Source: Promethearchaeota archaeon (GTDB lineage: Archaea > Asgardarchaeota > Thorarchaeia > Thorarchaeales > Thorarchaeaceae). From it: a stretch of 32,000 bases of DNA. The notes under the pieces were generated by a model. It had not been told where the DNA came from. It ran no database searches and saw only the letters and a program-made list of their open reading frames with translations. Shown one piece after another: positions 1 through 32,000 of this stretch (position 1 is its first letter; each line of letters starts with the position of its first letter). The stretch lies in contig JALVPN010000040.1 of assembly GCA_027031765.1 (NCBI GenBank), positions 121,536-153,535 on the forward strand. Direction: 5' to 3'. The translations under genes were made by a program, and so were the position numbers.

Positions 1-65
1 CGGACGCGTTCCGGCTCAGTCACAGTTACTCTGTCAGGACGGTCTGCATGGGCCAAGCACAAGCG

Positions 66-71
66 TTTTAT
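66..71 (+). promoter_or_regulatory. Putative TATA box for nac
   Basis: TTTTAT about 45 bp upstream of the ATG at 117; based on position only. Confidence 0.4.
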
Positions 72-116
72 CGTTCATAATACTGATGGAAAACGACAAG
101 GAGCGAGAGATCTGAG

Positions 117-491
117 ATGGGCTTCAGGGGAATGTCACCACGTCAGATTGCCCGGCTAATGAAGAAGATGGGAATCGAGCAGAAAGAGGTCGAGGGTGTC
201 AAGTCGGTCAGAATCCTGTTTGCAGACAAGGAGTGGGTAATTGAGAGCCCGCAGGTCCTCCTGATAAAGCAGGCAGGTAGCGAGTCGTTCCAAATCTCGG
301 GCAAGAGGACGGAGAGAGCACCCGACGAACAGAGAGAGGCTGAAGTGGAAAGGCCAAAAGTAGAGATACCGATGGAGGACGTCATGCTTGTCGCAAGCCA
401 AGCAGGTGTGGATCCGGAGGCGGCCAGACAGGCCTTGCTTGAAACTGATGGTGACCTAGCAGCAGCAATCCTGAAACTGAAGCACTCGTGA
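117..491 (+). CDS. nac: Nascent polypeptide-associated complex protein (archaeal NAC)
   Basis: N-terminal SPRQIARLMKKMGI and NAC beta-barrel (V..V.I...DKEWVIESPQV), plus a C-terminal UBA-like EDVMLVASQAGV...ARQALLETDGDLAAAILKL. Confidence 0.95.
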   Translation: MGFRGMSPRQIARLMKKMGIEQKEVEGVKSVRILFADKEWVIESPQVLLIKQAGSESFQISGKRTERAPDEQREAEVERPKVEIPMEDVMLVASQAGVDPEAARQALLETDGDLAAAILKLKHS

Positions 492-494
492 AGT

Positions 495-1124
495 CTAGTA
501 GCCTTCAAGACGCTCACGAATCATTCTGATTCGAAAGAAGTCCTCCCGCTCCCGCTCTTCAAGTGCTAGTTTCACAAAGTGAACTGTTGCTTCGAGGCGA
601 GGGAGGACCGTGTTTTCCAGTGCGGAAACACGTCGTTTCGTGCGTTCAATTTCAAGCGCAAGACGTTTGACCGTTGACTCCACCTCTGCAAGGCGGATGA
701 TGGCAGTGAGGGCTTTCTTGAACGTCGCGGCCATTTCGTCGAACTGAGCAGTGGAGTCAATCATCGAGTAGGGGACTTCAGGAGTATGCTGTTCGAGGGA
801 AATCACAGGTACGCGGACGCCCATCAGTGACCTGGGAGATATCATTAGTTCGGCATCAGTTCCACTTGCCTCTGCAAACTCAAACACTCTCGCAGGCCCC
901 ATTACCATCTTTGCTTGTGTCAGTGCAGTAAAGGCTTCACTGAGCAGGGACTCGACAGCAGCACGGACACTACGAATCTCGGCAATGGCATTGAAGAACT
1001 CCATCGTAAGCGAGTCGCACTTCTCCTTTAGCAGGTCATGTCCTCTCTCAGCCAGCCGCATTCGACTCTTGAAACGCAGCAATTCCATCCGTGTTGCCTT
1101 TGTCCCCGGGATAATCTTGCTCAT
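495..1124 (-). CDS. atpD: V/A-type ATP synthase subunit D
   Basis: ATRMELLRFKSRMRLAERGHDLLKEK, IEKT/RRVSALE-type motif (IERTKRRVSALE) and C-terminal LEEREREDFFRI; GGAGTGG RBS upstream. Confidence 0.95.
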   Translation of the reverse strand: MSKIIPGTKATRMELLRFKSRMRLAERGHDLLKEKCDSLTMEFFNAIAEIRSVRAAVESLLSEAFTALTQAKMVMGPARVFEFAEASGTDAELMISPRSLMGVRVPVISLEQHTPEVPYSMIDSTAQFDEMAATFKKALTAIIRLAEVESTVKRLALEIERTKRRVSALENTVLPRLEATVHFVKLALEEREREDFFRIRMIRERLEGY

Positions 1125-1186
1125 ATGGGGCCACTCCTGAGGTCAGTGGTTCTGCAAGCCAGGTATGAAATCATCTGCCGCCAAGC

Positions 1187-1465
1187 CTAGGCGAAAATCA
1201 CGGCCAGTGATGCAACGACAACAACCAGCGTGCACGAGAGGCTCCAGTTGAGGAGGTGATGGGCACCCTGCTGCGGATGCTCGTCAATCATGCCGGTCGT
1301 AAGTAGTGTCATCAAGGAGATGAACAAGAATGCAAATGGCAGTGAGGCAGACTTGCTCGTGAGGGGTGTCTTTGTAGCGAGGATAATGGCTGCAAGTGCA
1401 CCAAAGACCAAGAAACTAAGAATCATAACAGATAGAAGGACATGCTGGACTCTCTCTGTATCCAT
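1187..1465 (-). CDS. Small membrane protein with about 3 predicted transmembrane helices, function unknown
   Basis: 92-aa ATG ORF with three hydrophobic stretches separated by short polar loops; same strand as atpD with a 62-bp gap. Confidence 0.7.
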   Translation of the reverse strand: MDTERVQHVLLSVMILSFLVFGALAAIILATKTPLTSKSASLPFAFLFISLMTLLTTGMIDEHPQQGAHHLLNWSLSCTLVVVVASLAVIFA

Positions 1466-1829
1466 TTCAGTATACTCCCTTGTCGGTCACACGCAGGGTG
1501 AGTGGATTCCGACGTTGTCAGTTGAAAAAGGTTTTGACATGTGTTCCAACGGACTGTGCAGAACGGAGCCGGGTAACGAAGTTGATGATGGAAACGACCC
1601 CTACTGGCACTGCGGTACCGTGGTGCTGCCAACTTTGACGGGACACCGAATTCGGAGGGTAGTGTAGTACTGAGCTCAGTTTCGATACCCTCGACTAGGG
1701 GTACGAAGTGGAGTGTACAAAACGCCACAACCAACGAGCTCACTAGTGGCAGCGCAGGCCCTCAGCCAACTAGTCCCATGTGCAGGCACTTCATATGATT
1801 CAGGGACAACAATACTGAAACCACACCAC

Positions 1830-1835
1830 TTATAT
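1830..1835 (+). promoter_or_regulatory. Putative TATA box of the AAA+/RHH operon
   Basis: TTATAT about 50-60 bp upstream of the start (GTG 1884 or ATG 1893). Confidence 0.5.
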
Positions 1836-1845
1836 CCGGCCCGCT

Positions 1846-1870
1846 GTATTACACAAACTACTCGTGATAC
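1846..1870. repeat. Heptad pair GTATTAC (1846) / GTGATAC (1864), 18-bp offset
   Basis: Read directly; it lies between the TATA box and the start codon of the AAA+ gene. Confidence 0.65.
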
Positions 1871-1883
1871 GGCTAGGTAGGCT

Positions 1884-2867
1884 GTGCAGACAATGACTAT
1901 TGCAGTCCATGAAAGTGCACTAATACGACACTTCAACACTCGCAGAGAGACCTTACGTGCGTGGGAGGAACGCATTGGTGCCCGCTTCTCACCGTTTCGT
2001 GGGTTCAAGATGCCAGACAGTCGCTTGTACTGTGAACATCCAGATTTTCTGGACAGCATAGTGGACCTGATAATAACCAACGAACGGCACATATTCCTCC
2101 GGGGACCTGTCGGCTCTGGCAAAAGCACGCTGATGTTGCTGGCGCTGAGAGACTTGCCGACTTTGGCAGACCGCCGTGGTAACAAGTTCATTACAGGATA
2201 CGTAGGGATGACAGGGCTCTATGAGAAACAGATGGCGGCCGCAATAGCAGACTCGTTGCGTGTCAAGTACCGCCGGTCATGGGAATCGAGTCAAATCATT
2301 GAGGCTGTGGCGAGAGAGTGCGTCAGGCGGTACGTTGAGGAGCACTGTCGTACGGCGTTGTTCATAGAGGATGTGGCTGACAATCAGGAAGCTGCATTCC
2401 ACAAGCTCCGTTATCTAGCGGATCTCCCAACAGAGGAGATGAAAGAAGAATATGGGGGGGCCCTAGACGAGCCAGTAGTGACTTTGATTATGAGTGGCAC
2501 CATGATGTATTGGAATGCCATGTTGAGCTTCTTGCCGCAGATAGCCGATAGGACAGAACCCCTTGATGTGCCACCATTTGATGACGCGAAGGCAAAGGAG
2601 TTCATAGGACGACGACTGGCATACGCACGCGGTGAGATTGACAGCTTCGACCCTAATGACTTTGACATCTATCCCTTTGAGGAAGAGGCTATCGAGATAA
2701 TAAATGCTGCAGCTAGGGGGAACCCGCGGGACATAAGGATGCTCGCAAGAGGTTGCCAACAGGTGGCTGCTGAGCGGCTCAAGGAAACTGGGGACCCATC
2801 AATTACAGTTGAGATAGCAACACTCGTTGTCGATGCATATTCCGCACTTTTGAAGGAGGTGCAGTGA
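1884..2867 (+). CDS. ExeA/GspA-like AAA+ ATPase (short form, no peptidoglycan-binding or winged-helix tail); start may be ATG 1893
   Basis: FSPF...PD..Y leader, Walker A GPVGSGKS, Walker B variant ALFIEDV, sensor-1 strand LIMSGT, then PFDDAKAKEFIGRRL and FEEEAIEIINAAARGNPRDIRML. This is the ExeA (COG3267-like) layout. Confidence 0.8.
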   Translation: MQTMTIAVHESALIRHFNTRRETLRAWEERIGARFSPFRGFKMPDSRLYCEHPDFLDSIVDLIITNERHIFLRGPVGSGKSTLMLLALRDLPTLADRRGNKFITGYVGMTGLYEKQMAAAIADSLRVKYRRSWESSQIIEAVARECVRRYVEEHCRTALFIEDVADNQEAAFHKLRYLADLPTEEMKEEYGGALDEPVVTLIMSGTMMYWNAMLSFLPQIADRTEPLDVPPFDDAKAKEFIGRRLAYARGEIDSFDPNDFDIYPFEEEAIEIINAAARGNPRDIRMLARGCQQVAAERLKETGDPSITVEIATLVVDAYSALLKEVQ

Positions 2868-3178
2868 CTGTGAGCCTTCTGGGAAAGTACAGGCGTGAGG
2901 AGAAAGAGAGAGGCGAAGAGGAGCCGAAAAGAACACCTGCTGCCACTAGCAGTACACGCGTGGTAAGACGCCGGTCTACGGCCTCTTCAGTTCCCAACAA
3001 GGAGCGGAAAAGCCCGATAATGAGCTTCTCTGTGGCCTCTGACCTGCGTGCCTGTCTGCAGGCCGTCAGGATGGAGAAGGCAATCAATCTGAGCATGTGG
3101 GTTGAACGCACACTTAGGGAGGCTGTAATCAGAGAGTTCCCAGAGATTGCACAGGCTCATCTCCGTAGTGATGCATAG
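2864..3178 (+). CDS. Small protein with a flexible charged N-terminus and a C-terminal ribbon-helix-helix DNA-binding domain
   Basis: GTGA overlap with the ATPase stop. The C-terminus has a strand IMSFSV, helix ASDLRACLQAVRMEK, turn AIN and helix LSMWVERTLREAV, which is the RHH pattern. Confidence 0.7.
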   Translation: MTVSLLGKYRREEKERGEEEPKRTPAATSSTRVVRRRSTASSVPNKERKSPIMSFSVASDLRACLQAVRMEKAINLSMWVERTLREAVIREFPEIAQAHLRSDA

Positions 3179-3276
3179 TGCGACCCGCATATGTCAAGTC
3201 CACTTGTCCCCACCGGCCACTCAATACCCAAAGAAATCACGTCCTACGCCTAACGCTGGAAAACCCAGTCCTACTG

Positions 3277-3292
3277 GTATTAGGAGTAATAC
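3277..3292. repeat. Heptad pair GTATTAG (3277) / GTAATAC (3286), 9-bp offset (can also form a small hairpin)
   Basis: Read directly in the convergent intergenic gap after the RHH gene. Confidence 0.55.
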
Positions 3293-3394
3293 AGCCAGAC
3301 AGCCCTGGATTCCTCTCCATGGTAGCAATCTGGGTGGGTTCCCGGGATTGAAACAGTAGTCGAGGCAGACAAGGTAGTAGGTGACCGCAGAAAG

Positions 3395-4810
3395 TCACAT
3401 GGTGCGTCGTCCTTTCAGCTCCGAGTACTCAACAACCTTCGCGATGGCAAGGCACGCCGTATGAGGGTCATCATAGCAGGGGATACGGTTCATCTCAAGG
3501 AGATCCTTGCCTGGCTTTCCTACATCACCAGCAAGCCAAACACCCACCACGGGCTTGTCTGCACCCGCAAGCCGTGCCCCCTCCAGAGTACCGGCCGCAT
3601 GTTCTGTCTGTGTCATTCCTGCGAAGGTCGGCACGCCACATATTACCAATAGAGTATCGATATTTTCATCACTGAGTAGTAGCTCAGTAGCAACACGGTA
3701 CTCACGGCGTCCGCCGCTTGCCACCACGTCTACGGGGTTGCGAGTGGCGGCCATCGGGGAAAGAATCTGGCGGAGCTCACGGCGCGTTTCCTTGGACAGC
3801 TCAGGTACGTTCAATCCAAAGTACGATGCGGCGTCGGCCGCAAGAACACCTGCACCGCCGGTATTACTGATGATACCAATATTACGGCCACACGGCGAAG
3901 GTTGGTAGTCAAAGAGTTTGCACACCTCAAGCAGTGAGTCGAGGGTAGGAATCATGACGGCCCCGGCTTGGCGAACCATACCTTCGAATATTTTTGCTGA
4001 GCCGGCCAGTGAGCCTGTGTGTGACTGTGTGGCACGACCGCCGGCCTTACTGAGCCCGCCCTTTAGCACTACCACGGGCTTTGCCATTGCGGCCTGTCTG
4101 AGAGACTCGAAGAAAGGACGGCCTTTGTCTACGCCTTCCACATAGATTGCTATGACGTGGGTCCTATCATCTTCTGTGAAATACCTAAGCACCTCTGAGA
4201 AACTGACATCAGCCGCGTTCCCCAAACTCGCAAACTTGCTGACCCCAATCCTCTTCGCACGTGTATTGTATATGGTCATTCCACCAAGAGCACCACTCTG
4301 TGAGAGAAGGGCTATGTTCCCACGTTCTGGCATCATAGTGAAAGTCCCGTTGAAGAGACGGCTGTTCGAAACTCCGACACAGTTGGGGCCTATGATGCGC
4401 ACACCTGCTTCCCGAGCTGCATGCACGAGCTGGTTTTCCAGCTGCTTCCCTTCGGGGCCGGTTTCGCTGAAGCCACCAGAAATTACAACAGCATGGCGTG
4501 CTCCGGCGGCCCGAACCTCGTACATGAGTGCAGGACAGTACTTCGCCGCTACTGCAATGATTACTAGGTCGACTGGCACCGGTAGTTGGCGGAGGCTGGG
4601 GTATGCACGTACGCCCAACACACGCTCGCGACTCCGCGTTACAGGGAACACCTCAACCTCGGACGCAAGGAGATTCATGAGAATCGAGTTGCCTAGCTTC
4701 CGATAGTCGGCTGACGCCCCAACTAGAGCGACTCTGCGTGGATTGAAGAAAGGATCCAAATCATTGTAGGCGTCATATTCGCCGTATGACATAGGCAAGG
4801 GCGACAACAC
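3395..4810 (-). CDS. acdA: Acetate/acyl-CoA ligase (ADP-forming), alpha subunit; exact start uncertain (4810-4792)
   Basis: FFNPRRVALVGAS CoA-binding fold, RIIGPNCVG, SQSGALG, SLGNAADV, phospho-His loop HTGSLAG, NTGGAGVLAAD and NPVDV. Confidence 0.9.
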   Translation of the reverse strand: MLSPLPMSYGEYDAYNDLDPFFNPRRVALVGASADYRKLGNSILMNLLASEVEVFPVTRSRERVLGVRAYPSLRQLPVPVDLVIIAVAAKYCPALMYEVRAAGARHAVVISGGFSETGPEGKQLENQLVHAAREAGVRIIGPNCVGVSNSRLFNGTFTMMPERGNIALLSQSGALGGMTIYNTRAKRIGVSKFASLGNAADVSFSEVLRYFTEDDRTHVIAIYVEGVDKGRPFFESLRQAAMAKPVVVLKGGLSKAGGRATQSHTGSLAGSAKIFEGMVRQAGAVMIPTLDSLLEVCKLFDYQPSPCGRNIGIISNTGGAGVLAADAASYFGLNVPELSKETRRELRQILSPMAATRNPVDVVASGGRREYRVATELLLSDENIDTLLVICGVPTFAGMTQTEHAAGTLEGARLAGADKPVVGVWLAGDVGKPGKDLLEMNRIPCYDDPHTACLAIAKVVEYSELKGRRTM

Positions 4811-4948
4811 ACCTGATTTATGTGTAACTAGTGAAATTCAGTACGGAAGTACTTGTAGACCATTTCGGGGGTTGGGTACAAAAGTGTCATGGGATGTCTG
4901 CAACGTACGCACGGTGTCCGGCCTAAGAGGGGAGGGCAGCGCCGCTCT

Positions 4949-4991
4949 GTAATAGTGCTGTATAGTGTATGGGTCGTATTGCGTGTATTAC
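4949..4991. repeat. Heptad array in 9-bp register: GTAATAG 4949, GTATGGG 4967, GTATTGC 4976, GTATTAC 4985
   Basis: Read directly; offsets are 18, 9 and 9 bp. Confidence 0.6.
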
Positions 4992-5389
4992 GACCATGGA
5001 TGAGCTTTGGACGCGAGCGAGAAACAACTGACATTCAACATTAGAGCAAAGTAGAACGCCAATGTAACTCCACATCTGCTAGAAGCGGTGCAGATTGAGC
5101 CAGACAGATGGCCTATTCGATACCCCGCAGACTTGTCATGAGGACAATCATGTGTGTTGCAGCTTCAAGGGCTAGTGGACTCAGGCGGCAGTTTGCGGCA
5201 CAGAAGCTGCAGAGATATTTCAATGCAAATCGTGCAGCAAGGGGGCAAGAGTACCCACTACGTGTTATCTCAACGGATCTGCGTACGTCAAGTATTCCAA
5301 GCCACCCAGCAACAACAAGGCAGTCAGTGCCGAGTCACGCAGCACACTCATGTGTAGCGGAACTGTAGAATACACTCTGCACCCAAGCG

Positions 5390-5423
5390 GTATTGTTCAT
5401 ATAACAGGTAATACGCGTGATAC
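5390..5423. repeat. Heptad array: GTATTGT 5390, (ATATAAC 5399), GTAATAC 5408, GTGATAC 5417
   Basis: Read directly; 9-bp register. Confidence 0.6.
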
Positions 5424-5746
5424 GTCACGTAGATGCTCCTCTTTGGCGAAACGTCCACGCTCGCCAATTGAAATGGAGCAGGAAGTGGTAGCTGGCAGCA
5501 GACAGAACACCAAACTCTGTAGCAAGAAACCCGGGCCACCGGGGTTCTACGAGGCACTGGAACCGTATAACACTACAACCGAGGCCGTACGTCAATCCGA
5601 CATCACAACGTGGATCACTATCACTACAAGGAACCACAAGTAGCCGACATGCCGGTCACCTTTGGACACACGACATAGGGCGGTAACTACGCAGTACGTG
5701 GGGCTCCATCCATAGGCGAAACCCGCGTGCAAGCCGCCTGCATTCG

Positions 5747-5779
5747 TTAATACTCGTAATACTAGTGATACAGCAATAC
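5747..5779. repeat. Heptad array: TTAATAC 5747, GTAATAC 5756, GTGATAC 5765, GCAATAC 5773
   Basis: Read directly; offsets are 9, 9 and 8 bp. Confidence 0.65.
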
Positions 5780-6063
5780 GGCCAATCCACATCTACAGCA
5801 TGGTGAACCAGGAAGATTCAGCACCCGCTGCTGTTCTAAGATTAGAACTATGTATTCCTGTTGTCAAGAATATAGTGAGTGTGTCGTACCAGACAGAAGC
5901 ATATAGACCACGAGCAATCCAGTCCAACTGCACCGTCCAGCATCTCTATCTCCTCGGAACAGACCTCCAGATTTGGGTACGGTGTCAGAAGGACACTCAG
6001 GTCTGCAAGAGGTACGACACACTCGAGCCCGGTCTACACTCACTACAGGCCAGGCAGTTCTAG

Positions 6064-6615
6064 CTAGTCCAGACGTAGCGCAAGCGGAGACTGCAACAAG
6101 TCCAGTGCGTCAAGAACCACGCGTTCAGCAGCCCTGTACGCTTCAACGTCCTCTGGGGAGAGAGAGTGCCTTGCTGCGAGTGCTTCGCGGATGCTGCGGT
6201 ATGCACCAACCCTAGTCGCTACCTCCTCGAAGGGCCTGAAAATACTGAGCTCAAAGAGGCCCAGATACGCCAGGACGAGCAGGGTATAGATGGAACGCAT
6301 GACATTTCGCCGCGCTTGCTTCAGAGTTCTGTTGAAGGCGCCGCGCGAAACCCCCTTTCCACCGCGCGGCCCTCTACCCCTAAGTGACGCCTTCTGTTCG
6401 TATGAAACGCGGCCCTCTGATGCATCATCTGTGAGGAGATCAATCAACAGTGTTTCGAGCTGCGTGCTGGTCAGACTGGAGCGTTCAAGAAGAATGCGCA
6501 AGATTGGCTCCCGTAGCACAAGGCGCACTTGTGATACCATCTCCGTCAACGACCCGTCATCTTTTCTTTCTTCGTTCAACAGCTCACGCTCCGCCACTGA
6601 TGAAACGGCGCTCAT
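6064..6615 (-). CDS. Conserved archaeal hypothetical protein with an HTH-like core; start moved from 6786 to ATG 6615
   Basis: LLERSSLTSTQLETLLID...KASLR...GVSRGAFNRTLKQARRNVMRSIYTLLVLAYLG resembles an uncharacterised family I recall from TACK/Asgard archaea. The first 57 codons of the track ORF look non-coding. Confidence 0.8.
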   Translation of the reverse strand: MSAVSSVAERELLNEERKDDGSLTEMVSQVRLVLREPILRILLERSSLTSTQLETLLIDLLTDDASEGRVSYEQKASLRGRGPRGGKGVSRGAFNRTLKQARRNVMRSIYTLLVLAYLGLFELSIFRPFEEVATRVGAYRSIREALAARHSLSPEDVEAYRAAERVVLDALDLLQSPLALRLD

Positions 6616-6734
6616 ATTGGCCAATTCACGCGAATCGTCGCTATAAGGCCGTCTGCAAATCCATGTCCACCGGGGGTCCGGGTGGATACAATTCTGTATA
6701 CGGCAGAGCTTAAAGCCATATCTGTGTATGAGGC

Positions 6735-6750
6735 GTGATAGGCGTATTAC
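6735..6750. repeat. Heptad pair GTGATAG (6735) / GTATTAC (6744), 9-bp offset
   Basis: Read directly, between the 6615 start and the 6762 stop. Confidence 0.55.
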
Positions 6751-6761
6751 ACTCGATTCAA

Positions 6762-7265
6762 TTATGGCCGTGTTGGCACCCACCAAGACTCCTCAGGAGG
6801 AACAAATGTAAATGCAAGGACGAGATTGCCACGAACCTGGTCAAACTCATAGACTGCAAACGTTATTGACTCATCATCCCGATGCCACGAAACATATCTG
6901 AGCGCAACTTGACGTCTGAAAAACGCCCGACAATAGCGACGTACCGCGATGAACAGATTGCGATACCGGCGGCGCTGCGACGGGCGGATCCCCCAACGTT
7001 CGAGGATGAACCGGTTCGCGAGGGAGTTGCTAGATATGAGGATTGGATGCATCACCCTCGTTGACCGACCAGCAACAGCAGACTCAAGCATGCGTCTAAG
7101 GCAAGCAGGAATCCCGGCAAGCACAGATGGGGTCGCGGCTAGGTCTACTGCACCAGTCCCTCCAGAATTGACGGATGTCATCACCATCAGAAGGATAGTT
7201 TGGTCATCCGCAATAAAAACACCCCAAAATTCGCCGCCGCCACAACTCTCTGCATGACAATGCAC
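6762..7265 (-). CDS. Hypothetical basic protein (true start probably downstream, near M27-M29)
   Basis: Protein-like, Arg-rich core MHPILISSNSLANRFILERWGIRPSQRRRYRNLF followed by beta-rich FAVYEFDQVRGNLVLAFTFV; co-oriented with the 6064 gene. Confidence 0.65.
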   Translation of the reverse strand: MHCHAESCGGGEFWGVFIADDQTILLMVMTSVNSGGTGAVDLAATPSVLAGIPACLRRMLESAVAGRSTRVMHPILISSNSLANRFILERWGIRPSQRRRYRNLFIAVRRYCRAFFRRQVALRYVSWHRDDESITFAVYEFDQVRGNLVLAFTFVPPEESWWVPTRP

Positions 7266-7364
7266 GACTTATCCAACGCATCAATGATGTCATGAATCGT
7301 CATGCAATCAGAGAGGAACCGACAGAGCACCACTGGTACATGCGACACGGGAATGTGACAAGTT

Positions 7365-7398
7365 GTATTGGTACTCATGTGAGTAATACGACCAATAC
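7365..7398. repeat. Heptad array: GTATTGG 7365, GTAATAC 7383, CCAATAC 7392
   Basis: Read directly; offsets are 18 and 9 bp, in the divergent gap before hypF. Confidence 0.6.
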
Positions 7399-7484
7399 GA
7401 ATATTATCAGTGGAATATAGTGCACGATTTGCCACTTCATCGTATTAATATCGGCACAAGAAATAGAGCGGCTAGGGACTCCCT

Positions 7485-9833
7485 GTGAAACAACAGGCGA
7501 CAATTCACATCAGAGGAATCGTCCAGGGTGTGGGGTTCAGGCCCTTCGTGTATCGTGTAGCCACGCAAAACAGACTCAAGGGTTACGTGCTGAACCTCGG
7601 CGATGCAGGTGTTAGAGTTGTCCTTGAAGGCGAGCGGAACAACATAGAGGCCACAATCAGACAGATCAAGAATCACCCACCGTCAATCGCAAGAATCGAC
7701 GACATGGAAATTCGCTGGTCTTACGCCACAGGACAGTTTCCCGATTTCAGAATTGCCAAGTCCAGCAGCACAGCTACTGCAGATGTGACCCGGATTCCGC
7801 CTGACATCGCAACATGTGAGGACTGCGTCCGCGACATCTTCGACCCAAACTCTCGGTGGTATCAGTATCCATTTACGTCCTGCGCTGCTTGCGGGCCAAG
7901 ATACTCCACCATTACGGATTTGCCATACGACAGACCAAACACCACCATGGCTGACTTCCCATTGTGTAATACATGTCATAGCAGTTATACAGACCCTGGG
8001 AATAGACGGTACCATGCTCAGACAACGGCATGCCCCATATGTGGCCCGCGCTACGTACTGCTGGACAAGGAAGGTAACACAGTTGCCACCGAGAGGCCAC
8101 TCCTTGCCGCGGCCCACCTGCTTGCAGATGATAGAGTGCTCGCTTTACATGGAACCTCCGGAACCCACCTTGTCACTATAACTAGCACTCCAGAACCGAT
8201 TTACCACTTGCGTGAACGAAAGAGGCGGCCCCAGAGACCCTTGGCCGTCATGGCCCGTGGCATGAGCGCAGTCGCTGCCTTCGCCACTCCTACAACGAGA
8301 GAAGCAGAGGAGATGCAGTCATGGCGTAGGCCAATCGTCCTAGTCAGCCGCCGGAGTGTGCCAATGTCCGGGTCTACGGTCACAGCTGAGTCGCTTGACG
8401 CCATAGCGCCCGGCCTCGATACAATTGGCGTGATGCTGCCCTACTCTCCAGCGCACCATATCCTCTTCAACACCCTAAATGAGGACGCCCTAGTGATGAC
8501 AAGCGCAAACCCCACGGGCCTGCCAATGTATATCGATTCCTCTGACATCGTGAAACACCTGCATGAGATAGCAGACTACTTTCTTGTCCACAACCGCAGA
8601 ATACATCAGCGGTGTGACGACTCAGTACTCAAATACATCGCCGGCAGACGCGTCTTCATCCGTCGCTCGAGGGGATACGTGCCCGAGCCGATCCATACAG
8701 ACTGGCGACCCAAAGGTACCACAGTCGCAGCCCTCGGCCCTGAAGAAAAGGTCACAGGGACAATCGCCAAGGCTGGTGTGTTTTACCCAACACAACACAT
8801 AGGTGATACAGACAGCATCGAAAGCATCGAGTTCCTCACTCACGCAATGAACCACCTGAAGCATCTGTTGAGAATTGAACGGTTCGATGCCATTGCGTGT
8901 GACCTGCACCCACAGTTCCTCACTACCGAGACCGCCGAAATCATTGCTCAGGAAACGAACACCTCCCTCACACGAGTGCAACACCACCATGCGCACCTCG
9001 CGAGCCTCATAGTAGATAGCAACCTTTCTAGTAATACCCGTATCGTGTGTATTACCGCTGATGGATATGGCTATGGCCCCAACGGGGAAGCTTGGGGCGG
9101 TGAGGTACTCGTGGGCGGTCTCAAAGATGTCACTTGGTACGGAGGTCTCATGCCCAGCAGGTTGTCAGGAGGCGACCTCGCCGCAAGATATGCCACTAGG
9201 AGCCTCATCGGGATTGCCACACCCATTTCCAGTGAAGAGCAGCTCCTGACAATTGCAGGAGGAAACAAGATCTCAGAACGAAAACGCCTGACTGAATCAA
9301 CTCTTCAACTACTAGTACATTCAGCTGAAAGAGGTGTGAACGCAGTTACCACCTCGAGTGCAGGGCGATTTCTCGATGCCGTGTCTGTAGCTCTGGGCAT
9401 ATGCTCAGAAAACACATACGACGGCGAATGTCCAATGAAACTCGAATCAGTGGCCAGAGACAACGGGACAAGGATCAGACCGCACTACATTGACCGACGA
9501 GGTAGCCCCCTCATAGACACTGGTGCCGCACTTCAGCAAGTCCTGGAACTGATACAACAGCGGGTGCCACGGGCAGGAATAGCTTTCGCTGCACAGTGGT
9601 TCCTTGGTGAGGCACTTGCCCAGATTGCGTGTATGGCCTCCCAGGAGCAGTCAATACCTCAGGTTGGGTTTTCCGGAGGAGTGGCACTCAACAGGAATAT
9701 CACACGAGCCGTGGAGAGAGTCGTTAGCGACCATGGAGTGCAACTCCTGCGCCACTGGCGAGTCCCACCTGGAGATGGCGGAGTTTCCGTTGGGCAGAGT
9801 GCAGTCACCATGGCCCAGCTAGCACTTGAGTGA
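7485..9833 (+). CDS. hypF: Carbamoyltransferase HypF ([NiFe]-hydrogenase maturation)
   Basis: Acylphosphatase GIVQGVGFRPFVYR, four CxxC zinc-finger pairs, RRYHAQ, LVMTSAN, RRSRGYVP, DLHP, QHHHAH, DGYGYG, TSSAGRFLDA and PPGDGGVSVGQ. Confidence 0.97.
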   Translation: MKQQATIHIRGIVQGVGFRPFVYRVATQNRLKGYVLNLGDAGVRVVLEGERNNIEATIRQIKNHPPSIARIDDMEIRWSYATGQFPDFRIAKSSSTATADVTRIPPDIATCEDCVRDIFDPNSRWYQYPFTSCAACGPRYSTITDLPYDRPNTTMADFPLCNTCHSSYTDPGNRRYHAQTTACPICGPRYVLLDKEGNTVATERPLLAAAHLLADDRVLALHGTSGTHLVTITSTPEPIYHLRERKRRPQRPLAVMARGMSAVAAFATPTTREAEEMQSWRRPIVLVSRRSVPMSGSTVTAESLDAIAPGLDTIGVMLPYSPAHHILFNTLNEDALVMTSANPTGLPMYIDSSDIVKHLHEIADYFLVHNRRIHQRCDDSVLKYIAGRRVFIRRSRGYVPEPIHTDWRPKGTTVAALGPEEKVTGTIAKAGVFYPTQHIGDTDSIESIEFLTHAMNHLKHLLRIERFDAIACDLHPQFLTTETAEIIAQETNTSLTRVQHHHAHLASLIVDSNLSSNTRIVCITADGYGYGPNGEAWGGEVLVGGLKDVTWYGGLMPSRLSGGDLAARYATRSLIGIATPISSEEQLLTIAGGNKISERKRLTESTLQLLVHSAERGVNAVTTSSAGRFLDAVSVALGICSENTYDGECPMKLESVARDNGTRIRPHYIDRRGSPLIDTGAALQQVLELIQQRVPRAGIAFAAQWFLGEALAQIACMASQEQSIPQVGFSGGVALNRNITRAVERVVSDHGVQLLRHWRVPPGDGGVSVGQSAVTMAQLALE

Positions 9834-9865
9834 CACGACTCAGCCAGAACGCCACACGGCAGACA

Positions 9866-10477
9866 TCACGAACCACCCGATACCGCTGCCACTCCCAAAT
9901 CGAGCGCGGCTGAGTTTATAGCCTCATAGCGACCTCCAAAGGCACTCCGCACTACAGCCCTAGCAGTTCCAACACCAAAAGGAAGCAGACCTAGGCCTAG
10001 AACGGCACCAAACATTACCATGTTGACTGCACGAGGACTGCCAGCCTTCTGGGCAAGGGTCATTGCATCGACCTTCGTGACCTCAACTCCAAACGGCGAC
10101 ATCAGACGGTCAATCTCGGCCTCGGACGGGTACCTATCATGACCCATCGAGACCGCAACTGGATACTGGACATGCGTGTTCATCACCACATGGCCACCGG
10201 GACGTACAAGGGAAATCTCGCGTAGTGTTTCTAGCGGTTCAAAACCGATGATGACGTCACCAGTGCCAATATCAACAATAGGCCCCAAGGCGCCATCCCC
10301 AATGCGGACGAATGATACAACATGTCCGCCCCGCTGAGCCATTCCATGGATCTCACCAACACGGACATTGTTTGACTCGTTCAGAGCAGCCTGCGCCATT
10401 ATCTGGGCCAGCGTCAATACACCCTGACCGCCCACACCGGTCACAACAATATTACGTGTAATACCAGTCCTAGCCAT
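9866..10477 (-). CDS. iorB: Indolepyruvate:ferredoxin oxidoreductase beta subunit
   Basis: GVGGQGVLT, EIHGMAQRGGHVVSFVRIG, FEPLE and NMVMFGA; abuts iorA (TGA-ATG). Confidence 0.95.
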   Translation of the reverse strand: MARTGITRNIVVTGVGGQGVLTLAQIMAQAALNESNNVRVGEIHGMAQRGGHVVSFVRIGDGALGPIVDIGTGDVIIGFEPLETLREISLVRPGGHVVMNTHVQYPVAVSMGHDRYPSEAEIDRLMSPFGVEVTKVDAMTLAQKAGSPRAVNMVMFGAVLGLGLLPFGVGTARAVVRSAFGGRYEAINSAALDLGVAAVSGGS

Positions 10478-12370
10478 TCACACACCTCCCTGTTTGATTG
10501 CCCCCTGAGGACAGACATGTACACAGCTACCGCAGTAGTTGCAAAGGGCTGGATCAATGGCAGCCTGACCCGTTTCCTGATTCAGATACATGGCAGGGCA
10601 GGAGAACCGGTTCAGACAACGCCGACATCCATTGCAGAGGTCCACATCAACGTAGTACGGCTCTGGAAACACACCCGTACTCCGCCGTTCAGCCGCAGTG
10701 AGCAGAGCGCATGGTGCACGCGAGACCAAGACACCTGGGGCACGGTTGTCCCTTACCCACTGCACTAGCTGACGCACCTCAGCGACTACTTCAGATAGTG
10801 GCTGAAACGGGTCTACAGTCCTAACATACTCCACGCCGAGACCCCTACACACATCCTCGATTCTTAGGGGCGGTACAGACTCCTGCATCCCAGTGAGTCC
10901 AGTTCCCGGATGTGGCTGGTGGCCGGTCATAGCAGTTGTACGATTGTCGAGGACAACCAGACAGATTGGATGGCGGTTGTACACAGCATTGGCGAGACCC
11001 GGCAGTCCTGATGCGAAGAAGGTGCTGTCCCCAATCGTCGCTACGACATCCTGGCCGGTCACGCGCGCAATGCCGCACGCAGTTGTTATTGAAGAACCCA
11101 TGTCAAAGAGGATGTCCGCTGTTTCAAGCGGAGGTGCAATGCTGAGAGTATAGCACCCAATATCCGACGGATATATCGCCTTCCCACGAGTCGCAGCACG
11201 GATTGCATAGTACGTAGCACGGTGCGGGCAGCCAGGACATAGCAGAGGAGGACGCGGTGGCAAGTCACGCACCGAACGGGCCCTCTCCTCAGCCGCATCC
11301 CAGTCAATCGGCGACTCGACACCAAGCACACCGGTCATGGCCCGCATCACAATACGAGTGTTGAACTCAAACGTCCGGGGGAGCACCCCCTGTTCCTTTC
11401 CAACAATACGGACATCAATACTATGAAGCTGTGCCAGACGGCGCAGGTGGGTTTCAAGGACAGGTTCGAGCTCTTCAACTACGAGAACAGTCGGATGTGC
11501 TTCTAGAAACCGTGCAATCATATCTTCAGGAACAGGATGAGTCATCCCGAGTTTCAATACAGCTGCACTGATACTTAGGGCCTCAATGGCCTCCCGCACA
11601 TAGTTGTAGGAAACCCCACTGGTCACAACACCAAACTCCCCCTCACCAGTGACAAAGTTCAGAGGAGTCGCTTCAGAAACCTCGCGTGCACGCTCGATTT
11701 GCCTCAACAGTGCAGGATGCTGCTTCCGTGCTACAGCAGGGATTGGGACGAAACGCAAGGGCTCCTTCTTAAACACTACATGTTCAGGAGGGCGTGCAAT
11801 TGGACCAAGGGGCACAGGAGCCCGGGTATGGTTCACACGAGTGGTGGTTCTCAGCAACACCGGCAGCTCAAGCTCCTCTGAAAGATCATACGCAGCAAGA
11901 ACCATAGCCTTGGCCTCTGCGGGATCAGCAGGCTCCAGCATGGGCATGTTGGCCATCAGTGCATAGTACCGGCTGTCATTTTCGTTCTGACTGCTCCACA
12001 TGCTGGGGTCGTCCGCAACTACAATGACCATGCCCCCACGCACCCCAACATATGCAAGTGAGAGGAACGGATCAGCAGCAACATTCAGGCCAGGGCCCTT
12101 ACATACCATCATTGACCGGACTCCTGCAACAGCGGCCGCACCGGCAACCTCAATCGCAACCTTTTCGTTGGCACTGAACTCAAAGTAGAAGTTCTCCATG
12201 TGCGGAGCCATCTGCGTGAGACTGTTTCCAATCTCGCTGCTCGGCGTCCCCGGGTACAATGCAACAAGCCGTACGCCCGCTTCGAGAACTGCACGCGCAA
12301 TGGCCTCATTTGCCAACAACAACAGCGTTTCCCCCACTGCGTCCTGCAACAGTTCCTTTGCTTTCACCAA
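10478..12370 (-). CDS. iorA: Indolepyruvate:ferredoxin oxidoreductase alpha subunit
   Basis: YPGTPSSEI, NEKVAIEVA, GLNVAADP, RPPLLCPGCPHR, SDIGCY, TPP motif GDSTF...DNRTTAMTG and a C-terminal 2x[4Fe-4S] ferredoxin. Confidence 0.97.
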   Translation of the reverse strand: MVKAKELLQDAVGETLLLLANEAIARAVLEAGVRLVALYPGTPSSEIGNSLTQMAPHMENFYFEFSANEKVAIEVAGAAAVAGVRSMMVCKGPGLNVAADPFLSLAYVGVRGGMVIVVADDPSMWSSQNENDSRYYALMANMPMLEPADPAEAKAMVLAAYDLSEELELPVLLRTTTRVNHTRAPVPLGPIARPPEHVVFKKEPLRFVPIPAVARKQHPALLRQIERAREVSEATPLNFVTGEGEFGVVTSGVSYNYVREAIEALSISAAVLKLGMTHPVPEDMIARFLEAHPTVLVVEELEPVLETHLRRLAQLHSIDVRIVGKEQGVLPRTFEFNTRIVMRAMTGVLGVESPIDWDAAEERARSVRDLPPRPPLLCPGCPHRATYYAIRAATRGKAIYPSDIGCYTLSIAPPLETADILFDMGSSITTACGIARVTGQDVVATIGDSTFFASGLPGLANAVYNRHPICLVVLDNRTTAMTGHQPHPGTGLTGMQESVPPLRIEDVCRGLGVEYVRTVDPFQPLSEVVAEVRQLVQWVRDNRAPGVLVSRAPCALLTAAERRSTGVFPEPYYVDVDLCNGCRRCLNRFSCPAMYLNQETGQAAIDPALCNYCGSCVHVCPQGAIKQGGV

Positions 12371-12446
12371 CCTGCCGACCTCGCGCCTTCGTCACAATGC
12401 CTCCCCAACAACTCGCACTATCAGTTTTATGGTGTCGGCCCACAGT

Positions 12447-12462
12447 TAGAACACGTGTTCTA
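12447..12462. repeat. Perfect 16-bp palindrome TAGAACACGTGTTCTA
   Basis: Self-complementary; its core GAACACGTGTTC recurs at 12681-12692. Confidence 0.85.
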
Positions 12463-12472
12463 TTCGTAAAGA

Positions 12473-12493
12473 CCCCTCTGTTTCGTGTGGAAC
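12473..12493 (-). other. Origin recognition box (ORB): GTTCCACACGAAACAGAGGGG on the minus strand
   Basis: Matches the archaeal ORB pattern GTTCCA...GAAAC plus G-string; 18/21 identical to the element at 12610. Confidence 0.85.
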
Positions 12494-12500
12494 TGGCAAG

Positions 12501-12590
12501 ACACAAAATATACCAATTAACCAAACATATTTATATCAGTTTTCAGTACGTGCCTTAAGCTCTTTCTAAATATATAACAACAAGTACATA
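12501..12590. other. AT-rich tract, candidate DNA-unwinding element (DUE)
   Basis: 66 of 90 bases are A/T by hand count (73%) against a roughly 45% AT background; lies between the inverted ORBs. Confidence 0.7.
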
Positions 12591-12609
12591 CAGGTCCAGC
12601 TCTTCAAGA

Positions 12610-12630
12610 GTTCCACTCGAAACAATGGGG
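12610..12630 (+). other. Origin recognition box (ORB): GTTCCACTCGAAACAATGGGG
   Basis: ORB core plus G-string, inverted relative to 12473-12493. Confidence 0.85.
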
Positions 12631-12631
12631 T

Positions 12632-12655
12632 GTATCACGGTACGGGTTGTATTAC
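12632..12655. repeat. Heptad pair GTATCAC (12632) / GTATTAC (12649)
   Basis: Read directly, immediately after the right ORB; the 17-bp offset is slightly off the 9-bp register. Confidence 0.45.
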
Positions 12656-12680
12656 TCGTGCTACAACGTTACGCTCTATG

Positions 12681-12692
12681 GAACACGTGTTC
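12681..12692. repeat. 12-bp palindrome GAACACGTGTTC (second copy)
   Basis: Identical to 12449-12460; overlaps the stop codon of the 12691 gene. Confidence 0.8.
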
Positions 12693-12996
12693 ATACAGCC
12701 ACGGGCAACTCGCGTTCGATGCTAAAGGCCCTCACTTTGAGGATATCACGGTAGTTGGCAAAGAGCTGGTCAAACTGATCCTTCATATGGACTGGTACCA
12801 TTATGGCTGAGTCGGTGACTACCTCGCATAGCGGTGACGAGTCGACTAGTCCCGGCTTTCGTCGCGTTTTGAGGCCGCCCCGTGTCTTCCATGTATATGT
12901 GTAGCCATAGAGCTCCTTTGTGAATGCAATCCTCCTGGCATTCCGTTGGCGTGAATTGATACAATCGTAGACATAGAGCACAGTTTCCATTGTCAA
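12691..12996 (-). CDS. Small hypothetical protein, possibly Cas2/VapD-like ferredoxin fold; start TTG 12996 or ATG 12990
   Basis: About 100 aa with a first strand VLYVYD ending in Asp, a helix, a basic insert WKTRGGLKTRRKPGL, and DSAIMVP..........F. Confidence 0.7.
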   Translation of the reverse strand: MTMETVLYVYDCINSRQRNARRIAFTKELYGYTYTWKTRGGLKTRRKPGLVDSSPLCEVVTDSAIMVPVHMKDQFDQLFANYRDILKVRAFSIERELPVAV

Positions 12997-13240
12997 CCGG
13001 TGCTCTTTCGCTCCCGGGCAGATTTGAAAATGCGTACTACAGGGGTTGTGCCAGCCTACAACGGTGGCATGCTACACGAGAGAATCCGCTTCCAGTATCC
13101 TACAAGTGTCATCCAATCCAGTACTCTTTTTTGCTTGTATGGATGGGGAAGACTTAAAGCCCCCATGTTGTGCGACTCGCAGTGCGCCGTTGTCGTGCAC
13201 AGACTATTGGCCACCTTGTAATCTCGACCTGGTGAGATGC

Positions 13241-14554
13241 ATGAATACGATTGGGCTACGGAGGGAAGACAAGCCCTTCGAGAGGCGAGTGCCACTGGTA
13301 CCGGAGCACGTCAGCGAGCTGATTGTTGCCCATGGCATTTCTTTTGTAGTTGAGCCCTCCCCGGATCGCGCTTTCACCAACAAGGAGTTCGAGTCGGCCG
13401 GAGCGAGGCTCGGTGACATCCGCAGCCCGGATGTCCGGGTAGTCCTTGGAATCAAGGAGATGCCTTCTGACCTCTTTGAGGCCGGAAATGTTTACGTCTT
13501 CTTCAGTCACACAATCAAGGGCCAAGAGCACAACATGCCGATGCTCCGTGCACTACTGAGTGCAGGTGCGACCTTGATAGACTATGAGTGTATCGTTGAT
13601 GATAGTGGTAGGCGCCTCATCTTCTTCGGCAACTGGGCGGGTATGGCTGGAATGGCTGACACACTTAGGGTCTTTGGGGCCCGACTGGCATACGAACGCA
13701 TATCGCCAAACCCTTTCCTTGATCTTCCACCAACGTACGAATGTGCCTCTCTCGACCATCTCCGTGGAGAGATTGCAAAGGTTGCCGAACGCATCGAGTC
13801 GCACGGACTGCCGGCATCCCTGAAACCTGTTGTTGTTGGCTTTGCAGGGTATGGAAATGTTTCTCGCGGGGCGCAAGAGTTGTTCGACATACTGCCCCAC
13901 GAAACCGTAGCACCAGAGGAGCTCGACGAGGTTGAGTCGACTGCTGATGTATTGTACAAGTGTGTCTTCAAGGAGGAGCACATGGTTGAACCGGCTGACC
14001 CGTCAATAGAGTTCGACCTCCAGGACTACTATAGACATGGGTCTTCAAAGTATCGTGGAGTCTTCGAGCGGTACATCCCATACTTAACGGTTCTAATGAA
14101 CTGTATCTTCTGGGCTGACAAGTATCCCCGTCTTGTAACAAAACGGTTCATTCGGGAACACTGGGTGAGCCCATCTAGGCGGCTCAAGGTTGTTGGTGAC
14201 ATTTCGTGTGACCTTGAAGGTGCCATCGAGTTCACTGTCATGACGACAAATCCTGAGAGCCCCGCCTTCACATACCTCGTGGATGAAGACCGCGCTGTGA
14301 GCGGAGTGGAGGGCAATGGGCCAGTAGTAATGGCAATCGACAACCTGCCAACGGAACTGCCGCGCGAGTCGTCGCGCTCCTTTAGCGAAACGCTACGTTC
14401 GTTCGTGCCACACATTGCCAAAGCCGACTTCGATGCTGACTTTGGTACACTAGACCTGCCCCCAGAGCTTATGCGGGCTGTAATAGTCTACCGTGGTCAG
14501 CTTACCCCCGACTATGAATACCTACACAAGTACCTAGAAGGAGTTGAACGCTGA
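13241..14554 (+). CDS. Lysine-ketoglutarate reductase-like / saccharopine dehydrogenase (AlaDh/PNT family, homologous to the LKR half of AASS); start moved to ATG 13241
   Basis: IGLRREDKPFERRVPLVPEHV, FFSHTIKGQEHNMPML, LIDYE, FFGNWAGMAG, GYGNVSRGAQE, DISCDLEGAIEF and MAIDNLPTELPRESS; GGTGA RBS at 13231. Confidence 0.9.
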   Translation: MNTIGLRREDKPFERRVPLVPEHVSELIVAHGISFVVEPSPDRAFTNKEFESAGARLGDIRSPDVRVVLGIKEMPSDLFEAGNVYVFFSHTIKGQEHNMPMLRALLSAGATLIDYECIVDDSGRRLIFFGNWAGMAGMADTLRVFGARLAYERISPNPFLDLPPTYECASLDHLRGEIAKVAERIESHGLPASLKPVVVGFAGYGNVSRGAQELFDILPHETVAPEELDEVESTADVLYKCVFKEEHMVEPADPSIEFDLQDYYRHGSSKYRGVFERYIPYLTVLMNCIFWADKYPRLVTKRFIREHWVSPSRRLKVVGDISCDLEGAIEFTVMTTNPESPAFTYLVDEDRAVSGVEGNGPVVMAIDNLPTELPRESSRSFSETLRSFVPHIAKADFDADFGTLDLPPELMRAVIVYRGQLTPDYEYLHKYLEGVER

Positions 14555-15886
14555 ATGAAGACAGTGCTCTGTCTCGGTGCTGGTCTTGTTGCAAGGCCAT
14601 ACATTCAATATCTGAGTGACAAGGGTTTCCACATGGTAGTGGCAAGCAGAACGCTGAGTAAGGCGGAGCACCTCATCGAGGGGTGCAAGAATGCGGAGGC
14701 AGTCGCCTTCAACATCCAGACGGACGACGAACTCCTAGACAAGCTCACTGCAAAGTCCGACTTGGTGTGCTCCCTCCTGCCGTATACGTTTCATGTCAAA
14801 GCTGCCAAGGTCGCTATCACTCAAAGGAAACCCTTCTGCACGACCTCCTATATCTCAAGTGCCATGCATGACCTCGATGACGCAGCCCGGTCGGCTGGCG
14901 TCCTCCTGCTGAATGAGTGTGGAGTCGATCCTGGGATTGACCACATGAGTGCCATGCGTATCATCGACGGTGTACATGACAAGGGCGGCAGGATAGTGAG
15001 CTTCACCTCATTCACGGGTGGGCTACCTGCACCCGATGCCAACAATAACCCCTTTGGCTACAAGCTCTCATGGAGCCCACGTGGGGTGCTCCTTGCAGGG
15101 CGCAACGATGCACACTTCCTCCGCGATGGAAATGAAGTCACCATCCCTGGCGCTGACCTGTTCGACCACTGCCAGATTATGGAAATCCCAACAGTGGGCC
15201 AGTTCGAAGGGTATCCTAATCGGGACAGCATGTCCTACATTGACATCTATGGTATTCCAGAAACACGTACGATGCTAAGGGGCACTCTGCGCAACCTTGG
15301 TTGGTGCAAGACGATGCGGACAATCGGGCGGCTTGGTCTCTTGGGTCTTGAGGAGCGGAGTTTCGCAGGCATGACGTATGCTGACCTGCTACGCTCGTTA
15401 GTAGCTGCCGACGCTGCCGGTGACAGCGTACGCACTGCTGTTGCACACCATGTGGGTCTTGCGCCCGACGACCCTGTAATCTCACGTCTTGAGTGGCTGG
15501 GACTGTTTGATGAAACCCAAATCCCCGAAGGCGTGAGCACCTGTCTAGATGCTCTGTGTCACCTCTTCGAACAAAAGCTACAGTATGCACCTGGTGAGCG
15601 TGACATGATTGTCATGCACCACGAGTTCATAGTCGACTACGGAAGCAATCGGAAGGAGCGGATTACTTCAACATTAGTAGACTACGGGATTCCAAACGGT
15701 GACAGCTCGATGTCGCGTACTGTCGCGCTGCCGGTAGCGATTGCGAGTAGAATGATACTTGAGGGATCACTCTCTCTAGTTGGTGTGCACCGGCCTGTAC
15801 TCCCGGAACTGTATAACCCCATACTCGACGAGCTGGAAGAGCTTGGGATAAAGTTTGTAGAGTCTGTAGTGGAACTTGAAGGGTGA
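14555..15886 (+). CDS. Saccharopine dehydrogenase (glutamate-forming, Lys9/AASS SDH-half homologue)
   Basis: LGAGLVA Rossmann motif, SLLPY, TTSY, NECGVDPGIDHMSA, SFTGGLPAP...NNPFGYKLSWSPRG, EGYPNRDS, RGTLR and MSRTVALP; TGAATG junction with the upstream gene. Confidence 0.93.
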   Translation: MKTVLCLGAGLVARPYIQYLSDKGFHMVVASRTLSKAEHLIEGCKNAEAVAFNIQTDDELLDKLTAKSDLVCSLLPYTFHVKAAKVAITQRKPFCTTSYISSAMHDLDDAARSAGVLLLNECGVDPGIDHMSAMRIIDGVHDKGGRIVSFTSFTGGLPAPDANNNPFGYKLSWSPRGVLLAGRNDAHFLRDGNEVTIPGADLFDHCQIMEIPTVGQFEGYPNRDSMSYIDIYGIPETRTMLRGTLRNLGWCKTMRTIGRLGLLGLEERSFAGMTYADLLRSLVAADAAGDSVRTAVAHHVGLAPDDPVISRLEWLGLFDETQIPEGVSTCLDALCHLFEQKLQYAPGERDMIVMHHEFIVDYGSNRKERITSTLVDYGIPNGDSSMSRTVALPVAIASRMILEGSLSLVGVHRPVLPELYNPILDELEELGIKFVESVVELEG

Positions 15887-16133
15887 GACTAGACTCTCAA
15901 ACGTTCCACTGGCTCCTCTCCCCACTGTGCTGCTGTGCTGTAGAATAACATCAGGGTCACTCAGTACTCTCCTTAGGGCAGCCACTCTTGTGGCGCTGGC
16001 CCGGTTCTCACCTCCAGCAATGGAACTCTCATTGCGTCCTTGCCGGTTGAGTATCTCCTGCCTAGCAGTACTTGTTGCCACAACAACTTGTCTGGCGCGT
16101 GCAGTGGTAGTCGCAGTAGAGTTCCGGGGACTG

Positions 16134-16766
16134 CTACTCTGGCGCTTCCACTTGAATGCTGGCCAAGATGTCCTCAGCCCTCTTGATCTCCTTGGCGACC
16201 TCCTGGAGTTCGGTTCTGAGACGATATGTATAGCCCGTCCTGTTCCCGAATCTCTCTAGGTGTCCTTTCCCTCCATTCCACATCCTTGCCAGGTATGTAG
16301 ATGCTGTACTCTTTGGCAGCTTCTCCTTGAAGGTCGCCTCATATATTTCCGCCACATCAAGTGATGAGAACTTGCCGTGCTTGAAGGACGCATAGATGAC
16401 AAGGTGCATCTTCTCATAGGTGCTCATCGATTCTATGTCAACCGGGATTGTAGTTGTTTCCGCCTCCTCCTCAAACGCAAAGACGTATCCCGTGCTGGTT
16501 TCAAGGAACACCTTGAACTTCACCAGCATCTCCTCTACTGCCCCACCTTTGACCTGAAAGCTAGACTCCTCACCAGTGCTCTCATCTGAAACACGTACCT
16601 TGAAGTCAAATGGGGAGTCGGCGAGTGCAAGGATTCTCCTGAAGCGTGCAAGCGCCTCGTCCGGCGTAACATATCTACACTGGAAAATCTCCTTGAGGCC
16701 TGGTGCCGAGCTATAGGTGAACTCGTAGACATAACTGGTTCGTACCTTACCTGGCAAGCTCGTCAC
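16134..16766 (-). CDS. Hypothetical protein with a C-terminal winged helix-turn-helix; start may be TTG 16757
   Basis: C-terminal FSSLDVAEIYEATFKEKLPKSTASTYLARM...LERFGNRTGYTYRL is a wHTH pattern; AGGTGA RBS overlaps the GTG and sits 5 nt before the TTG. Confidence 0.8.
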   Translation of the reverse strand: MTSLPGKVRTSYVYEFTYSSAPGLKEIFQCRYVTPDEALARFRRILALADSPFDFKVRVSDESTGEESSFQVKGGAVEEMLVKFKVFLETSTGYVFAFEEEAETTTIPVDIESMSTYEKMHLVIYASFKHGKFSSLDVAEIYEATFKEKLPKSTASTYLARMWNGGKGHLERFGNRTGYTYRLRTELQEVAKEIKRAEDILASIQVEAPE

Positions 16767-16859
16767 CTTTTATTGATTCACAACATTAATTGCACACCCA
16801 TAAATTAAGTGTGAGTGTGTGAACAACCAGTATCTGCGTATGTGGCGTGTATTACGTGG

Positions 16860-16880
16860 TTGCCCTGTTTCGGAGGAAAG
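16860..16880 (-). other. Degenerate ORB-like element (CTTTCCTCCGAAACAGGGCAA on the minus strand)
   Basis: Shares TTCC..CGAAACAGGG with the other ORBs, only about 13/21 match; inverted relative to 17046. Confidence 0.4.
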
Positions 16881-17045
16881 ACATCTCTAGCACCCAGTTA
16901 TACACAGTATAGTGCGGTTCCGTCCGCATACGGCATTATCCACAGTGTTAGCCAACGATTCCAGCCTCCTTCCAACCCGTCGCAGTTTCACACTGTTATG
17001 ACCTCTGTGAACATGGAACCCACAAAGCATTGCTCTCCTAACCGT

Positions 17046-17066
17046 GTTCCACTGGAAACAGGGGGG
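17046..17066 (+). other. Origin recognition box (ORB): GTTCCACTGGAAACAGGGGGG
   Basis: Near-canonical ORB with a six-G string; 18/21 identical to 12610-12630. Confidence 0.8.
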
Positions 17067-17138
17067 TAGTTCGATTCACAAACACTTACAGCCGTATGAG
17101 TCCTGCACTGTGGCAAACGGGACTCCATATCCTCACGA

Positions 17139-17253
17139 ACTGCCGGGTGTTCACATAGAAGGCGCCAAACGGGCTGCAGTTCTGTGAATGCCTGTAACTG
17201 GGGTGAATGCTGTTGATTGTCAGTTGGACTGCCAAATGTTCACATCGAAGGCG
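17139..17253 (+). repeat. Imperfect 26-bp direct repeat ACTGCC-NNN-TGTTCACATNGAAGGCG (17139-17164 and 17228-17253)
   Basis: 22/26 identical; 89-bp period. Confidence 0.75.
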
Positions 17254-17353
17254 TGTCTTGGCACTCAATAGGGGCAAAGCCGCGCTCGGGGCCTGTGTAT
17301 CACACCACACCTTGTCATATGGTCTTGCAAGCTTGCAGCGACACGAGCTGGGT

Positions 17354-18574
17354 CTACAGGAAGTCCGTGCATATCACCCTGATGGCATCAAGCAGCTTCT
17401 CACAGTCCTCATGGGTGTTGTAACCGTGAATTGACACCTGCACGATACCCTCCTCGGACAGTGGTCGCACAAGCGGATGTGCACATAGGAGCCCACTTCT
17501 TACAGCTATGTCCAGTTGATCCAAGAAGAGTGCAACGTCGTGGCAGCTCATCTTGGTGCTCCCGTCTTCTATGTTGAAGCCTATTATAGTGGACTTGTCA
17601 TCAGGCATACCATATAGTTGTACCTGTGCATTCTCTTGAAGCCCTTCCACTATGTATCCCATAATGTGCTCTAAATGTCTGACGAGTCCGCGGCCGTGCA
17701 GCTCCTTGATGTAGTCAATTGCAGCCCCAAGGCCCGTTACTCCAGCTATGTTGAAGACAGCACCGGACTCAAATCTGTCCGGGGGAAGCGCCACCTCAAA
17801 AGTGTCTGACGAAACACCAGCCACCGAAGCGGCGCCAAGGACTCCTGGTACGAACTCCAATGCGCTTCTCCTGCTCATCCACTGTACGGAGATACCAGGT
17901 GGGCCCATTAGTCCAATGTTTCCTGAGAAGAGTGCTGCGTCCACCTTGATTGAGTTGACAAGCCCCGGCTCAAATGCGATGGATTGCGTGACGTCGACGA
18001 GTGTGAAAGCGCCATGCGACTTGGAAACATCGGCGAGTTCCCGTACGGGGCTCCTTCGTCCCAGTCCTACAGGCACATGACCGATTGTAACAATGCCGGT
18101 CTGTTCATCAACAGCACTTTCAAAGGTTTCGACATCAATCTGGCCGGTTTCAGAAACTGGTACGAAGCTCACTCTGAGCCCCAAGACCTGCGCAGCCCGG
18201 AAAGCGCTGACAAGTACTGAATGGTCCAGGTTCAGGCACACGACAATCTTGTTACGACCAAGCTCCTTCCATGGATAGCCGTATACGGTTGACGCTACAG
18301 CAGACTCCACTGATGCCTGGAAGGAAACCTCCGCAGCCTCTACACCCATGAATGCGGCAATGTGGCTCCGTGCACGTTCTAGTTCCTCATTCCCTTTCAC
18401 AGCCCGCCTATGTGCTCCTCTTCTTGACGAAACACATACCTCGTTCAAGAAGTGTGAAATTGAGTCAACTACAGTTCGTGGGACAAGTGTGGTGCTGGCA
18501 GAGTCAAAATATGCCAGCTCAGGGTGCTTGCGAAAGACTTCAAAGTCCGACTTGATATCCAGCCCTGTCGACAT
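17354..18574 (-). CDS. SufS/cysteine desulfurase-like class V aminotransferase fold lacking the PLP-binding lysine; start likely ATG 18574
   Basis: AYFDSASTT, SRRGAH, DHSV, LVDVTQS, RFESG and VRSGLLCAHPL are recognisable, but the SGHK motif reads SGNI. Confidence 0.85.
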   Translation of the reverse strand: MSTGLDIKSDFEVFRKHPELAYFDSASTTLVPRTVVDSISHFLNEVCVSSRRGAHRRAVKGNEELERARSHIAAFMGVEAAEVSFQASVESAVASTVYGYPWKELGRNKIVVCLNLDHSVLVSAFRAAQVLGLRVSFVPVSETGQIDVETFESAVDEQTGIVTIGHVPVGLGRRSPVRELADVSKSHGAFTLVDVTQSIAFEPGLVNSIKVDAALFSGNIGLMGPPGISVQWMSRRSALEFVPGVLGAASVAGVSSDTFEVALPPDRFESGAVFNIAGVTGLGAAIDYIKELHGRGLVRHLEHIMGYIVEGLQENAQVQLYGMPDDKSTIIGFNIEDGSTKMSCHDVALFLDQLDIAVRSGLLCAHPLVRPLSEEGIVQVSIHGYNTHEDCEKLLDAIRVICTDFL

Positions 18575-18627
18575 GGATTCGGCTTGCTCAGTGTTCCTTT
18601 TATTTGATGTGAACATAGCGCAGATGT

Positions 18628-19629
18628 ATGGACTTGCAACTCCCCCCCATAGAGGCGTTCATGCTGGTGACTCCGGAGGACTACATCTTTGAAGTCAAAG
18701 GTGTGTTACATCCACCCGGGCGAGTTGTGGCGTACCTGCGCTATGTCCCTAACGACGGTGGCCCTCGTGAAACCACTCACGGACTGCGGTACAAGAAGAT
18801 ATATGCCCTACGAGATAGAACAGAGTTTCTCCGCTCTCACGCCCCAGAATACCTCTGGTTCGACCCGTACTCCGGACGTGGACTACAGAGTGTGCCCATG
18901 AAGCGTATCGTGCGACTGCTCGACCCAACACGGGAAGTACAACAACGGCGCTCCATCAGCCCACTATACTTGGTGGCAGATGACCTCGTTGACTTCATTG
19001 CGGACGAGAGTGGTGTTCCGGGGGACTGTATTGGGTTGACAGGATCCTTGCTTTGCGGAATCTCGACACCGACTTCTGATATTGACATTGTTGTCTATGG
19101 GGCAACTGCTGGCCAGAAGGTATATGATGCAATAGGGGCCGTCGATGGTGATACGTTGCAGAGGTATCATGGCGAGGCCTTGGATAGTCTTGCACGTTCA
19201 AGGTGGGGCGGTCTTCCGGGGCTCATCGATATTCATCGTCACCTTGAAGCCCGAAAAAGGCTGCAAGGGTACTTTCATGGGTCTGAGTTCTTCATACGGC
19301 TCGTGAAGCTACCATGGGAGGTCGATGTGCAGTACGGTGATGTTTCATATACACCATTGGGCCGTGCGGAAATCCGTGACTGTGTGATAACAAGTAATGA
19401 GGATATGATATACACACCCTGCCTCTACGAGGTCGTGTCTAGCTCGTGGCCTGAGGTGAAAGAGATAGTCAGCTACCGTGGCCGCTTCACAGAACAGGCA
19501 TCAGTTGGTGACCGTGTAACCGTACGTGGGCGCCTTGAACGAGTGTTGCACCCCAACCGTGGAGAGTACTGGCGCATTGTCGTCGGAGAAGACCCGGCAG
19601 ACTATATGATTCCCGCCAGTGCTAGGTGA
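18628..19629 (+). CDS. Predicted pol-beta-type nucleotidyltransferase (COG1665-like, uncharacterised archaeal family)
   Basis: IFEVKGVLHPPGRVVAYLRYVP, GLTGSLLCG....SDIDIVVYG (GS...DxD motif), SYRGRFTEQA..GD.V.VRG.LE. Confidence 0.8.
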   Translation: MDLQLPPIEAFMLVTPEDYIFEVKGVLHPPGRVVAYLRYVPNDGGPRETTHGLRYKKIYALRDRTEFLRSHAPEYLWFDPYSGRGLQSVPMKRIVRLLDPTREVQQRRSISPLYLVADDLVDFIADESGVPGDCIGLTGSLLCGISTPTSDIDIVVYGATAGQKVYDAIGAVDGDTLQRYHGEALDSLARSRWGGLPGLIDIHRHLEARKRLQGYFHGSEFFIRLVKLPWEVDVQYGDVSYTPLGRAEIRDCVITSNEDMIYTPCLYEVVSSSWPEVKEIVSYRGRFTEQASVGDRVTVRGRLERVLHPNRGEYWRIVVGEDPADYMIPASAR

Positions 19630-19645
19630 TAATGTGCCTCCGATT

Positions 19646-19894
19646 TCACCCCAGACCGAACTGTGGGGGGTACATCACAAAGTACTGTACTACTATTGCG
19701 AGTAGAATGCCGCTCAGAACCAGTCCTTTGCCCTTGGAAGGGTTAACCTCTGTGAACCACAGGATTGCACCTACAAGTACAACTACGACAGCAGACACAC
19801 GTCCGACAAAGATTAGGAACTCCCAGATTTCAGCAAAGTGCACGGCGACCAGTGTAGCAAAGTCTGTCAACGGGCTTAGACATTCGATTGGCAC
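19646..19894 (-). CDS. Small two-helix membrane protein, TrbC/VirB2 (conjugative pilin)-like topology
   Basis: Perfect GGAGGTGA RBS 6 nt before GTG 19894; two hydrophobic helices joined by the loop TEVNPSKGK. Confidence 0.7.
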   Translation of the reverse strand: MPIECLSPLTDFATLVAVHFAEIWEFLIFVGRVSAVVVVLVGAILWFTEVNPSKGKGLVLSGILLAIVVQYFVMYPPQFGLG

Positions 19895-20084
19895 CGACAC
19901 TCACCTCCGTACTAGCAGGTCAATGCACCCGCTATTTCAACTAGGCACAATGGCACTGAAGGCCACGGGTCAGCCCGGCACAGGTTCACAACTCTCTCAC
20001 TGCACCTACTGATTTAAGCGCCCCCTGTCCACAGCCTATCAAGGCAGTGGTTATTAAGTGCCCGTTCTAGTTCGCAAGACAATG

Positions 20085-20091
20085 TTTTTAT
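20085..20091 (+). promoter_or_regulatory. Putative TATA box for rpsJ
   Basis: TTTTTAT about 55 bp upstream of ATG 20144. Confidence 0.4.
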
Positions 20092-20143
20092 CCTAACCCG
20101 GTTCAGCCCACCTGAACCCCGCAATGCAGAGATGGTGTGCCAA

Positions 20144-20455
20144 ATGACACAGAGAGCGCGAATACGCCTTTCAAGCACGAATATTGAAGACCTTGATAGT
20201 GTCTGTAATCAGATTAGACGAATAACTCGCAAGACTGGCGTACGCATGGCGGGCCCAATTCCTCTGCCAACCAGACGGATGGTCGTCCCCACGCGCAAGA
20301 CACCTTGTGGACAGGGGTCGGACACGTGGGACAAGTGGGAAATGCGGATTCACAAGCGTCTTATCGATATTGATGCAGATGAACGTGCAATTCGTCAGAT
20401 TATGCGAGTGCAGATTCCCGACTCCGTCTATATCGAGATTGAGCTGACAAGCTGA
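20144..20455 (+). CDS. rpsJ: 30S ribosomal protein uS10; start set to ATG 20144
   Basis: [45 protein letters not shown]; GGTG RBS at 20134. Confidence 0.98.
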
Positions 20456-20644
20456 CGTGTCGCATGTCCAGTCTACGGCATTGTGTATCCTCCGACCACC
20501 CACACCCGCCATACTCGGCGTCAAGCCGCCAATGCGCGTCCACGACGCGTCCTCAATTGGCCCGACGATACGCACCACTCGGCCCAAGACTTATCACTGC
20601 TCCTCGCTTGACAGATACGAATCACAGCTCCGGTGACATTCATC

Positions 20645-22468
20645 ATGTGCGGTATAATCGGCGTTGTTCAGGTTCGGGGTAACGTCGCTCCATTTCTCCA
20701 CCAAGCATTGAAACGTCTTGAATACCGGGGTTACGATTCGGTCGGCATCACCACTATTTCTGGGAACAAGCTGTTCGTGAAGAAGGATAAAGGCAAGATT
20801 GATGAGGTCCACAAGAAGCTCGACTTGGACGACTTGCCAGGGAGTGTTGGTATTGGCCACACACGTTGGGCCACACACGGAGTACCATCTCTCCTGAATG
20901 CTCATCCCCACTTCGACTGTACCGGTCAAGTTGCAGTGGTTCATAACGGGGTGATTGACAACTTTCTCGAGCTCCGACAAGAGCTCGCTGAACGCGGACA
21001 TGTGTTCAACTCGGAAACCGACACCGAGGTCATCCCCCACATGATTGAGGAGCACCTCCGTCAGGGTTGCAGTCTTGCAGCCGCCCTCAAGCACGTAACA
21101 ACAAGGATTCATGGCACGTATGCAATTGTCGCGATGTCAACAAGCGAGCCAGACAAGATTGTGTGCACGCGCGATGGCAACCCCTTGGTCATAGGGCGCG
21201 GTATGAACGCCTCATACGTTTCCTCCGACATTCCGGCATTTCTCCCTATGACAAACAGGATTATCCTCCTCCTCGACGGTGAGATTGCCATCATCACTGC
21301 AACCGAGGTCACCATCGAGAAGCTTTCAGATGGGGCGCCGGTTGTTCGAGATGTTGTAAAGATCAGCTGGACTGCTGACCAGGCACAGAAAGGTGGCTTT
21401 CCTCATTTCATGCTGAAGGAAATCCATGAGCAACCAGATGCAATACGCAATACACTCAGGCTGCGGCCTGATGTAATCCGCAGAGGTGCCGAGTTGTTAT
21501 CCGACGCGGCACGCATCTTCCTATTGGCAATGGGTACATCAGGTCATGCAGCGATGGCGGCACGCTACATGTTCTCGTCCCTTGCGAGAACTGTTCCCAC
21601 ATTTGAACTTGCAAGCGACTTTGCAGACATTGTCGGGCGCACCCTGACTGACCAGGACTGCATAGTGGCAATAACACAGTCTGGCGAAACTACTGATACC
21701 ATTTCTGCTGTGAAGTATGCACGGTCGTTCGGGACTCATGTCCTTGCCATTACAAATGTTGTCGGGAGCTCAATAACTCGCTTGGCTGACCACGTAGTGA
21801 TTACCCAAGCCGGCCCAGAAATCGGAGTCGCAGCCACCAAGACGTTTATGGTTCAACTCACTTCGCTTGCCCAGATTGCCCTTGCGCTTGGAGAAATGAA
21901 GGGGGTTCTCGATGCGGATGTCTTGCAGGACAAACGGAAGGCTCTTGAGGCAGTTCCGGACATTGTTTCCAACGTGATATCACTCCAAGAGGAGCGTGCG
22001 AGGAGACTGGCCGGCTTTTACTATGATGCCCCGAGTCTTCTCTTCTTGGGCCGTGGGATATCAATCGCTACTGCGAGGGAGGGGGCCCTCAAGCTCAAGG
22101 AAATTGCATACAACCACGCGGAGGCGTATTCTGCTGGCGAGTCCAAGCACGGTCCAATTGCGCTTGTGGAGCCGGGCTATCCAGTCATCTTTGTGGCGCC
22201 GCGTGATGAAACACACAGCAAGATTGTCGGCAACGTAATGGAGATGAAGGCAAGGGGTGCCTCCATAGTTTCGGTCATCGATTCGAGTGACCAAGAGATT
22301 GCGCACCTATCGGATCATGTCTTTGCTGTTCCTAGTGGCGTTCCCGCAGAGTTCTCTGTCATGCCGTATGTTGTCCCACTACAACTGTTCAGCTACTATG
22401 TTGCTCGTAGGAAGGGCTATGACCCTGACAAGCCAAGAAACCTTGCCAAGTCGGTTACGGTTCTCTAG
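20645..22468 (+). CDS. glmS: Glutamine--fructose-6-phosphate aminotransferase (isomerizing); start set to ATG 20645 (MCGI)
   Basis: N-terminal nucleophile MCGIIG, LEYRGYDS, GHTRWATHG, HNGVIDN, TQSGETTDT, EGALKLKEI, GESKHGP and the C-terminal RNLAKSVTV. Confidence 0.98.
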   Translation: MCGIIGVVQVRGNVAPFLHQALKRLEYRGYDSVGITTISGNKLFVKKDKGKIDEVHKKLDLDDLPGSVGIGHTRWATHGVPSLLNAHPHFDCTGQVAVVHNGVIDNFLELRQELAERGHVFNSETDTEVIPHMIEEHLRQGCSLAAALKHVTTRIHGTYAIVAMSTSEPDKIVCTRDGNPLVIGRGMNASYVSSDIPAFLPMTNRIILLLDGEIAIITATEVTIEKLSDGAPVVRDVVKISWTADQAQKGGFPHFMLKEIHEQPDAIRNTLRLRPDVIRRGAELLSDAARIFLLAMGTSGHAAMAARYMFSSLARTVPTFELASDFADIVGRTLTDQDCIVAITQSGETTDTISAVKYARSFGTHVLAITNVVGSSITRLADHVVITQAGPEIGVAATKTFMVQLTSLAQIALALGEMKGVLDADVLQDKRKALEAVPDIVSNVISLQEERARRLAGFYYDAPSLLFLGRGISIATAREGALKLKEIAYNHAEAYSAGESKHGPIALVEPGYPVIFVAPRDETHSKIVGNVMEMKARGASIVSVIDSSDQEIAHLSDHVFAVPSGVPAEFSVMPYVVPLQLFSYYVARRKGYDPDKPRNLAKSVTVL

Positions 22469-24137
22469 GCATGCTGTGTAGCCTCGACAGTATCTGTTGC
22501 GCATTCAATTCACCTCGATGTCCACGCATCCCCCGTAGTATCGTCCCCAATGCTTCACTGTAGATTTCCTCCGGGCTCATATCCCATTGCTCCCACGTAG
22601 CAGTTGCCATTGCACCGTCATCCGCCCACGGGATTGATTTCAAGGGTTCTTGACCAACCGCACAGAGTGTGTTGAGTCCCGCAAACTCAATCTGCCCCGC
22701 GACTTGTCGGCGACGGATTTCGGTGACTTCCTGAACCCTCCTTGGTGTTGTCGGGCCGAGCCGTCCGAGAGTGACTATGATATCCATATGTGCAATTGCT
22801 GAGAGCTCGACATGATGGCTCGTAGCCCACCGCGTTATCAGTGCCGAAGCGGAACCACTATGACATGTCTGTAGTGTCTTCAGTCCTGCAGTGACAGCTT
22901 GGAATAGCGCTCGGCTGTGCTCTGCAGTCTGGACTTCTCCCAGTATCAGGTAGTCTGGCGACCTGTGTAATGTCTTGACTATCTCATCGCTCTTAGAGAA
23001 GCCACCCGTCGCCTCATCGACAGGAGATACACGAAACCTTGCCTGGTGCTCTCCATCTCGGAGTCTGCTCTCAACCGCATCCTCTATGTATACCTTCCTC
23101 CACGCCTGTGGAACCACTGCGTCCAGAGCATTCAGTAGCGTCGTCTTTCCAGTTCCAGGTGCTCCGGTAATCGTTACATTGAGTCGCAGAACTATTGCCA
23201 TTGCCAGCAGGGCTGCGGTTTCTGGAATCATCGTTCCATTTGAAACCAGATCCAACAGTGAGAACTGTCTAGCTCTTGCTCTCCGGATTTGCATCTGAAA
23301 GCCGTCTGTGGCAAGCGGAGCGGTGGAAACCGCAAACCTAAGTGGCACTCCTGCTAGATGCAGGTCACACTTGAGTGAAGGGTTGCGCCTGTCAAGGTGG
23401 AGGTTACTCTCCGCCCGCAACAACGTCACCAGCTTTGGAATCAGTCCACGGGCCACCGAGAACCCTGCTACGCACCTGCCAAACCTCTGGTGGTCAAGGT
23501 AGACTGGCACATCTGGACGGTCAACATAGACTTCCTCTATGTGCTCGTCTAGGAATAACGGCATAAAAGGGCCCAGTGGGGTGCTCTCGTAGGCAACAAA
23601 CTGGGCAATCTTCTCCTTGGTTTCTGGCTGCAACTGTGGTATGACGCTCTCCAGATATCGAATCACCTGCCCCCTCACTTCAGTAATACGTGCGGAAAGC
23701 CTCACACGTCGGCTGACAAGTTCAGCGGTGCTCTGCACCACATGTGATTTTGCTTGTTGGAGCAGGGTATGCTCAAGATGAGAACGCAGACGCGGTATTG
23801 CGGAATATGTGGGTGTTGTAGCGTCATTTTCCTGTCGCACAACCACGAGGTATGGTTCAACCCGATACGCGTCCACAATACCTCTTGCCCATTCCACCGG
23901 ATTCCGGGTATGGGCAGCTACAGATACCGCCTCCCACTTTCCGCCAGTCCATGGGGCCATCACTTCGTCATCGCCCGTCGATGCGGGTATGTATAGCAGC
24001 TTACGATCTGGCTCAACTATAATGATTTGTCCGGCCCTGTCTGTTTCAGCAATGCGTATGCATTTCTTGCCCTGCCTTGACTTGCAGGAGGAGCATTCAC
24101 CTCGTGTGCAACTAATGACTGTTGCTCTCGGGGGCAT
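22455..24137 (-). CDS. VirB11/CpaF/TadA/FlaI-family secretion or pilus ATPase
   Basis: IEEVYVD, Walker A GAPGTGKTT, Asp box YIEDAVES, Walker B HRSPDYLILGEVQ and His box TLQTCHS; GGCGGTGA RBS. Confidence 0.9.
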   Translation of the reverse strand: MPPRATVISCTRGECSSCKSRQGKKCIRIAETDRAGQIIIVEPDRKLLYIPASTGDDEVMAPWTGGKWEAVSVAAHTRNPVEWARGIVDAYRVEPYLVVVRQENDATTPTYSAIPRLRSHLEHTLLQQAKSHVVQSTAELVSRRVRLSARITEVRGQVIRYLESVIPQLQPETKEKIAQFVAYESTPLGPFMPLFLDEHIEEVYVDRPDVPVYLDHQRFGRCVAGFSVARGLIPKLVTLLRAESNLHLDRRNPSLKCDLHLAGVPLRFAVSTAPLATDGFQMQIRRARARQFSLLDLVSNGTMIPETAALLAMAIVLRLNVTITGAPGTGKTTLLNALDAVVPQAWRKVYIEDAVESRLRDGEHQARFRVSPVDEATGGFSKSDEIVKTLHRSPDYLILGEVQTAEHSRALFQAVTAGLKTLQTCHSGSASALITRWATSHHVELSAIAHMDIIVTLGRLGPTTPRRVQEVTEIRRRQVAGQIEFAGLNTLCAVGQEPLKSIPWADDGAMATATWEQWDMSPEEIYSEALGTILRGMRGHRGELNAQQILSRLHSMPREP

Positions 24138-24649
24138 CAGTATTCACCGCCTGTCGGGGGCGTGTCGAGTATTACTGGGAATTTGACCGGCACCTGTGCC
24201 AGACGTACCTGTGTTTTGGTGTCAGACATGCTCCGCATGTCGACCCGGGATTGACTATGACGAGCGTAATCATTGGCGACTACAGCGCAGCAAGTCGAGT
24301 CCGCGTGCGCATCTCTCCAGCCAGATTCGGACTGAGCCGTAGCGAGTCGTCACATTGAGTTCTTTGGCCGAATAATAAAAGGGCCACCGAACGCGGATGT
24401 CATGTATCTCACAGCGTCACTCATACTACTGCCCTGCATTGATGGAATCTGGACGTTTCTGCTTGGTGACAGGCTGTGGCGCTGGTGGTACCTCTTGCAC
24501 AGGTTGTGTCAGAGTAGAGTTGGCGAGATATGACATCTGACCAACTACACGGTTGCTGTTTGCCTGTGTGCTTCCTGTTTGTTTGTGGTTTCTGAATTGC
24601 TGTAGTGTGTCGGCGTGTTTCGTTTTGAGGTCTGTCGGCTAGTCTGACA

Positions 24650-25702
24650 TCAAGGCATATGTGCATCGACAGTAGGTGAACTGTGATTGTCTGCACCATG
24701 ACGATTAACCGCATCCTGTGCGAGGACTCTCTTTATCACACCATAATGGTCTCGTATGCTATATTCGGCGACCTCTGTGGCCAATGATGCCAGCTTTTGT
24801 GTAAGTACAGCCCGCCGCCCGCTCTCTCTAGCCAACATCCGATCTGCAGCATACGCTACTGAGACTGCAAAGATGAAGGGGTTTCGACCACCACGTTTAA
24901 TACTCGGAATTCGGTCGAGTATTCGGCCCATAGTCTTTCTTAATTTTGCGCCGTAGTCATTCAGACCCCATCCACGCTGTGCGGCCTTTCGTACTACTGC
25001 CTCATTGTTCAACAACATCGACAGAACACGTGGCACATAGTCCTCTGGCCGTCTCAAATCCGGCGCGAACCCTGTTTCTAGCTTTAGTTTCATGGCCTCT
25101 CGGACTATAGCCCGCACACTCACGCGGTGCCCGCACCGTTCAAACGCGCTTGCCAGCTCCTCAAGAGTAATTGGCGCGTCATCTCTGAACTCACGAATTG
25201 CCACTAGGAGGCACACTGCCATCAACACTATATTGTTCGAGAAGCGTGCAGTCCCGTCCGCTGTAATCTTCTTGTACAAGTATGCTCCTCTGTCACGTAC
25301 CTGTCTTCCGAGCATCAACAGTTGCGCAACCCTGTTGAGCGTCCTCGGGGTCCGGTATCGAGTTTCGCACGACCCCACTCGCACACGTGCACCATATACT
25401 GCCTTTAGGCGCAGGAACCGCTTCTGAGTGCTCGCAGGCAGGGCCTTGCCACTGGCATCCCTAAAGTAACGATCTCTGTGATACCCTATGTAGCTGCCAA
25501 GCCCATCTACTATGTGCGGCCTGTTGCCCAGTGAAGCATACATGCTGGCATCTGGCCTATCGAGATCCTGTTCATCACCCAACTGATAGGTGGGCGATAC
25601 GTATTCCCGTGAAACAACGAGTCCACATTCTCTGCAAACAATATGACCGGCGCTAGTTGTCAGGAATCCCTGACATTCAGGACAACACCATGCCTCGAGC
25701 AT
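24650..25702 (-). CDS. Divergent transcription factor IIB (TFB) paralogue; start set to ATG 25702
   Basis: Zn ribbon CPECQG...VCRECGLV, two cyclin-like repeats, GRNP..FA..V.YAA, and a C-terminal HTH TQKLASLATEVAEYSIRDHY; GGAGG RBS 5 nt before the ATG. No EWR B-reader motif is visible. Confidence 0.85.
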   Translation of the reverse strand: MLEAWCCPECQGFLTTSAGHIVCRECGLVVSREYVSPTYQLGDEQDLDRPDASMYASLGNRPHIVDGLGSYIGYHRDRYFRDASGKALPASTQKRFLRLKAVYGARVRVGSCETRYRTPRTLNRVAQLLMLGRQVRDRGAYLYKKITADGTARFSNNIVLMAVCLLVAIREFRDDAPITLEELASAFERCGHRVSVRAIVREAMKLKLETGFAPDLRRPEDYVPRVLSMLLNNEAVVRKAAQRGWGLNDYGAKLRKTMGRILDRIPSIKRGGRNPFIFAVSVAYAADRMLARESGRRAVLTQKLASLATEVAEYSIRDHYGVIKRVLAQDAVNRHGADNHSSPTVDAHMP

Positions 25703-26168
25703 GTCGGCCTCCGCTATGACATGTTGGTCTTCGGTCAAGTACCACACCCAATACTCTGATGCTCCAATGACCTAACTACCTTCCACCATCAGTTTGTACG
25801 CTGGATGCCACACTGAAATCCCTTGAACAGGTCGGCTCGTCTGGCAGGTGACCTCCTACGGCCCACTCCGAATGAGAGGTGGGCGAAACTATTCGACCGA
25901 CAAAGTCATCGCCATGCTGATTAGCCCTCTTCGAGAGAACCCACCCCTACAGTTGCCCGCACCTCTCCTCTGTAACTGTAGACTCACTTGTCCCTTCAGT
26001 GCTTCCATCGCAGTCCCGTGTCCTCTCAACGCGGCCTGTTTCCGCCTGCAGCACCCAAGCGGCCCTAGGATTGGTGGGGCCGACACGTTCTCAGGCCACT
26101 CTTACCAGTCTTCAATGGTCTTCACTCTCAGGACAGAACTGCAAGACCACTCGAACTGCGCCCGTACG

Positions 26169-29100
26169 TTATTCCCATAGCAATGAGCTTGCACTAATGG
26201 CTTCCCATACAGTTGCCACTCTCAAATAGTCTGGCAGCATCATTCCGCTATCCAGATACTCTTCAGCCGACAAGATGCACACAATGCGATTCGTCGAACA
26301 CTCCCTGCACACCGCATCCGCACCGGTCTGTGCGAGCGTCTTGAGTCGCTCCTGACTTGGGAAGACGACTACCGATGTCTGTCCAGCACATATGTCATAG
26401 TTCTCGTGTCCTTTGCGCACATTGCCATAGGCACGCCTGAGCCGCTCCTCAAGTCTGACTATCACCTCATGTTTCACTTCTCCTAGAACCTTTGGTGTCA
26501 CTATCCAAAGACCTTCATCGAGCACCTCAAGTGCTACGTCCTGAATCCGGACAGCAACTAGCGTTTCATCTGCCAGCATCTCGACCAGTGCCTGACGTCC
26601 CTCTTCAATGTCAAGTGAAGTGACTCTACCCTTTGCAGACTGGGCTGCTGTTGTGTCAATGAACTGGACTAAGTCGTCCCATTCGACCCTGCCGTCTGCA
26701 GACTCTACAAAATCATGGAGGAGTTGAACCCATATCTTTTGCTCTGTCGCACGACTCATGGGTCTTGGTCGCCACTCCGCTATCGGACACATCAACGACT
26801 GCTCACCAGCTCGGCTGCCGCAATCCGTCGACGGCATGTCAGTGGCTACTTGGGCATCCCCAGCTCCAGACATGGTCATGGCCATTTCACCGTGATCCTG
26901 CTCCTCCTTGGATGGGGCGTCATGGGCCAACGCCTCGTCCACAACAGCATCAAGTGAAGATGCAAAGGCCGAAACAATCGTGACCGCATCGTATTCCTCC
27001 CCGTCGAGCAGCTCGCGAATCATGGTTGCCGCAACGCTTCCGCGCACTACTACCACTATGTTTTCGACCTCGTTTTCATGTCCAGAGCGTGTGTGAGCAA
27101 TCCTGTCAACTATCTCGTCCATCGTCCTCCTCTCAATGTGCTCCGGGACGACCATTACGAGTTGTCTATTGACAATCAGTTTTCTATTGTCAAGTCGTTT
27201 CACAGTCCCCCCTCTGCTCTTGACCGCCTCAGCGATGTACTCCATAATCACCCCGGCTACTGCTTCTCGCACCTTGCCCGCAAGCGCATACACAAACCCC
27301 CCTGCTGCAATGGCTATGGCCTCTCTTTCTAGCAGGCCGATTGCTAGCAGTTCATCGACTACCTCGTCAGTCCTTGCGCTTGGTATTATTCCCTCAATCA
27401 GGCTGCAAAGTGCGCTGTGCACAATTCCGGGCTTGACAGAGAGCCGTGCCGTAACAGATCTGACGACCTCGTCAAACAACGTGTCCGTCGCAATGGTCGT
27501 TCCACGTACTTCAGCCGTTTCTGCGTCTTGGTTCAGTGGTGTCACGGAGTCCTCGATTTCTGGGCTGTCTGTTGCATGAGAAGGCACAGCTCTGTCAACA
27601 CTCTTGAGAGGTTCTGTTTCGATTTCGAATGTTTCAGTACTGGGTATTGCGACAAGCGCATGTCCCCGTGGCATCACACGGAGGTACCTTTCCTGTTCGC
27701 TGTCAAGGGACATGTACCGTGCGCCAACAGCACTATCATACGGCAGTCGGAACATAATCCTAGTCGCAGCATTTGCAAGGATATTGGAAGAAACATTGGG
27801 CCGGGTTGACACGACAATAACTCCCTGACCTGTTGCTCTCTGTAGCAAGACCATAGACTCGCCCGTGCTCACATCAGCCGCATCTTGTCTAACATAGCTC
27901 TCTGGTACAAGGTTGCTTGCCTCCTCAAGTACGACTACATGCTGCAGCCCCCTTGCAAGACCACGCCTCATGCCATGGTCGAAAATCCTCTTTGCAACGA
28001 GGTTGTACAGTATGCGCGCGGCATCCATCCCTCCTACCATCGATACATATCTGAGGTCAAATACGACCCTCCGCCCCATCAACTCTGAGATTCTTATTGC
28101 GTCCTCCCCCCCTTTGAGGATTGACCCAAGTGGCTCCCGTGTTAGCACCCGAAGCCTGTTGACCAAGGCATCCCTTGTGAGCACGCCCACACCGCTAGCC
28201 TCGGCCACCCTCTCGACTATCATCTGCAACCCTCGGATAGACCCTTCATCAGACTGTACCGCCTCTAGCACGGCATCTGCTAGGAGACGCTCCATAGCGG
28301 GCGTCAACTCTGTAGACTCACTGCGCTCGTGCAGTAGCTCCCTGATAATCCTGAAGAGTGCATAGGCGTGTTGCTCCTCCTCTTCTCCGTCCTCCGCACG
28401 GAGGACATCGAGCACGACAGATGGGTCGAACCCAGGGGTCAGCACTGTCACATCATCGACTCCGTATGTGGAGAGGTCGGAGTACTCCGACCCTTTGACA
28501 TCAAAGATCCACCAAGGGACATCAGTCTTCTTACTGAGTTCCACCATCAGCGTCTTGACCATGGTGGTCTTGCCGGTTCCGGTTGCGCCTAGGACTAAGA
28601 CATGTTCAGTCAGCCACTCCGGCTGCAGCCCGACCGTTCTCAGCCTCCTTCCACGGAAAAGACAGTGCCCGATTACCAGCTGATTGTCAATCGCATCCGC
28701 TGGTGGTATGGGGAATGTCGGGACTCTGGCTGACGTCACTATTGGGAGCTGTTGGGTTGGAGGGCTGAAGTATGCAACGACCTTCTCGGCTGGCAAGCGT
28801 GTGGGTTGGATGTGCCGCCGTGTCACACGTCGTAACTGAGTACGCGTACTAGCTTTCATGTCCCTGACCTCGATTGTCCCGCTTCCTCCCCATATCGACA
28901 GTACAAGCCCCCTCATTGCGTCTAGGACAAGCGGATCATCGTTTCTGACTAAGACAATTGTCGTTGTGTCAAACCAGACGGCTTCGTTGGCAAGCGTTGC
29001 GTACTCCGATATGAGACGCTTCTTCAGCGCCTGATCCGCCAGACTGTCCTGGCTCCGCCGTTCTTTATCTCGAATTGACCTCCACTCGCTTTCCAGGTGC

Positions 29101-29981
29101 TTCCGCTCCTTTGAAGGCGCTGCCTTGGTGATTGTACATGACAGCGAAGCTGACCAACCCTGTTTCAGCAGAGTGGTCAGAAACCTGCCGACTTGGGAAT
29201 TCCCCCGGGTCATCTTGGCCATCGGGATACCACGAATGATGATACCCTTTTCTTTGCAGTGTCCGAGCTCCATCAGACCGCGGTCACCAGCAGCCTCACT
29301 TGAGCAGCTGCTCACTACTGCGCGTTGCAGTGCCTCCCCTGCCAGCATTGCTACTTGGGCACCATCAAACATTGTCAGCATTATGGCCTCCAGTCGAGTT
29401 GCCTCCCTCTGGAGCCCGTCCCTCAGCTCGGCTTCGGACTCGCCGACAAGCGTTACAACAATTCGCAAGAATGGGCTGCCCTCTGCAACGCCGGCCTCGT
29501 ATGTGACAGAAGTCCTGTTATCCATTCCCATGCGGATGGCAAGGAGCATCGATGTGTCATAGGTTGGCTGTTCCTCAGCTGTCAACTCCTCTATCTGGAG
29601 AGCCCCAAGCTGGAAGCATATACTACCAAAGACCTTGTTCCCCACTTCCACAAACAGGAACTCGCCATCTACAGAAACCACCGGCCTGTCGACAAGAAGA
29701 TGGATGACAGTCCTCATAGCTGCGGCGGAGGAAAGGCATCCACATATCAAGAGTTCAACCATGCGCCTTCCCGGGATGACGGGGACATGTGTGTCAGTGG
29801 CAAGCGGGATGAGATAGACCACCACCAGATAGCTTGTGCCAAAGATGAGTGCACACCACCATAATGCTGCAACAAAGGTCTCGAAACGCCTGTGTACATC
29901 ATGGAGTGCACCATCGTCCGAGTCTGCCCGGGACTCCTCGTACTTCTCTGGCTGCATCTGTAGTTGAGTGTCCACTGCCAT
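26169..29981 (-). CDS. Large membrane-anchored HerA/FtsK/VirB4-like (DUF87-type) ATPase with long N- and C-terminal extensions
   Basis: N-terminal hydrophobic helices; HVLVLGATGTGKTT Walker A, WWIFDVKGSEY, VVVLEEAS Walker B, GQGVIVVSTRP and ILANAATRIMFRL. Confidence 0.88.
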   Translation of the reverse strand: MAVDTQLQMQPEKYEESRADSDDGALHDVHRRFETFVAALWWCALIFGTSYLVVVYLIPLATDTHVPVIPGRRMVELLICGCLSSAAAMRTVIHLLVDRPVVSVDGEFLFVEVGNKVFGSICFQLGALQIEELTAEEQPTYDTSMLLAIRMGMDNRTSVTYEAGVAEGSPFLRIVVTLVGESEAELRDGLQREATRLEAIMLTMFDGAQVAMLAGEALQRAVVSSCSSEAAGDRGLMELGHCKEKGIIIRGIPMAKMTRGNSQVGRFLTTLLKQGWSASLSCTITKAAPSKERKHLESEWRSIRDKERRSQDSLADQALKKRLISEYATLANEAVWFDTTTIVLVRNDDPLVLDAMRGLVLSIWGGSGTIEVRDMKASTRTQLRRVTRRHIQPTRLPAEKVVAYFSPPTQQLPIVTSARVPTFPIPPADAIDNQLVIGHCLFRGRRLRTVGLQPEWLTEHVLVLGATGTGKTTMVKTLMVELSKKTDVPWWIFDVKGSEYSDLSTYGVDDVTVLTPGFDPSVVLDVLRAEDGEEEEQHAYALFRIIRELLHERSESTELTPAMERLLADAVLEAVQSDEGSIRGLQMIVERVAEASGVGVLTRDALVNRLRVLTREPLGSILKGGEDAIRISELMGRRVVFDLRYVSMVGGMDAARILYNLVAKRIFDHGMRRGLARGLQHVVVLEEASNLVPESYVRQDAADVSTGESMVLLQRATGQGVIVVSTRPNVSSNILANAATRIMFRLPYDSAVGARYMSLDSEQERYLRVMPRGHALVAIPSTETFEIETEPLKSVDRAVPSHATDSPEIEDSVTPLNQDAETAEVRGTTIATDTLFDEVVRSVTARLSVKPGIVHSALCSLIEGIIPSARTDEVVDELLAIGLLEREAIAIAAGGFVYALAGKVREAVAGVIMEYIAEAVKSRGGTVKRLDNRKLIVNRQLVMVVPEHIERRTMDEIVDRIAHTRSGHENEVENIVVVVRGSVAATMIRELLDGEEYDAVTIVSAFASSLDAVVDEALAHDAPSKEEQDHGEMAMTMSGAGDAQVATDMPSTDCGSRAGEQSLMCPIAEWRPRPMSRATEQKIWVQLLHDFVESADGRVEWDDLVQFIDTTAAQSAKGRVTSLDIEEGRQALVEMLADETLVAVRIQDVALEVLDEGLWIVTPKVLGEVKHEVIVRLEERLRRAYGNVRKGHENYDICAGQTSVVVFPSQERLKTLAQTGADAVCRECSTNRIVCILSAEEYLDSGMMLPDYLRVATVWEAISASSLLWE

Positions 29982-30182
29982 CCCAGATTTGTGTAGTTCT
30001 GCACTAATATGAACACCACACTTCTGGTCGCAGCACCATTTGTTCCCAGCCCAGTCCTGTGGCTCGCACAGCCTGCAAATGTGCTGTTTCTTTTGTGGGG
30101 CTTATATCCCTGAGTTCGGTAGCTACTCTAGAACCGAGTCTTGACACTGGCACAACCCAGCCATAGGGCAAGGTGTGTGATT

Positions 30183-32000
30183 GTGAGAATAGTTATCCCG
30201 TTGCTCCTGTGTATTGTCGCCCTTGTGGGTATCACTTGGCAGGTGGCATACTGTCGACAGGTGGTTGGAAATCCATCGACAGAGCCTACCGAGTCGGTAT
30301 TCCGTGGGGATGACATCCTACTTGCCGTACGGCTATTCCAAAACACCTCTTATCCTATCCAGCTCGCCGGCTTGCCAATTGAGTTCTATGACCAATCACT
30401 TGACCTGCTGATTGGTATAGCATATACTGACATCGAGGGCGTAGCCTCACTTGTCTGGCACATCCCTATCTGGCATCCCCTCGGCCCCACACTTGTCAAT
30501 GCGACTTTCCGTGGGAATGCCACCTTGGGTCTTGCCGCCTGCCACCAGTCTATGGACTATGTTGTCATGTTCCATCCTACTATTCAACTCAGTAGGTCAA
30601 CTTTCGTGGTGGCCGTTGGCGACAACTTCTCAATAGGTGTAGAGCTCCTCGACGACCAACAGGCCCCTCTAGCGGATCAGGTGGTTCGTCTTGTATGTAG
30701 GGGCACAATTCTTTCCGAAGGCACGACGAATGCCACGGGGTACAAAACCTTCCACATCCGGTGTACATCCACATGGGCTATGCAAGGGCAGAACGAGATA
30801 CTCGTAGTCTATGGCTCAAATACCACCACATTTGCTGGAAGCGCTCAGCAGAGCGTCGACGTGATTGTCCAGAAGATTGAAACACGACTATCAGTTGACT
30901 GGCCGTTCCCTGCATCCGTGTCCCTTGGTGACTTTTTCTCCTTGAACGTCAGTCTCCGCGAGGAAGACCGTCCAGTTCCATCTGCGCCACTCGAAATCCG
31001 GGTTGATGGAGTGCTCGTCAAGGTGCTCATGACTGACGAGTTCGGGCAGGCCACGCAGAACCTCCCTGTCGGCCCCGAATTCACGATTGGGGATCACAAT
31101 ATATCAGTATACTACGCAGGCAGTGACCGATATTCGCAGAGCGCAGTATCGTCTACCGTCCGGGTATACAGCCAAGCTGGCATCGCGACATATGTAGATG
31201 AACCCATCACTCTCGGGCGCGAGTGCTGTATGGTCGTTTCGGTGAGTGACCATTTCGGTCGCCCGGTGGAAAACCTGTCGGTCAACCTGTACGACCTCAC
31301 ACTGAATTTGACACTAGCACATCAGTCTGTCAACAGCAATAACACAACATTGTCCTTCATTGTACAGGGTGCTCCCGGGCCCCGGTACATCCAAGTCAGC
31401 GTCACTGGTAATGCATACCTCGTGAATGCTACTTGCAAAGTCCAGATTGTTGTCTGGCGTGCGACCTCGCTCGTCATTGTAGAAGAGTCCATTCTCGGAT
31501 ACGCCTATCCTGGACAGAGAGTGTTTCTTGCAGTGCAGTTGCTCTCAAGTGACAATCATTCCCTGCCTAGCAGGGCGGTGCATGCTCATTTGAATGAGGA
31601 TGTATCCTGTAGGCTCTATACGACAGACCCGTTGGGCCTCATCCGCTTTGAGTGCCGTGCACCATCGGTTCTCGGCTCTTACAACCTCACCCTGACCTAT
31701 CCGGGTCGACCCGAGAACTACGAACTCCCGGCGTCATTGGACTACTCTTTCCAAGTCACAAGATGTATTCCCACACGCATATCCGTTGGGAAGTGGGAAG
31801 TCGTTGAACCACTCAAGCTCCTCCAAGTTGAGGTACTGCCCCTCGCACTTAATGGATCCTTTGTGAACCACGCTATAGTCCTATTTGAGTGGCTCGGCTT
31901 TCGGGGTAGTGTCAGCAGTTGCGGACTTCCCGTCACCCTATCTCTTCCACTGCCAGACCGGCCTGGAAACCATTCACTCGTCCTTCGTCTTGCTGCAACA
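30183..32000 (+). CDS. Secreted or surface glycoprotein with tandem Ig-like (Big) repeats; 3'-truncated by the window edge
   Basis: Hand translation gives 606 codons without a stop (absent from the track because it has no stop). It has a signal-like VRIVIPLLLCIVALVGITW, repeats of the type PL.G..I.F......G...TD..G.A......P....G...I...Y.G, at least 15 N-x-S/T sequons, and an AGGTG RBS. Confidence 0.88.
   Translation, partial: MRIVIPLLLCIVALVGITWQVAYCRQVVGNPSTEPTESVFRGDDILLAVRLFQNTSYPIQLAGLPIEFYDQSLDLLIGIAYTDIEGVASLVWHIPIWHPLGPTLVNATFRGNATLGLAACHQSMDYVVMFHPTIQLSRSTFVVAVGDNFSIGVELLDDQQAPLADQVVRLVCRGTILSEGTTNATGYKTFHIRCTSTWAMQGQNEILVVYGSNTTTFAGSAQQSVDVIVQKIETRLSVDWPFPASVSLGDFFSLNVSLREEDRPVPSAPLEIRVDGVLVKVLMTDEFGQATQNLPVGPEFTIGDHNISVYYAGSDRYSQSAVSSTVRVYSQAGIATYVDEPITLGRECCMVVSVSDHFGRPVENLSVNLYDLTLNLTLAHQSVNSNNTTLSFIVQGAPGPRYIQVSVTGNAYLVNATCKVQIVVWRATSLVIVEESILGYAYPGQRVFLAVQLLSSDNHSLPSRAVHAHLNEDVSCRLYTTDPLGLIRFECRAPSVLGSYNLTLTYPGRPENYELPASLDYSFQVTRCIPTRISVGKWEVVEPLKLLQVEVLPLALNGSFVNHAIVLFEWLGFRGSVSSCGLPVTLSLPLPDRPGNHSLVLRLAAT

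Follow-up and report, generated by a model that had tools for sequence, protein, structure and literature searches.

What kind of system is encoded by an AAA+ ATPase and a small partner protein that lie together near a predicted replication origin in a Thorarchaeial chromosome, and could it move or organise DNA with a motor other than ParA? The two genes are found in a 32,000-nucleotide stretch of contig JALVPN010000040.1 (assembly GCA_027031765.1, positions 121,536 to 153,535 of the forward strand), here called the window, whose own numbering is used throughout. A preliminary description had read them as a translationally coupled operon of an ExeA-type ATPase and an RHH protein with repeated heptad sites, and had suggested a partition or chromosome-organising system. 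Both adjoining open reading frames exist as described, and the features of the locus are collected in Table 1.

Table 1. Coordinates of the ATPase-RHH module, its cis-acting sites and the predicted origin (window numbering)
Feature	Position	Strand	Remarks
TATA-like box CTTATATC, putative operon promoter	1829..1836	+	A/T-rich TTATA/TTTAT box in nearly all orthologous loci
Promoter iteron array, putative operator	1846..1870	+	GTATTAC-AC-AAACTAC-TC-GTGATAC
AAA+ ATPase gene	1893..2867	+	324 aa; Orc1/Cdc6-MuB-TnsC-like core, N-terminal helix, without winged-helix domain
Small adaptor protein gene	2870..3178	+	SLLGKYRK N-terminal peptide, disordered linker, probable C-terminal RHH
Iteron array directly downstream of operon	3268..3292	+	GTCCTAC-TG-GTATTAG-GA-GTAATAC
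Iteron array within ADP-forming acetyl-CoA synthetase-like gene (ACD)	3861..3885	+	
ORF-free 1.25-kb stretch	4811..6063	.	three arrays: 4949-4991, 5400-5423, 5747-5779
Protein X gene	6064..6615	-	~183 aa; third conserved member; carries motif GVSRGAFNRTLKQARRNV, HTH-like only by visual inspection
Iteron array upstream of X	6726..6750	+	
Iteron array, intergenic, upstream of hypF	7364..7400	+	
Iteron array within hypF	9031..9055	+	
Iteron pair within POR gamma gene	10448..10464	+	
Inverted ORB pair, predicted Orc1/Cdc6-type oriC	12472..12631	.	boxes 12472-12494 and 12609-12631, AT-rich core between
Final iteron array, touching right ORB	12632..12660	+	

The ATPase begins at ATG 1893 (MTIA...) and not at GTG 1884, as judged by comparison with its homologues. 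Its AF2 model (pLDDT 89) has an AAA+ fold in which the chain stops after the AAA lid, at residue 324, and places two helices between β2 and β3, the site of the initiator-specific motif. Walker A (GPVGSGKST), sensor 1, the Arg finger R220 and sensor 2 R279, which lies in a motif of the G-x-P-R type, are intact. The Walker B sequence that had been singled out as unusual is real, reading FIEDV here and kept across homologues as hhhh[E/D]D. The earlier view that this is not a ParA holds as well: the deviant Walker A of ParA/SegA proteins (KGGxxK[ST]) and the SIMIBI fold are both missing from the ATPase. A Foldseek search with the model gave an E value of 6e-10 to 1w5t, and VIA-align gave Z scores of 17–19 overall against Cdc6/Orc1 (19.4 for 7jgr_G, 19.1 for 1w5s and 18.3 for 2qby), 17.3 against the MuB-DNA filament and 17.0 against the TnsC filament, with generic AAA+ proteins scoring only 13–15. 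By its model, the ATPase is nearest in fold to Orc1/Cdc6, MuB and TnsC; the likeness to Cdc6, at a sequence identity of just 12–15%, is one of clade level only and is common to MuB and TnsC.

The ExeA-type assignment keeps its AAA+ part and loses its secretion-type part. Like ExeA/GspA of bacterial type II secretion, the ATPase has an AAA_22-type P-loop domain and a similar N-terminal lead-in; its homologues carry the automatic JGI label 'ExeA' and some of them a precomputed PF13401 match. Unlike ExeA/GspA, it comes from an archaeal host, has no transmembrane segment and scores just under the Pfam cut-off for AAA_22 (26.4 bits against 27). Pfam matches neither a peptidoglycan-binding domain nor a Cdc6_C winged helix (PF09079) in the protein, both PF09079 matches of the genome lying elsewhere, and the neighbouring genes (RHH, ACD, AtpD and hypF) include no ExeB or secretin partner. 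Because the winged-helix domain is missing, the ATPase is not an ExeA in the strict sense.

For the small protein, GTG 2870 is the most likely start (MSLLGKY..., 102 aa, matching database entry P0121); from GTG 2864 it would be 104 aa long. A Shine-Dalgarno sequence, GGAGGTG, lies ahead of the start at 2853–2859. The GTGA overlap proposed at 2864 is therefore doubtful, whereas the close packing of the genes is not: ATPase stop and small-protein start are 2 nt apart in the window, and the spacing ranges from −4 to +2 nt in 21/21 orthologous loci examined. The small protein consists of a constant N-terminal peptide, a variable linker and a conserved strand-helix-helix C-terminus, with L6, K8, Y9 and R10 invariant and a pLDDT below 50 for the linker (residues 17–40). 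The N-terminus had been described as disordered and Arg-rich. It is indeed a flexible tail, but one that carries a discrete conserved peptide, SLLGKYRK, and is not just rich in Arg.

The C-terminal RHH domain is supported through a family f13 orthologue, P0266, which exceeds the Pfam RHH_1 cut-off (23.2 bits vs 20.5) and matches the small-protein family profile with an hhalign probability of 98.3%. The window's own protein, on the other hand, has no Pfam match, and its low-confidence monomer model (pLDDT 63) contains two helices and no β-strand. A profile search of PDB sequences with the small protein gave no match, Foldseek with the monomer model returned nothing meaningful, and a complex prediction for the ATPase and the small protein, both entered as alignments, scored 0.00 and is uninformative either way. 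Across families the type of RHH β-strand covaries with the promoter iteron: an I/V-S-S/T strand pairs with GTAWTAC (f1, f13), and an Arc-like FNVRMP strand with GATATC/GGTATC (f15, f16). The SLLGKYRK peptide was found at the N-terminus of no other protein in the genome, and in other loci it behaves as a module. At locus L006 a KaiC-like ATPase, whose gene comes directly after that of a 40%-identical AAA homologue, has three copies at its N-terminus; at L039 a 30%-identical AAA homologue is followed by a protein with one copy.

The heptads reported at 1846/1864 and 3277/3286 are present, conserved and far above chance. Those of the promoter are the outer units of a conserved iteron, made of three GTRWTAC units in a 9-bp register over the operon promoter. 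The promoter array is kept as TGTAWTACA-N3-ACTAC-TT-GTGATAC in about 20/21 Thorarchaeial loci, across genera, and its full pattern has a single match in the whole 2.95-Mb genome; a TATA-like box precedes the iteron element by 10–25 nt in almost every orthologous locus, and heptads follow at most about 50 nt past the RHH stop in about 15/21. Eleven arrays are found between 1.8 and 12.7 kb of the window, and all two-heptad matches of the genome fall within this zone. Between 1800 and 12700 we counted 20 heptads, where composition-matched Markov models predict 3.1–3.5 (0/300 simulations reached 20), a density of 1.83 per kb in the zone vs 0.21 per kb genome-wide. The genome's heptad pairs at 9-nt spacing (4/4) and 18-nt spacing (3/3) lie within 1846–9055, and its three densest 2-kb heptad bins are contiguous and all at this locus. 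Since the paired patterns are confined to this zone, a genome-wide promoter motif was rejected, and since about half of the heptads sit inside ORFs, they are not merely promoter elements.

Clustering of heptads around the ATPase gene is seen in genomes of other genera (5/5 positions in G003, 13/16 in G025 and 2/3 in G058); in G023 the heptad-pair pattern is no commoner than a reversed-pattern control, and it is absent from G001, of family f2. The ORF-free stretch is a candidate core of the cis-acting region. A comparable iteron-dense gap of ~1 kb separates the RHH gene and X in f13 genomes, and no homologue of a 409-aa ORF of locus L001 was found in the window's gene-free stretch.

The preliminary description did not include three features of this locus: the eleven arrays reaching oriC, the discrete N-terminal peptide and a third protein, X. 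Homologues of X adjoin the AAA-RHH pair in families f1, f2, f13, f15, f16 and f26, and X belongs to the module as its third conserved gene. It has no Pfam match, a profile search against PDB sequences gave noise only, and the ESM Atlas returned 'hypothetical protein' clusters only, apart from one weak Sigma70_r4 lead (14% of the members of the cluster at rank 23, score 0.79). As neither Pfam nor the ESM Atlas lent support, the HTH-like reading of X is one of sequence pattern. X, instead of the RHH protein, could bind the GTAWTAC heptads; in f15 its HTH-like motif is kept, and the operon is still preceded by a GTAATAC/GTATTAC pair despite the different RHH strand.

The predicted origin some 10 kb away can be confirmed at the level of sequence. 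The genome holds three ORB-pattern matches only, at 12473, 12611 and 17047, and the iteron zone terminates at the inverted pair, whose boxes form the inverted repeat I4 (87% complementary) in surroundings with a GC content of 0.43–0.45. In f1, f2, f13, f15, f16 and f26, the ATPase gene has an ORB pair or the best-scoring orc1/cdc6 gene at a distance of 0.9–15 kb: inverted ORB pairs are 0.9–5.4 kb from it in f15, f16 and f26, and the best orc1/cdc6 gene is 2.8–10 kb from it in the six families. The module is origin-linked in 6–7 Asgard families. Within Thorarchaeia, a large share of this linkage reflects synteny by descent and is not independent evidence.

That the pair is conserved together is borne out in every locus read, the ATPase and RHH genes being adjacent in 23/23. 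The pair is found in 7/30 Asgard families (Thorarchaeia and six others) and is single-copy in 79/87 Thorarchaeia genomes (22/24 of the high-quality ones), where the orthologues occupy a fixed syntenic position at about 80% identity. Between the window and locus L001, the ATPase has the highest identity of its neighbourhood (79.6%; ACD 74%, AtpD 67%, HypF 54%), and purifying selection acts more strongly on the module than on the housekeeping genes around it. The hypF gene adjoins the module in f1, f2, f13 and f15; metabolic neighbours vary among families, whereas the origin linkage stays. No transposase or integrase was found in the window or in loci L001–L007, and no secretin beside the module in the loci read, so that the association with transposases or secretion genes that would have spoken for another function is not seen there. 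With this gene context and the fixed synteny, the mobile-element and secretion readings were rejected. Two MinD/ParA-family genes lie elsewhere in the genome, neither with an RHH gene beside it in the manner of a SegAB-like operon, and a Walker-type partition system may also exist in this organism. The sequencing runs listed for it comprise one DNA run, from a hydrothermal vent metagenome, and no RNA run.

In architecture the module resembles the type Ib cassettes and SegAB (ParF-ParG of TP228, delta-omega of pSM19035, SegA-SegB of Sulfolobus). In both, an operon encodes an NTPase and then a ~100-aa protein with an unstructured N-terminus and a C-terminal RHH (a probable one in the present module), and short sites are repeated at the operon's own promoter with more copies nearby. 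In SegAB, stimulation of the SegA ATPase needs the N-terminal 21 residues, an unstructured part, of the RHH protein SegB (PMC8682754). The module differs in having an AAA+ NTPase of the Orc/Cdc6-MuB-TnsC group in place of a deviant-Walker-A ParA, an additional conserved protein X, and about 11 arrays over ~11 kb up to oriC. Archaeal Orc1/Cdc6 proteins supply the best structural match to the AAA+ base and lid (Z 17–19) and have in common with the ATPase the two helices between β2 and β3, the G-x-P-R sensor 2 and a gene beside ORB-type origins. Unlike them, the ATPase has no C-terminal winged helix, has ED in its Walker B and is only 12–15% identical, and its targeting to DNA would need the separate RHH and X subunits. 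With MuB, TnsC and TniB, ATPases controlled through short peptides on partner proteins, it shares a weak AAA_22 match and a fold that fits the DNA-bound MuB and TnsC filaments (Z about 15–17), though the locus has no transposase or element ends and is single-copy and syntenic across a whole class.

We tentatively favour, as the leading possibility and short of a probable one, a nucleoprotein system close to the origin that is centromere-like or organises a domain, with the layout of ParF-ParG or SegAB but an AAA+ ATPase. In this reading the three proteins would organise the DNA adjacent to oriC and probably help in its segregation. RHH dimers would bind cooperatively to arrays of 3–4 quasi-palindromic GTRWTAC units in 9-bp register. 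The array over the transcription start region would autorepress the operon, and about ten further arrays, spread over ~11 kb from the operon to the ORB-flanked origin, would nucleate a multi-site centromere-like complex. The flexible linker of the RHH protein is predicted to offer the invariant SLLGKYRK peptide to the ATPase, which may form oligomers or filaments on double-stranded DNA in an ATP-dependent manner, like Orc1/Cdc6, MuB and TnsC. With ED and not DE in its Walker B, the ATPase would be slow, and the peptide would govern its assembly or hydrolysis; X may serve as an additional DNA-binding or bridging subunit. The genes with their motifs and modelled folds, their linkage, the iterons with their conservation and clustering, and the tie to the origin are observed here; which protein binds the iterons, whether the peptide touches the ATPase, whether that ATPase binds DNA and what the system does in the cell, partition included, is inferred.

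Regulation of the origin would account for these data almost as well as partition, and proximity to an origin is equally expected of a replication factor. As the main rival, which we consider rather unlikely, the RHH protein (and X) would bring an Orc/Cdc6-like ATPase without a DNA-binding domain of its own to the iterons by oriC and so aid or restrain initiation, whether through co-assembly with Orc1/Cdc6, as a loader or remodeller, or as an Hda/datA-like initiator sink or inactivator. Cdc6 and Orc1 are the closest folds, the ATPase gene is close to ORB pairs (0.9–5.4 kb) and to the best orc1/cdc6 gene (2.8–10 kb), the final array in the window abuts the right ORB, and the peptide-bearing protein of L006 is a KaiC/DnaB_C-like RecA-fold ATPase reminiscent of loader-helicase pairs. 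Initiation control would not lead one to expect that Thorarchaeial arrays spread over 11–25 kb and into coding DNA and are not concentrated at the origin, or that most Asgard families have Orc1/Cdc6 without the module, and the resemblance to Cdc6 is one that MuB and TnsC have too.

The arrays could instead serve transcription only, with the RHH protein (and X) as an autorepressor and local regulator of the fermentation genes ACD, POR and hypF and with the ATPase as a modulator. The conserved promoter array does overlap the predicted transcription start region, downstream of the TATA-like box, further arrays are intergenic and upstream of ACD, X and hypF, and hypF is a neighbour in four families. 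This explanation is improbable in view of the heptads within ORFs (about half), the three arrays in a 1.25-kb stretch that offers no gene for them to control, the lack of such sites anywhere else in the genome, and the change of metabolic neighbours among families while origin linkage does not change. Nor would an Orc/MuB-like AAA+ protein that outconserves ATP synthase subunit D be expected as the accessory of a local repressor. A remnant of a mobile element, a defence system or a toxin-antitoxin pair, made of a TnsC/TniB-like ATPase and an RHH antitoxin-like protein, would suit the high ranking of TnsC and MuB among the fold matches; TniB and TnsC are themselves ATPases of the AAA_22 type, and RHH proteins are commonly antitoxins. 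It is nonetheless very improbable for genes that are single-copy and syntenic in 79/87 genomes at about 80% identity, with no transposase or integrase in the loci read; PADLOC found no defence-system match for the ATPase, the small protein or X.

The centromere-like or domain-organising reading can be carried one step further, to a proposal that we regard as possible but doubtful: a new partition or origin-domain-organising class in which an Orc/Cdc6-MuB-like AAA+ ATPase replaces ParA and is driven by a peptide on an iteron-bound RHH protein, with X as a further component, and which is encoded on the chromosome and linked to oriC in several Asgard lineages. We found no description of such an AAA+/RHH/iteron module in the literature. 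To our knowledge, members of this AAA+ clade serve as initiators, as loaders or in the selection of transposition targets, and not as partition motors, and the archaeal segregation systems so far described (SegAB, AspA-ParBA and HpaAB) are all of the ParA type. Because its parts are small and soluble-looking and its cis sites are defined to the base, the module could be tested in vitro without cultivation.

Chromosome organisation and segregation are largely unknown in archaea, and especially in Asgard archaea, and here a module that one Asgard class has almost universally, and that six further families also carry, is tied physically to ORB-type origins. If it segregates or compacts the origin region, the ATPase would represent a new class of partition motor, to be set beside the ParA, ParM and TubZ types. 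Should it control initiation, the closest prokaryotic relatives of eukaryotes would harbour a relative of Orc/Cdc6 that is split and guided by an adaptor.

The two genes at the core of the module were called as co-directional ORFs at 1884-2867 and 2864-3178. Since the roughly 120 close homologues of the ATPase are all 324 aa long and begin MTIA, its true start is placed at ATG 1893. The database copy of the window's small protein has 102 aa, and GTG 2870 is the better start for it, both because its homologues begin MSLLGKY and because a Shine-Dalgarno sequence (GGAGGTG, 2853-2859) precedes the gene. The tight coupling reported in the preliminary description stands, with 2 nt between the ATPase stop and the small-protein start and a gap of −4 to +2 nt in 21 of 21 orthologous loci, but the literal GTGA overlap is doubtful given this start.

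Features of the module and its surroundings (window positions)
Feature	Position	Strand	Remarks
ATP synthase subunit D (AtpD) gene	495-1465		not within an ATP synthase operon; a gene for a 92-aa hydrophobic protein precedes it
AAA+ ATPase gene	1893-2867
Small RHH protein gene	2870-3178
Region without credible ORF	4811-6063		1.25 kb in an otherwise dense region; three iteron arrays
Protein X gene	6064-6615	minus	183 aa
ORF between X and hypF	6762-7265	minus	167 aa; no known family
Inverted ORB pair around AT-rich core	12472-12631	inverted pair	predicted oriC; pattern search
Third ORB	17047-17066		4.4 kb from ORB pair; pattern search
Genes on the opposite side of the origin	22455-29981		T2SSE-type ATPase, TFIIB/zinc-ribbon-like neighbour, 1270-aa HerA/FtsK-like protein

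The ATPase (alignment A2) carries a Walker A motif GPVGSGKST, sensor 1 SGT, an invariant arginine finger (R220) and a sensor 2 motif G-N-P-R (R279). Its Pfam match to AAA_22 scores 26.4 bits, below the threshold of 27, and AAA_16, ORC-CDC6-like and NB-ARC match more weakly still. AlphaFold models the protein with confidence (pLDDT 89), and the top Foldseek matches are archaeal Orc1/Cdc6, eukaryotic ORC/Cdc6 and ShCAST TnsC; exhaustive VIA-align comparison gave Z scores of 19.4 for Cdc6, 17.4-19.1 for archaeal Orc1/Cdc6, 17.3 for the MuB-DNA filament and 17.0 for the TnsC filament, versus 13-15 for generic AAA+ proteins. The winged-helix domain is absent from the model, in which the chain stops after the lid. 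On this modelled fold the protein is predicted to be a DNA-associated-type AAA+ of the initiator/MuB/TnsC group. The AAA+ ATPase with Walker B IEDV first described is thus retained (FIEDV in the window protein, hhhh[E/D]D across A2), but its ExeA-type label is not, the nearest folds being Orc1/Cdc6, MuB and TnsC; these matches and the end after the lid argue against a secretion ExeA.

The ATPase family is narrow, as phmmer found only 26 matches at E ≤ 0.001 among 1.8 billion cluster representatives. Of 87 Thorarchaeia genomes, 79 carry one copy of the gene (22 of 24 among those of high quality), at ~80% identity, and the family occurs in 7 of 30 Asgard families (332 genomes) and is absent from the largest (0 of 118 genomes). 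Between two genera the ATPase is the most conserved protein of its neighbourhood (79.6% identity), followed by the ADP-forming acetyl-CoA synthetase-like ACD (74%), AtpD (67%), HypF (54%), the RHH protein (52%) and X (48%). In Thorarchaeia the genes for AtpD and the 92-aa protein are conserved as neighbours of the module, and in family f2 (L002) they run in its direction. G+C is ~53% in the window and 59% in the whole assembly.

The small protein begins with a peptide, S-L-L-G-K-Y-R-K-E-E, in which L6, K8, Y9 and R10 are invariant (alignment A1), followed by a variable charged linker and a conserved strand-helix-helix C-terminus. Its monomer model is weak (pLDDT 63), with helices at 57-72 and 76-91 and residues 17-40 below pLDDT 50, and the window's own protein has no Pfam match. 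P0266, its orthologue in family f13, scores 23.2 bits for RHH_1, above the cut-off of 20.5, and is homologous to the small-protein family over its full length (hhalign probability 98.3%); with the A1 architecture, this bears out the charged disordered N-terminal part and supports the C-terminal RHH originally described. The SLLGKYRK-type peptide is unique in the window's genome. On contig L006, where a separate 66-aa RHH-like gene lies upstream, the gene for an ATPase homologue of 40% identity overlaps by 4 nt with the next gene, which encodes a KaiC-family ATPase (1576-2472) bearing three tandem N-terminal copies (VLSKYRK, VLSKYKK, VLSKYKK); on contig L039 the protein encoded after a homologue of 30% identity begins MGSSLMAKYK. 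Because the peptide recurs on different domains, always encoded directly after the ATPase gene, we infer that it may dock on the ATPase.

In families f15 and f16 the operon runs on into a ~170-aa gene, X, homologous to the window's minus-strand ORF 6064-6786, which is shortened in the table on the basis of its conserved part and the starts of its homologues. X adjoins the ATPase-RHH pair in f1, f2, f13, f15, f16 and f26. Its invariant motif, G-V-(S/T)-x-x-A-F-x-R-x-L-x-Q-A, resembles a helix-turn-helix, for which family and structure searches gave no support; X could read the GTAWTAC heptads. At locus L001 a 137-aa ORF occupies the position of the 167-aa ORF, and the counterpart of 4811-6063 contains an ORF of 409 aa that matches no known family and has no homologue in the window.

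The heptads noted previously at the promoter (1846/1864) and just downstream (3277/3286) are present, both within three-unit arrays. The promoter pair flanks a third unit in a 25-nt element with 9-bp register, GTATTAC-AC-AAACTAC-TC-GTGATAC, and nearly every Thorarchaeial locus keeps this element as TGTAWTACA-N3-ACTAC-TT-GTGATAC. A TATA-like box precedes it by 10-25 nt, which puts the element at the expected start of transcription or immediately beyond. In ~15 of 21 loci, heptads occur no more than ~50 nt from the RHH stop. Eleven arrays of 2-4 units fall between 1846 and 12660, where heptad density is 1.83 per kb versus 0.21 genome-wide, about half of the heptads being inside ORFs; 20 were seen versus 3.1-3.5 expected from composition-matched Markov models, a count reached in 0 of 300 simulations. 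All genomic heptad pairs at 9-nt (4/4) and 18-nt (3/3) spacing are in the window, and the assembly's three densest 2-kb bins adjoin one another in this zone.

In other genomes the heptad-pair pattern falls within 15 kb of the ATPase gene at 5 of 5 positions (G003), near it at 13 of 16 (G025; −8.5 to +14 kb) and at 2 of 3 (G058); G023 gave no excess over a reversed-pattern control, and the pattern was not found in G001 (f2). De novo search in f13 singled out GTATTA as the hexamer with the strongest local clustering: 9 copies within 300 nt, inside the gap of ~1 kb that separates the RHH gene from X. In f16, GATATC iterons occupy the DNA separating the ORB pair from the operon; in f15, GTTAAC arrays lie on the far side of the ORB pair, and the operon promoter has five GGTATC/GATATC units, spaced 7-13 nt, mostly 13. 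The RHH beta-strand P-I-M-S-F-S-V / P-V-I-S-A-T-V pairs with the GTAWTAC promoter iteron in f1 and f13, and the Arc-like strand F-N-V-R-M-P with GATATC in f15 and f16. Such covariation makes the RHH protein the likelier candidate for binding the promoter iteron.

Origins were sought with TTCCA-N3-GAAA-N3-6-GGGG, which we take to be the ORB consensus of archaeal origins. Only three matches occur in the 2.95-Mb assembly, two (12473, 12611) inverted around a low-GC core and the third at 17047. As a sequence feature, the origin predicted ~10 kb from the operon is thereby borne out. The last array of heptads lies directly against the right ORB, so the iteron zone runs from the operon to the predicted oriC. 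The ORB/G-string layout of archaeal origins has been reviewed (PMC4010727). No orc1/cdc6 gene adjoins the window's ORBs; the nearer Cdc6 paralogue is ~27 kb from the ORB pair and ~36-37 kb from the AAA gene, a spacing kept at 35-36 kb in G003, G025 and G058. Of five genomes checked, four (G025, G003, G058, G001) have ORB boxes at a distance of 7-15 kb from the ATPase gene, and G023 yielded none; inverted pairs lie 0.9-5.4 kb from that gene in f15, f16 and f26, and the best-scoring orc1/cdc6 gene is 2.8-10 kb away in six genomes, two closed, of f2, f13, f15, f16 and f26. In f13 (L004:1945-4506) a T2SSE and zinc-ribbon pair is also located upstream of the AAA+ gene, at a distance of 1.5-4 kb, and these genes may belong to a wider conserved origin-proximal neighbourhood.

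The module is a conserved ensemble of four parts: the AAA+ ATPase, an RHH adaptor with a putative docking peptide, X, and lineage-specific quasi-palindromic iterons at the operon promoter and across the DNA separating operon from oriC. Its layout matches that of type-Ib partition cassettes and of SegAB, whose ATPase is activated by the unstructured N-terminus of the RHH protein (PMC8682754); it differs from them in having an ATPase of the Orc/Cdc6-MuB-TnsC kind. Our tentative preference is for an origin-proximal centromere-like or domain-organising system. Control of replication initiation is the main rival, though less likely; a purely transcriptional system is distinctly improbable, and a mobile-element or defence origin is scarcely credible.

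The archaeal systems found in the literature were all ParA-type, and no description of this module was found. The combination of NTPase, RHH adaptor and iterons is familiar; the ATPase class and the origin linkage are unprecedented, and there is a realistic chance that the module represents a new class outright.

What the first reader, a model, noticed from the sequence alone, without database searches (positions are those of the whole stretch)
1846..7398. Dispersed arrays of a GTA(T/A)TAC quasi-palindromic heptad in 9-bp register
Seen: exact GTATTAC/GTAATAC at intergenic positions 1846, 3286, 4985, 5408, 5756, 6744, 7383, 12649, 16849 and 24169. That is 10 by hand count in roughly 5.5 kb of non-coding DNA, where about 0.7 would be expected under a uniform model. 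The seven between 1.8 and 7.4 kb all have degenerate partners at exact 9- or 18-bp offsets. At least 6 isolated copies also occur in coding DNA, so there is some background enrichment. Known: the RHH protein omega binds arrays of direct and inverted heptads (WATCACW), and the variant GTATCAC/GTGATAC here is similar. Inference: cooperative binding sites (centromere-like, or a local regulon) for the RHH, or for the HTH proteins at 6064 or 16134.
Basis: partly seen in the sequence, partly recalled or inferred. Interest (0 to 1): 0.75.

Follow-up and report, generated by a model that had tools for sequence, protein, structure and literature searches.

The report
Origin-flanking heptad arrays in Thorarchaeota
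Beside the probable replication origin of an Asgard (Thorarchaeota) chromosome lie about a dozen short arrays of the palindromic 7-base word GTAWTAC repeated every 9 bases; they occur nowhere else in the genome, have been kept across the whole family even inside protein-coding genes, and are most likely docking sites for a small ribbon-helix-helix protein that is encoded next to an ORC-like ATPase, which makes this a candidate centromere-like or origin-organising region.

Summary
The window holds 16 exact GTAWTAC where 1.4 are expected. Outside this locus, the 2.95-Mb genome carries the word only at chance frequency.

Only the copies at this locus have partners at 9 and 18 bp. Nine of the 14 best three-unit arrays in the genome lie in 8.6 kb (window 1846-10464). 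Controls at spacings 7, 8, 10, 11 and 12 find none there.

The organism is a Thorarchaeote. In 38 related loci the arrays sit at syntenic places: median 14 per locus, 541 arrays in 9-bp register against 30-105 in other registers. About half lie inside genes (ACS, HypF, IOR-beta). There, synonymous sites are frozen (T-ending codons 93-99% vs 62-67% background) and HypF residues appear to have been changed to spell the motif.

The domain runs from an operon encoding an ORC/Cdc6-like AAA+ ATPase and a putative RHH protein to an ORB-DUE-ORB origin at 12.5 kb.

Best reading: cooperative RHH binding sites that build an origin-flanking nucleoprotein domain. The binder is not shown. A serious rival is the aCcr1/CdrS-type cell-cycle RHH family, whose known box (GTATTA) is the same word.

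First-stage readers of this scan noted the same locus in overlapping windows.

The parts
1829..1870 (+). Promoter of the AAA+/RHH operon. A TATA-like TTATAT (1829-1834) is followed by the array GTATTAC-ac-AAACTAC-tc-GTGATAC (1846-1870), which covers the expected transcription start.
   Evidence: The same TATA-to-array layout (consensus GTATTAC-aag-aAGTAC-tt-GTGATAC) is present in nearly all of the 39 related loci.
1884..2867 (+). AAA+ ATPase (327 aa) with an ORC/Cdc6-like fold and no winged-helix domain. It is 76-86% identical in most database relatives, nearly all labelled Thorarchaeota.
   Evidence: Pfam gives only weak AAA_22 and ORC-CDC6-like matches. The AF2 model has mean pLDDT 68. The top Foldseek hits are archaeal Orc1/Cdc6 and eukaryotic ORC/Cdc6, at E 7e-10 to 1e-7 and TM about 0.5. 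PF09079 does not hit this gene. Orthologues.
2864..3178 (+). Putative ribbon-helix-helix protein (104 aa), translationally coupled to the ATPase gene (GTGA overlap). It has a conserved N-terminal SLLGKYRKE, a variable charged linker and a C-terminal strand-helix-helix.
   Evidence: Alignment A1. In the AF2 model, helices 59-72 and 76-91 follow an extended stretch, with pLDDT 82-89. VIA-align gives Z 3.5-3.6 to SegB and omega. There is no Pfam or PDB sequence match.
3268..3292 (.). Three-unit array, GTCCTAC-tg-GTATTAG-ga-GTAATAC, between the convergent 3' ends of the RHH and ACS genes.
   Evidence: A syntenic array sits at about +1.3 kb in relatives.
3861..3885 (.). Three-unit array inside the ACS (ADP-forming acetyl-CoA synthetase) gene. 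It encodes RNIGIISNT on the minus strand.
   Evidence: The codons are nearly invariant in 69 relatives (GGT ATT ATT AGT AAT ACA).
4949..4991 (.). Array of up to 5 degenerate units ending in GTATTGC-gt-GTATTAC, 175 bp upstream of the ACS start.
5390..5423 (.). Four-unit array, GTATTGT / ATATAAC / GTAATAC / GTGATAC, in the gene-free stretch.
5747..5780 (.). Array TTAATAC / GTAATAC / GTGATAC / (G)CAATAC. This is the best three-unit score in the genome (20 of 21).
   Evidence: It aligns with arrays in relatives.
6726..6750 (.). Three-unit array, GTATGAG / GTGATAG / GTATTAC, upstream of the HTH gene. By homology the real start of that gene is near 6594.
6064..6594 (-). Conserved putative HTH DNA-binding protein (about 176 aa; labelled UPF0251 by one source). 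It sits next to the AAA+ gene in other Asgard families.
6762..7133 (-). Conserved small protein of unknown function, orthologous to the 137-aa ORF of L090.
7365..7407 (.). Array GTATTGG / (gap unit) / GTAATAC / CCAATAC / ATATTAT, in the divergent promoter region upstream of HypF.
7966..7990 (.). Three-unit array inside HypF, spelling the zinc-finger residues CNTCHSSYT.
   Evidence: Relatives read CDTCNTGYT (TGT GAT ACT TGT AAT ACA GGT TAT ACA). The outgroup and three relatives that lack this array read C..C..[EG]Y with mostly non-motif codons (TGC, TAC).
9031..9055 (.). Three-unit array inside HypF (residues SNTRIVCIT), with two exact heptads 18 bp apart.
10440..10464 (.). Three-unit array at the 5' end of the IOR-beta gene (minus strand).
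12480..12623 (.). Probable oriC core. Inverted ORB boxes with G-strings (12480-12492 on the minus strand, 12611-12623 on the plus strand) flank an AT-rich stretch. A third ORB lies at 17047-17059.
   Evidence: The same pair sits about 10.8 kb from the AAA+ gene in relatives. The GC and AT skews change sign at C40:125-135 kb.
12632..12672 (.). Heptads GTATCAC ... GTATTAC-tc-GTGCTAC-aa-CGTTAC, directly abutting the right-hand ORB.
16829..16855 (.). Exact GTATTAC preceded by poorly phased GTAT units, 83 bp upstream of the 210-aa gene (16134-16766, minus strand) and 200 bp from the third ORB.

Best explanation
This is a family-conserved, origin-flanking domain of about 12-14 arrays. Each array has 2-4 copies of the palindromic unit (tT)GTAWTAC(Aa) in strict 9-bp register.

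Proposed mechanism:
1. Each unit binds one dimer of a ribbon-helix-helix protein, and neighbouring dimers bind cooperatively. The pitch is comparable to MetJ (8 bp) and omega (7 bp).
2. The most likely binder is the RHH protein encoded at the edge of the domain (2864-3178).
3. Its conserved N-terminal peptide and flexible linker would recruit or regulate the translationally coupled ORC/Cdc6-like AAA+ ATPase (1884-2867).
4. Together they coat about 11-15 kb on one side of oriC with a nucleoprotein structure. This would act as a centromere-like or origin-organising region, and it would also repress the operon's own promoter.

Shown here: the arrays, their phasing, their uniqueness in the genome, their conservation, DNA-level selection inside genes, the adjacency to the origin, and the ATPase fold.

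Inferred: which protein binds, the cooperativity, the RHH-ATPase contact, and the cellular role.
For: - Enrichment and 9-bp phasing are specific to this locus.
- In a complete relative chromosome (2.58 Mb), the four best array matches all lie in the syntenic 14 kb. The same holds in G009 and G019.
- In 38 related loci there are 541 arrays in register 9, against 30-105 in registers 7, 8, 10, 11 and 12. The median is 14 per locus, and 55% lie inside ORFs.
- Codons at orthologous intragenic arrays: T-ending two-fold codons 93-99% against 62-67% background; GGT 95% against 34%; CGT 86% against 19%. The HypF zinc-finger residues differ from the outgroup in the way needed to spell three heptads.
- The best-conserved array overlies the start site of the AAA+/RHH promoter, downstream of a TATA box.
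- The RHH candidate has the build of centromere-binding RHH proteins: conserved N-terminal peptide, disordered linker, C-terminal strand-helix-helix. Its weak structural matches include SegB, omega and several other ribbon-helix-helix proteins.
- The ATPase has an ORC/Cdc6-like AAA+ fold.
- ORB-DUE-ORB and a skew switch lie at the end of the domain.
- In three other Asgard families and in the order-level outgroup, the AAA+ homologue lies within about 1-7 kb of an ORB pair. It is followed by an RHH-like ORF and the HTH gene in one family, and lies beside the HTH gene in the others.
Against: - Nothing here shows binding by the 2864-3178 protein.
- Its RHH fold has no Pfam, PDB-sequence or profile-profile support, and the structural Z-scores are low (at most 4.4).
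- The heptad equals the known box of aCcr1-type regulators (PMC9976892). It also forms a conserved promoter box of the CdrS/aCcr1-like RHH genes in these genomes.
- In another Asgard family (G030), the AAA+ promoter carries GTAWTAC words although the neighbouring RHH-like protein has different strand residues. That argues that some other, conserved protein reads this word.
- The order-level outgroup keeps the AAA+ and RHH genes but has no arrays.
- The partner ATPase is not a ParA-type protein, so a partition role has no precedent.
Confidence: 0.45

Rival explanations
1. The heptads are boxes of the aCcr1/CdrS-type cell-cycle RHH regulators, which are small 46-60-aa proteins encoded elsewhere in the genome. 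On this reading the origin-flanking arrays are a dense, cooperative set of operator or titration sites. They would tie expression of origin-proximal genes (the AAA+/RHH operon, the HTH gene, HypF, ACS, IOR), or the free level of the regulator, to the cell cycle or to origin copy number.
For: [quoted passage not shown]
- The genome encodes at least two such RHH proteins that match Pfam RHH_1.
- In 21 of 28 loci from this family and other Asgard lineages, their genes have an exact GTAWTAC within about 190 bp upstream of the start codon. In most it reads GTATTAC-N7-CATAT.
- The word is also present in the AAA+ promoter of a distant Asgard family.
- Outside the locus, heptads are mildly enriched in intergenic DNA: 18 of 80 against 11% of the genome, p = 0.003.
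Against: - Phased multi-unit arrays occur only at this locus.
- The boxes at the regulator genes are single, asymmetric and lack the tT...Aa flanks.
- About half of the arrays are intragenic and under strong DNA-level selection, which a promoter regulon does not need.
- Genome-wide, the word occurs at chance frequency.
- The outgroup keeps the regulator and its box but has no arrays.
Confidence: 0.3
2. The arrays are bound by one of the locus-encoded non-RHH proteins, acting as a local repressor or an origin-accessory factor. The candidates are the HTH protein at 6064-6594, the 137-aa-type protein at 6762-7133, and the 210-aa protein at 16134-16766.
For: - The HTH protein is conserved next to the AAA+ gene across Asgard families at 41-46% identity, and one source labels it a predicted DNA-binding protein.
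- Its own upstream region carries an array (6726-6750).
- Homologues of the 210-aa protein sit next to orc1/cdc6 and the ORB pair in G030.
Against: - A 7-bp palindrome on a 9-bp pitch leaves little room for an HTH or winged-helix dimer on each unit.
- These proteins are phylum-wide, while the arrays are family-specific.
- No domain assignment reaches a curated threshold.
Confidence: 0.08
3. GTAWTAC is the target of a DNA methyltransferase or restriction-modification system, and the clustering is incidental.
For: The word is a short palindrome of the kind such enzymes recognise.
Against: - Outside the locus the word occurs at Markov expectation, neither avoided nor enriched.
- A methylase target does not explain a fixed 9-bp register, degenerate partner units, restriction to one 15-25-kb locus, or conservation at syntenic positions across at least 15 genera with 38-52% GC.
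Confidence: 0.02
4. The arrays are chance, or a by-product of conserved peptide motifs and codon usage.
For: All intragenic arrays use the same frame (xGT AWT ACx). Some lie in conserved peptide motifs, for example GIISNTGG in ACS.
Against: - Spacing controls and shuffles argue against chance.
- Synonymous sites are frozen far beyond local codon usage.
- The outgroup and array-less relatives keep the protein motif frame but use other residues and codons.
- About half of the arrays are intergenic.
Confidence: 0.01

Closest known systems
Omega (pSM19035) and ParG (TP228) type RHH centromere and operator arrays (type Ib partition)
   Same: Short repeated units are each bound by an RHH dimer, in direct or inverted order. 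The arrays lie in the operon's own promoter. The small protein has a flexible N-terminal tail followed by an RHH domain, and it is encoded directly after its NTPase. The variant unit GTGATAC resembles the omega heptad WATCACW.
   Different: The pitch is 9 bp rather than 7 or 8, and the consensus is GTAWTAC. There are about 14 separate arrays spread over 11-15 kb of chromosome, half of them inside genes, rather than one compact site. The partner is an ORC/Cdc6-like AAA+ ATPase, not a Walker-type ParA. Binding has not been demonstrated.
aCcr1-box / ccr-2 box of Sulfolobales (aCcr1, aCcr2, aCcr3) and the CdrS motif of haloarchaea
   Same: The core word is the same (AGTATTA; a 9-bp palindrome ending in TAC), and it is read by small RHH proteins. 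[quoted passage not shown] Homologous small RHH genes here carry the same word in their promoters.
   Different: The known boxes are single or double and spread over many promoters. Here, phased 2-4-unit arrays are confined to one origin-flanking locus and embedded in coding DNA. The locus-encoded RHH candidate shows no detectable sequence relationship to the CdrS-like proteins.
Bacterial chromosomal ParB-parS clusters around oriC
   Same: Several copies of a palindromic site cluster within kilobases of the origin. Many lie inside genes, and the binding-protein operon lies in the same region.
   Different: The site is a different kind (tandem heptads rather than a 16-bp parS) and so is the protein family (no ParB CTPase and no ParA). 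The host is archaeal, and the arrays lie mainly on one side of the origin.
SegAB of Sulfolobales
   Same: It is an archaeal chromosome segregation pair in which SegB carries a ribbon-helix-helix-like DNA-binding domain and works with an NTPase encoded upstream. SegB is among the best, though weak, structural matches of the RHH model.
   Different: SegA is a ParA-type ATPase, the SegB sites are different sequences, and no sequence homology is detected.
MetJ met-box arrays
   Same: Tandem palindromic boxes at a fixed short pitch (8 bp), with one RHH dimer per box and cooperative contacts between neighbours.
   Different: MetJ is a metabolic repressor acting at promoters only. The sequence and the pitch are different.
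Archaeal Orc1/Cdc6 with ORB origins
   Same: The ATPase has the initiator-clade AAA+ fold, and its gene is linked to an ORB-DUE-ORB origin across Asgard lineages.
   Different: It lacks the C-terminal winged-helix domain that reads ORB boxes. Bona fide Orc1/Cdc6 genes lie elsewhere (C190 and C40:160.8 kb). The heptads are unrelated to ORB.

Membership tests
Type Ib / omega-like RHH partition or operator system | The DNA-binding protein has a ribbon-helix-helix fold | tested here: inconclusive
   AF2 predicts an extended stretch followed by helices 59-72 and 76-91 at pLDDT 82-89. VIA-align gives Z 3.5-3.6 to SegB and omega, with several other ribbon-helix-helix proteins among the top 50. There is no Pfam, PDB-sequence or hhalign support, and Foldseek finds nothing.
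Type Ib / omega-like RHH partition or operator system | Arrays of short repeats at a fixed pitch, including one in the operon's own promoter | tested here: met
   There are 2-4 units at a 9-bp pitch. The array at 1846-1870 overlies the promoter of the AAA+/RHH operon and is conserved in relatives.
Type Ib / omega-like RHH partition or operator system | The partner is a ParA-type (deviant Walker A) ATPase | tested here: not met
   The partner is an AAA+ protein whose best structural matches are Orc1/Cdc6 and ORC, with weak Pfam matches to AAA_22 and ORC-CDC6-like.
Type Ib / omega-like RHH partition or operator system | The protein binds the repeats and stimulates the ATPase | not testable with these tools
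   This needs EMSA or footprinting and ATPase assays.
aCcr1/CdrS cell-cycle regulon box | Core word GTATTA within a 9-bp palindrome | tested here: met
   The unit is GTAWTAC with tT/Aa flanks. Published motifs.
aCcr1/CdrS cell-cycle regulon box | [quoted passage not shown] | tested here: not met
   The criterion is met at the AAA+ promoter. However, about half of the arrays are intragenic, phased arrays are limited to one locus, and the genome-wide count is at chance level.
aCcr1/CdrS cell-cycle regulon box | Bound by an aCcr1/CdrS homologue | not testable with these tools
   Homologues exist and carry the word in their own promoters. Binding to the arrays is untested.
Orc1/Cdc6 initiator (for the 1884-2867 protein) | Initiator-clade AAA+ domain and lid | tested here: met
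   The top Foldseek hits are 1w5t, 2qby, 1fnn and 7jgr, at E 7e-10 to 1e-7 and TM 0.47-0.54. The model has mean pLDDT 68.
Orc1/Cdc6 initiator (for the 1884-2867 protein) | C-terminal winged-helix domain (PF09079) | tested here: not met
   PF09079 matches three other places in the genome, two of them above the family cut-off (C190 and C40:160.8 kb) and one weak (C218), but not this gene. The protein ends after the lid, at 327 aa.
Archaeal oriC (ORB-DUE-ORB) | Inverted ORB boxes with G-strings flanking an AT-rich stretch | tested here: met
   Boxes at 12480 (minus strand) and 12611 (plus strand), plus 17047. Only four such boxes exist in the genome. The arrangement is conserved in relatives and in other Asgard families.
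Archaeal oriC (ORB-DUE-ORB) | Adjacent orc1/cdc6 gene | tested here: not met
   The nearest Orc1/Cdc6 gene is about 26 kb away, at C40:160.8 kb. It is adjacent in G030.
Archaeal oriC (ORB-DUE-ORB) | Strand-composition switch at the site | tested here: met
   The cumulative GC skew peaks at C40:125 kb and the AT skew changes sign at 135 kb. Gene orientation may contribute to this.
Bacterial ParABS | ParB (HTH/CTPase) with a 16-bp parS | tested here: not met
   None of the larger ORFs scanned in the window gave a ParB or ParA match. The sites are tandem heptads.
Restriction-modification or methylase target | The word is avoided or evenly spread genome-wide, with no positional register | tested here: not met
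   The word is at chance frequency outside the locus, and phased and clustered inside it.

The most novel reading that the evidence does not exclude
Thorarchaeota, and in simpler form other Asgard archaea, have a chromosome-handling system of a new kind. It pairs an ORC/Cdc6-derived AAA+ ATPase that has lost its winged helix with a separate RHH adaptor. The adaptor nucleates on a centromere-like field of heptad arrays next to oriC. The system would carry out origin segregation, origin licensing or origin copy-number sensing. Selection on it is strong enough to have rewritten the codons, and even the residues, of neighbouring housekeeping genes.
Probability: 0.3. Interest if true: 0.9.

Novelty: new variant of a known kind. 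Interest (0 to 1): 0.8.

Why it matters
[quoted passage not shown] I found no description of this locus in the held literature.

This locus offers a precisely defined and easily synthesised cis-element, a 25-bp three-heptad array. It also offers four small candidate proteins that can be tested in vitro without culturing the organism.

If the locus-encoded RHH and the ORC-like AAA+ ATPase act on the arrays, this would be a partition-like or origin-organising machine built from an initiator-family ATPase instead of ParA.

If the aCcr1/CdrS-type regulators bind instead, the archaeal cell-cycle box would extend from Sulfolobales and haloarchaea to Asgard archaea, and would be tied physically to the origin.

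Either way, the intragenic arrays are a clean natural example of overlapping protein and DNA-binding codes. HypF zinc-finger residues and ACS codons are fixed by a DNA motif.

Tried and rejected
- Complex prediction of the AAA+ ATPase with the RHH protein, using alignments A2 and A1: score 0.00, no verdict. This is not evidence either way.
- Sequence support for the RHH fold: Pfam on all 20 orthologues, a PDB profile search and NCBIfam gave nothing usable.
- Foldseek on the RHH model gave no match.
- Profile-profile comparison of the RHH family with the CdrS-like RHH family gave no relationship.
- De novo search for a different phased motif in the order-level outgroup (L099 = G025), by k-mer enrichment and self-similarity at offsets 5-15: no arrays were found. 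The 5 GTAWTAC copies there match chance at 33% GC. Only one genome of that lineage was available.
- A hoped-for natural experiment failed. G014, a family member without the AAA+ gene, also lacks HypF and the RHH gene. The region is probably just missing from the 91%-complete assembly, so the absence of arrays there is uninformative.
- Rfam and tRNA scans of the window, and a permissive Rfam scan of 4800-7500, gave no hits.
- RNAalifold on the conserved element at 5835-5958 found no covarying pairs.
- The 412-aa HEAT-like gene of relatives has no counterpart in the window.
- Literature searches for the heptads in archaea and for Asgard origins found no prior description.

Full report
**1. The observation**

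A pattern search finds 16 exact GTAWTAC in the 32-kb window, against 1.36 expected from dinucleotide shuffles.

The window is part of contig C40 (121536-153535) of a 2.95-Mb, 229-contig assembly. The whole assembly holds only 96 copies, 26 of them on C40 and 16 in the window. Outside the locus the count (80) equals a third-order Markov expectation (80.9). So the word is neither favoured nor avoided elsewhere in the genome.

**2. The phasing**

- Around the 16 window copies, the average match to the heptad peaks at offsets +/-9 and +/-18 (z = 4-6).
- Around the 79 other genomic copies that could be scored, there is no peak at any multiple of 9.
- A motif-agnostic control scored three GTRWYAC units at a chosen spacing over the whole genome. 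Spacing 9 gives 14 hits of at least 18/21, nine of them at window 1846-10440. Spacings 7, 8, 10, 11 and 12 give 3-5 hits each, none at the locus.
- With two units, 10 of 30 genome-wide pairs lie in the 26-kb locus at spacing 9, and 0-2 at the other spacings from 6 to 12.

The coding copies are not background: five of the six sit in three-unit arrays.

**3. The organism and conservation**

The genes are archaeal: A-type ATP synthase D, ADP-forming acetyl-CoA synthetase, HypF and indolepyruvate:ferredoxin oxidoreductase. The 327-aa ATPase at 1884-2867 retrieves 74 loci from species-representative genomes. Nearly all are labelled Thorarchaeota and are 78-86% identical.

- In those 1.24 Mb, three-unit hits number 459 at spacing 9 and 0-5 at the other spacings.
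- With a seed-and-extend definition, 38 full loci hold a median of 14 arrays (range 9-22) of 2-4 units. There are 541 arrays in register 9, against 30-105 in other registers. 55% lie wholly inside ORFs.
- The arrays sit at syntenic places along a conserved gene order: AAA+, RHH, ACS, unknown genes, HypF, IOR-beta, IOR-alpha.
- In a complete relative chromosome, the best matches are all in this one locus. In 141 kb around it, arrays are confined to 13.6 kb. Two further genomes behave the same way.
- The symmetrised unit is tT-GTAWTAC-Aa.

**4. Selection inside genes**

At the orthologous nine-codon stretches of ACS (RNIGIISNT), HypF site 1 (CDTCNTGYT) and HypF site 2 (.DTSIVCIT), the codons are almost invariant across genomes of 38-52% GC.

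| Codon class | In arrays | Background in the same loci |
|---|---|---|
| T-ending two-fold codons | 93-99% | 62-67% |
| GGT | 95% | 34% |
| CGT | 86% | 19% |
| ATT | 88% | 46% |

(All figures.) The genomes are related, so these are descriptive figures rather than independent trials.

The HypF case is the most telling. The order-level outgroup and three relatives that lack the array read C..C..[EG]Y, mostly with non-motif codons such as TGC and TAC. All array-bearing genomes read C-[DN]-T-C-N-T-G-Y-T, which spells three heptads. So the DNA motif has constrained, and apparently reshaped, the protein sequence. All intragenic arrays use the frame xGT AWT ACx.

**5. The surroundings**

*Probable origin.* Two inverted ORB boxes with G-strings (12480 on the minus strand, 12611 on the plus strand) flank an AT-rich stretch, and a third lies at 17047. 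Only four such boxes exist in the genome. The same inverted pair lies about 10.8 kb downstream of the AAA+ gene in relatives wherever the fetched locus reaches that far. The GC and AT skews of C40 change sign at 125-135 kb. The arrays thus fill the stretch from about 2-10 kb upstream of the AAA+ gene to the probable origin, mostly on one side of it. Orc1/Cdc6 genes lie elsewhere.

*The ATPase.* It has only weak Pfam matches. Its model (pLDDT 68) is closest to archaeal Orc1/Cdc6 and eukaryotic ORC/Cdc6. It lacks the winged-helix domain. It is restricted to Thorarchaeota at high identity.

*The RHH candidate.* The next gene overlaps the ATPase stop codon (GTGA). It encodes a 104-aa protein with an invariant N-terminal SLLGKYRKE, a variable charged linker and a C-terminal strand-helix-helix. 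Structural matches are weak but include SegB, omega and several other ribbon-helix-helix proteins. Sequence methods give nothing.

*The promoter.* The operon promoter has a TATA box followed by the best-conserved array, which overlies the expected start site.

*Other Asgard families.*
- In one other Asgard family (G030, read directly; its relative G040 matches by tblastn), the ATPase homologue (about 30% identical) is followed by an RHH-like ORF and by a homologue of the 6064 HTH protein.
- In two genomes of a further family (G026, G037), the ATPase homologue (22-24% identical) lies beside the HTH homologue.
- In all four, the ATPase gene lies within about 1-6 kb of an inverted ORB pair.
- In G030 the operon lies beside orc1/cdc6, and its promoter region carries three GTAWTAC.
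- The module is therefore origin-linked across the phylum. The multi-array field was seen only in this Thorarchaeota family among the genomes sampled.

**6. Who binds?**

This is the open point.

- In favour of the locus-encoded RHH: its position, its build and the array in its own promoter.
- In favour of a rival: the heptad is also the experimentally defined box of the Sulfolobales cell-cycle RHH regulators aCcr1, aCcr2 and aCcr3 (AGTATTA, seed GTATTA). The genome encodes small CdrS/aCcr1-like RHH proteins, whose genes carry a conserved GTATTAC-N7-CATAT promoter element in 21 of 28 loci examined. Heptads outside the locus are mildly enriched in intergenic DNA.
- The two RHH families are not detectably related.
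- Against the regulator reading: its boxes are single and asymmetric, phased arrays occur only here, and half of the arrays are intragenic under selection.
- Against the local RHH reading: G030 uses the same word although its RHH-like protein has different strand residues, and the outgroup keeps the RHH but has no arrays.

I therefore commit to RHH-type cooperative binding that builds an origin-flanking nucleoprotein domain, with the locus-encoded RHH as the most likely binder. My estimates are about 0.45 for that reading, 0.3 for the aCcr1/CdrS-type proteins, and under 0.1 for the HTH or other local proteins.

**7. Known systems**

The closest working analogues are:
- omega and ParG type RHH arrays;
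- MetJ box arrays;
- SegAB of Sulfolobales;
- bacterial parS clusters around oriC.

It is not a member of any of them. The ATPase is not ParA-type, the sites are not parS, and the pitch and word differ. I found no description of it in the held literature.

First-stage notes of this scan on overlapping windows record the same operon, the same origin-like module and the same heptads. I reached these readings before looking those notes up, and I tested them independently.

Noticed in passing
window 12446-12462 and 12680-12692: Palindromes of the form GAACACGTGTTC lie just outside each ORB box of the probable origin. The same palindrome recurs next to the ORB pairs of a distant Asgard genome (L144, about 10745 and 11430-11470) and at the end of L092. 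This may be a second origin-associated protein site.
   Followed up: partly
window 5835-5958: A non-coding element of about 125 bp in the middle of the array field has three blocks that are invariant across the family: GTTCTA(A/G)GATTAGAACTATGTAT (which contains a 16-bp palindrome), TGAGTGTGTCGT and ATCTCTATCTCC. It is inverted in some genomes. It has no Rfam match, no conserved ORF and no covarying pairs.
   Followed up: partly
window 4811-6063: This stretch is free of long ORFs here. Many relatives, for example L090, L032, L034 and L035, carry a 404-420-aa ORF at the same place (a weak HEAT-repeat match in L090). No trace of that ORF is detectable in the window by tblastn, so the gene seems to have been lost or replaced while the arrays stayed. 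L087 and L038 also lack a long ORF there.
   Followed up: partly
G000 C31:8331-8453 and C217:30404-30550; loci L112-L141: Two paralogous CdrS/aCcr1-like RHH proteins (46-60 aa, with an almost invariant YPNRSEAIRIAIRDLLKRELW) have a conserved promoter element GTATTAC-N7-CATAT, often followed by GTATGAC. It is present in Thorarchaeota and in some other Asgard lineages.
   Followed up: partly
L144 (G030:C1:931000-950999) 8333-14133: In another Asgard family the arrangement is compact: an operon of AAA+ (351 aa), an RHH-like protein (153 aa) and the HTH protein (169 aa), then 0.9 kb to an inverted ORB pair, then a winged-helix-like 174-aa gene and orc1/cdc6. HypF lies on the other side.
   Followed up: partly
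window 24169 and 23683: A single unphased GTATTAC lies 32 bp upstream of the start (24137, minus strand) of a 560-aa secretion/pilus-type ATPase (T2SSE family), and a second copy lies inside that gene. It could be a single regulatory box or chance.
   Followed up: no
G000 contigs: The longest contigs (C40, C110, C144, C165, C217) have 55-57% GC, while most shorter contigs have 59-62%. C40 falls from 57% to 52% GC towards the origin region. This could be a compositional gradient or an assembly bias; it was not examined further.
   Followed up: no
L099 / L142 (G025:C13): In the order-level outgroup the same genes (IOR, ACS, HTH, HypF, AAA+, RHH, ATP synthase D) are linked to an ORB pair, but the ACS-HypF-IOR block is inverted relative to the AAA+ gene. 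The linkage of these unrelated genes to the origin therefore predates the arrays.
   Followed up: partly

Follow-up and report, generated by a model that had tools for sequence, protein, structure and literature searches.

The window analysed here is a 32,000-nucleotide stretch (G000:C40:121536-153535) of a 229-contig MAG of 2.95 Mb with a mean AT content of 40.8%. The presumed Asgard host is borne out and can be placed in the Thorarchaeota, as the better-scoring of its Orc1 proteins shares 77-86% identity with proteins from Candidatus Thorarchaeota MAGs. On the left of the region of interest lies iorA (positions 10478..12370 of the window, minus strand), recognized by its Pfam TPP, POR and Fer4 matches. 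The gene is syntenic and 68-76% identical in relatives and forms a conserved left border. On the right lies a conserved small gene on the same strand (12691..12996, minus) that encodes 101 amino acids. A pair of origin recognition boxes (ORBs) occupies the spacer between the two, where the original prediction had located it. The gene order of the family runs from iorA through the ORB pair and the small ORF to genes for an AlaDH-like protein and a saccharopine dehydrogenase, then to u210 (16134..16766, minus), which encodes a 210-amino-acid protein with a C-terminal winged helix-turn-helix, and finally to a third ORB.

A repeat search places the left box, ORB-L, at 12472..12494 on the minus strand and the right box, ORB-R, at 12609..12631 on the plus strand. 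The two arms of 23 nt lie 114 nt apart and are identical at 20 of 23 positions after reverse complementation. The G-string of ORB-L points away from the intervening DNA and ORB-R is inverted relative to it, which upholds the claim of two inverted ORBs with outward G-strings. Each arm has the sequence AGTTCCAC[A/T]CGAAACA..GGGGT, which combines the canonical ORB dyad with a G-string. The 114-bp tract that these inverted boxes flank (12495..12608), a putative duplex unwinding element, is 66.7% AT (68% over 12500-12600). The value of 73% given originally does not stand, but the tract is extreme for this genome, in which only a fraction of 1.7e-5 of all 114-bp windows are as AT-rich. It contains TATA-like boxes, which probably drive iorA, and an alignment of 12 genomes shows a conserved BRE/TATA-like AAAGTATAAATA motif inside it.

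The third full box, ORB3 (GTTCCACTGGAAACAGGGGGGT, 17046..17067, plus), lies 4.4 kb from the pair. A PWM built solely from the ORBs of relatives, applied to both strands of the whole 2.95-Mb genome with a cut-off of 18 bits, returns four sites. Three fall in the window, namely ORB-L (24.7 bits), ORB-R (29.2 bits) and ORB3 (29.5 bits, the best in the genome), so that the locus holds three full ORBs scoring 24.7-29.5 bits. The fourth is on contig C110 (25.0 bits), and the next-best site in the genome reaches 16.2 bits. Strict ORB patterns agree with the PWM on the rarity of such sites. Because only four sites genome-wide exceed 18 bits, ORB-like boxes are not common operators scattered through the chromosome, the alternative against which the original prediction had set its own reading. 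A degenerate, inverted ORB-like sequence at about 16863-16882 is not counted as an ORB, its score with the family PWM being below 12 bits.

The ORB pair is bracketed by two copies of a 12-bp palindrome, GAACACGTGTTC, found by repeat search at 12449..12460 and 12681..12692. The left copy is nearly invariant in 12 genomes, and the right copy overlaps the stop codon of the small ORF. The genome contains three copies in all, each beside an ORB: the two here and one located 133 bp from the ORB on C110. The palindrome is present in all 24 family genomes, at 1-15 copies each, whereas a control pattern is found at a frequency of about zero. We know of no comparable bracketing palindrome in oriC1 of Sulfolobus solfataricus or of Aeropyrum pernix. 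The interval delimited in the original prediction spans both palindromes, which its interpretation left unused.

Other elements of the spacer are conserved as well. Between iorA and the left palindrome, the 12-genome alignment reveals an element TATCAGT(T/C)TT..GG (12418..12437) in which columns T57, T58, G61 and G62 are invariant and their neighbours nearly so; it may be part of the leader or promoter of iorA. Close to iorA, the spacer alignment shows a conserved TATCAGTCTTGTGG footprint. A TTGTATTAC motif at 12647..12655 can be read directly in the sequence and the alignment, and GTAATAC/GTATTAC motifs, read by eye in the alignment, recur around the palindromes in relatives. The gene-free region around ORB3 (16767..17353, 587 bp) holds 8 of the 29 TTCACA matches of the window, several of which contain half-sites of the GAACACGTGTTC palindrome, and a 26-nt direct repeat (17139-17164 and 17228-17253). 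An Rfam scan of positions 12000-18000 found no family. At 17354-19629, the gene pair encoding an aminotransferase and p333 is inverted relative to its orientation in three relatives (G009, G019 and G041), which therefore puts a rearrangement breakpoint at the ORB3 spacer.

The module as a whole is conserved. The order of palindrome, minus-strand ORB, AT-rich tract, plus-strand ORB and palindrome is kept in 12 genomes from at least 10 genera, with a start-to-start spacing of the ORBs of 138 bp here and 138-144 bp in the 11 relatives. Mean column identity in the spacer alignment of these 12 genomes is 37%, with the palindromes and ORB cores invariant or nearly so. Of 24 family genomes, 23 contain the ORB motif, at one to three copies each (control pattern, about zero), and throughout the family a syntenic equivalent of ORB3 is found at a distance of 3.8-4.4 kb from the pair. 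Related layouts are recognizable in other Asgard families. In G029, the order is ORB pair, a u210-like gene on the minus strand, ORB and Orc1-A; in G030 and G040, it is ORB pair, small ORF, ORB, u210-like gene and Orc1-A. Families f6 and f7 carry ORBs of the same consensus within 1.5 kb of Orc1-A, and family f8 has a single ORB about 2.5 kb away. In f6, the spacer equivalent to the ORB3 region separates u210 from Orc1-A. A captured plasmid or viral origin, which would be patchily distributed, accompanied by integrase or mobile genes and unlike the host in composition, was considered and rejected: in 12 genomes the same housekeeping genes flank the module in synteny, and it can be recognized in other Asgard families. 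Pfam scans of the neighbouring genes show no integrase.

Strand composition changes at the same place. The large contigs of the genome each hold one sign of purine (RY) skew. Contig C40, the source of the window, departs from this pattern: on its plus strand, purines prevail from position 1 to about 134 kb and pyrimidines beyond. The change point, at 133.5 kb, has a score of 24, compared with at most 8.7 elsewhere among the 57 contigs of at least 15 kb, and is the sole plus-to-minus switch of purine skew in that set. Cumulative AT skew has its maximum at 133,859, 145 bp from the ORB pair at 134,004-134,169. Gene orientation is mixed. Because the sign also changes in intergenic DNA and in the third codon positions of plus- and minus-strand genes alike, the skew is not a coding-strand artefact, and a bias in gene orientation is rejected as its cause.

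The coincidence of skew and boxes recurs elsewhere, in two related genomes and in one from another Asgard family. The AT-skew peak of G019, at 235,175, falls inside the ORB pair and between palindromes at 235,053 and 235,255; that of G009 is within 1.3 kb of its ORB pair. In G030, which belongs to the same phylum and a different family and on which the polarity was calibrated, the ORB pair is directly upstream of Orc1-A and the AT-skew peak at 942,318 falls inside it (942,247 and 942,400), with the same purine-to-pyrimidine polarity as here. The skew analysis proposed with the original prediction has thus yielded a sign change of both purine and AT skew at the ORB pair. In each of the four genomes the GC-skew peak is displaced from the pair, by 7-28 kb, leaving AT skew as the precise component. 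The signal varies among genomes: the closed relative G041 (CP070658.1), which has the same ORB module, shows no detectable skew in 60 stretches of 20 kb or in local analysis, and the closed outgroup G036 shows a weak one. The four genomes with strong purine and AT asymmetry (G000, G019, G009 and G030) have in common that the strand leaving the site is pyrimidine-rich (T>A, C>G) and that their GC-skew polarity is the reverse of that expected under the bacterial rule by which origins have been placed in other Asgard genomes. The G+C content dips around the proposed origin.

The genome encodes two true Orc1/Cdc6 proteins. Models TIGR02928 and PF09079 match only on contig C190 and at C40:159.9-161.1 kb, confirming that the 32-kb window lacks a true orc1/cdc6 gene. 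The protein on C190, Orc1-A, is of the Orc1-1 class (TIGR02928, 423.8 bits) and matches the crystallized ORB-bound proteins 2QBY_A and 2V1U_A at 362 and 360 bits, respectively. Its true start is the ATG at L008:2663; the GTG listed as the start, at 2729, probably lies too far upstream. Gene order in G009 indicates that C190 continues from the right end of C40, which would put a distance of about 47 kb between Orc1-A and the ORB pair. Eleven genomes have Orc1-A and the ORB cluster on one contig; the two are never adjacent, and the distance between them is 58-152 kb except in G041, where it is 1.02 Mb. Reviews describe the core Orc1 copy as normally adjoining its origin (PMC4010727; PMC5333045). 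That proximity, typical and not mechanistically required, is absent from all 24 family genomes searched, and the separation is a trait of the family and not of this genome alone. The proposal of a distant Orc1/Cdc6 acting in trans stands as to the lack of adjacency, with the distances refined to about 47 kb for the Orc1-1-class protein and 26 kb for its Orc1-2 paralogue.

Upstream of Orc1-A (L008:2663-2740, minus), a TTAATA box comes first, and between it and the ATG lie two TTCCAGTGGAA mini-ORBs and a degenerate third, a predicted signature of autoregulation. On C190, the ORF upstream of orc1-A shows no relationship to u210. The paralogue Orc1-B (C40:159,907-161,106) is of the Orc1-2 class and closest to Pyrobaculum aerophilum Cdc6 (1FNN) and the A. 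pernix ORC2 class. In the 22 family genomes with Orc1-B and the ORB cluster on one contig, a count that includes G000 and G041, the distance between them is mostly 19-25 kb, with exceptions at 12.5, 38 and 45 kb. The DNA upstream of orc1-B contains no ORB, only a tRNA gene and TTGACAT repeats. By eye, the tRNA-like gene (L009:5556-5650, C40 ~159.55-159.65 kb) lies just upstream of orc1-B and has an apparent intron, and three TTGACAT repeats are found near it.

The ORB on C110 occurs in a different setting. At 59.85-60.0 kb of that contig (59840-60030; L007:7840-8030), a GAACACGTGTTC palindrome and a TATA-like box accompany one full ORB, which lies upstream of the p137-p213 operon, about 20 bp from its start codon. 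This arrangement is syntenic in G022, G010 and G024, representing at least three other genera. With no skew switch on C110 and a promoter-like context, the candidacy of the site as a second origin was set aside and it is read as an operator, probably an Orc1-controlled promoter and possibly a weak second origin. The operator-like character of this site implies a promoter function for ORBs in this lineage as well; therefore, the AT-rich tract at the pair probably doubles as the iorA promoter region. Given ORBs in promoter settings both on C110 and ahead of Orc1-A, the presence of an ORB is by itself no proof of an origin.

Two proteins of the locus travel with the ORBs. The small ORF product (alignment A1) is 48-59% identical within the family and about 41% identical in another Asgard family, and its gene accompanies the ORB pair in two or more Asgard families. 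Its model has a ferredoxin/Cas2-like fold (pLDDT 92); Foldseek returns only weak ferredoxin-like, Cas2 and CutA matches, with the best superpositions on Cas2. Searches of the ESM Atlas yield only 'hypothetical protein' clusters, and these suggest relatives in other archaeal phyla. The C-terminal domain of u210 (alignment A2), in its predicted structure, matches RosR, PadR, MarR and MecI winged helices at a probability of 1.0. A distance of about 280-335 bp always separates the u210 gene from ORB3, and in other families the gene adjoins Orc1-A. Pfam detects no significant family in the small ORF product, u210, p137 or p333. Its winged helix and the palindrome half-sites in its upstream spacer make u210 a candidate palindrome-binding protein.

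Taken together, these data are best explained if the iorA/small-ORF intergenic region is the main, possibly the only, chromosomal replication origin (oriC), a reading to which we assign a probability of roughly 85% on the sequence evidence. The original interpretation is supported in its essentials by the ORB pair, the extreme AT tract, the rarity of the sites, the skew switch and the conservation of the module. As the genome is a 229-contig MAG, other origins may lie on unassembled or short contigs. The observed sequence elements, with their rarity, conservation, gene positions and strand-composition switch, allow a path of binding, melting and firing to be inferred. By homology with Sulfolobus and Aeropyrum oriC1, Orc1-A monomers would bind the two inverted ORBs with the dyad halves facing the 114-bp tract. 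MCM would be loaded at the AT-rich tract, which would melt, and forks would leave both ways. Orc1-A would act in trans from a gene about 47 kb away on the next contig, the two being separated across the whole family.

The layouts in other Asgard families point to a compact ancestral origin that may have comprised three ORBs, the small ORF, u210 and orc1-A. ORB3 would be the third ORB of this ancestral origin, formerly situated between u210 and orc1-A. Insertion of the AlaDH-like and saccharopine dehydrogenase genes would have displaced it, and orc1-A would have moved away in the Thorarchaeota family. The GAACACGTGTTC palindromes may be sites for a dimeric, lineage-specific DNA-binding protein, for which u210 is one candidate and which probably modulates the use of the origin or of promoters embedded in it. 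A more elaborate version, and a doubtful one, is a two-layer origin in which Orc1-1 acts in trans on the ORBs and a dimeric factor, with u210 as the best candidate, acts on GAACACGTGTTC, licensing or repressing firing and co-regulating a small regulon that includes the p137-p213 promoter. Were this correct, it would be a circuit of cell-cycle control for which no archaeal example has been described.

Some of the same elements could be viewed as nothing more than gene regulation, with the ORBs and palindromes serving only as transcriptional operators for iorAB and its neighbours and no replication starting here. Such a role would agree with the palindrome-TATA-ORB-gene arrangement that is conserved at C110 in the absence of a skew switch, with the mini-ORBs that separate the TATA box of orc1-A from its ATG, with the conserved BRE/TATA-like motif in the AT-rich tract, and with the regulon-like abundance of the palindrome in relatives, where it reaches 15 copies per genome. 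It leaves unexplained, however, the skew switch at this position in G000, G019 and G009 and the matching polarity of G030, as well as the strictly kept inverted pair with its 138-144-bp spacing. Operator and origin roles are, moreover, not exclusive, and a purely transcriptional function is improbable. The site could instead be one of several origins, served by the nearby Orc1-B in place of Orc1-A. The remarkably constant distance of Orc1-B from the ORB cluster, mostly 19-25 kb compared with 58 kb to 1 Mb for Orc1-A, argues in its favour, as does the second ORB-plus-palindrome site on C110. But Orc1-B is of the 1FNN/ORC2 class, not the ORB-bound Orc1-1 class, and copies of its class are reported never to be origin-linked and to be dispensable for initiation in Sulfolobus (PMC5333045). 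The missing ORB upstream of orc1-B, the presence of the same ORBs beside Orc1-A in outgroup families and the absence of a skew switch on C110 also count against Orc1-B as the cognate initiator, which we regard as very improbable.

The switch itself can be turned around, to mark a replication terminus or zone of fork convergence where forks meet. By the bacterial rule of a G-rich leading strand, a terminus lies at the GC-skew maximum, and the plus strand does change from G>C to C>G here. Against this stand the ORB pairs with their AT-rich tract, which are origin elements, and the AT component of the skew (T>A on the strand leaving the site), which fits an origin even by the bacterial rule. Because the polarity is the same at the Orc1-A-adjacent ORB pair of G030, and because experimentally mapped Sulfolobus origins lie at the RY-disparity maximum (PMC3000693), a terminus is disfavoured, to the point of being extremely unlikely.

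Read as an origin, the site is, as far as its sequence can tell, canonical in kind, an ORB-DUE origin. It resembles oriC1 of S. solfataricus and A. pernix in its full inverted ORBs (a TTCCA.TGGAAA dyad and a GGGG string) around an AT-rich tract, in the third ORB nearby in the ancestral layout, in an Orc1-1-class initiator (2QBY, 2V1U; 360-362 bits) and in an RY-disparity maximum at the origin (PMC3000693). It differs from them in that the initiator gene is about 47 kb away (58 kb-1 Mb in relatives), ORB3 has been displaced 4.4 kb by metabolic genes and 12-bp palindromes bracket the pair. Origins of Pyrococcus and other Thermococcales and haloarchaeal oriC1 share the ORB consensus and the ORB-DUE logic, and Orc1-A is 48-54% identical to their Orc1. 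In those systems, however, the initiator gene adjoins the origin (PMC4010727; PMC5333045), a link that is broken family-wide here.

Sulfolobus oriC3, with its WhiP protein, provides a parallel for an origin with no adjacent orc1 and a conserved neighbouring winged-helix gene, here u210. Unlike that system, the present locus has canonical ORBs, and u210 has a single C-terminal winged helix of RosR/PadR/MarR type and coexists with an adjacent Orc1-A in other Asgard families. A WhiP/Cdt1-type origin, in which the neighbouring initiator carries tandem Cdt1-related winged helices and canonical ORBs are not needed, was rejected: u210 has one winged helix, a Cdt1-containing entry appears only at rank 49 (probability 0.63) and canonical ORBs are present.

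In the searchable literature, we found no ORB-level description of Asgard origins, only inference from GC skew (PMC11291895; PMC9246712). Those predictions, for Atabeyarchaeia and Freyarchaeia (PMC11291895) and Odinarchaeum (PMC9246712), were made from cumulative GC skew with the bacterial minimum rule and name no ORBs. The present analysis shares with them the use of strand asymmetry to infer bidirectional replication and differs in proposing an origin at the sequence level, at the AT/RY maximum. The features that appear new are the family-wide separation of the Orc1-1 gene, the displacement of the third ORB by 4.4 kb and the invariant palindromes that bracket the ORB pair.

If the assignment is correct, the locus would represent a sequence-defined Asgard origin conserved across a family, one that the common shortcut of searching beside orc1/cdc6 would miss in every member. 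It would also indicate that the normally tight linkage of a core initiator gene to its origin can be lost and stay lost. AT and purine skew, and not GC skew, would mark the origin in these genomes, with a polarity opposite to the bacterial GC-skew rule that has been applied to other Asgard genomes. The locus could be used for peak-to-trough estimates of growth from metagenomes, and it supplies material for experiment in the form of three ORBs, two palindromes, Orc1-1-class and Orc1-2-class proteins and two origin-linked unknown proteins.

Several further genes in the window deserve mention. A divergent Orc-like AAA+ protein of 327 amino acids (1884-2867, plus), which is without a winged helix, has sub-threshold Pfam matches to AAA_22 and ORC-CDC6-like. 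It is followed by a 104-amino-acid ORF that overlaps its stop by 4 bases, the pair spanning 1884-3178 on the plus strand and lying 9.6 kb from the proposed origin. On the other side, a divergent TFB-like protein (24650-25747, minus) with weak TFIIB zinc-ribbon and cyclin-repeat matches is encoded next to a 1270-amino-acid HerA/FtsK-like ATPase (26169-29981, minus), both about 12-17 kb from the proposed origin.

Follow-up and report, generated by a model that had tools for sequence, protein, structure and literature searches.

The locus analysed here is chromosomal and belongs to a Thorarchaeota genome; the window, that is, the whole stretch of DNA considered, spans 32,000 nucleotides. The original prediction described a single DNA-transfer or cell-contact system with its own TFB, composed of two ATPases, a TFB paralogue, a pilin and a surface glycoprotein, and the ORF listing recovered all five genes at the predicted positions and strands. 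The genes rpsJ (20132-20455, between the small84 and secretion ATPase genes) and glmS (20633-22468) are interleaved in the same stretch, across which GC content is even (0.51-0.56). No integrase, relaxase or archaellin was found among the 30 ORFs scanned in the window and its flanks, the remaining ORFs being housekeeping genes. The interleaved genes and the lack of mobility genes in this set agree with the proposal of a domesticated rather than mobile locus, and its vertical inheritance is borne out by the large VirB4-like ATPase, of which 23 of 24 family genomes carry one copy each (37-45% identity).

This VirB4-like membrane ATPase (26169-29981, minus strand; 1270 aa) was characterized using Pfam, NCBIfam, fold models and structure searches. 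Two hydrophobic stretches, near aa 35 and aa 74, form an N-terminal TM hairpin (aa ~35-95), followed by an N-domain (aa ~100-420), a DUF87 motor (aa ~420-800) with a HerA-FtsK-TrwB-type P-loop (aa 437-594; Pfam, 51 bits), and a C-terminus (aa ~830-1270) built of two units, each comprising a winged helix and an α/β domain; both winged helices were detected at Z 8-9 by fold model and structure search. The VirB4-like label holds by fold, since the top Foldseek matches are full-length TrwK/VirB4 proteins (E 1e-20, ~800 aligned columns), with weaker matches to HerA (3e-14), the VirB4 C-terminal domain alone (4e-13) and TrwB (1e-11). The closest ESM Atlas models are bacterial DUF87, TraG-P-loop and TrwB-type proteins of 880-1000 aa, and the likeness of the N-domain to that of VirB4 comes from a single long Foldseek alignment with an rmsd of ~21 Å. 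At the sequence level, the protein scores far below the cut-offs of the curated NCBIfam models for VirB4, CedB and CedD (19 bits for TIGR00929, cut-off 643), and the CedD model spans the entire motor domain but reaches only 28.5 bits. Full-length relatives are present in many Asgard families, although none was found in families f3, f14 and f21.

The genomic context of this gene speaks against a repair HerA associated with NurA, because neither NurA nor any other repair gene adjoins it in any locus examined. A different possibility is that the protein acts as a membrane-anchored, FtsK-like chromosome translocase in segregation or division, its C-terminal winged helices reading DNA, with the small pilin-like protein and the Ig-repeat protein as unrelated neighbours. 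A TM anchor followed by a motor and a C-terminal winged helix is indeed an arrangement known from FtsK/SpoIIIE, nearly every family genome carries the gene in one copy, and an Orc1/Cdc6 gene lies ~8 kb downstream, in line with a position near an origin. Nevertheless, we consider this role very improbable: the motor domain compares far better with DptH-C (VIA Z 29.9), VirB4 (29.4), TrwB (27.6) and HerA (26.6) than with FtsK (17.7), an essential segregation factor would not be expected to escape detection in the three families named above, and the operons described below point to a partner of T4SS type.

The candidate partner, small84 (19646-19900, minus strand), is an 84-aa two-TM hairpin of VirB2/TrbC-like architecture that belongs to a multi-copy Asgard family and has no Pfam or NCBIfam match. 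Its orthologues in 14 family genomes (65-78% identity) align as TM1, a short basic loop, TM2 and a terminal proline, and all the named-family neighbours listed in an ESM search are of T4SS-pilin type (scores 0.83-0.87, below 0.9, to be read as a lead only). On this architecture and these language-model neighbours, small84 may be regarded as pilin-like, in line with the VirB2-like pilin originally proposed. The family counts one to five copies per genome, most of them among housekeeping genes, and the distance to the VirB4-like gene is 3-6 kb in family f1 and ~5 kb in f12. In two other Asgard families, however, a homologue immediately precedes the VirB4-like gene in the same orientation, with a gap of 62 bp in f15 (L077) and 28 bp in f4 (L081), which supports the reading of a domesticated Ced/Ted-like envelope translocase. 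Outside Thorarchaeia the VirB4-like gene is otherwise surrounded by unrelated housekeeping genes, and no gene for a VirB6/CedA-like polytopic channel was found beside it in any locus examined.

The Ig/MG-repeat protein (plus strand, from 30141 to the window end at 32000 and 222 nt beyond) is transcribed divergently, as originally described, and matches Big_3_5 (50 bits) and MG4; with a total of 693 aa it is mid-sized rather than large. It is a predicted glycoprotein, secreted or anchored, and evolves fast, identity among relatives being only 26-34%. The divergent pair with the VirB4-like gene is kept in 15 of 16 family loci and in a sister family (L029), whereas in the exception (L027) both genes are adjacent on the same strand. 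In front of the ATPase gene, approximately 23-36 nt from its ATG, we noticed a promoter-like element, GGTGTTCATATTAG (30004-30017, minus strand), with the family consensus GGGG[T/A]GTTCATATG, which could represent a BRE/TATA pair. A k-mer count placed its TTCATAT core in 10 of 17 regions upstream of the VirB4-like gene, or ~13 of 16 readable regions with near-variants included. Only five loose copies exist genome-wide, none of them at other cluster genes, and no promoter motif common to the cluster genes was found, which counts against the single system originally proposed.

The second ATPase (22455-24137, minus strand; 560 aa, T2SSE 82 bits) had been described as VirB11/TadA-like and proved instead to be a type-IV-filament (T4F) secretion ATPase of the GspE/CpaF/FlaI type. 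Among proteins of solved structure it is closest to archaeal GspE, CpaF and FlaI (2oap 2.6e-25, CpaF 2e-18 and FlaI 8e-15 against PDB sequences, compared with ~1e-6 for VirB11), and a VirB11 identity was rejected because its score with the VirB11 model, 69 bits, falls short of the cut-off of 250. An N-terminal four-cysteine cluster, C-x4-C-x2-C-x7-10-C, is kept in all Thorarchaeota orthologues. The protein is the only T4F-type ATPase of the genome, the sole other T2SSE match adjoining EndA, and an orthologue is present in 110 of 121 Asgard genomes. In loci of other families the ATPase gene is followed by genes for a 4-TM and a 3-TM protein or for a fused 7-TM protein; the only T2SSF protein of the genome studied here (contig C196; Pfam 31-35 bits) has two halves homologous to these proteins. 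The search for a membrane channel component yielded a TadC-like platform for the T4F ATPase and none of VirB6/CedA type beside the VirB4-like gene. In a closed Thorarchaeota chromosome the platform is encoded ~650 kb from the ATPase gene. A prepilin peptidase gene is located elsewhere (C144), and searches with PF07790 and PF04021 recognised no pilin.

The TFB paralogue (24650-25747, minus strand) carries a Zn ribbon (CxxC...CxxC) and two cyclin folds, and belongs to an Asgard-specific orthologue family. Orthologues open with the same MW(F/S)L residues, which favours the GTG at 25747 over 25702 as its start. The Zn ribbon and TFIIB cyclin repeat score 19.8 bits each, under the Pfam gathering scores, and the NCBIfam TFB model gives 56.5 bits (cut-off 384); the family profile, on the other hand, matches human TFIIB (4e-15, from the Zn ribbon through profile position 245), TFIIB core-domain chains (4e-13, across both cyclin folds) and the archaeal TFB core (1e-10). 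Given that four to six canonical TFBs are encoded elsewhere in the genome, it is a true paralogue, as predicted, and a divergent one. Scanning 185,579 species genomes by motif returned 121 relatives, and the titled records among the 80 listed are all Asgard except one 2-kb contig labelled Thermoplasmatota. The dedication of this factor to a DNA-transfer system is not supported, since the gene is grouped with the T4F ATPase and with a ~121-aa ORF whose profile matches Rpb8 (1.7e-7) and archaeal Rpo8 (7e-5), the sole rpo8 of the genome. The TFB paralogue adjoins the ATPase gene in 15 of 16 fetched Thorarchaeota family loci, no TFB-like match being found in L027, and the order rpo8, TFB-like, ATPase is likewise seen in 15 of 16. 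In 12 of 14 loci from other Asgard families, the ATPase gene has a TFB-like orthologue (E 1e-53 to 1e-85) next to it or less than 3 kb away.

These neighbourhoods could simply mirror slow genome rearrangement without functional coupling, with the T2SSE protein as the only filament motor of the cell, the TFB as a general-factor paralogue, rpo8 as housekeeping and the VirB4-like protein as a relic. The housekeeping genes within the conserved block and the prepilin peptidase encoded elsewhere fit this explanation, and the Asgard components of type IV pilus (T4P) subclade 4D have been judged scattered and unlikely to act together (PMC13705601). We find it quite unlikely, because the TFB-ATPase adjacency persists across families in which ATPase identity is just 31-43% and all other flanking genes differ, and a TFIIB-ATPase-RPB8 arrangement recurs in a different phylum (PMC4858521). 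Moreover, invariant Walker motifs and a 480-aa C-terminus with 55% mean column identity among orthologues indicate that the VirB4-like ATPase is under selection and not a relic.

Conversely, all parts could form one integrated system in which an Ups-like T4F would provide contact, Ced-like VirB4/VirB2 proteins DNA transport, and the TFB paralogue a switch for both, as in the precedent of Ups, Ced and TFB3 for TFB-switched contact and DNA exchange in Sulfolobales (PMC6101591, PMC9905601). In 16 Thorarchaeota genomes all parts fall within ~12 kb of one another, and the grouping has survived at least three different rearrangements (G000, L022, L027), the two ATPase groups being at most ~10 kb apart in every Thorarchaeota genome examined. 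Ig-repeat surface proteins recur beside both groups, and a spacing of 7-25 kb is found in several other families (G063, G065, G106, G062, G117), with the VirB4-like gene 7.5 kb (G063) or 15 kb (G065, G106) from the ATPase/TFB pair. This proximity makes a functional tie possible. However, close adjacency is confined to Thorarchaeia, with loose co-location in some other families, so that the expected synteny was observed there and usually dissolves outside: on closed or long contigs the VirB4-like gene and the T4F ATPase are 270 kb (G030), 53 kb (G036) and 70 kb (G028) apart, they are also unlinked in G060, and the TFB-ATPase pair exists in f3 and f21, where the full-length VirB4-like gene was not found. 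Besides, rpsJ, glmS and an amino-acid kinase belong to the same conserved neighbourhood, and inherited synteny alone can therefore explain the Thorarchaeia adjacency. Together with the absence of a shared promoter motif and of a pilin recognised with PF07790 or PF04021, these observations make full integration unlikely.

The single system originally envisaged is thus partly right: its parts are real, and they fall into two distinct membrane-ATPase modules which do not demonstrably act as one. The explanation we favour, at about even odds, is that of two vertically inherited modules that are neighbours in an origin-proximal region of Thorarchaeia, module A being Ced/Ted-like and module B the counterpart of subclade 4D. 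In module A, the 1270-aa protein would be a membrane-anchored VirB4-type hexameric motor that handles DNA, as its winged-helix domains suggest, and works with the small84 family and perhaps the divergent Ig-repeat protein as a domesticated, T4SS-derived envelope translocation apparatus. Its fold, domain order, operon adjacency in other families and vertical inheritance are observed; a DNA substrate, the direction of transport and the formation of a pilus we infer. Module B comprises rpo8, the TFB paralogue and the Cys-cluster T4F ATPase, with the TadC-like platform encoded elsewhere; here, linkage across the phylum, membership of the TFIIB fold family, the identity of Rpo8 and the homology of the platform are established. 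The TFB paralogue most likely steers RNA polymerase to a dedicated promoter set, and its activity may be coupled to the membrane ATPase machinery.

In Sulfolobales, TFB3 is truncated and acts together with TFB1. The Asgard protein resembles it in being a TFB paralogue with a potential role in controlling genes for the envelope and DNA exchange, but the analogy drawn in the original prediction falls short, since the Asgard paralogue is full-length (Zn ribbon and both cyclin folds), phylum-wide, and encoded between rpo8 and a secretion ATPase. With bacterial VirB4/TrwK, including VirB3-VirB4 fusions, and the large Bacillota DUF87 conjugation ATPases, the Asgard ATPase is comparable in size (800-1000 aa in the bacterial proteins); it shares their motor fold and probably their N-domain fold, and its TM hairpin occupies the place of VirB3. 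Unlike these proteins, it resides off mobile elements and is accompanied by neither further MPF genes nor a coupling protein or relaxase.

The DNA-import systems Ced of Sulfolobales and Ted of Thermoproteales are domesticated T4SS (PMC9905601, PMC11868833). In common with module A, they are chromosomal, vertically inherited and free of a relaxase, they combine a membrane-anchored VirB4-like ATPase with small two-TM VirB2-like protein(s), and their components can be divided between loci. Module A differs in that no gene for CedA/TedA (VirB6-like, 6-7 TM) was found, its ATPase has no CedB/CedD match above curated cut-offs and carries ~480 extra C-terminal residues (the two winged helix and α/β units), an Ig-repeat protein is transcribed divergently, and the module has no known connection with UV or DNA damage.

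For module B, the same four-part arrangement was described in subclade 4D of Pyrobaculum and Thermoproteus, an uncharacterised T4P group (Makarova, Koonin, Albers 2016, PMC4858521) that has since been revisited (PMC13705601). In each case the secretion ATPase bears a small additional Cys-rich domain at its N-terminus and shares a predicted operon with a TFIIB homologue, the RPB8/Rpo8 gene is adjacent, the membrane partner is short, diverged and TadC-like, and the locus lacks a pilin. The likeness refers to the described gene arrangement, and the Asgard TFB-like signature matched only Asgard genomes among the titled matches listed, bar the Thermoplasmatota-labelled contig. In contrast to subclade 4D, in which the TFIIB homologue (arCOG05559) is described with one cyclin fold, the Asgard homologue has two, the ATPase retains a long C-terminal portion, the platform can be recognised as T2SSF and is distant from the ATPase gene in Thorarchaeia, and the family spans the whole Asgard phylum. 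Overall, module B may represent the Asgard counterpart of this pilin-less subclade of Thermoproteales.

All five ORFs behind the original prediction of a single DNA-transfer system (a VirB4-like and a VirB11-like ATPase, a VirB2-like pilin, an adhesin and their own TFB) were found in the window on the strands assigned to them, with minor corrections to the start of the TFB gene and to the size of the Ig/MG-repeat protein, which begins at window position 30141 (+) and comprises 693 aa in full, its stop codon lying 222 nt beyond the window end. The source genome (G000) is 2.95 Mb and 95% complete, and homologues of the window genes carry the annotation Candidatus Thorarchaeota. The cluster genes are interleaved with rpsJ and glmS, and the other genes of the window are housekeeping ones (V-ATPase subunit D, ADP-forming acetyl-CoA synthetase, HypF, POR, and saccharopine dehydrogenase). 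As predicted, no integrase, relaxase or archaellin occurs among the window and flank ORFs scanned; GC content is flat across the window, and an Rfam search of positions 16000-32000 returned no RNA family. In our reading, which we consider to have about an even chance of being right, the stretch holds two modules, one formed by the VirB4-like ATPase and a small two-TM protein of 84 aa (small84), the other by rpo8, a divergent TFB paralogue and a type-IV-filament ATPase. The VirB4-like/VirB2-like pair of the single system is thereby retained, whereas the combination of VirB11 with a dedicated TFB is replaced by a separate, older, phylum-wide module already present in the literature.

The VirB4-like ATPase (26169-29981, minus strand) is a protein of 1270 aa with a DUF87/HerA-FtsK-TrwB P-loop domain and two hydrophobic N-terminal helices. 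The predicted model of residues 90-800 (pLDDT 82) found as its best Foldseek match the full-length TrwK/VirB4 of R388 (E 1e-20, ~800 columns aligned), followed by S. solfataricus HerA (3e-14), the VirB4 C-terminal domain (4e-13) and TrwB (1e-11). In VIA comparisons the motor domain aligned with T. pseudethanolicus VirB4 (4ag5) at Z 29.4 and 3.0 Å rmsd over 333 residues, a tie with DptH-C (29.9), while TrwB and HerA reached 27.6 and 26.6; on the predicted structure, the protein has the RecA-like C-terminal motor domain of VirB4. The P-loop class would also accommodate an FtsK-like segregation translocase, but FtsK scored far lower in the same comparison (Z 17.7), and we regard this as very improbable, the least probable of the readings considered here. 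Any likeness of the N-domain to VirB4 is carried by this long alignment, for which VIA gave 590 residues over model positions 1-711 at a high rmsd (20.8 Å), and no Pfam family matched this domain in any of 39 family members. Scores fell far below the cut-offs of the curated models for VirB4 (TIGR00929, 19.4 bits against 643), CedB (NF041017, 21.7 against 700), CedD (NF053655, 28.5 against 600, the alignment nonetheless spanning aa 448-782) and HerA, and the nearest ESM Atlas models were bacterial DUF87, TraG-P-loop and TrwB-type proteins of 880-1000 aa.

The C-terminal 480 aa, with 55% mean column identity and invariant Cys and His residues, were modelled (pLDDT 80) as two units of a winged helix plus an α/β domain, and Foldseek returned nothing at E ≤ 0.001 for this model. 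Z scores of 8-9 were obtained for the winged helices; the α/β domains could not be assigned clearly, and a nuclease reading of them was dropped because flavodoxin-/CheY-like folds resemble them at least as well as the nuclease domains of Can2/VC1899 do (Z 8-9). The gene is present in a single copy in 23 of 24 genomes of the same family, at 37-45% identity. In two genomes it carries one in-frame TAA (G011:C28:36924-40574 and G012:C28:82411-86106), which could mean that the sequence is in error, that the gene was recently inactivated or that it is split. The possibility that the big ATPase is a repair HerA was not borne out by its surroundings, since nurA, mre11 and rad50 are absent beside the gene in 20 loci, where its neighbours are amino-acid kinase, rpsJ, Ig-repeat proteins and other housekeeping genes; a repair HerA could be among the 5-6 further DUF87 genes of the source genome. 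A literature search on Thorarchaeota HerA plus pilin found no relevant paper.

The candidate partner, small84 (19646-19900, minus strand), is a two-TM hairpin whose alignment comprises an amphipathic N-terminus, TM1, a short Arg/Lys loop, TM2 and a terminal Pro, and it therefore has the VirB2/TrbC architecture, in which a short basic loop links two hydrophobic helices. It matched no family in Pfam (including PF04956 and PF18895) or NCBIfam, and its profile found no match among PDB sequences. Its named-family neighbours in a language-model (ESM) search, as listed, were all of the T4SS pilin type (TrbC, T4SS_pilin, DUF3852, DUF2976, and DUF4134; scores 0.83-0.87), which we take as a lead only. 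Thorarchaeota orthologues share 65-78% identity, and the family is multi-copy (1-5 per genome), its paralogues lying mostly among housekeeping genes; the source genome has one further copy, on contig C110, as well as a duplicated form of 183 aa on C144. Pairing the VirB4-like protein with a VirB2-like one appears to have been a good guess, judging from gene order, as a small84-type gene immediately precedes the VirB4-like gene, in the same orientation, in two other families (62 bp in L077, family f15; 28 bp in L081, family f4), and homologues are found at ~5 kb in f12 and 3-6 kb in f1. Small membrane ORFs also precede the VirB4-like gene in loci L032 and L090. The expected membrane channel did not emerge, no 6-7-TM VirB6/CedA-like gene being recognised near any VirB4-like homologue, and the sole 10-TM neighbour is a UbiA family protein. 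The duplicated form on C144 (G000:C144:36168-36716, minus strand) has two tandem small84-like domains and 4 TM (profile E 2e-7), and similar forms of 171-197 aa were seen in no fewer than 8 other Thorarchaeota genomes; an ORF of 187 aa on the opposite strand overlaps it, so that the gene call is uncertain. Its relation to the pilin-like family could resemble that of CedA to CedA1, which would make it a channel-like relative.

Upstream of the VirB4-like gene, most Thorarchaeota genomes (loci L013-L025) share a conserved promoter-like element, GGGG[T/A]GTTCATATG, located in the source genome at window 30004-30017 (minus strand), ~23-36 nt before the ATG; its G-rich upstream part is unlike a canonical BRE. 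Only 5 loose copies were found in the entire source genome. K-mer footprinting over 17 genomes revealed no motif common to the cluster genes, and the VirB4-like/Ig intergenic element was not repeated at other genes. A palindrome, GTTCATATGAAC, was rejected: the source genome retains one half only, and its 3 matches in the window are attributable to chance, with 8 of 100 shuffles reaching 3.

The ATPase of the second module (T2SSE; 22455-24137, minus strand) had been labelled VirB11-like, a designation that we abandon, considering that it scored 68.6 bits with TIGR02788 (cut-off 250) and that VirB11 structures were not the closest; its PDB matches were, in order, archaeal GspE (2.6e-25), CpaF (2e-18), FlaI (8e-15) and VirB11 (~1e-6). 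One best orthologue each was found in 110 of 121 sampled Asgard genomes, at 31-47% identity. All Thorarchaeota orthologues carry an N-terminal C-x4-C-x2-C-x7-10-C cluster, and long forms elsewhere in Asgards are also Cys-rich. Downstream of the ATPase, the loci of other families encode two membrane proteins, one of ~280 aa with 4 TM and one of ~220 aa with 3 TM, or a single fusion of ~500 aa with 7 TM. The only T2SSF gene of the source genome (C196:5546-7075, 31-35 bits in Pfam) is itself a fusion, its halves being homologous to the membrane proteins found 3' of the ATPase in other Asgards, and by homology the ATPase has the cognate T2SSF platform of the archaeal type IV filament core. This platform is unlinked in Thorarchaeia, where it lies ~650 kb from the TFB-ATPase pair in the closed Thorarchaeota chromosome CP070658.1. 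An A24 prepilin peptidase was detected at C144:76040 (53 bits), and a pilin search with PF07790 and PF04021, models that match in few control genomes, returned none. The source genome also encodes a weaker second T2SSE-type ATPase of 432 aa directly after the tRNA-splicing endonuclease gene (G000:C40:173117-174415, plus strand; L049:3118-4416), which may belong to the MJ1533-like class, assigned to RNA/DNA metabolism rather than secretion (Makarova et al., 2016; PMC4858521).

The TFB paralogue (24650-25747, minus strand) combines a Zn ribbon and cyclin folds and remains under the Pfam and NCBIfam TFB cut-offs. C22, C25, C38, and C41 are invariant in its family, and the family profile matched human TFIIB (4e-15, profile 23-245, starting at the Zn ribbon), the TFIIB core domains (4e-13, profile 118-329 on chain residues 7-188, covering both cyclin folds) and the archaeal TFB core (1e-10), with weak matches to Brf2 and Brf1; on these profile matches it belongs to the TFB/TFIIB family, having the N-terminal Zn ribbon and two cyclin folds. 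The canonical archaeal TFB model NF001658 gave 56.5 bits (cut-off 384), against 391-456 bits for four other genes of the source genome, which has 4-6 canonical TFBs. In 12 of 14 other-family loci, the ATPase has a specific orthologue of the paralogue as its neighbour or at most 3 kb away, with E values of 1e-53 to 1e-85, compared with just ~1e-15 for canonical TFB models against the paralogue, and the TFB-ATPase core is tightly linked phylum-wide in Asgards. A scan of 185,579 species genomes for the AEYSIRDH signature found 121 relatives and did not reach the Thermoproteales; among the 80 relatives listed (Thorarchaeota, Jordarchaeia, Freyarchaeota, and other Promethearchaeota), all titled records were Asgard except one 2-kb contig labelled Thermoplasmatota. 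This contig (L171, JBNVCE010000141.1, 2112 nt) encodes an orthologue of 39% identity and in all likelihood belongs to an Asgard genome and was mis-binned. Prediction of a complex between the TFB paralogue and the ATPase scored 0.00, a value that counts neither for nor against binding.

The third gene of this module lies ~1.6 kb past the window end (G000:C40:155172-155756, minus strand; L033:2173-2757), where an ORF was called as 194 aa, the actual start being near Met65 and the product ~121-130 aa long. Pfam alone made it barely visible (PF16992, E 0.04), and the family profile against PDB sequences reached S. pombe Rpb8 (E 1.7e-7) and archaeal Rpo8/RpoG (7e-5 to 4e-4), identifying the small ORF, at the level of sequence, as an Rpo8/Rpb8 homologue, the sole such gene in the genome. 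Rpo8-like homologues also lie upstream of the TFB-like gene in loci L050 and L058. With the ~121-aa ORF being Rpo8, the ancestral order of transcription in Thorarchaeota is rpo8, TFB-like gene and ATPase.

Sixteen fetched loci of the family share a common order: small84 (-), glmS (-), rpsJ (-), amino-acid kinase (+), VirB4-like (-), divergent Ig693 (+), T2SSE (-), TFB-like (-), the ~121-aa ORF (-) and a divergent second MG/Ig gene of ~900 aa (+). The synteny expected of a single system was partly recovered: the genes stay within ~12 kb despite differing rearrangements in the source genome, L022, and L027, whereas outside Thorarchaeia the modules are often far apart. Many Asgard families have a full-length VirB4-like gene, set in varied housekeeping surroundings, and on closed or long contigs its distance to the ATPase/TFB genes is 270 kb in G030, 70 kb in G028 and 53 kb in G036, with nearer cases at 7.5 kb (G063) and 15 kb (G065 and G106). 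One integrated system of both modules, which the proximity within Thorarchaeia would favor and these distances do not, is accordingly considered unlikely. Within-family synteny alone is no proof of function because housekeeping genes share the conserved block. Moreover, a 16-kb stretch holds both Orc1/Cdc6 and the TFB-ATPase module in 6 of 14 other-family loci (L050, L053, L054, L056, L057, and L063), and in the source genome Orc1/Cdc6 is found ~8 kb past the window end (C40:159907-161106); this module may be origin-proximal across the phylum, and a common origin-proximal site may explain part of the co-location. A complete lack of functional coupling we judge quite unlikely.

Some features of the region are specific to the source genome or to particular loci. 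A comparison of window 22455-29981 with L013-L028 shows a lineage-specific rearrangement in the source genome: its TFB-like/ATPase block has left its place beside rpo8 and now lies across the VirB4-like gene from it, glmS-rpsJ has been inverted, and the spacer between the TFB-like gene and the ATPase measures 512 bp instead of ~75-220 bp, so that a separate promoter may now serve the ATPase. The second MG/Ig ORF (L033:2749-5484, plus strand, 911 aa) ends in ~150 Ser/Arg-rich, low-complexity residues and overlaps the POR gene on the opposite strand (5049-6374), so that the actual end of the protein probably falls earlier, unless the frame contains an error. Big secreted or anchored proteins repeatedly adjoin either module in other Asgard families (L054:8551-11481, minus; L056:10720-13632, plus; L089:9571-11253, plus), bearing a signal at the N-terminus, a TM at the C-terminus and weak matches of the Ig or invasin type; they have no detectable sequence similarity to the Thorarchaeota Ig proteins.

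A bolder proposal, which we regard as a long shot, is that rpo8, the TFB paralogue, the secretion ATPase and the TadC-like platform form a transcription-coupled membrane machine common to Asgards and Thermoproteales. The hexameric membrane ATPase would hold, release or load a dedicated TFIIB-family initiation factor, following an anti-sigma-like or transertion-like logic by which an envelope signal might reprogram RNA polymerase. The TFB paralogue would represent an early specialised TFIIB paralogue, of the lineage later giving Brf and Rrn7, and in Thorarchaeia its regulon could include the adjoining VirB4-like/pilin-like DNA-exchange apparatus.

Among known organisms, Asgard archaea are the nearest relatives of eukaryotes, and almost nothing is known of the machinery of their cell surface and gene exchange. 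Many Asgard lineages conserve a chromosomal VirB4-type motor together with a pilin-like partner, which makes a Ced/Ted-like DNA-exchange or contact apparatus testable in this group. Besides, the TFIIB-ATPase-RPB8 association, reported in 2016 for two Thermoproteales genera only, is here conserved across the Asgard phylum, and this linkage turns a curiosity into a candidate ancient tie between a membrane ATPase machine and transcription initiation. Two annotations are also corrected, the small ORF past the window becoming Rpo8 and the 'VirB11-like' gene a type-IV-filament ATPase.

Overall, the modules are variants of Ced/Ted-like and subclade-4D-like systems, respectively, neither of which has been described in this form in Asgards. 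The small84 and VirB4-like genes resemble CedA1/TedC with CedB/TedB (PMC9905601), CedB and CedD being VirB4 derivatives (PMC11868833). The T4P 'subclade 4D' was described in Pyrobaculum and Thermoproteus as a predicted pilin-less operon with a secretion ATPase bearing an extra N-terminal Cys-rich domain, a TFIIB homologue, RPB8, and a 4-5-TM membrane partner possibly derived from TadC, for which the authors suggested 'some transcription-related pathway' (Makarova et al., 2016; PMC4858521). The Asgard module matches this arrangement in its Cys cluster, TFB-like adjacency, Rpo8, TadC-like partners and lack of a pilin in the locus, a likeness of gene arrangement to the published description. A 2026 survey reported 4D-specific components in 17 Asgard genomes and viewed them as scattered, with joint action unlikely (PMC13705601). 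Our synteny analysis contradicts this view, showing that the TFB-ATPase core is closely linked across the Asgard phylum.
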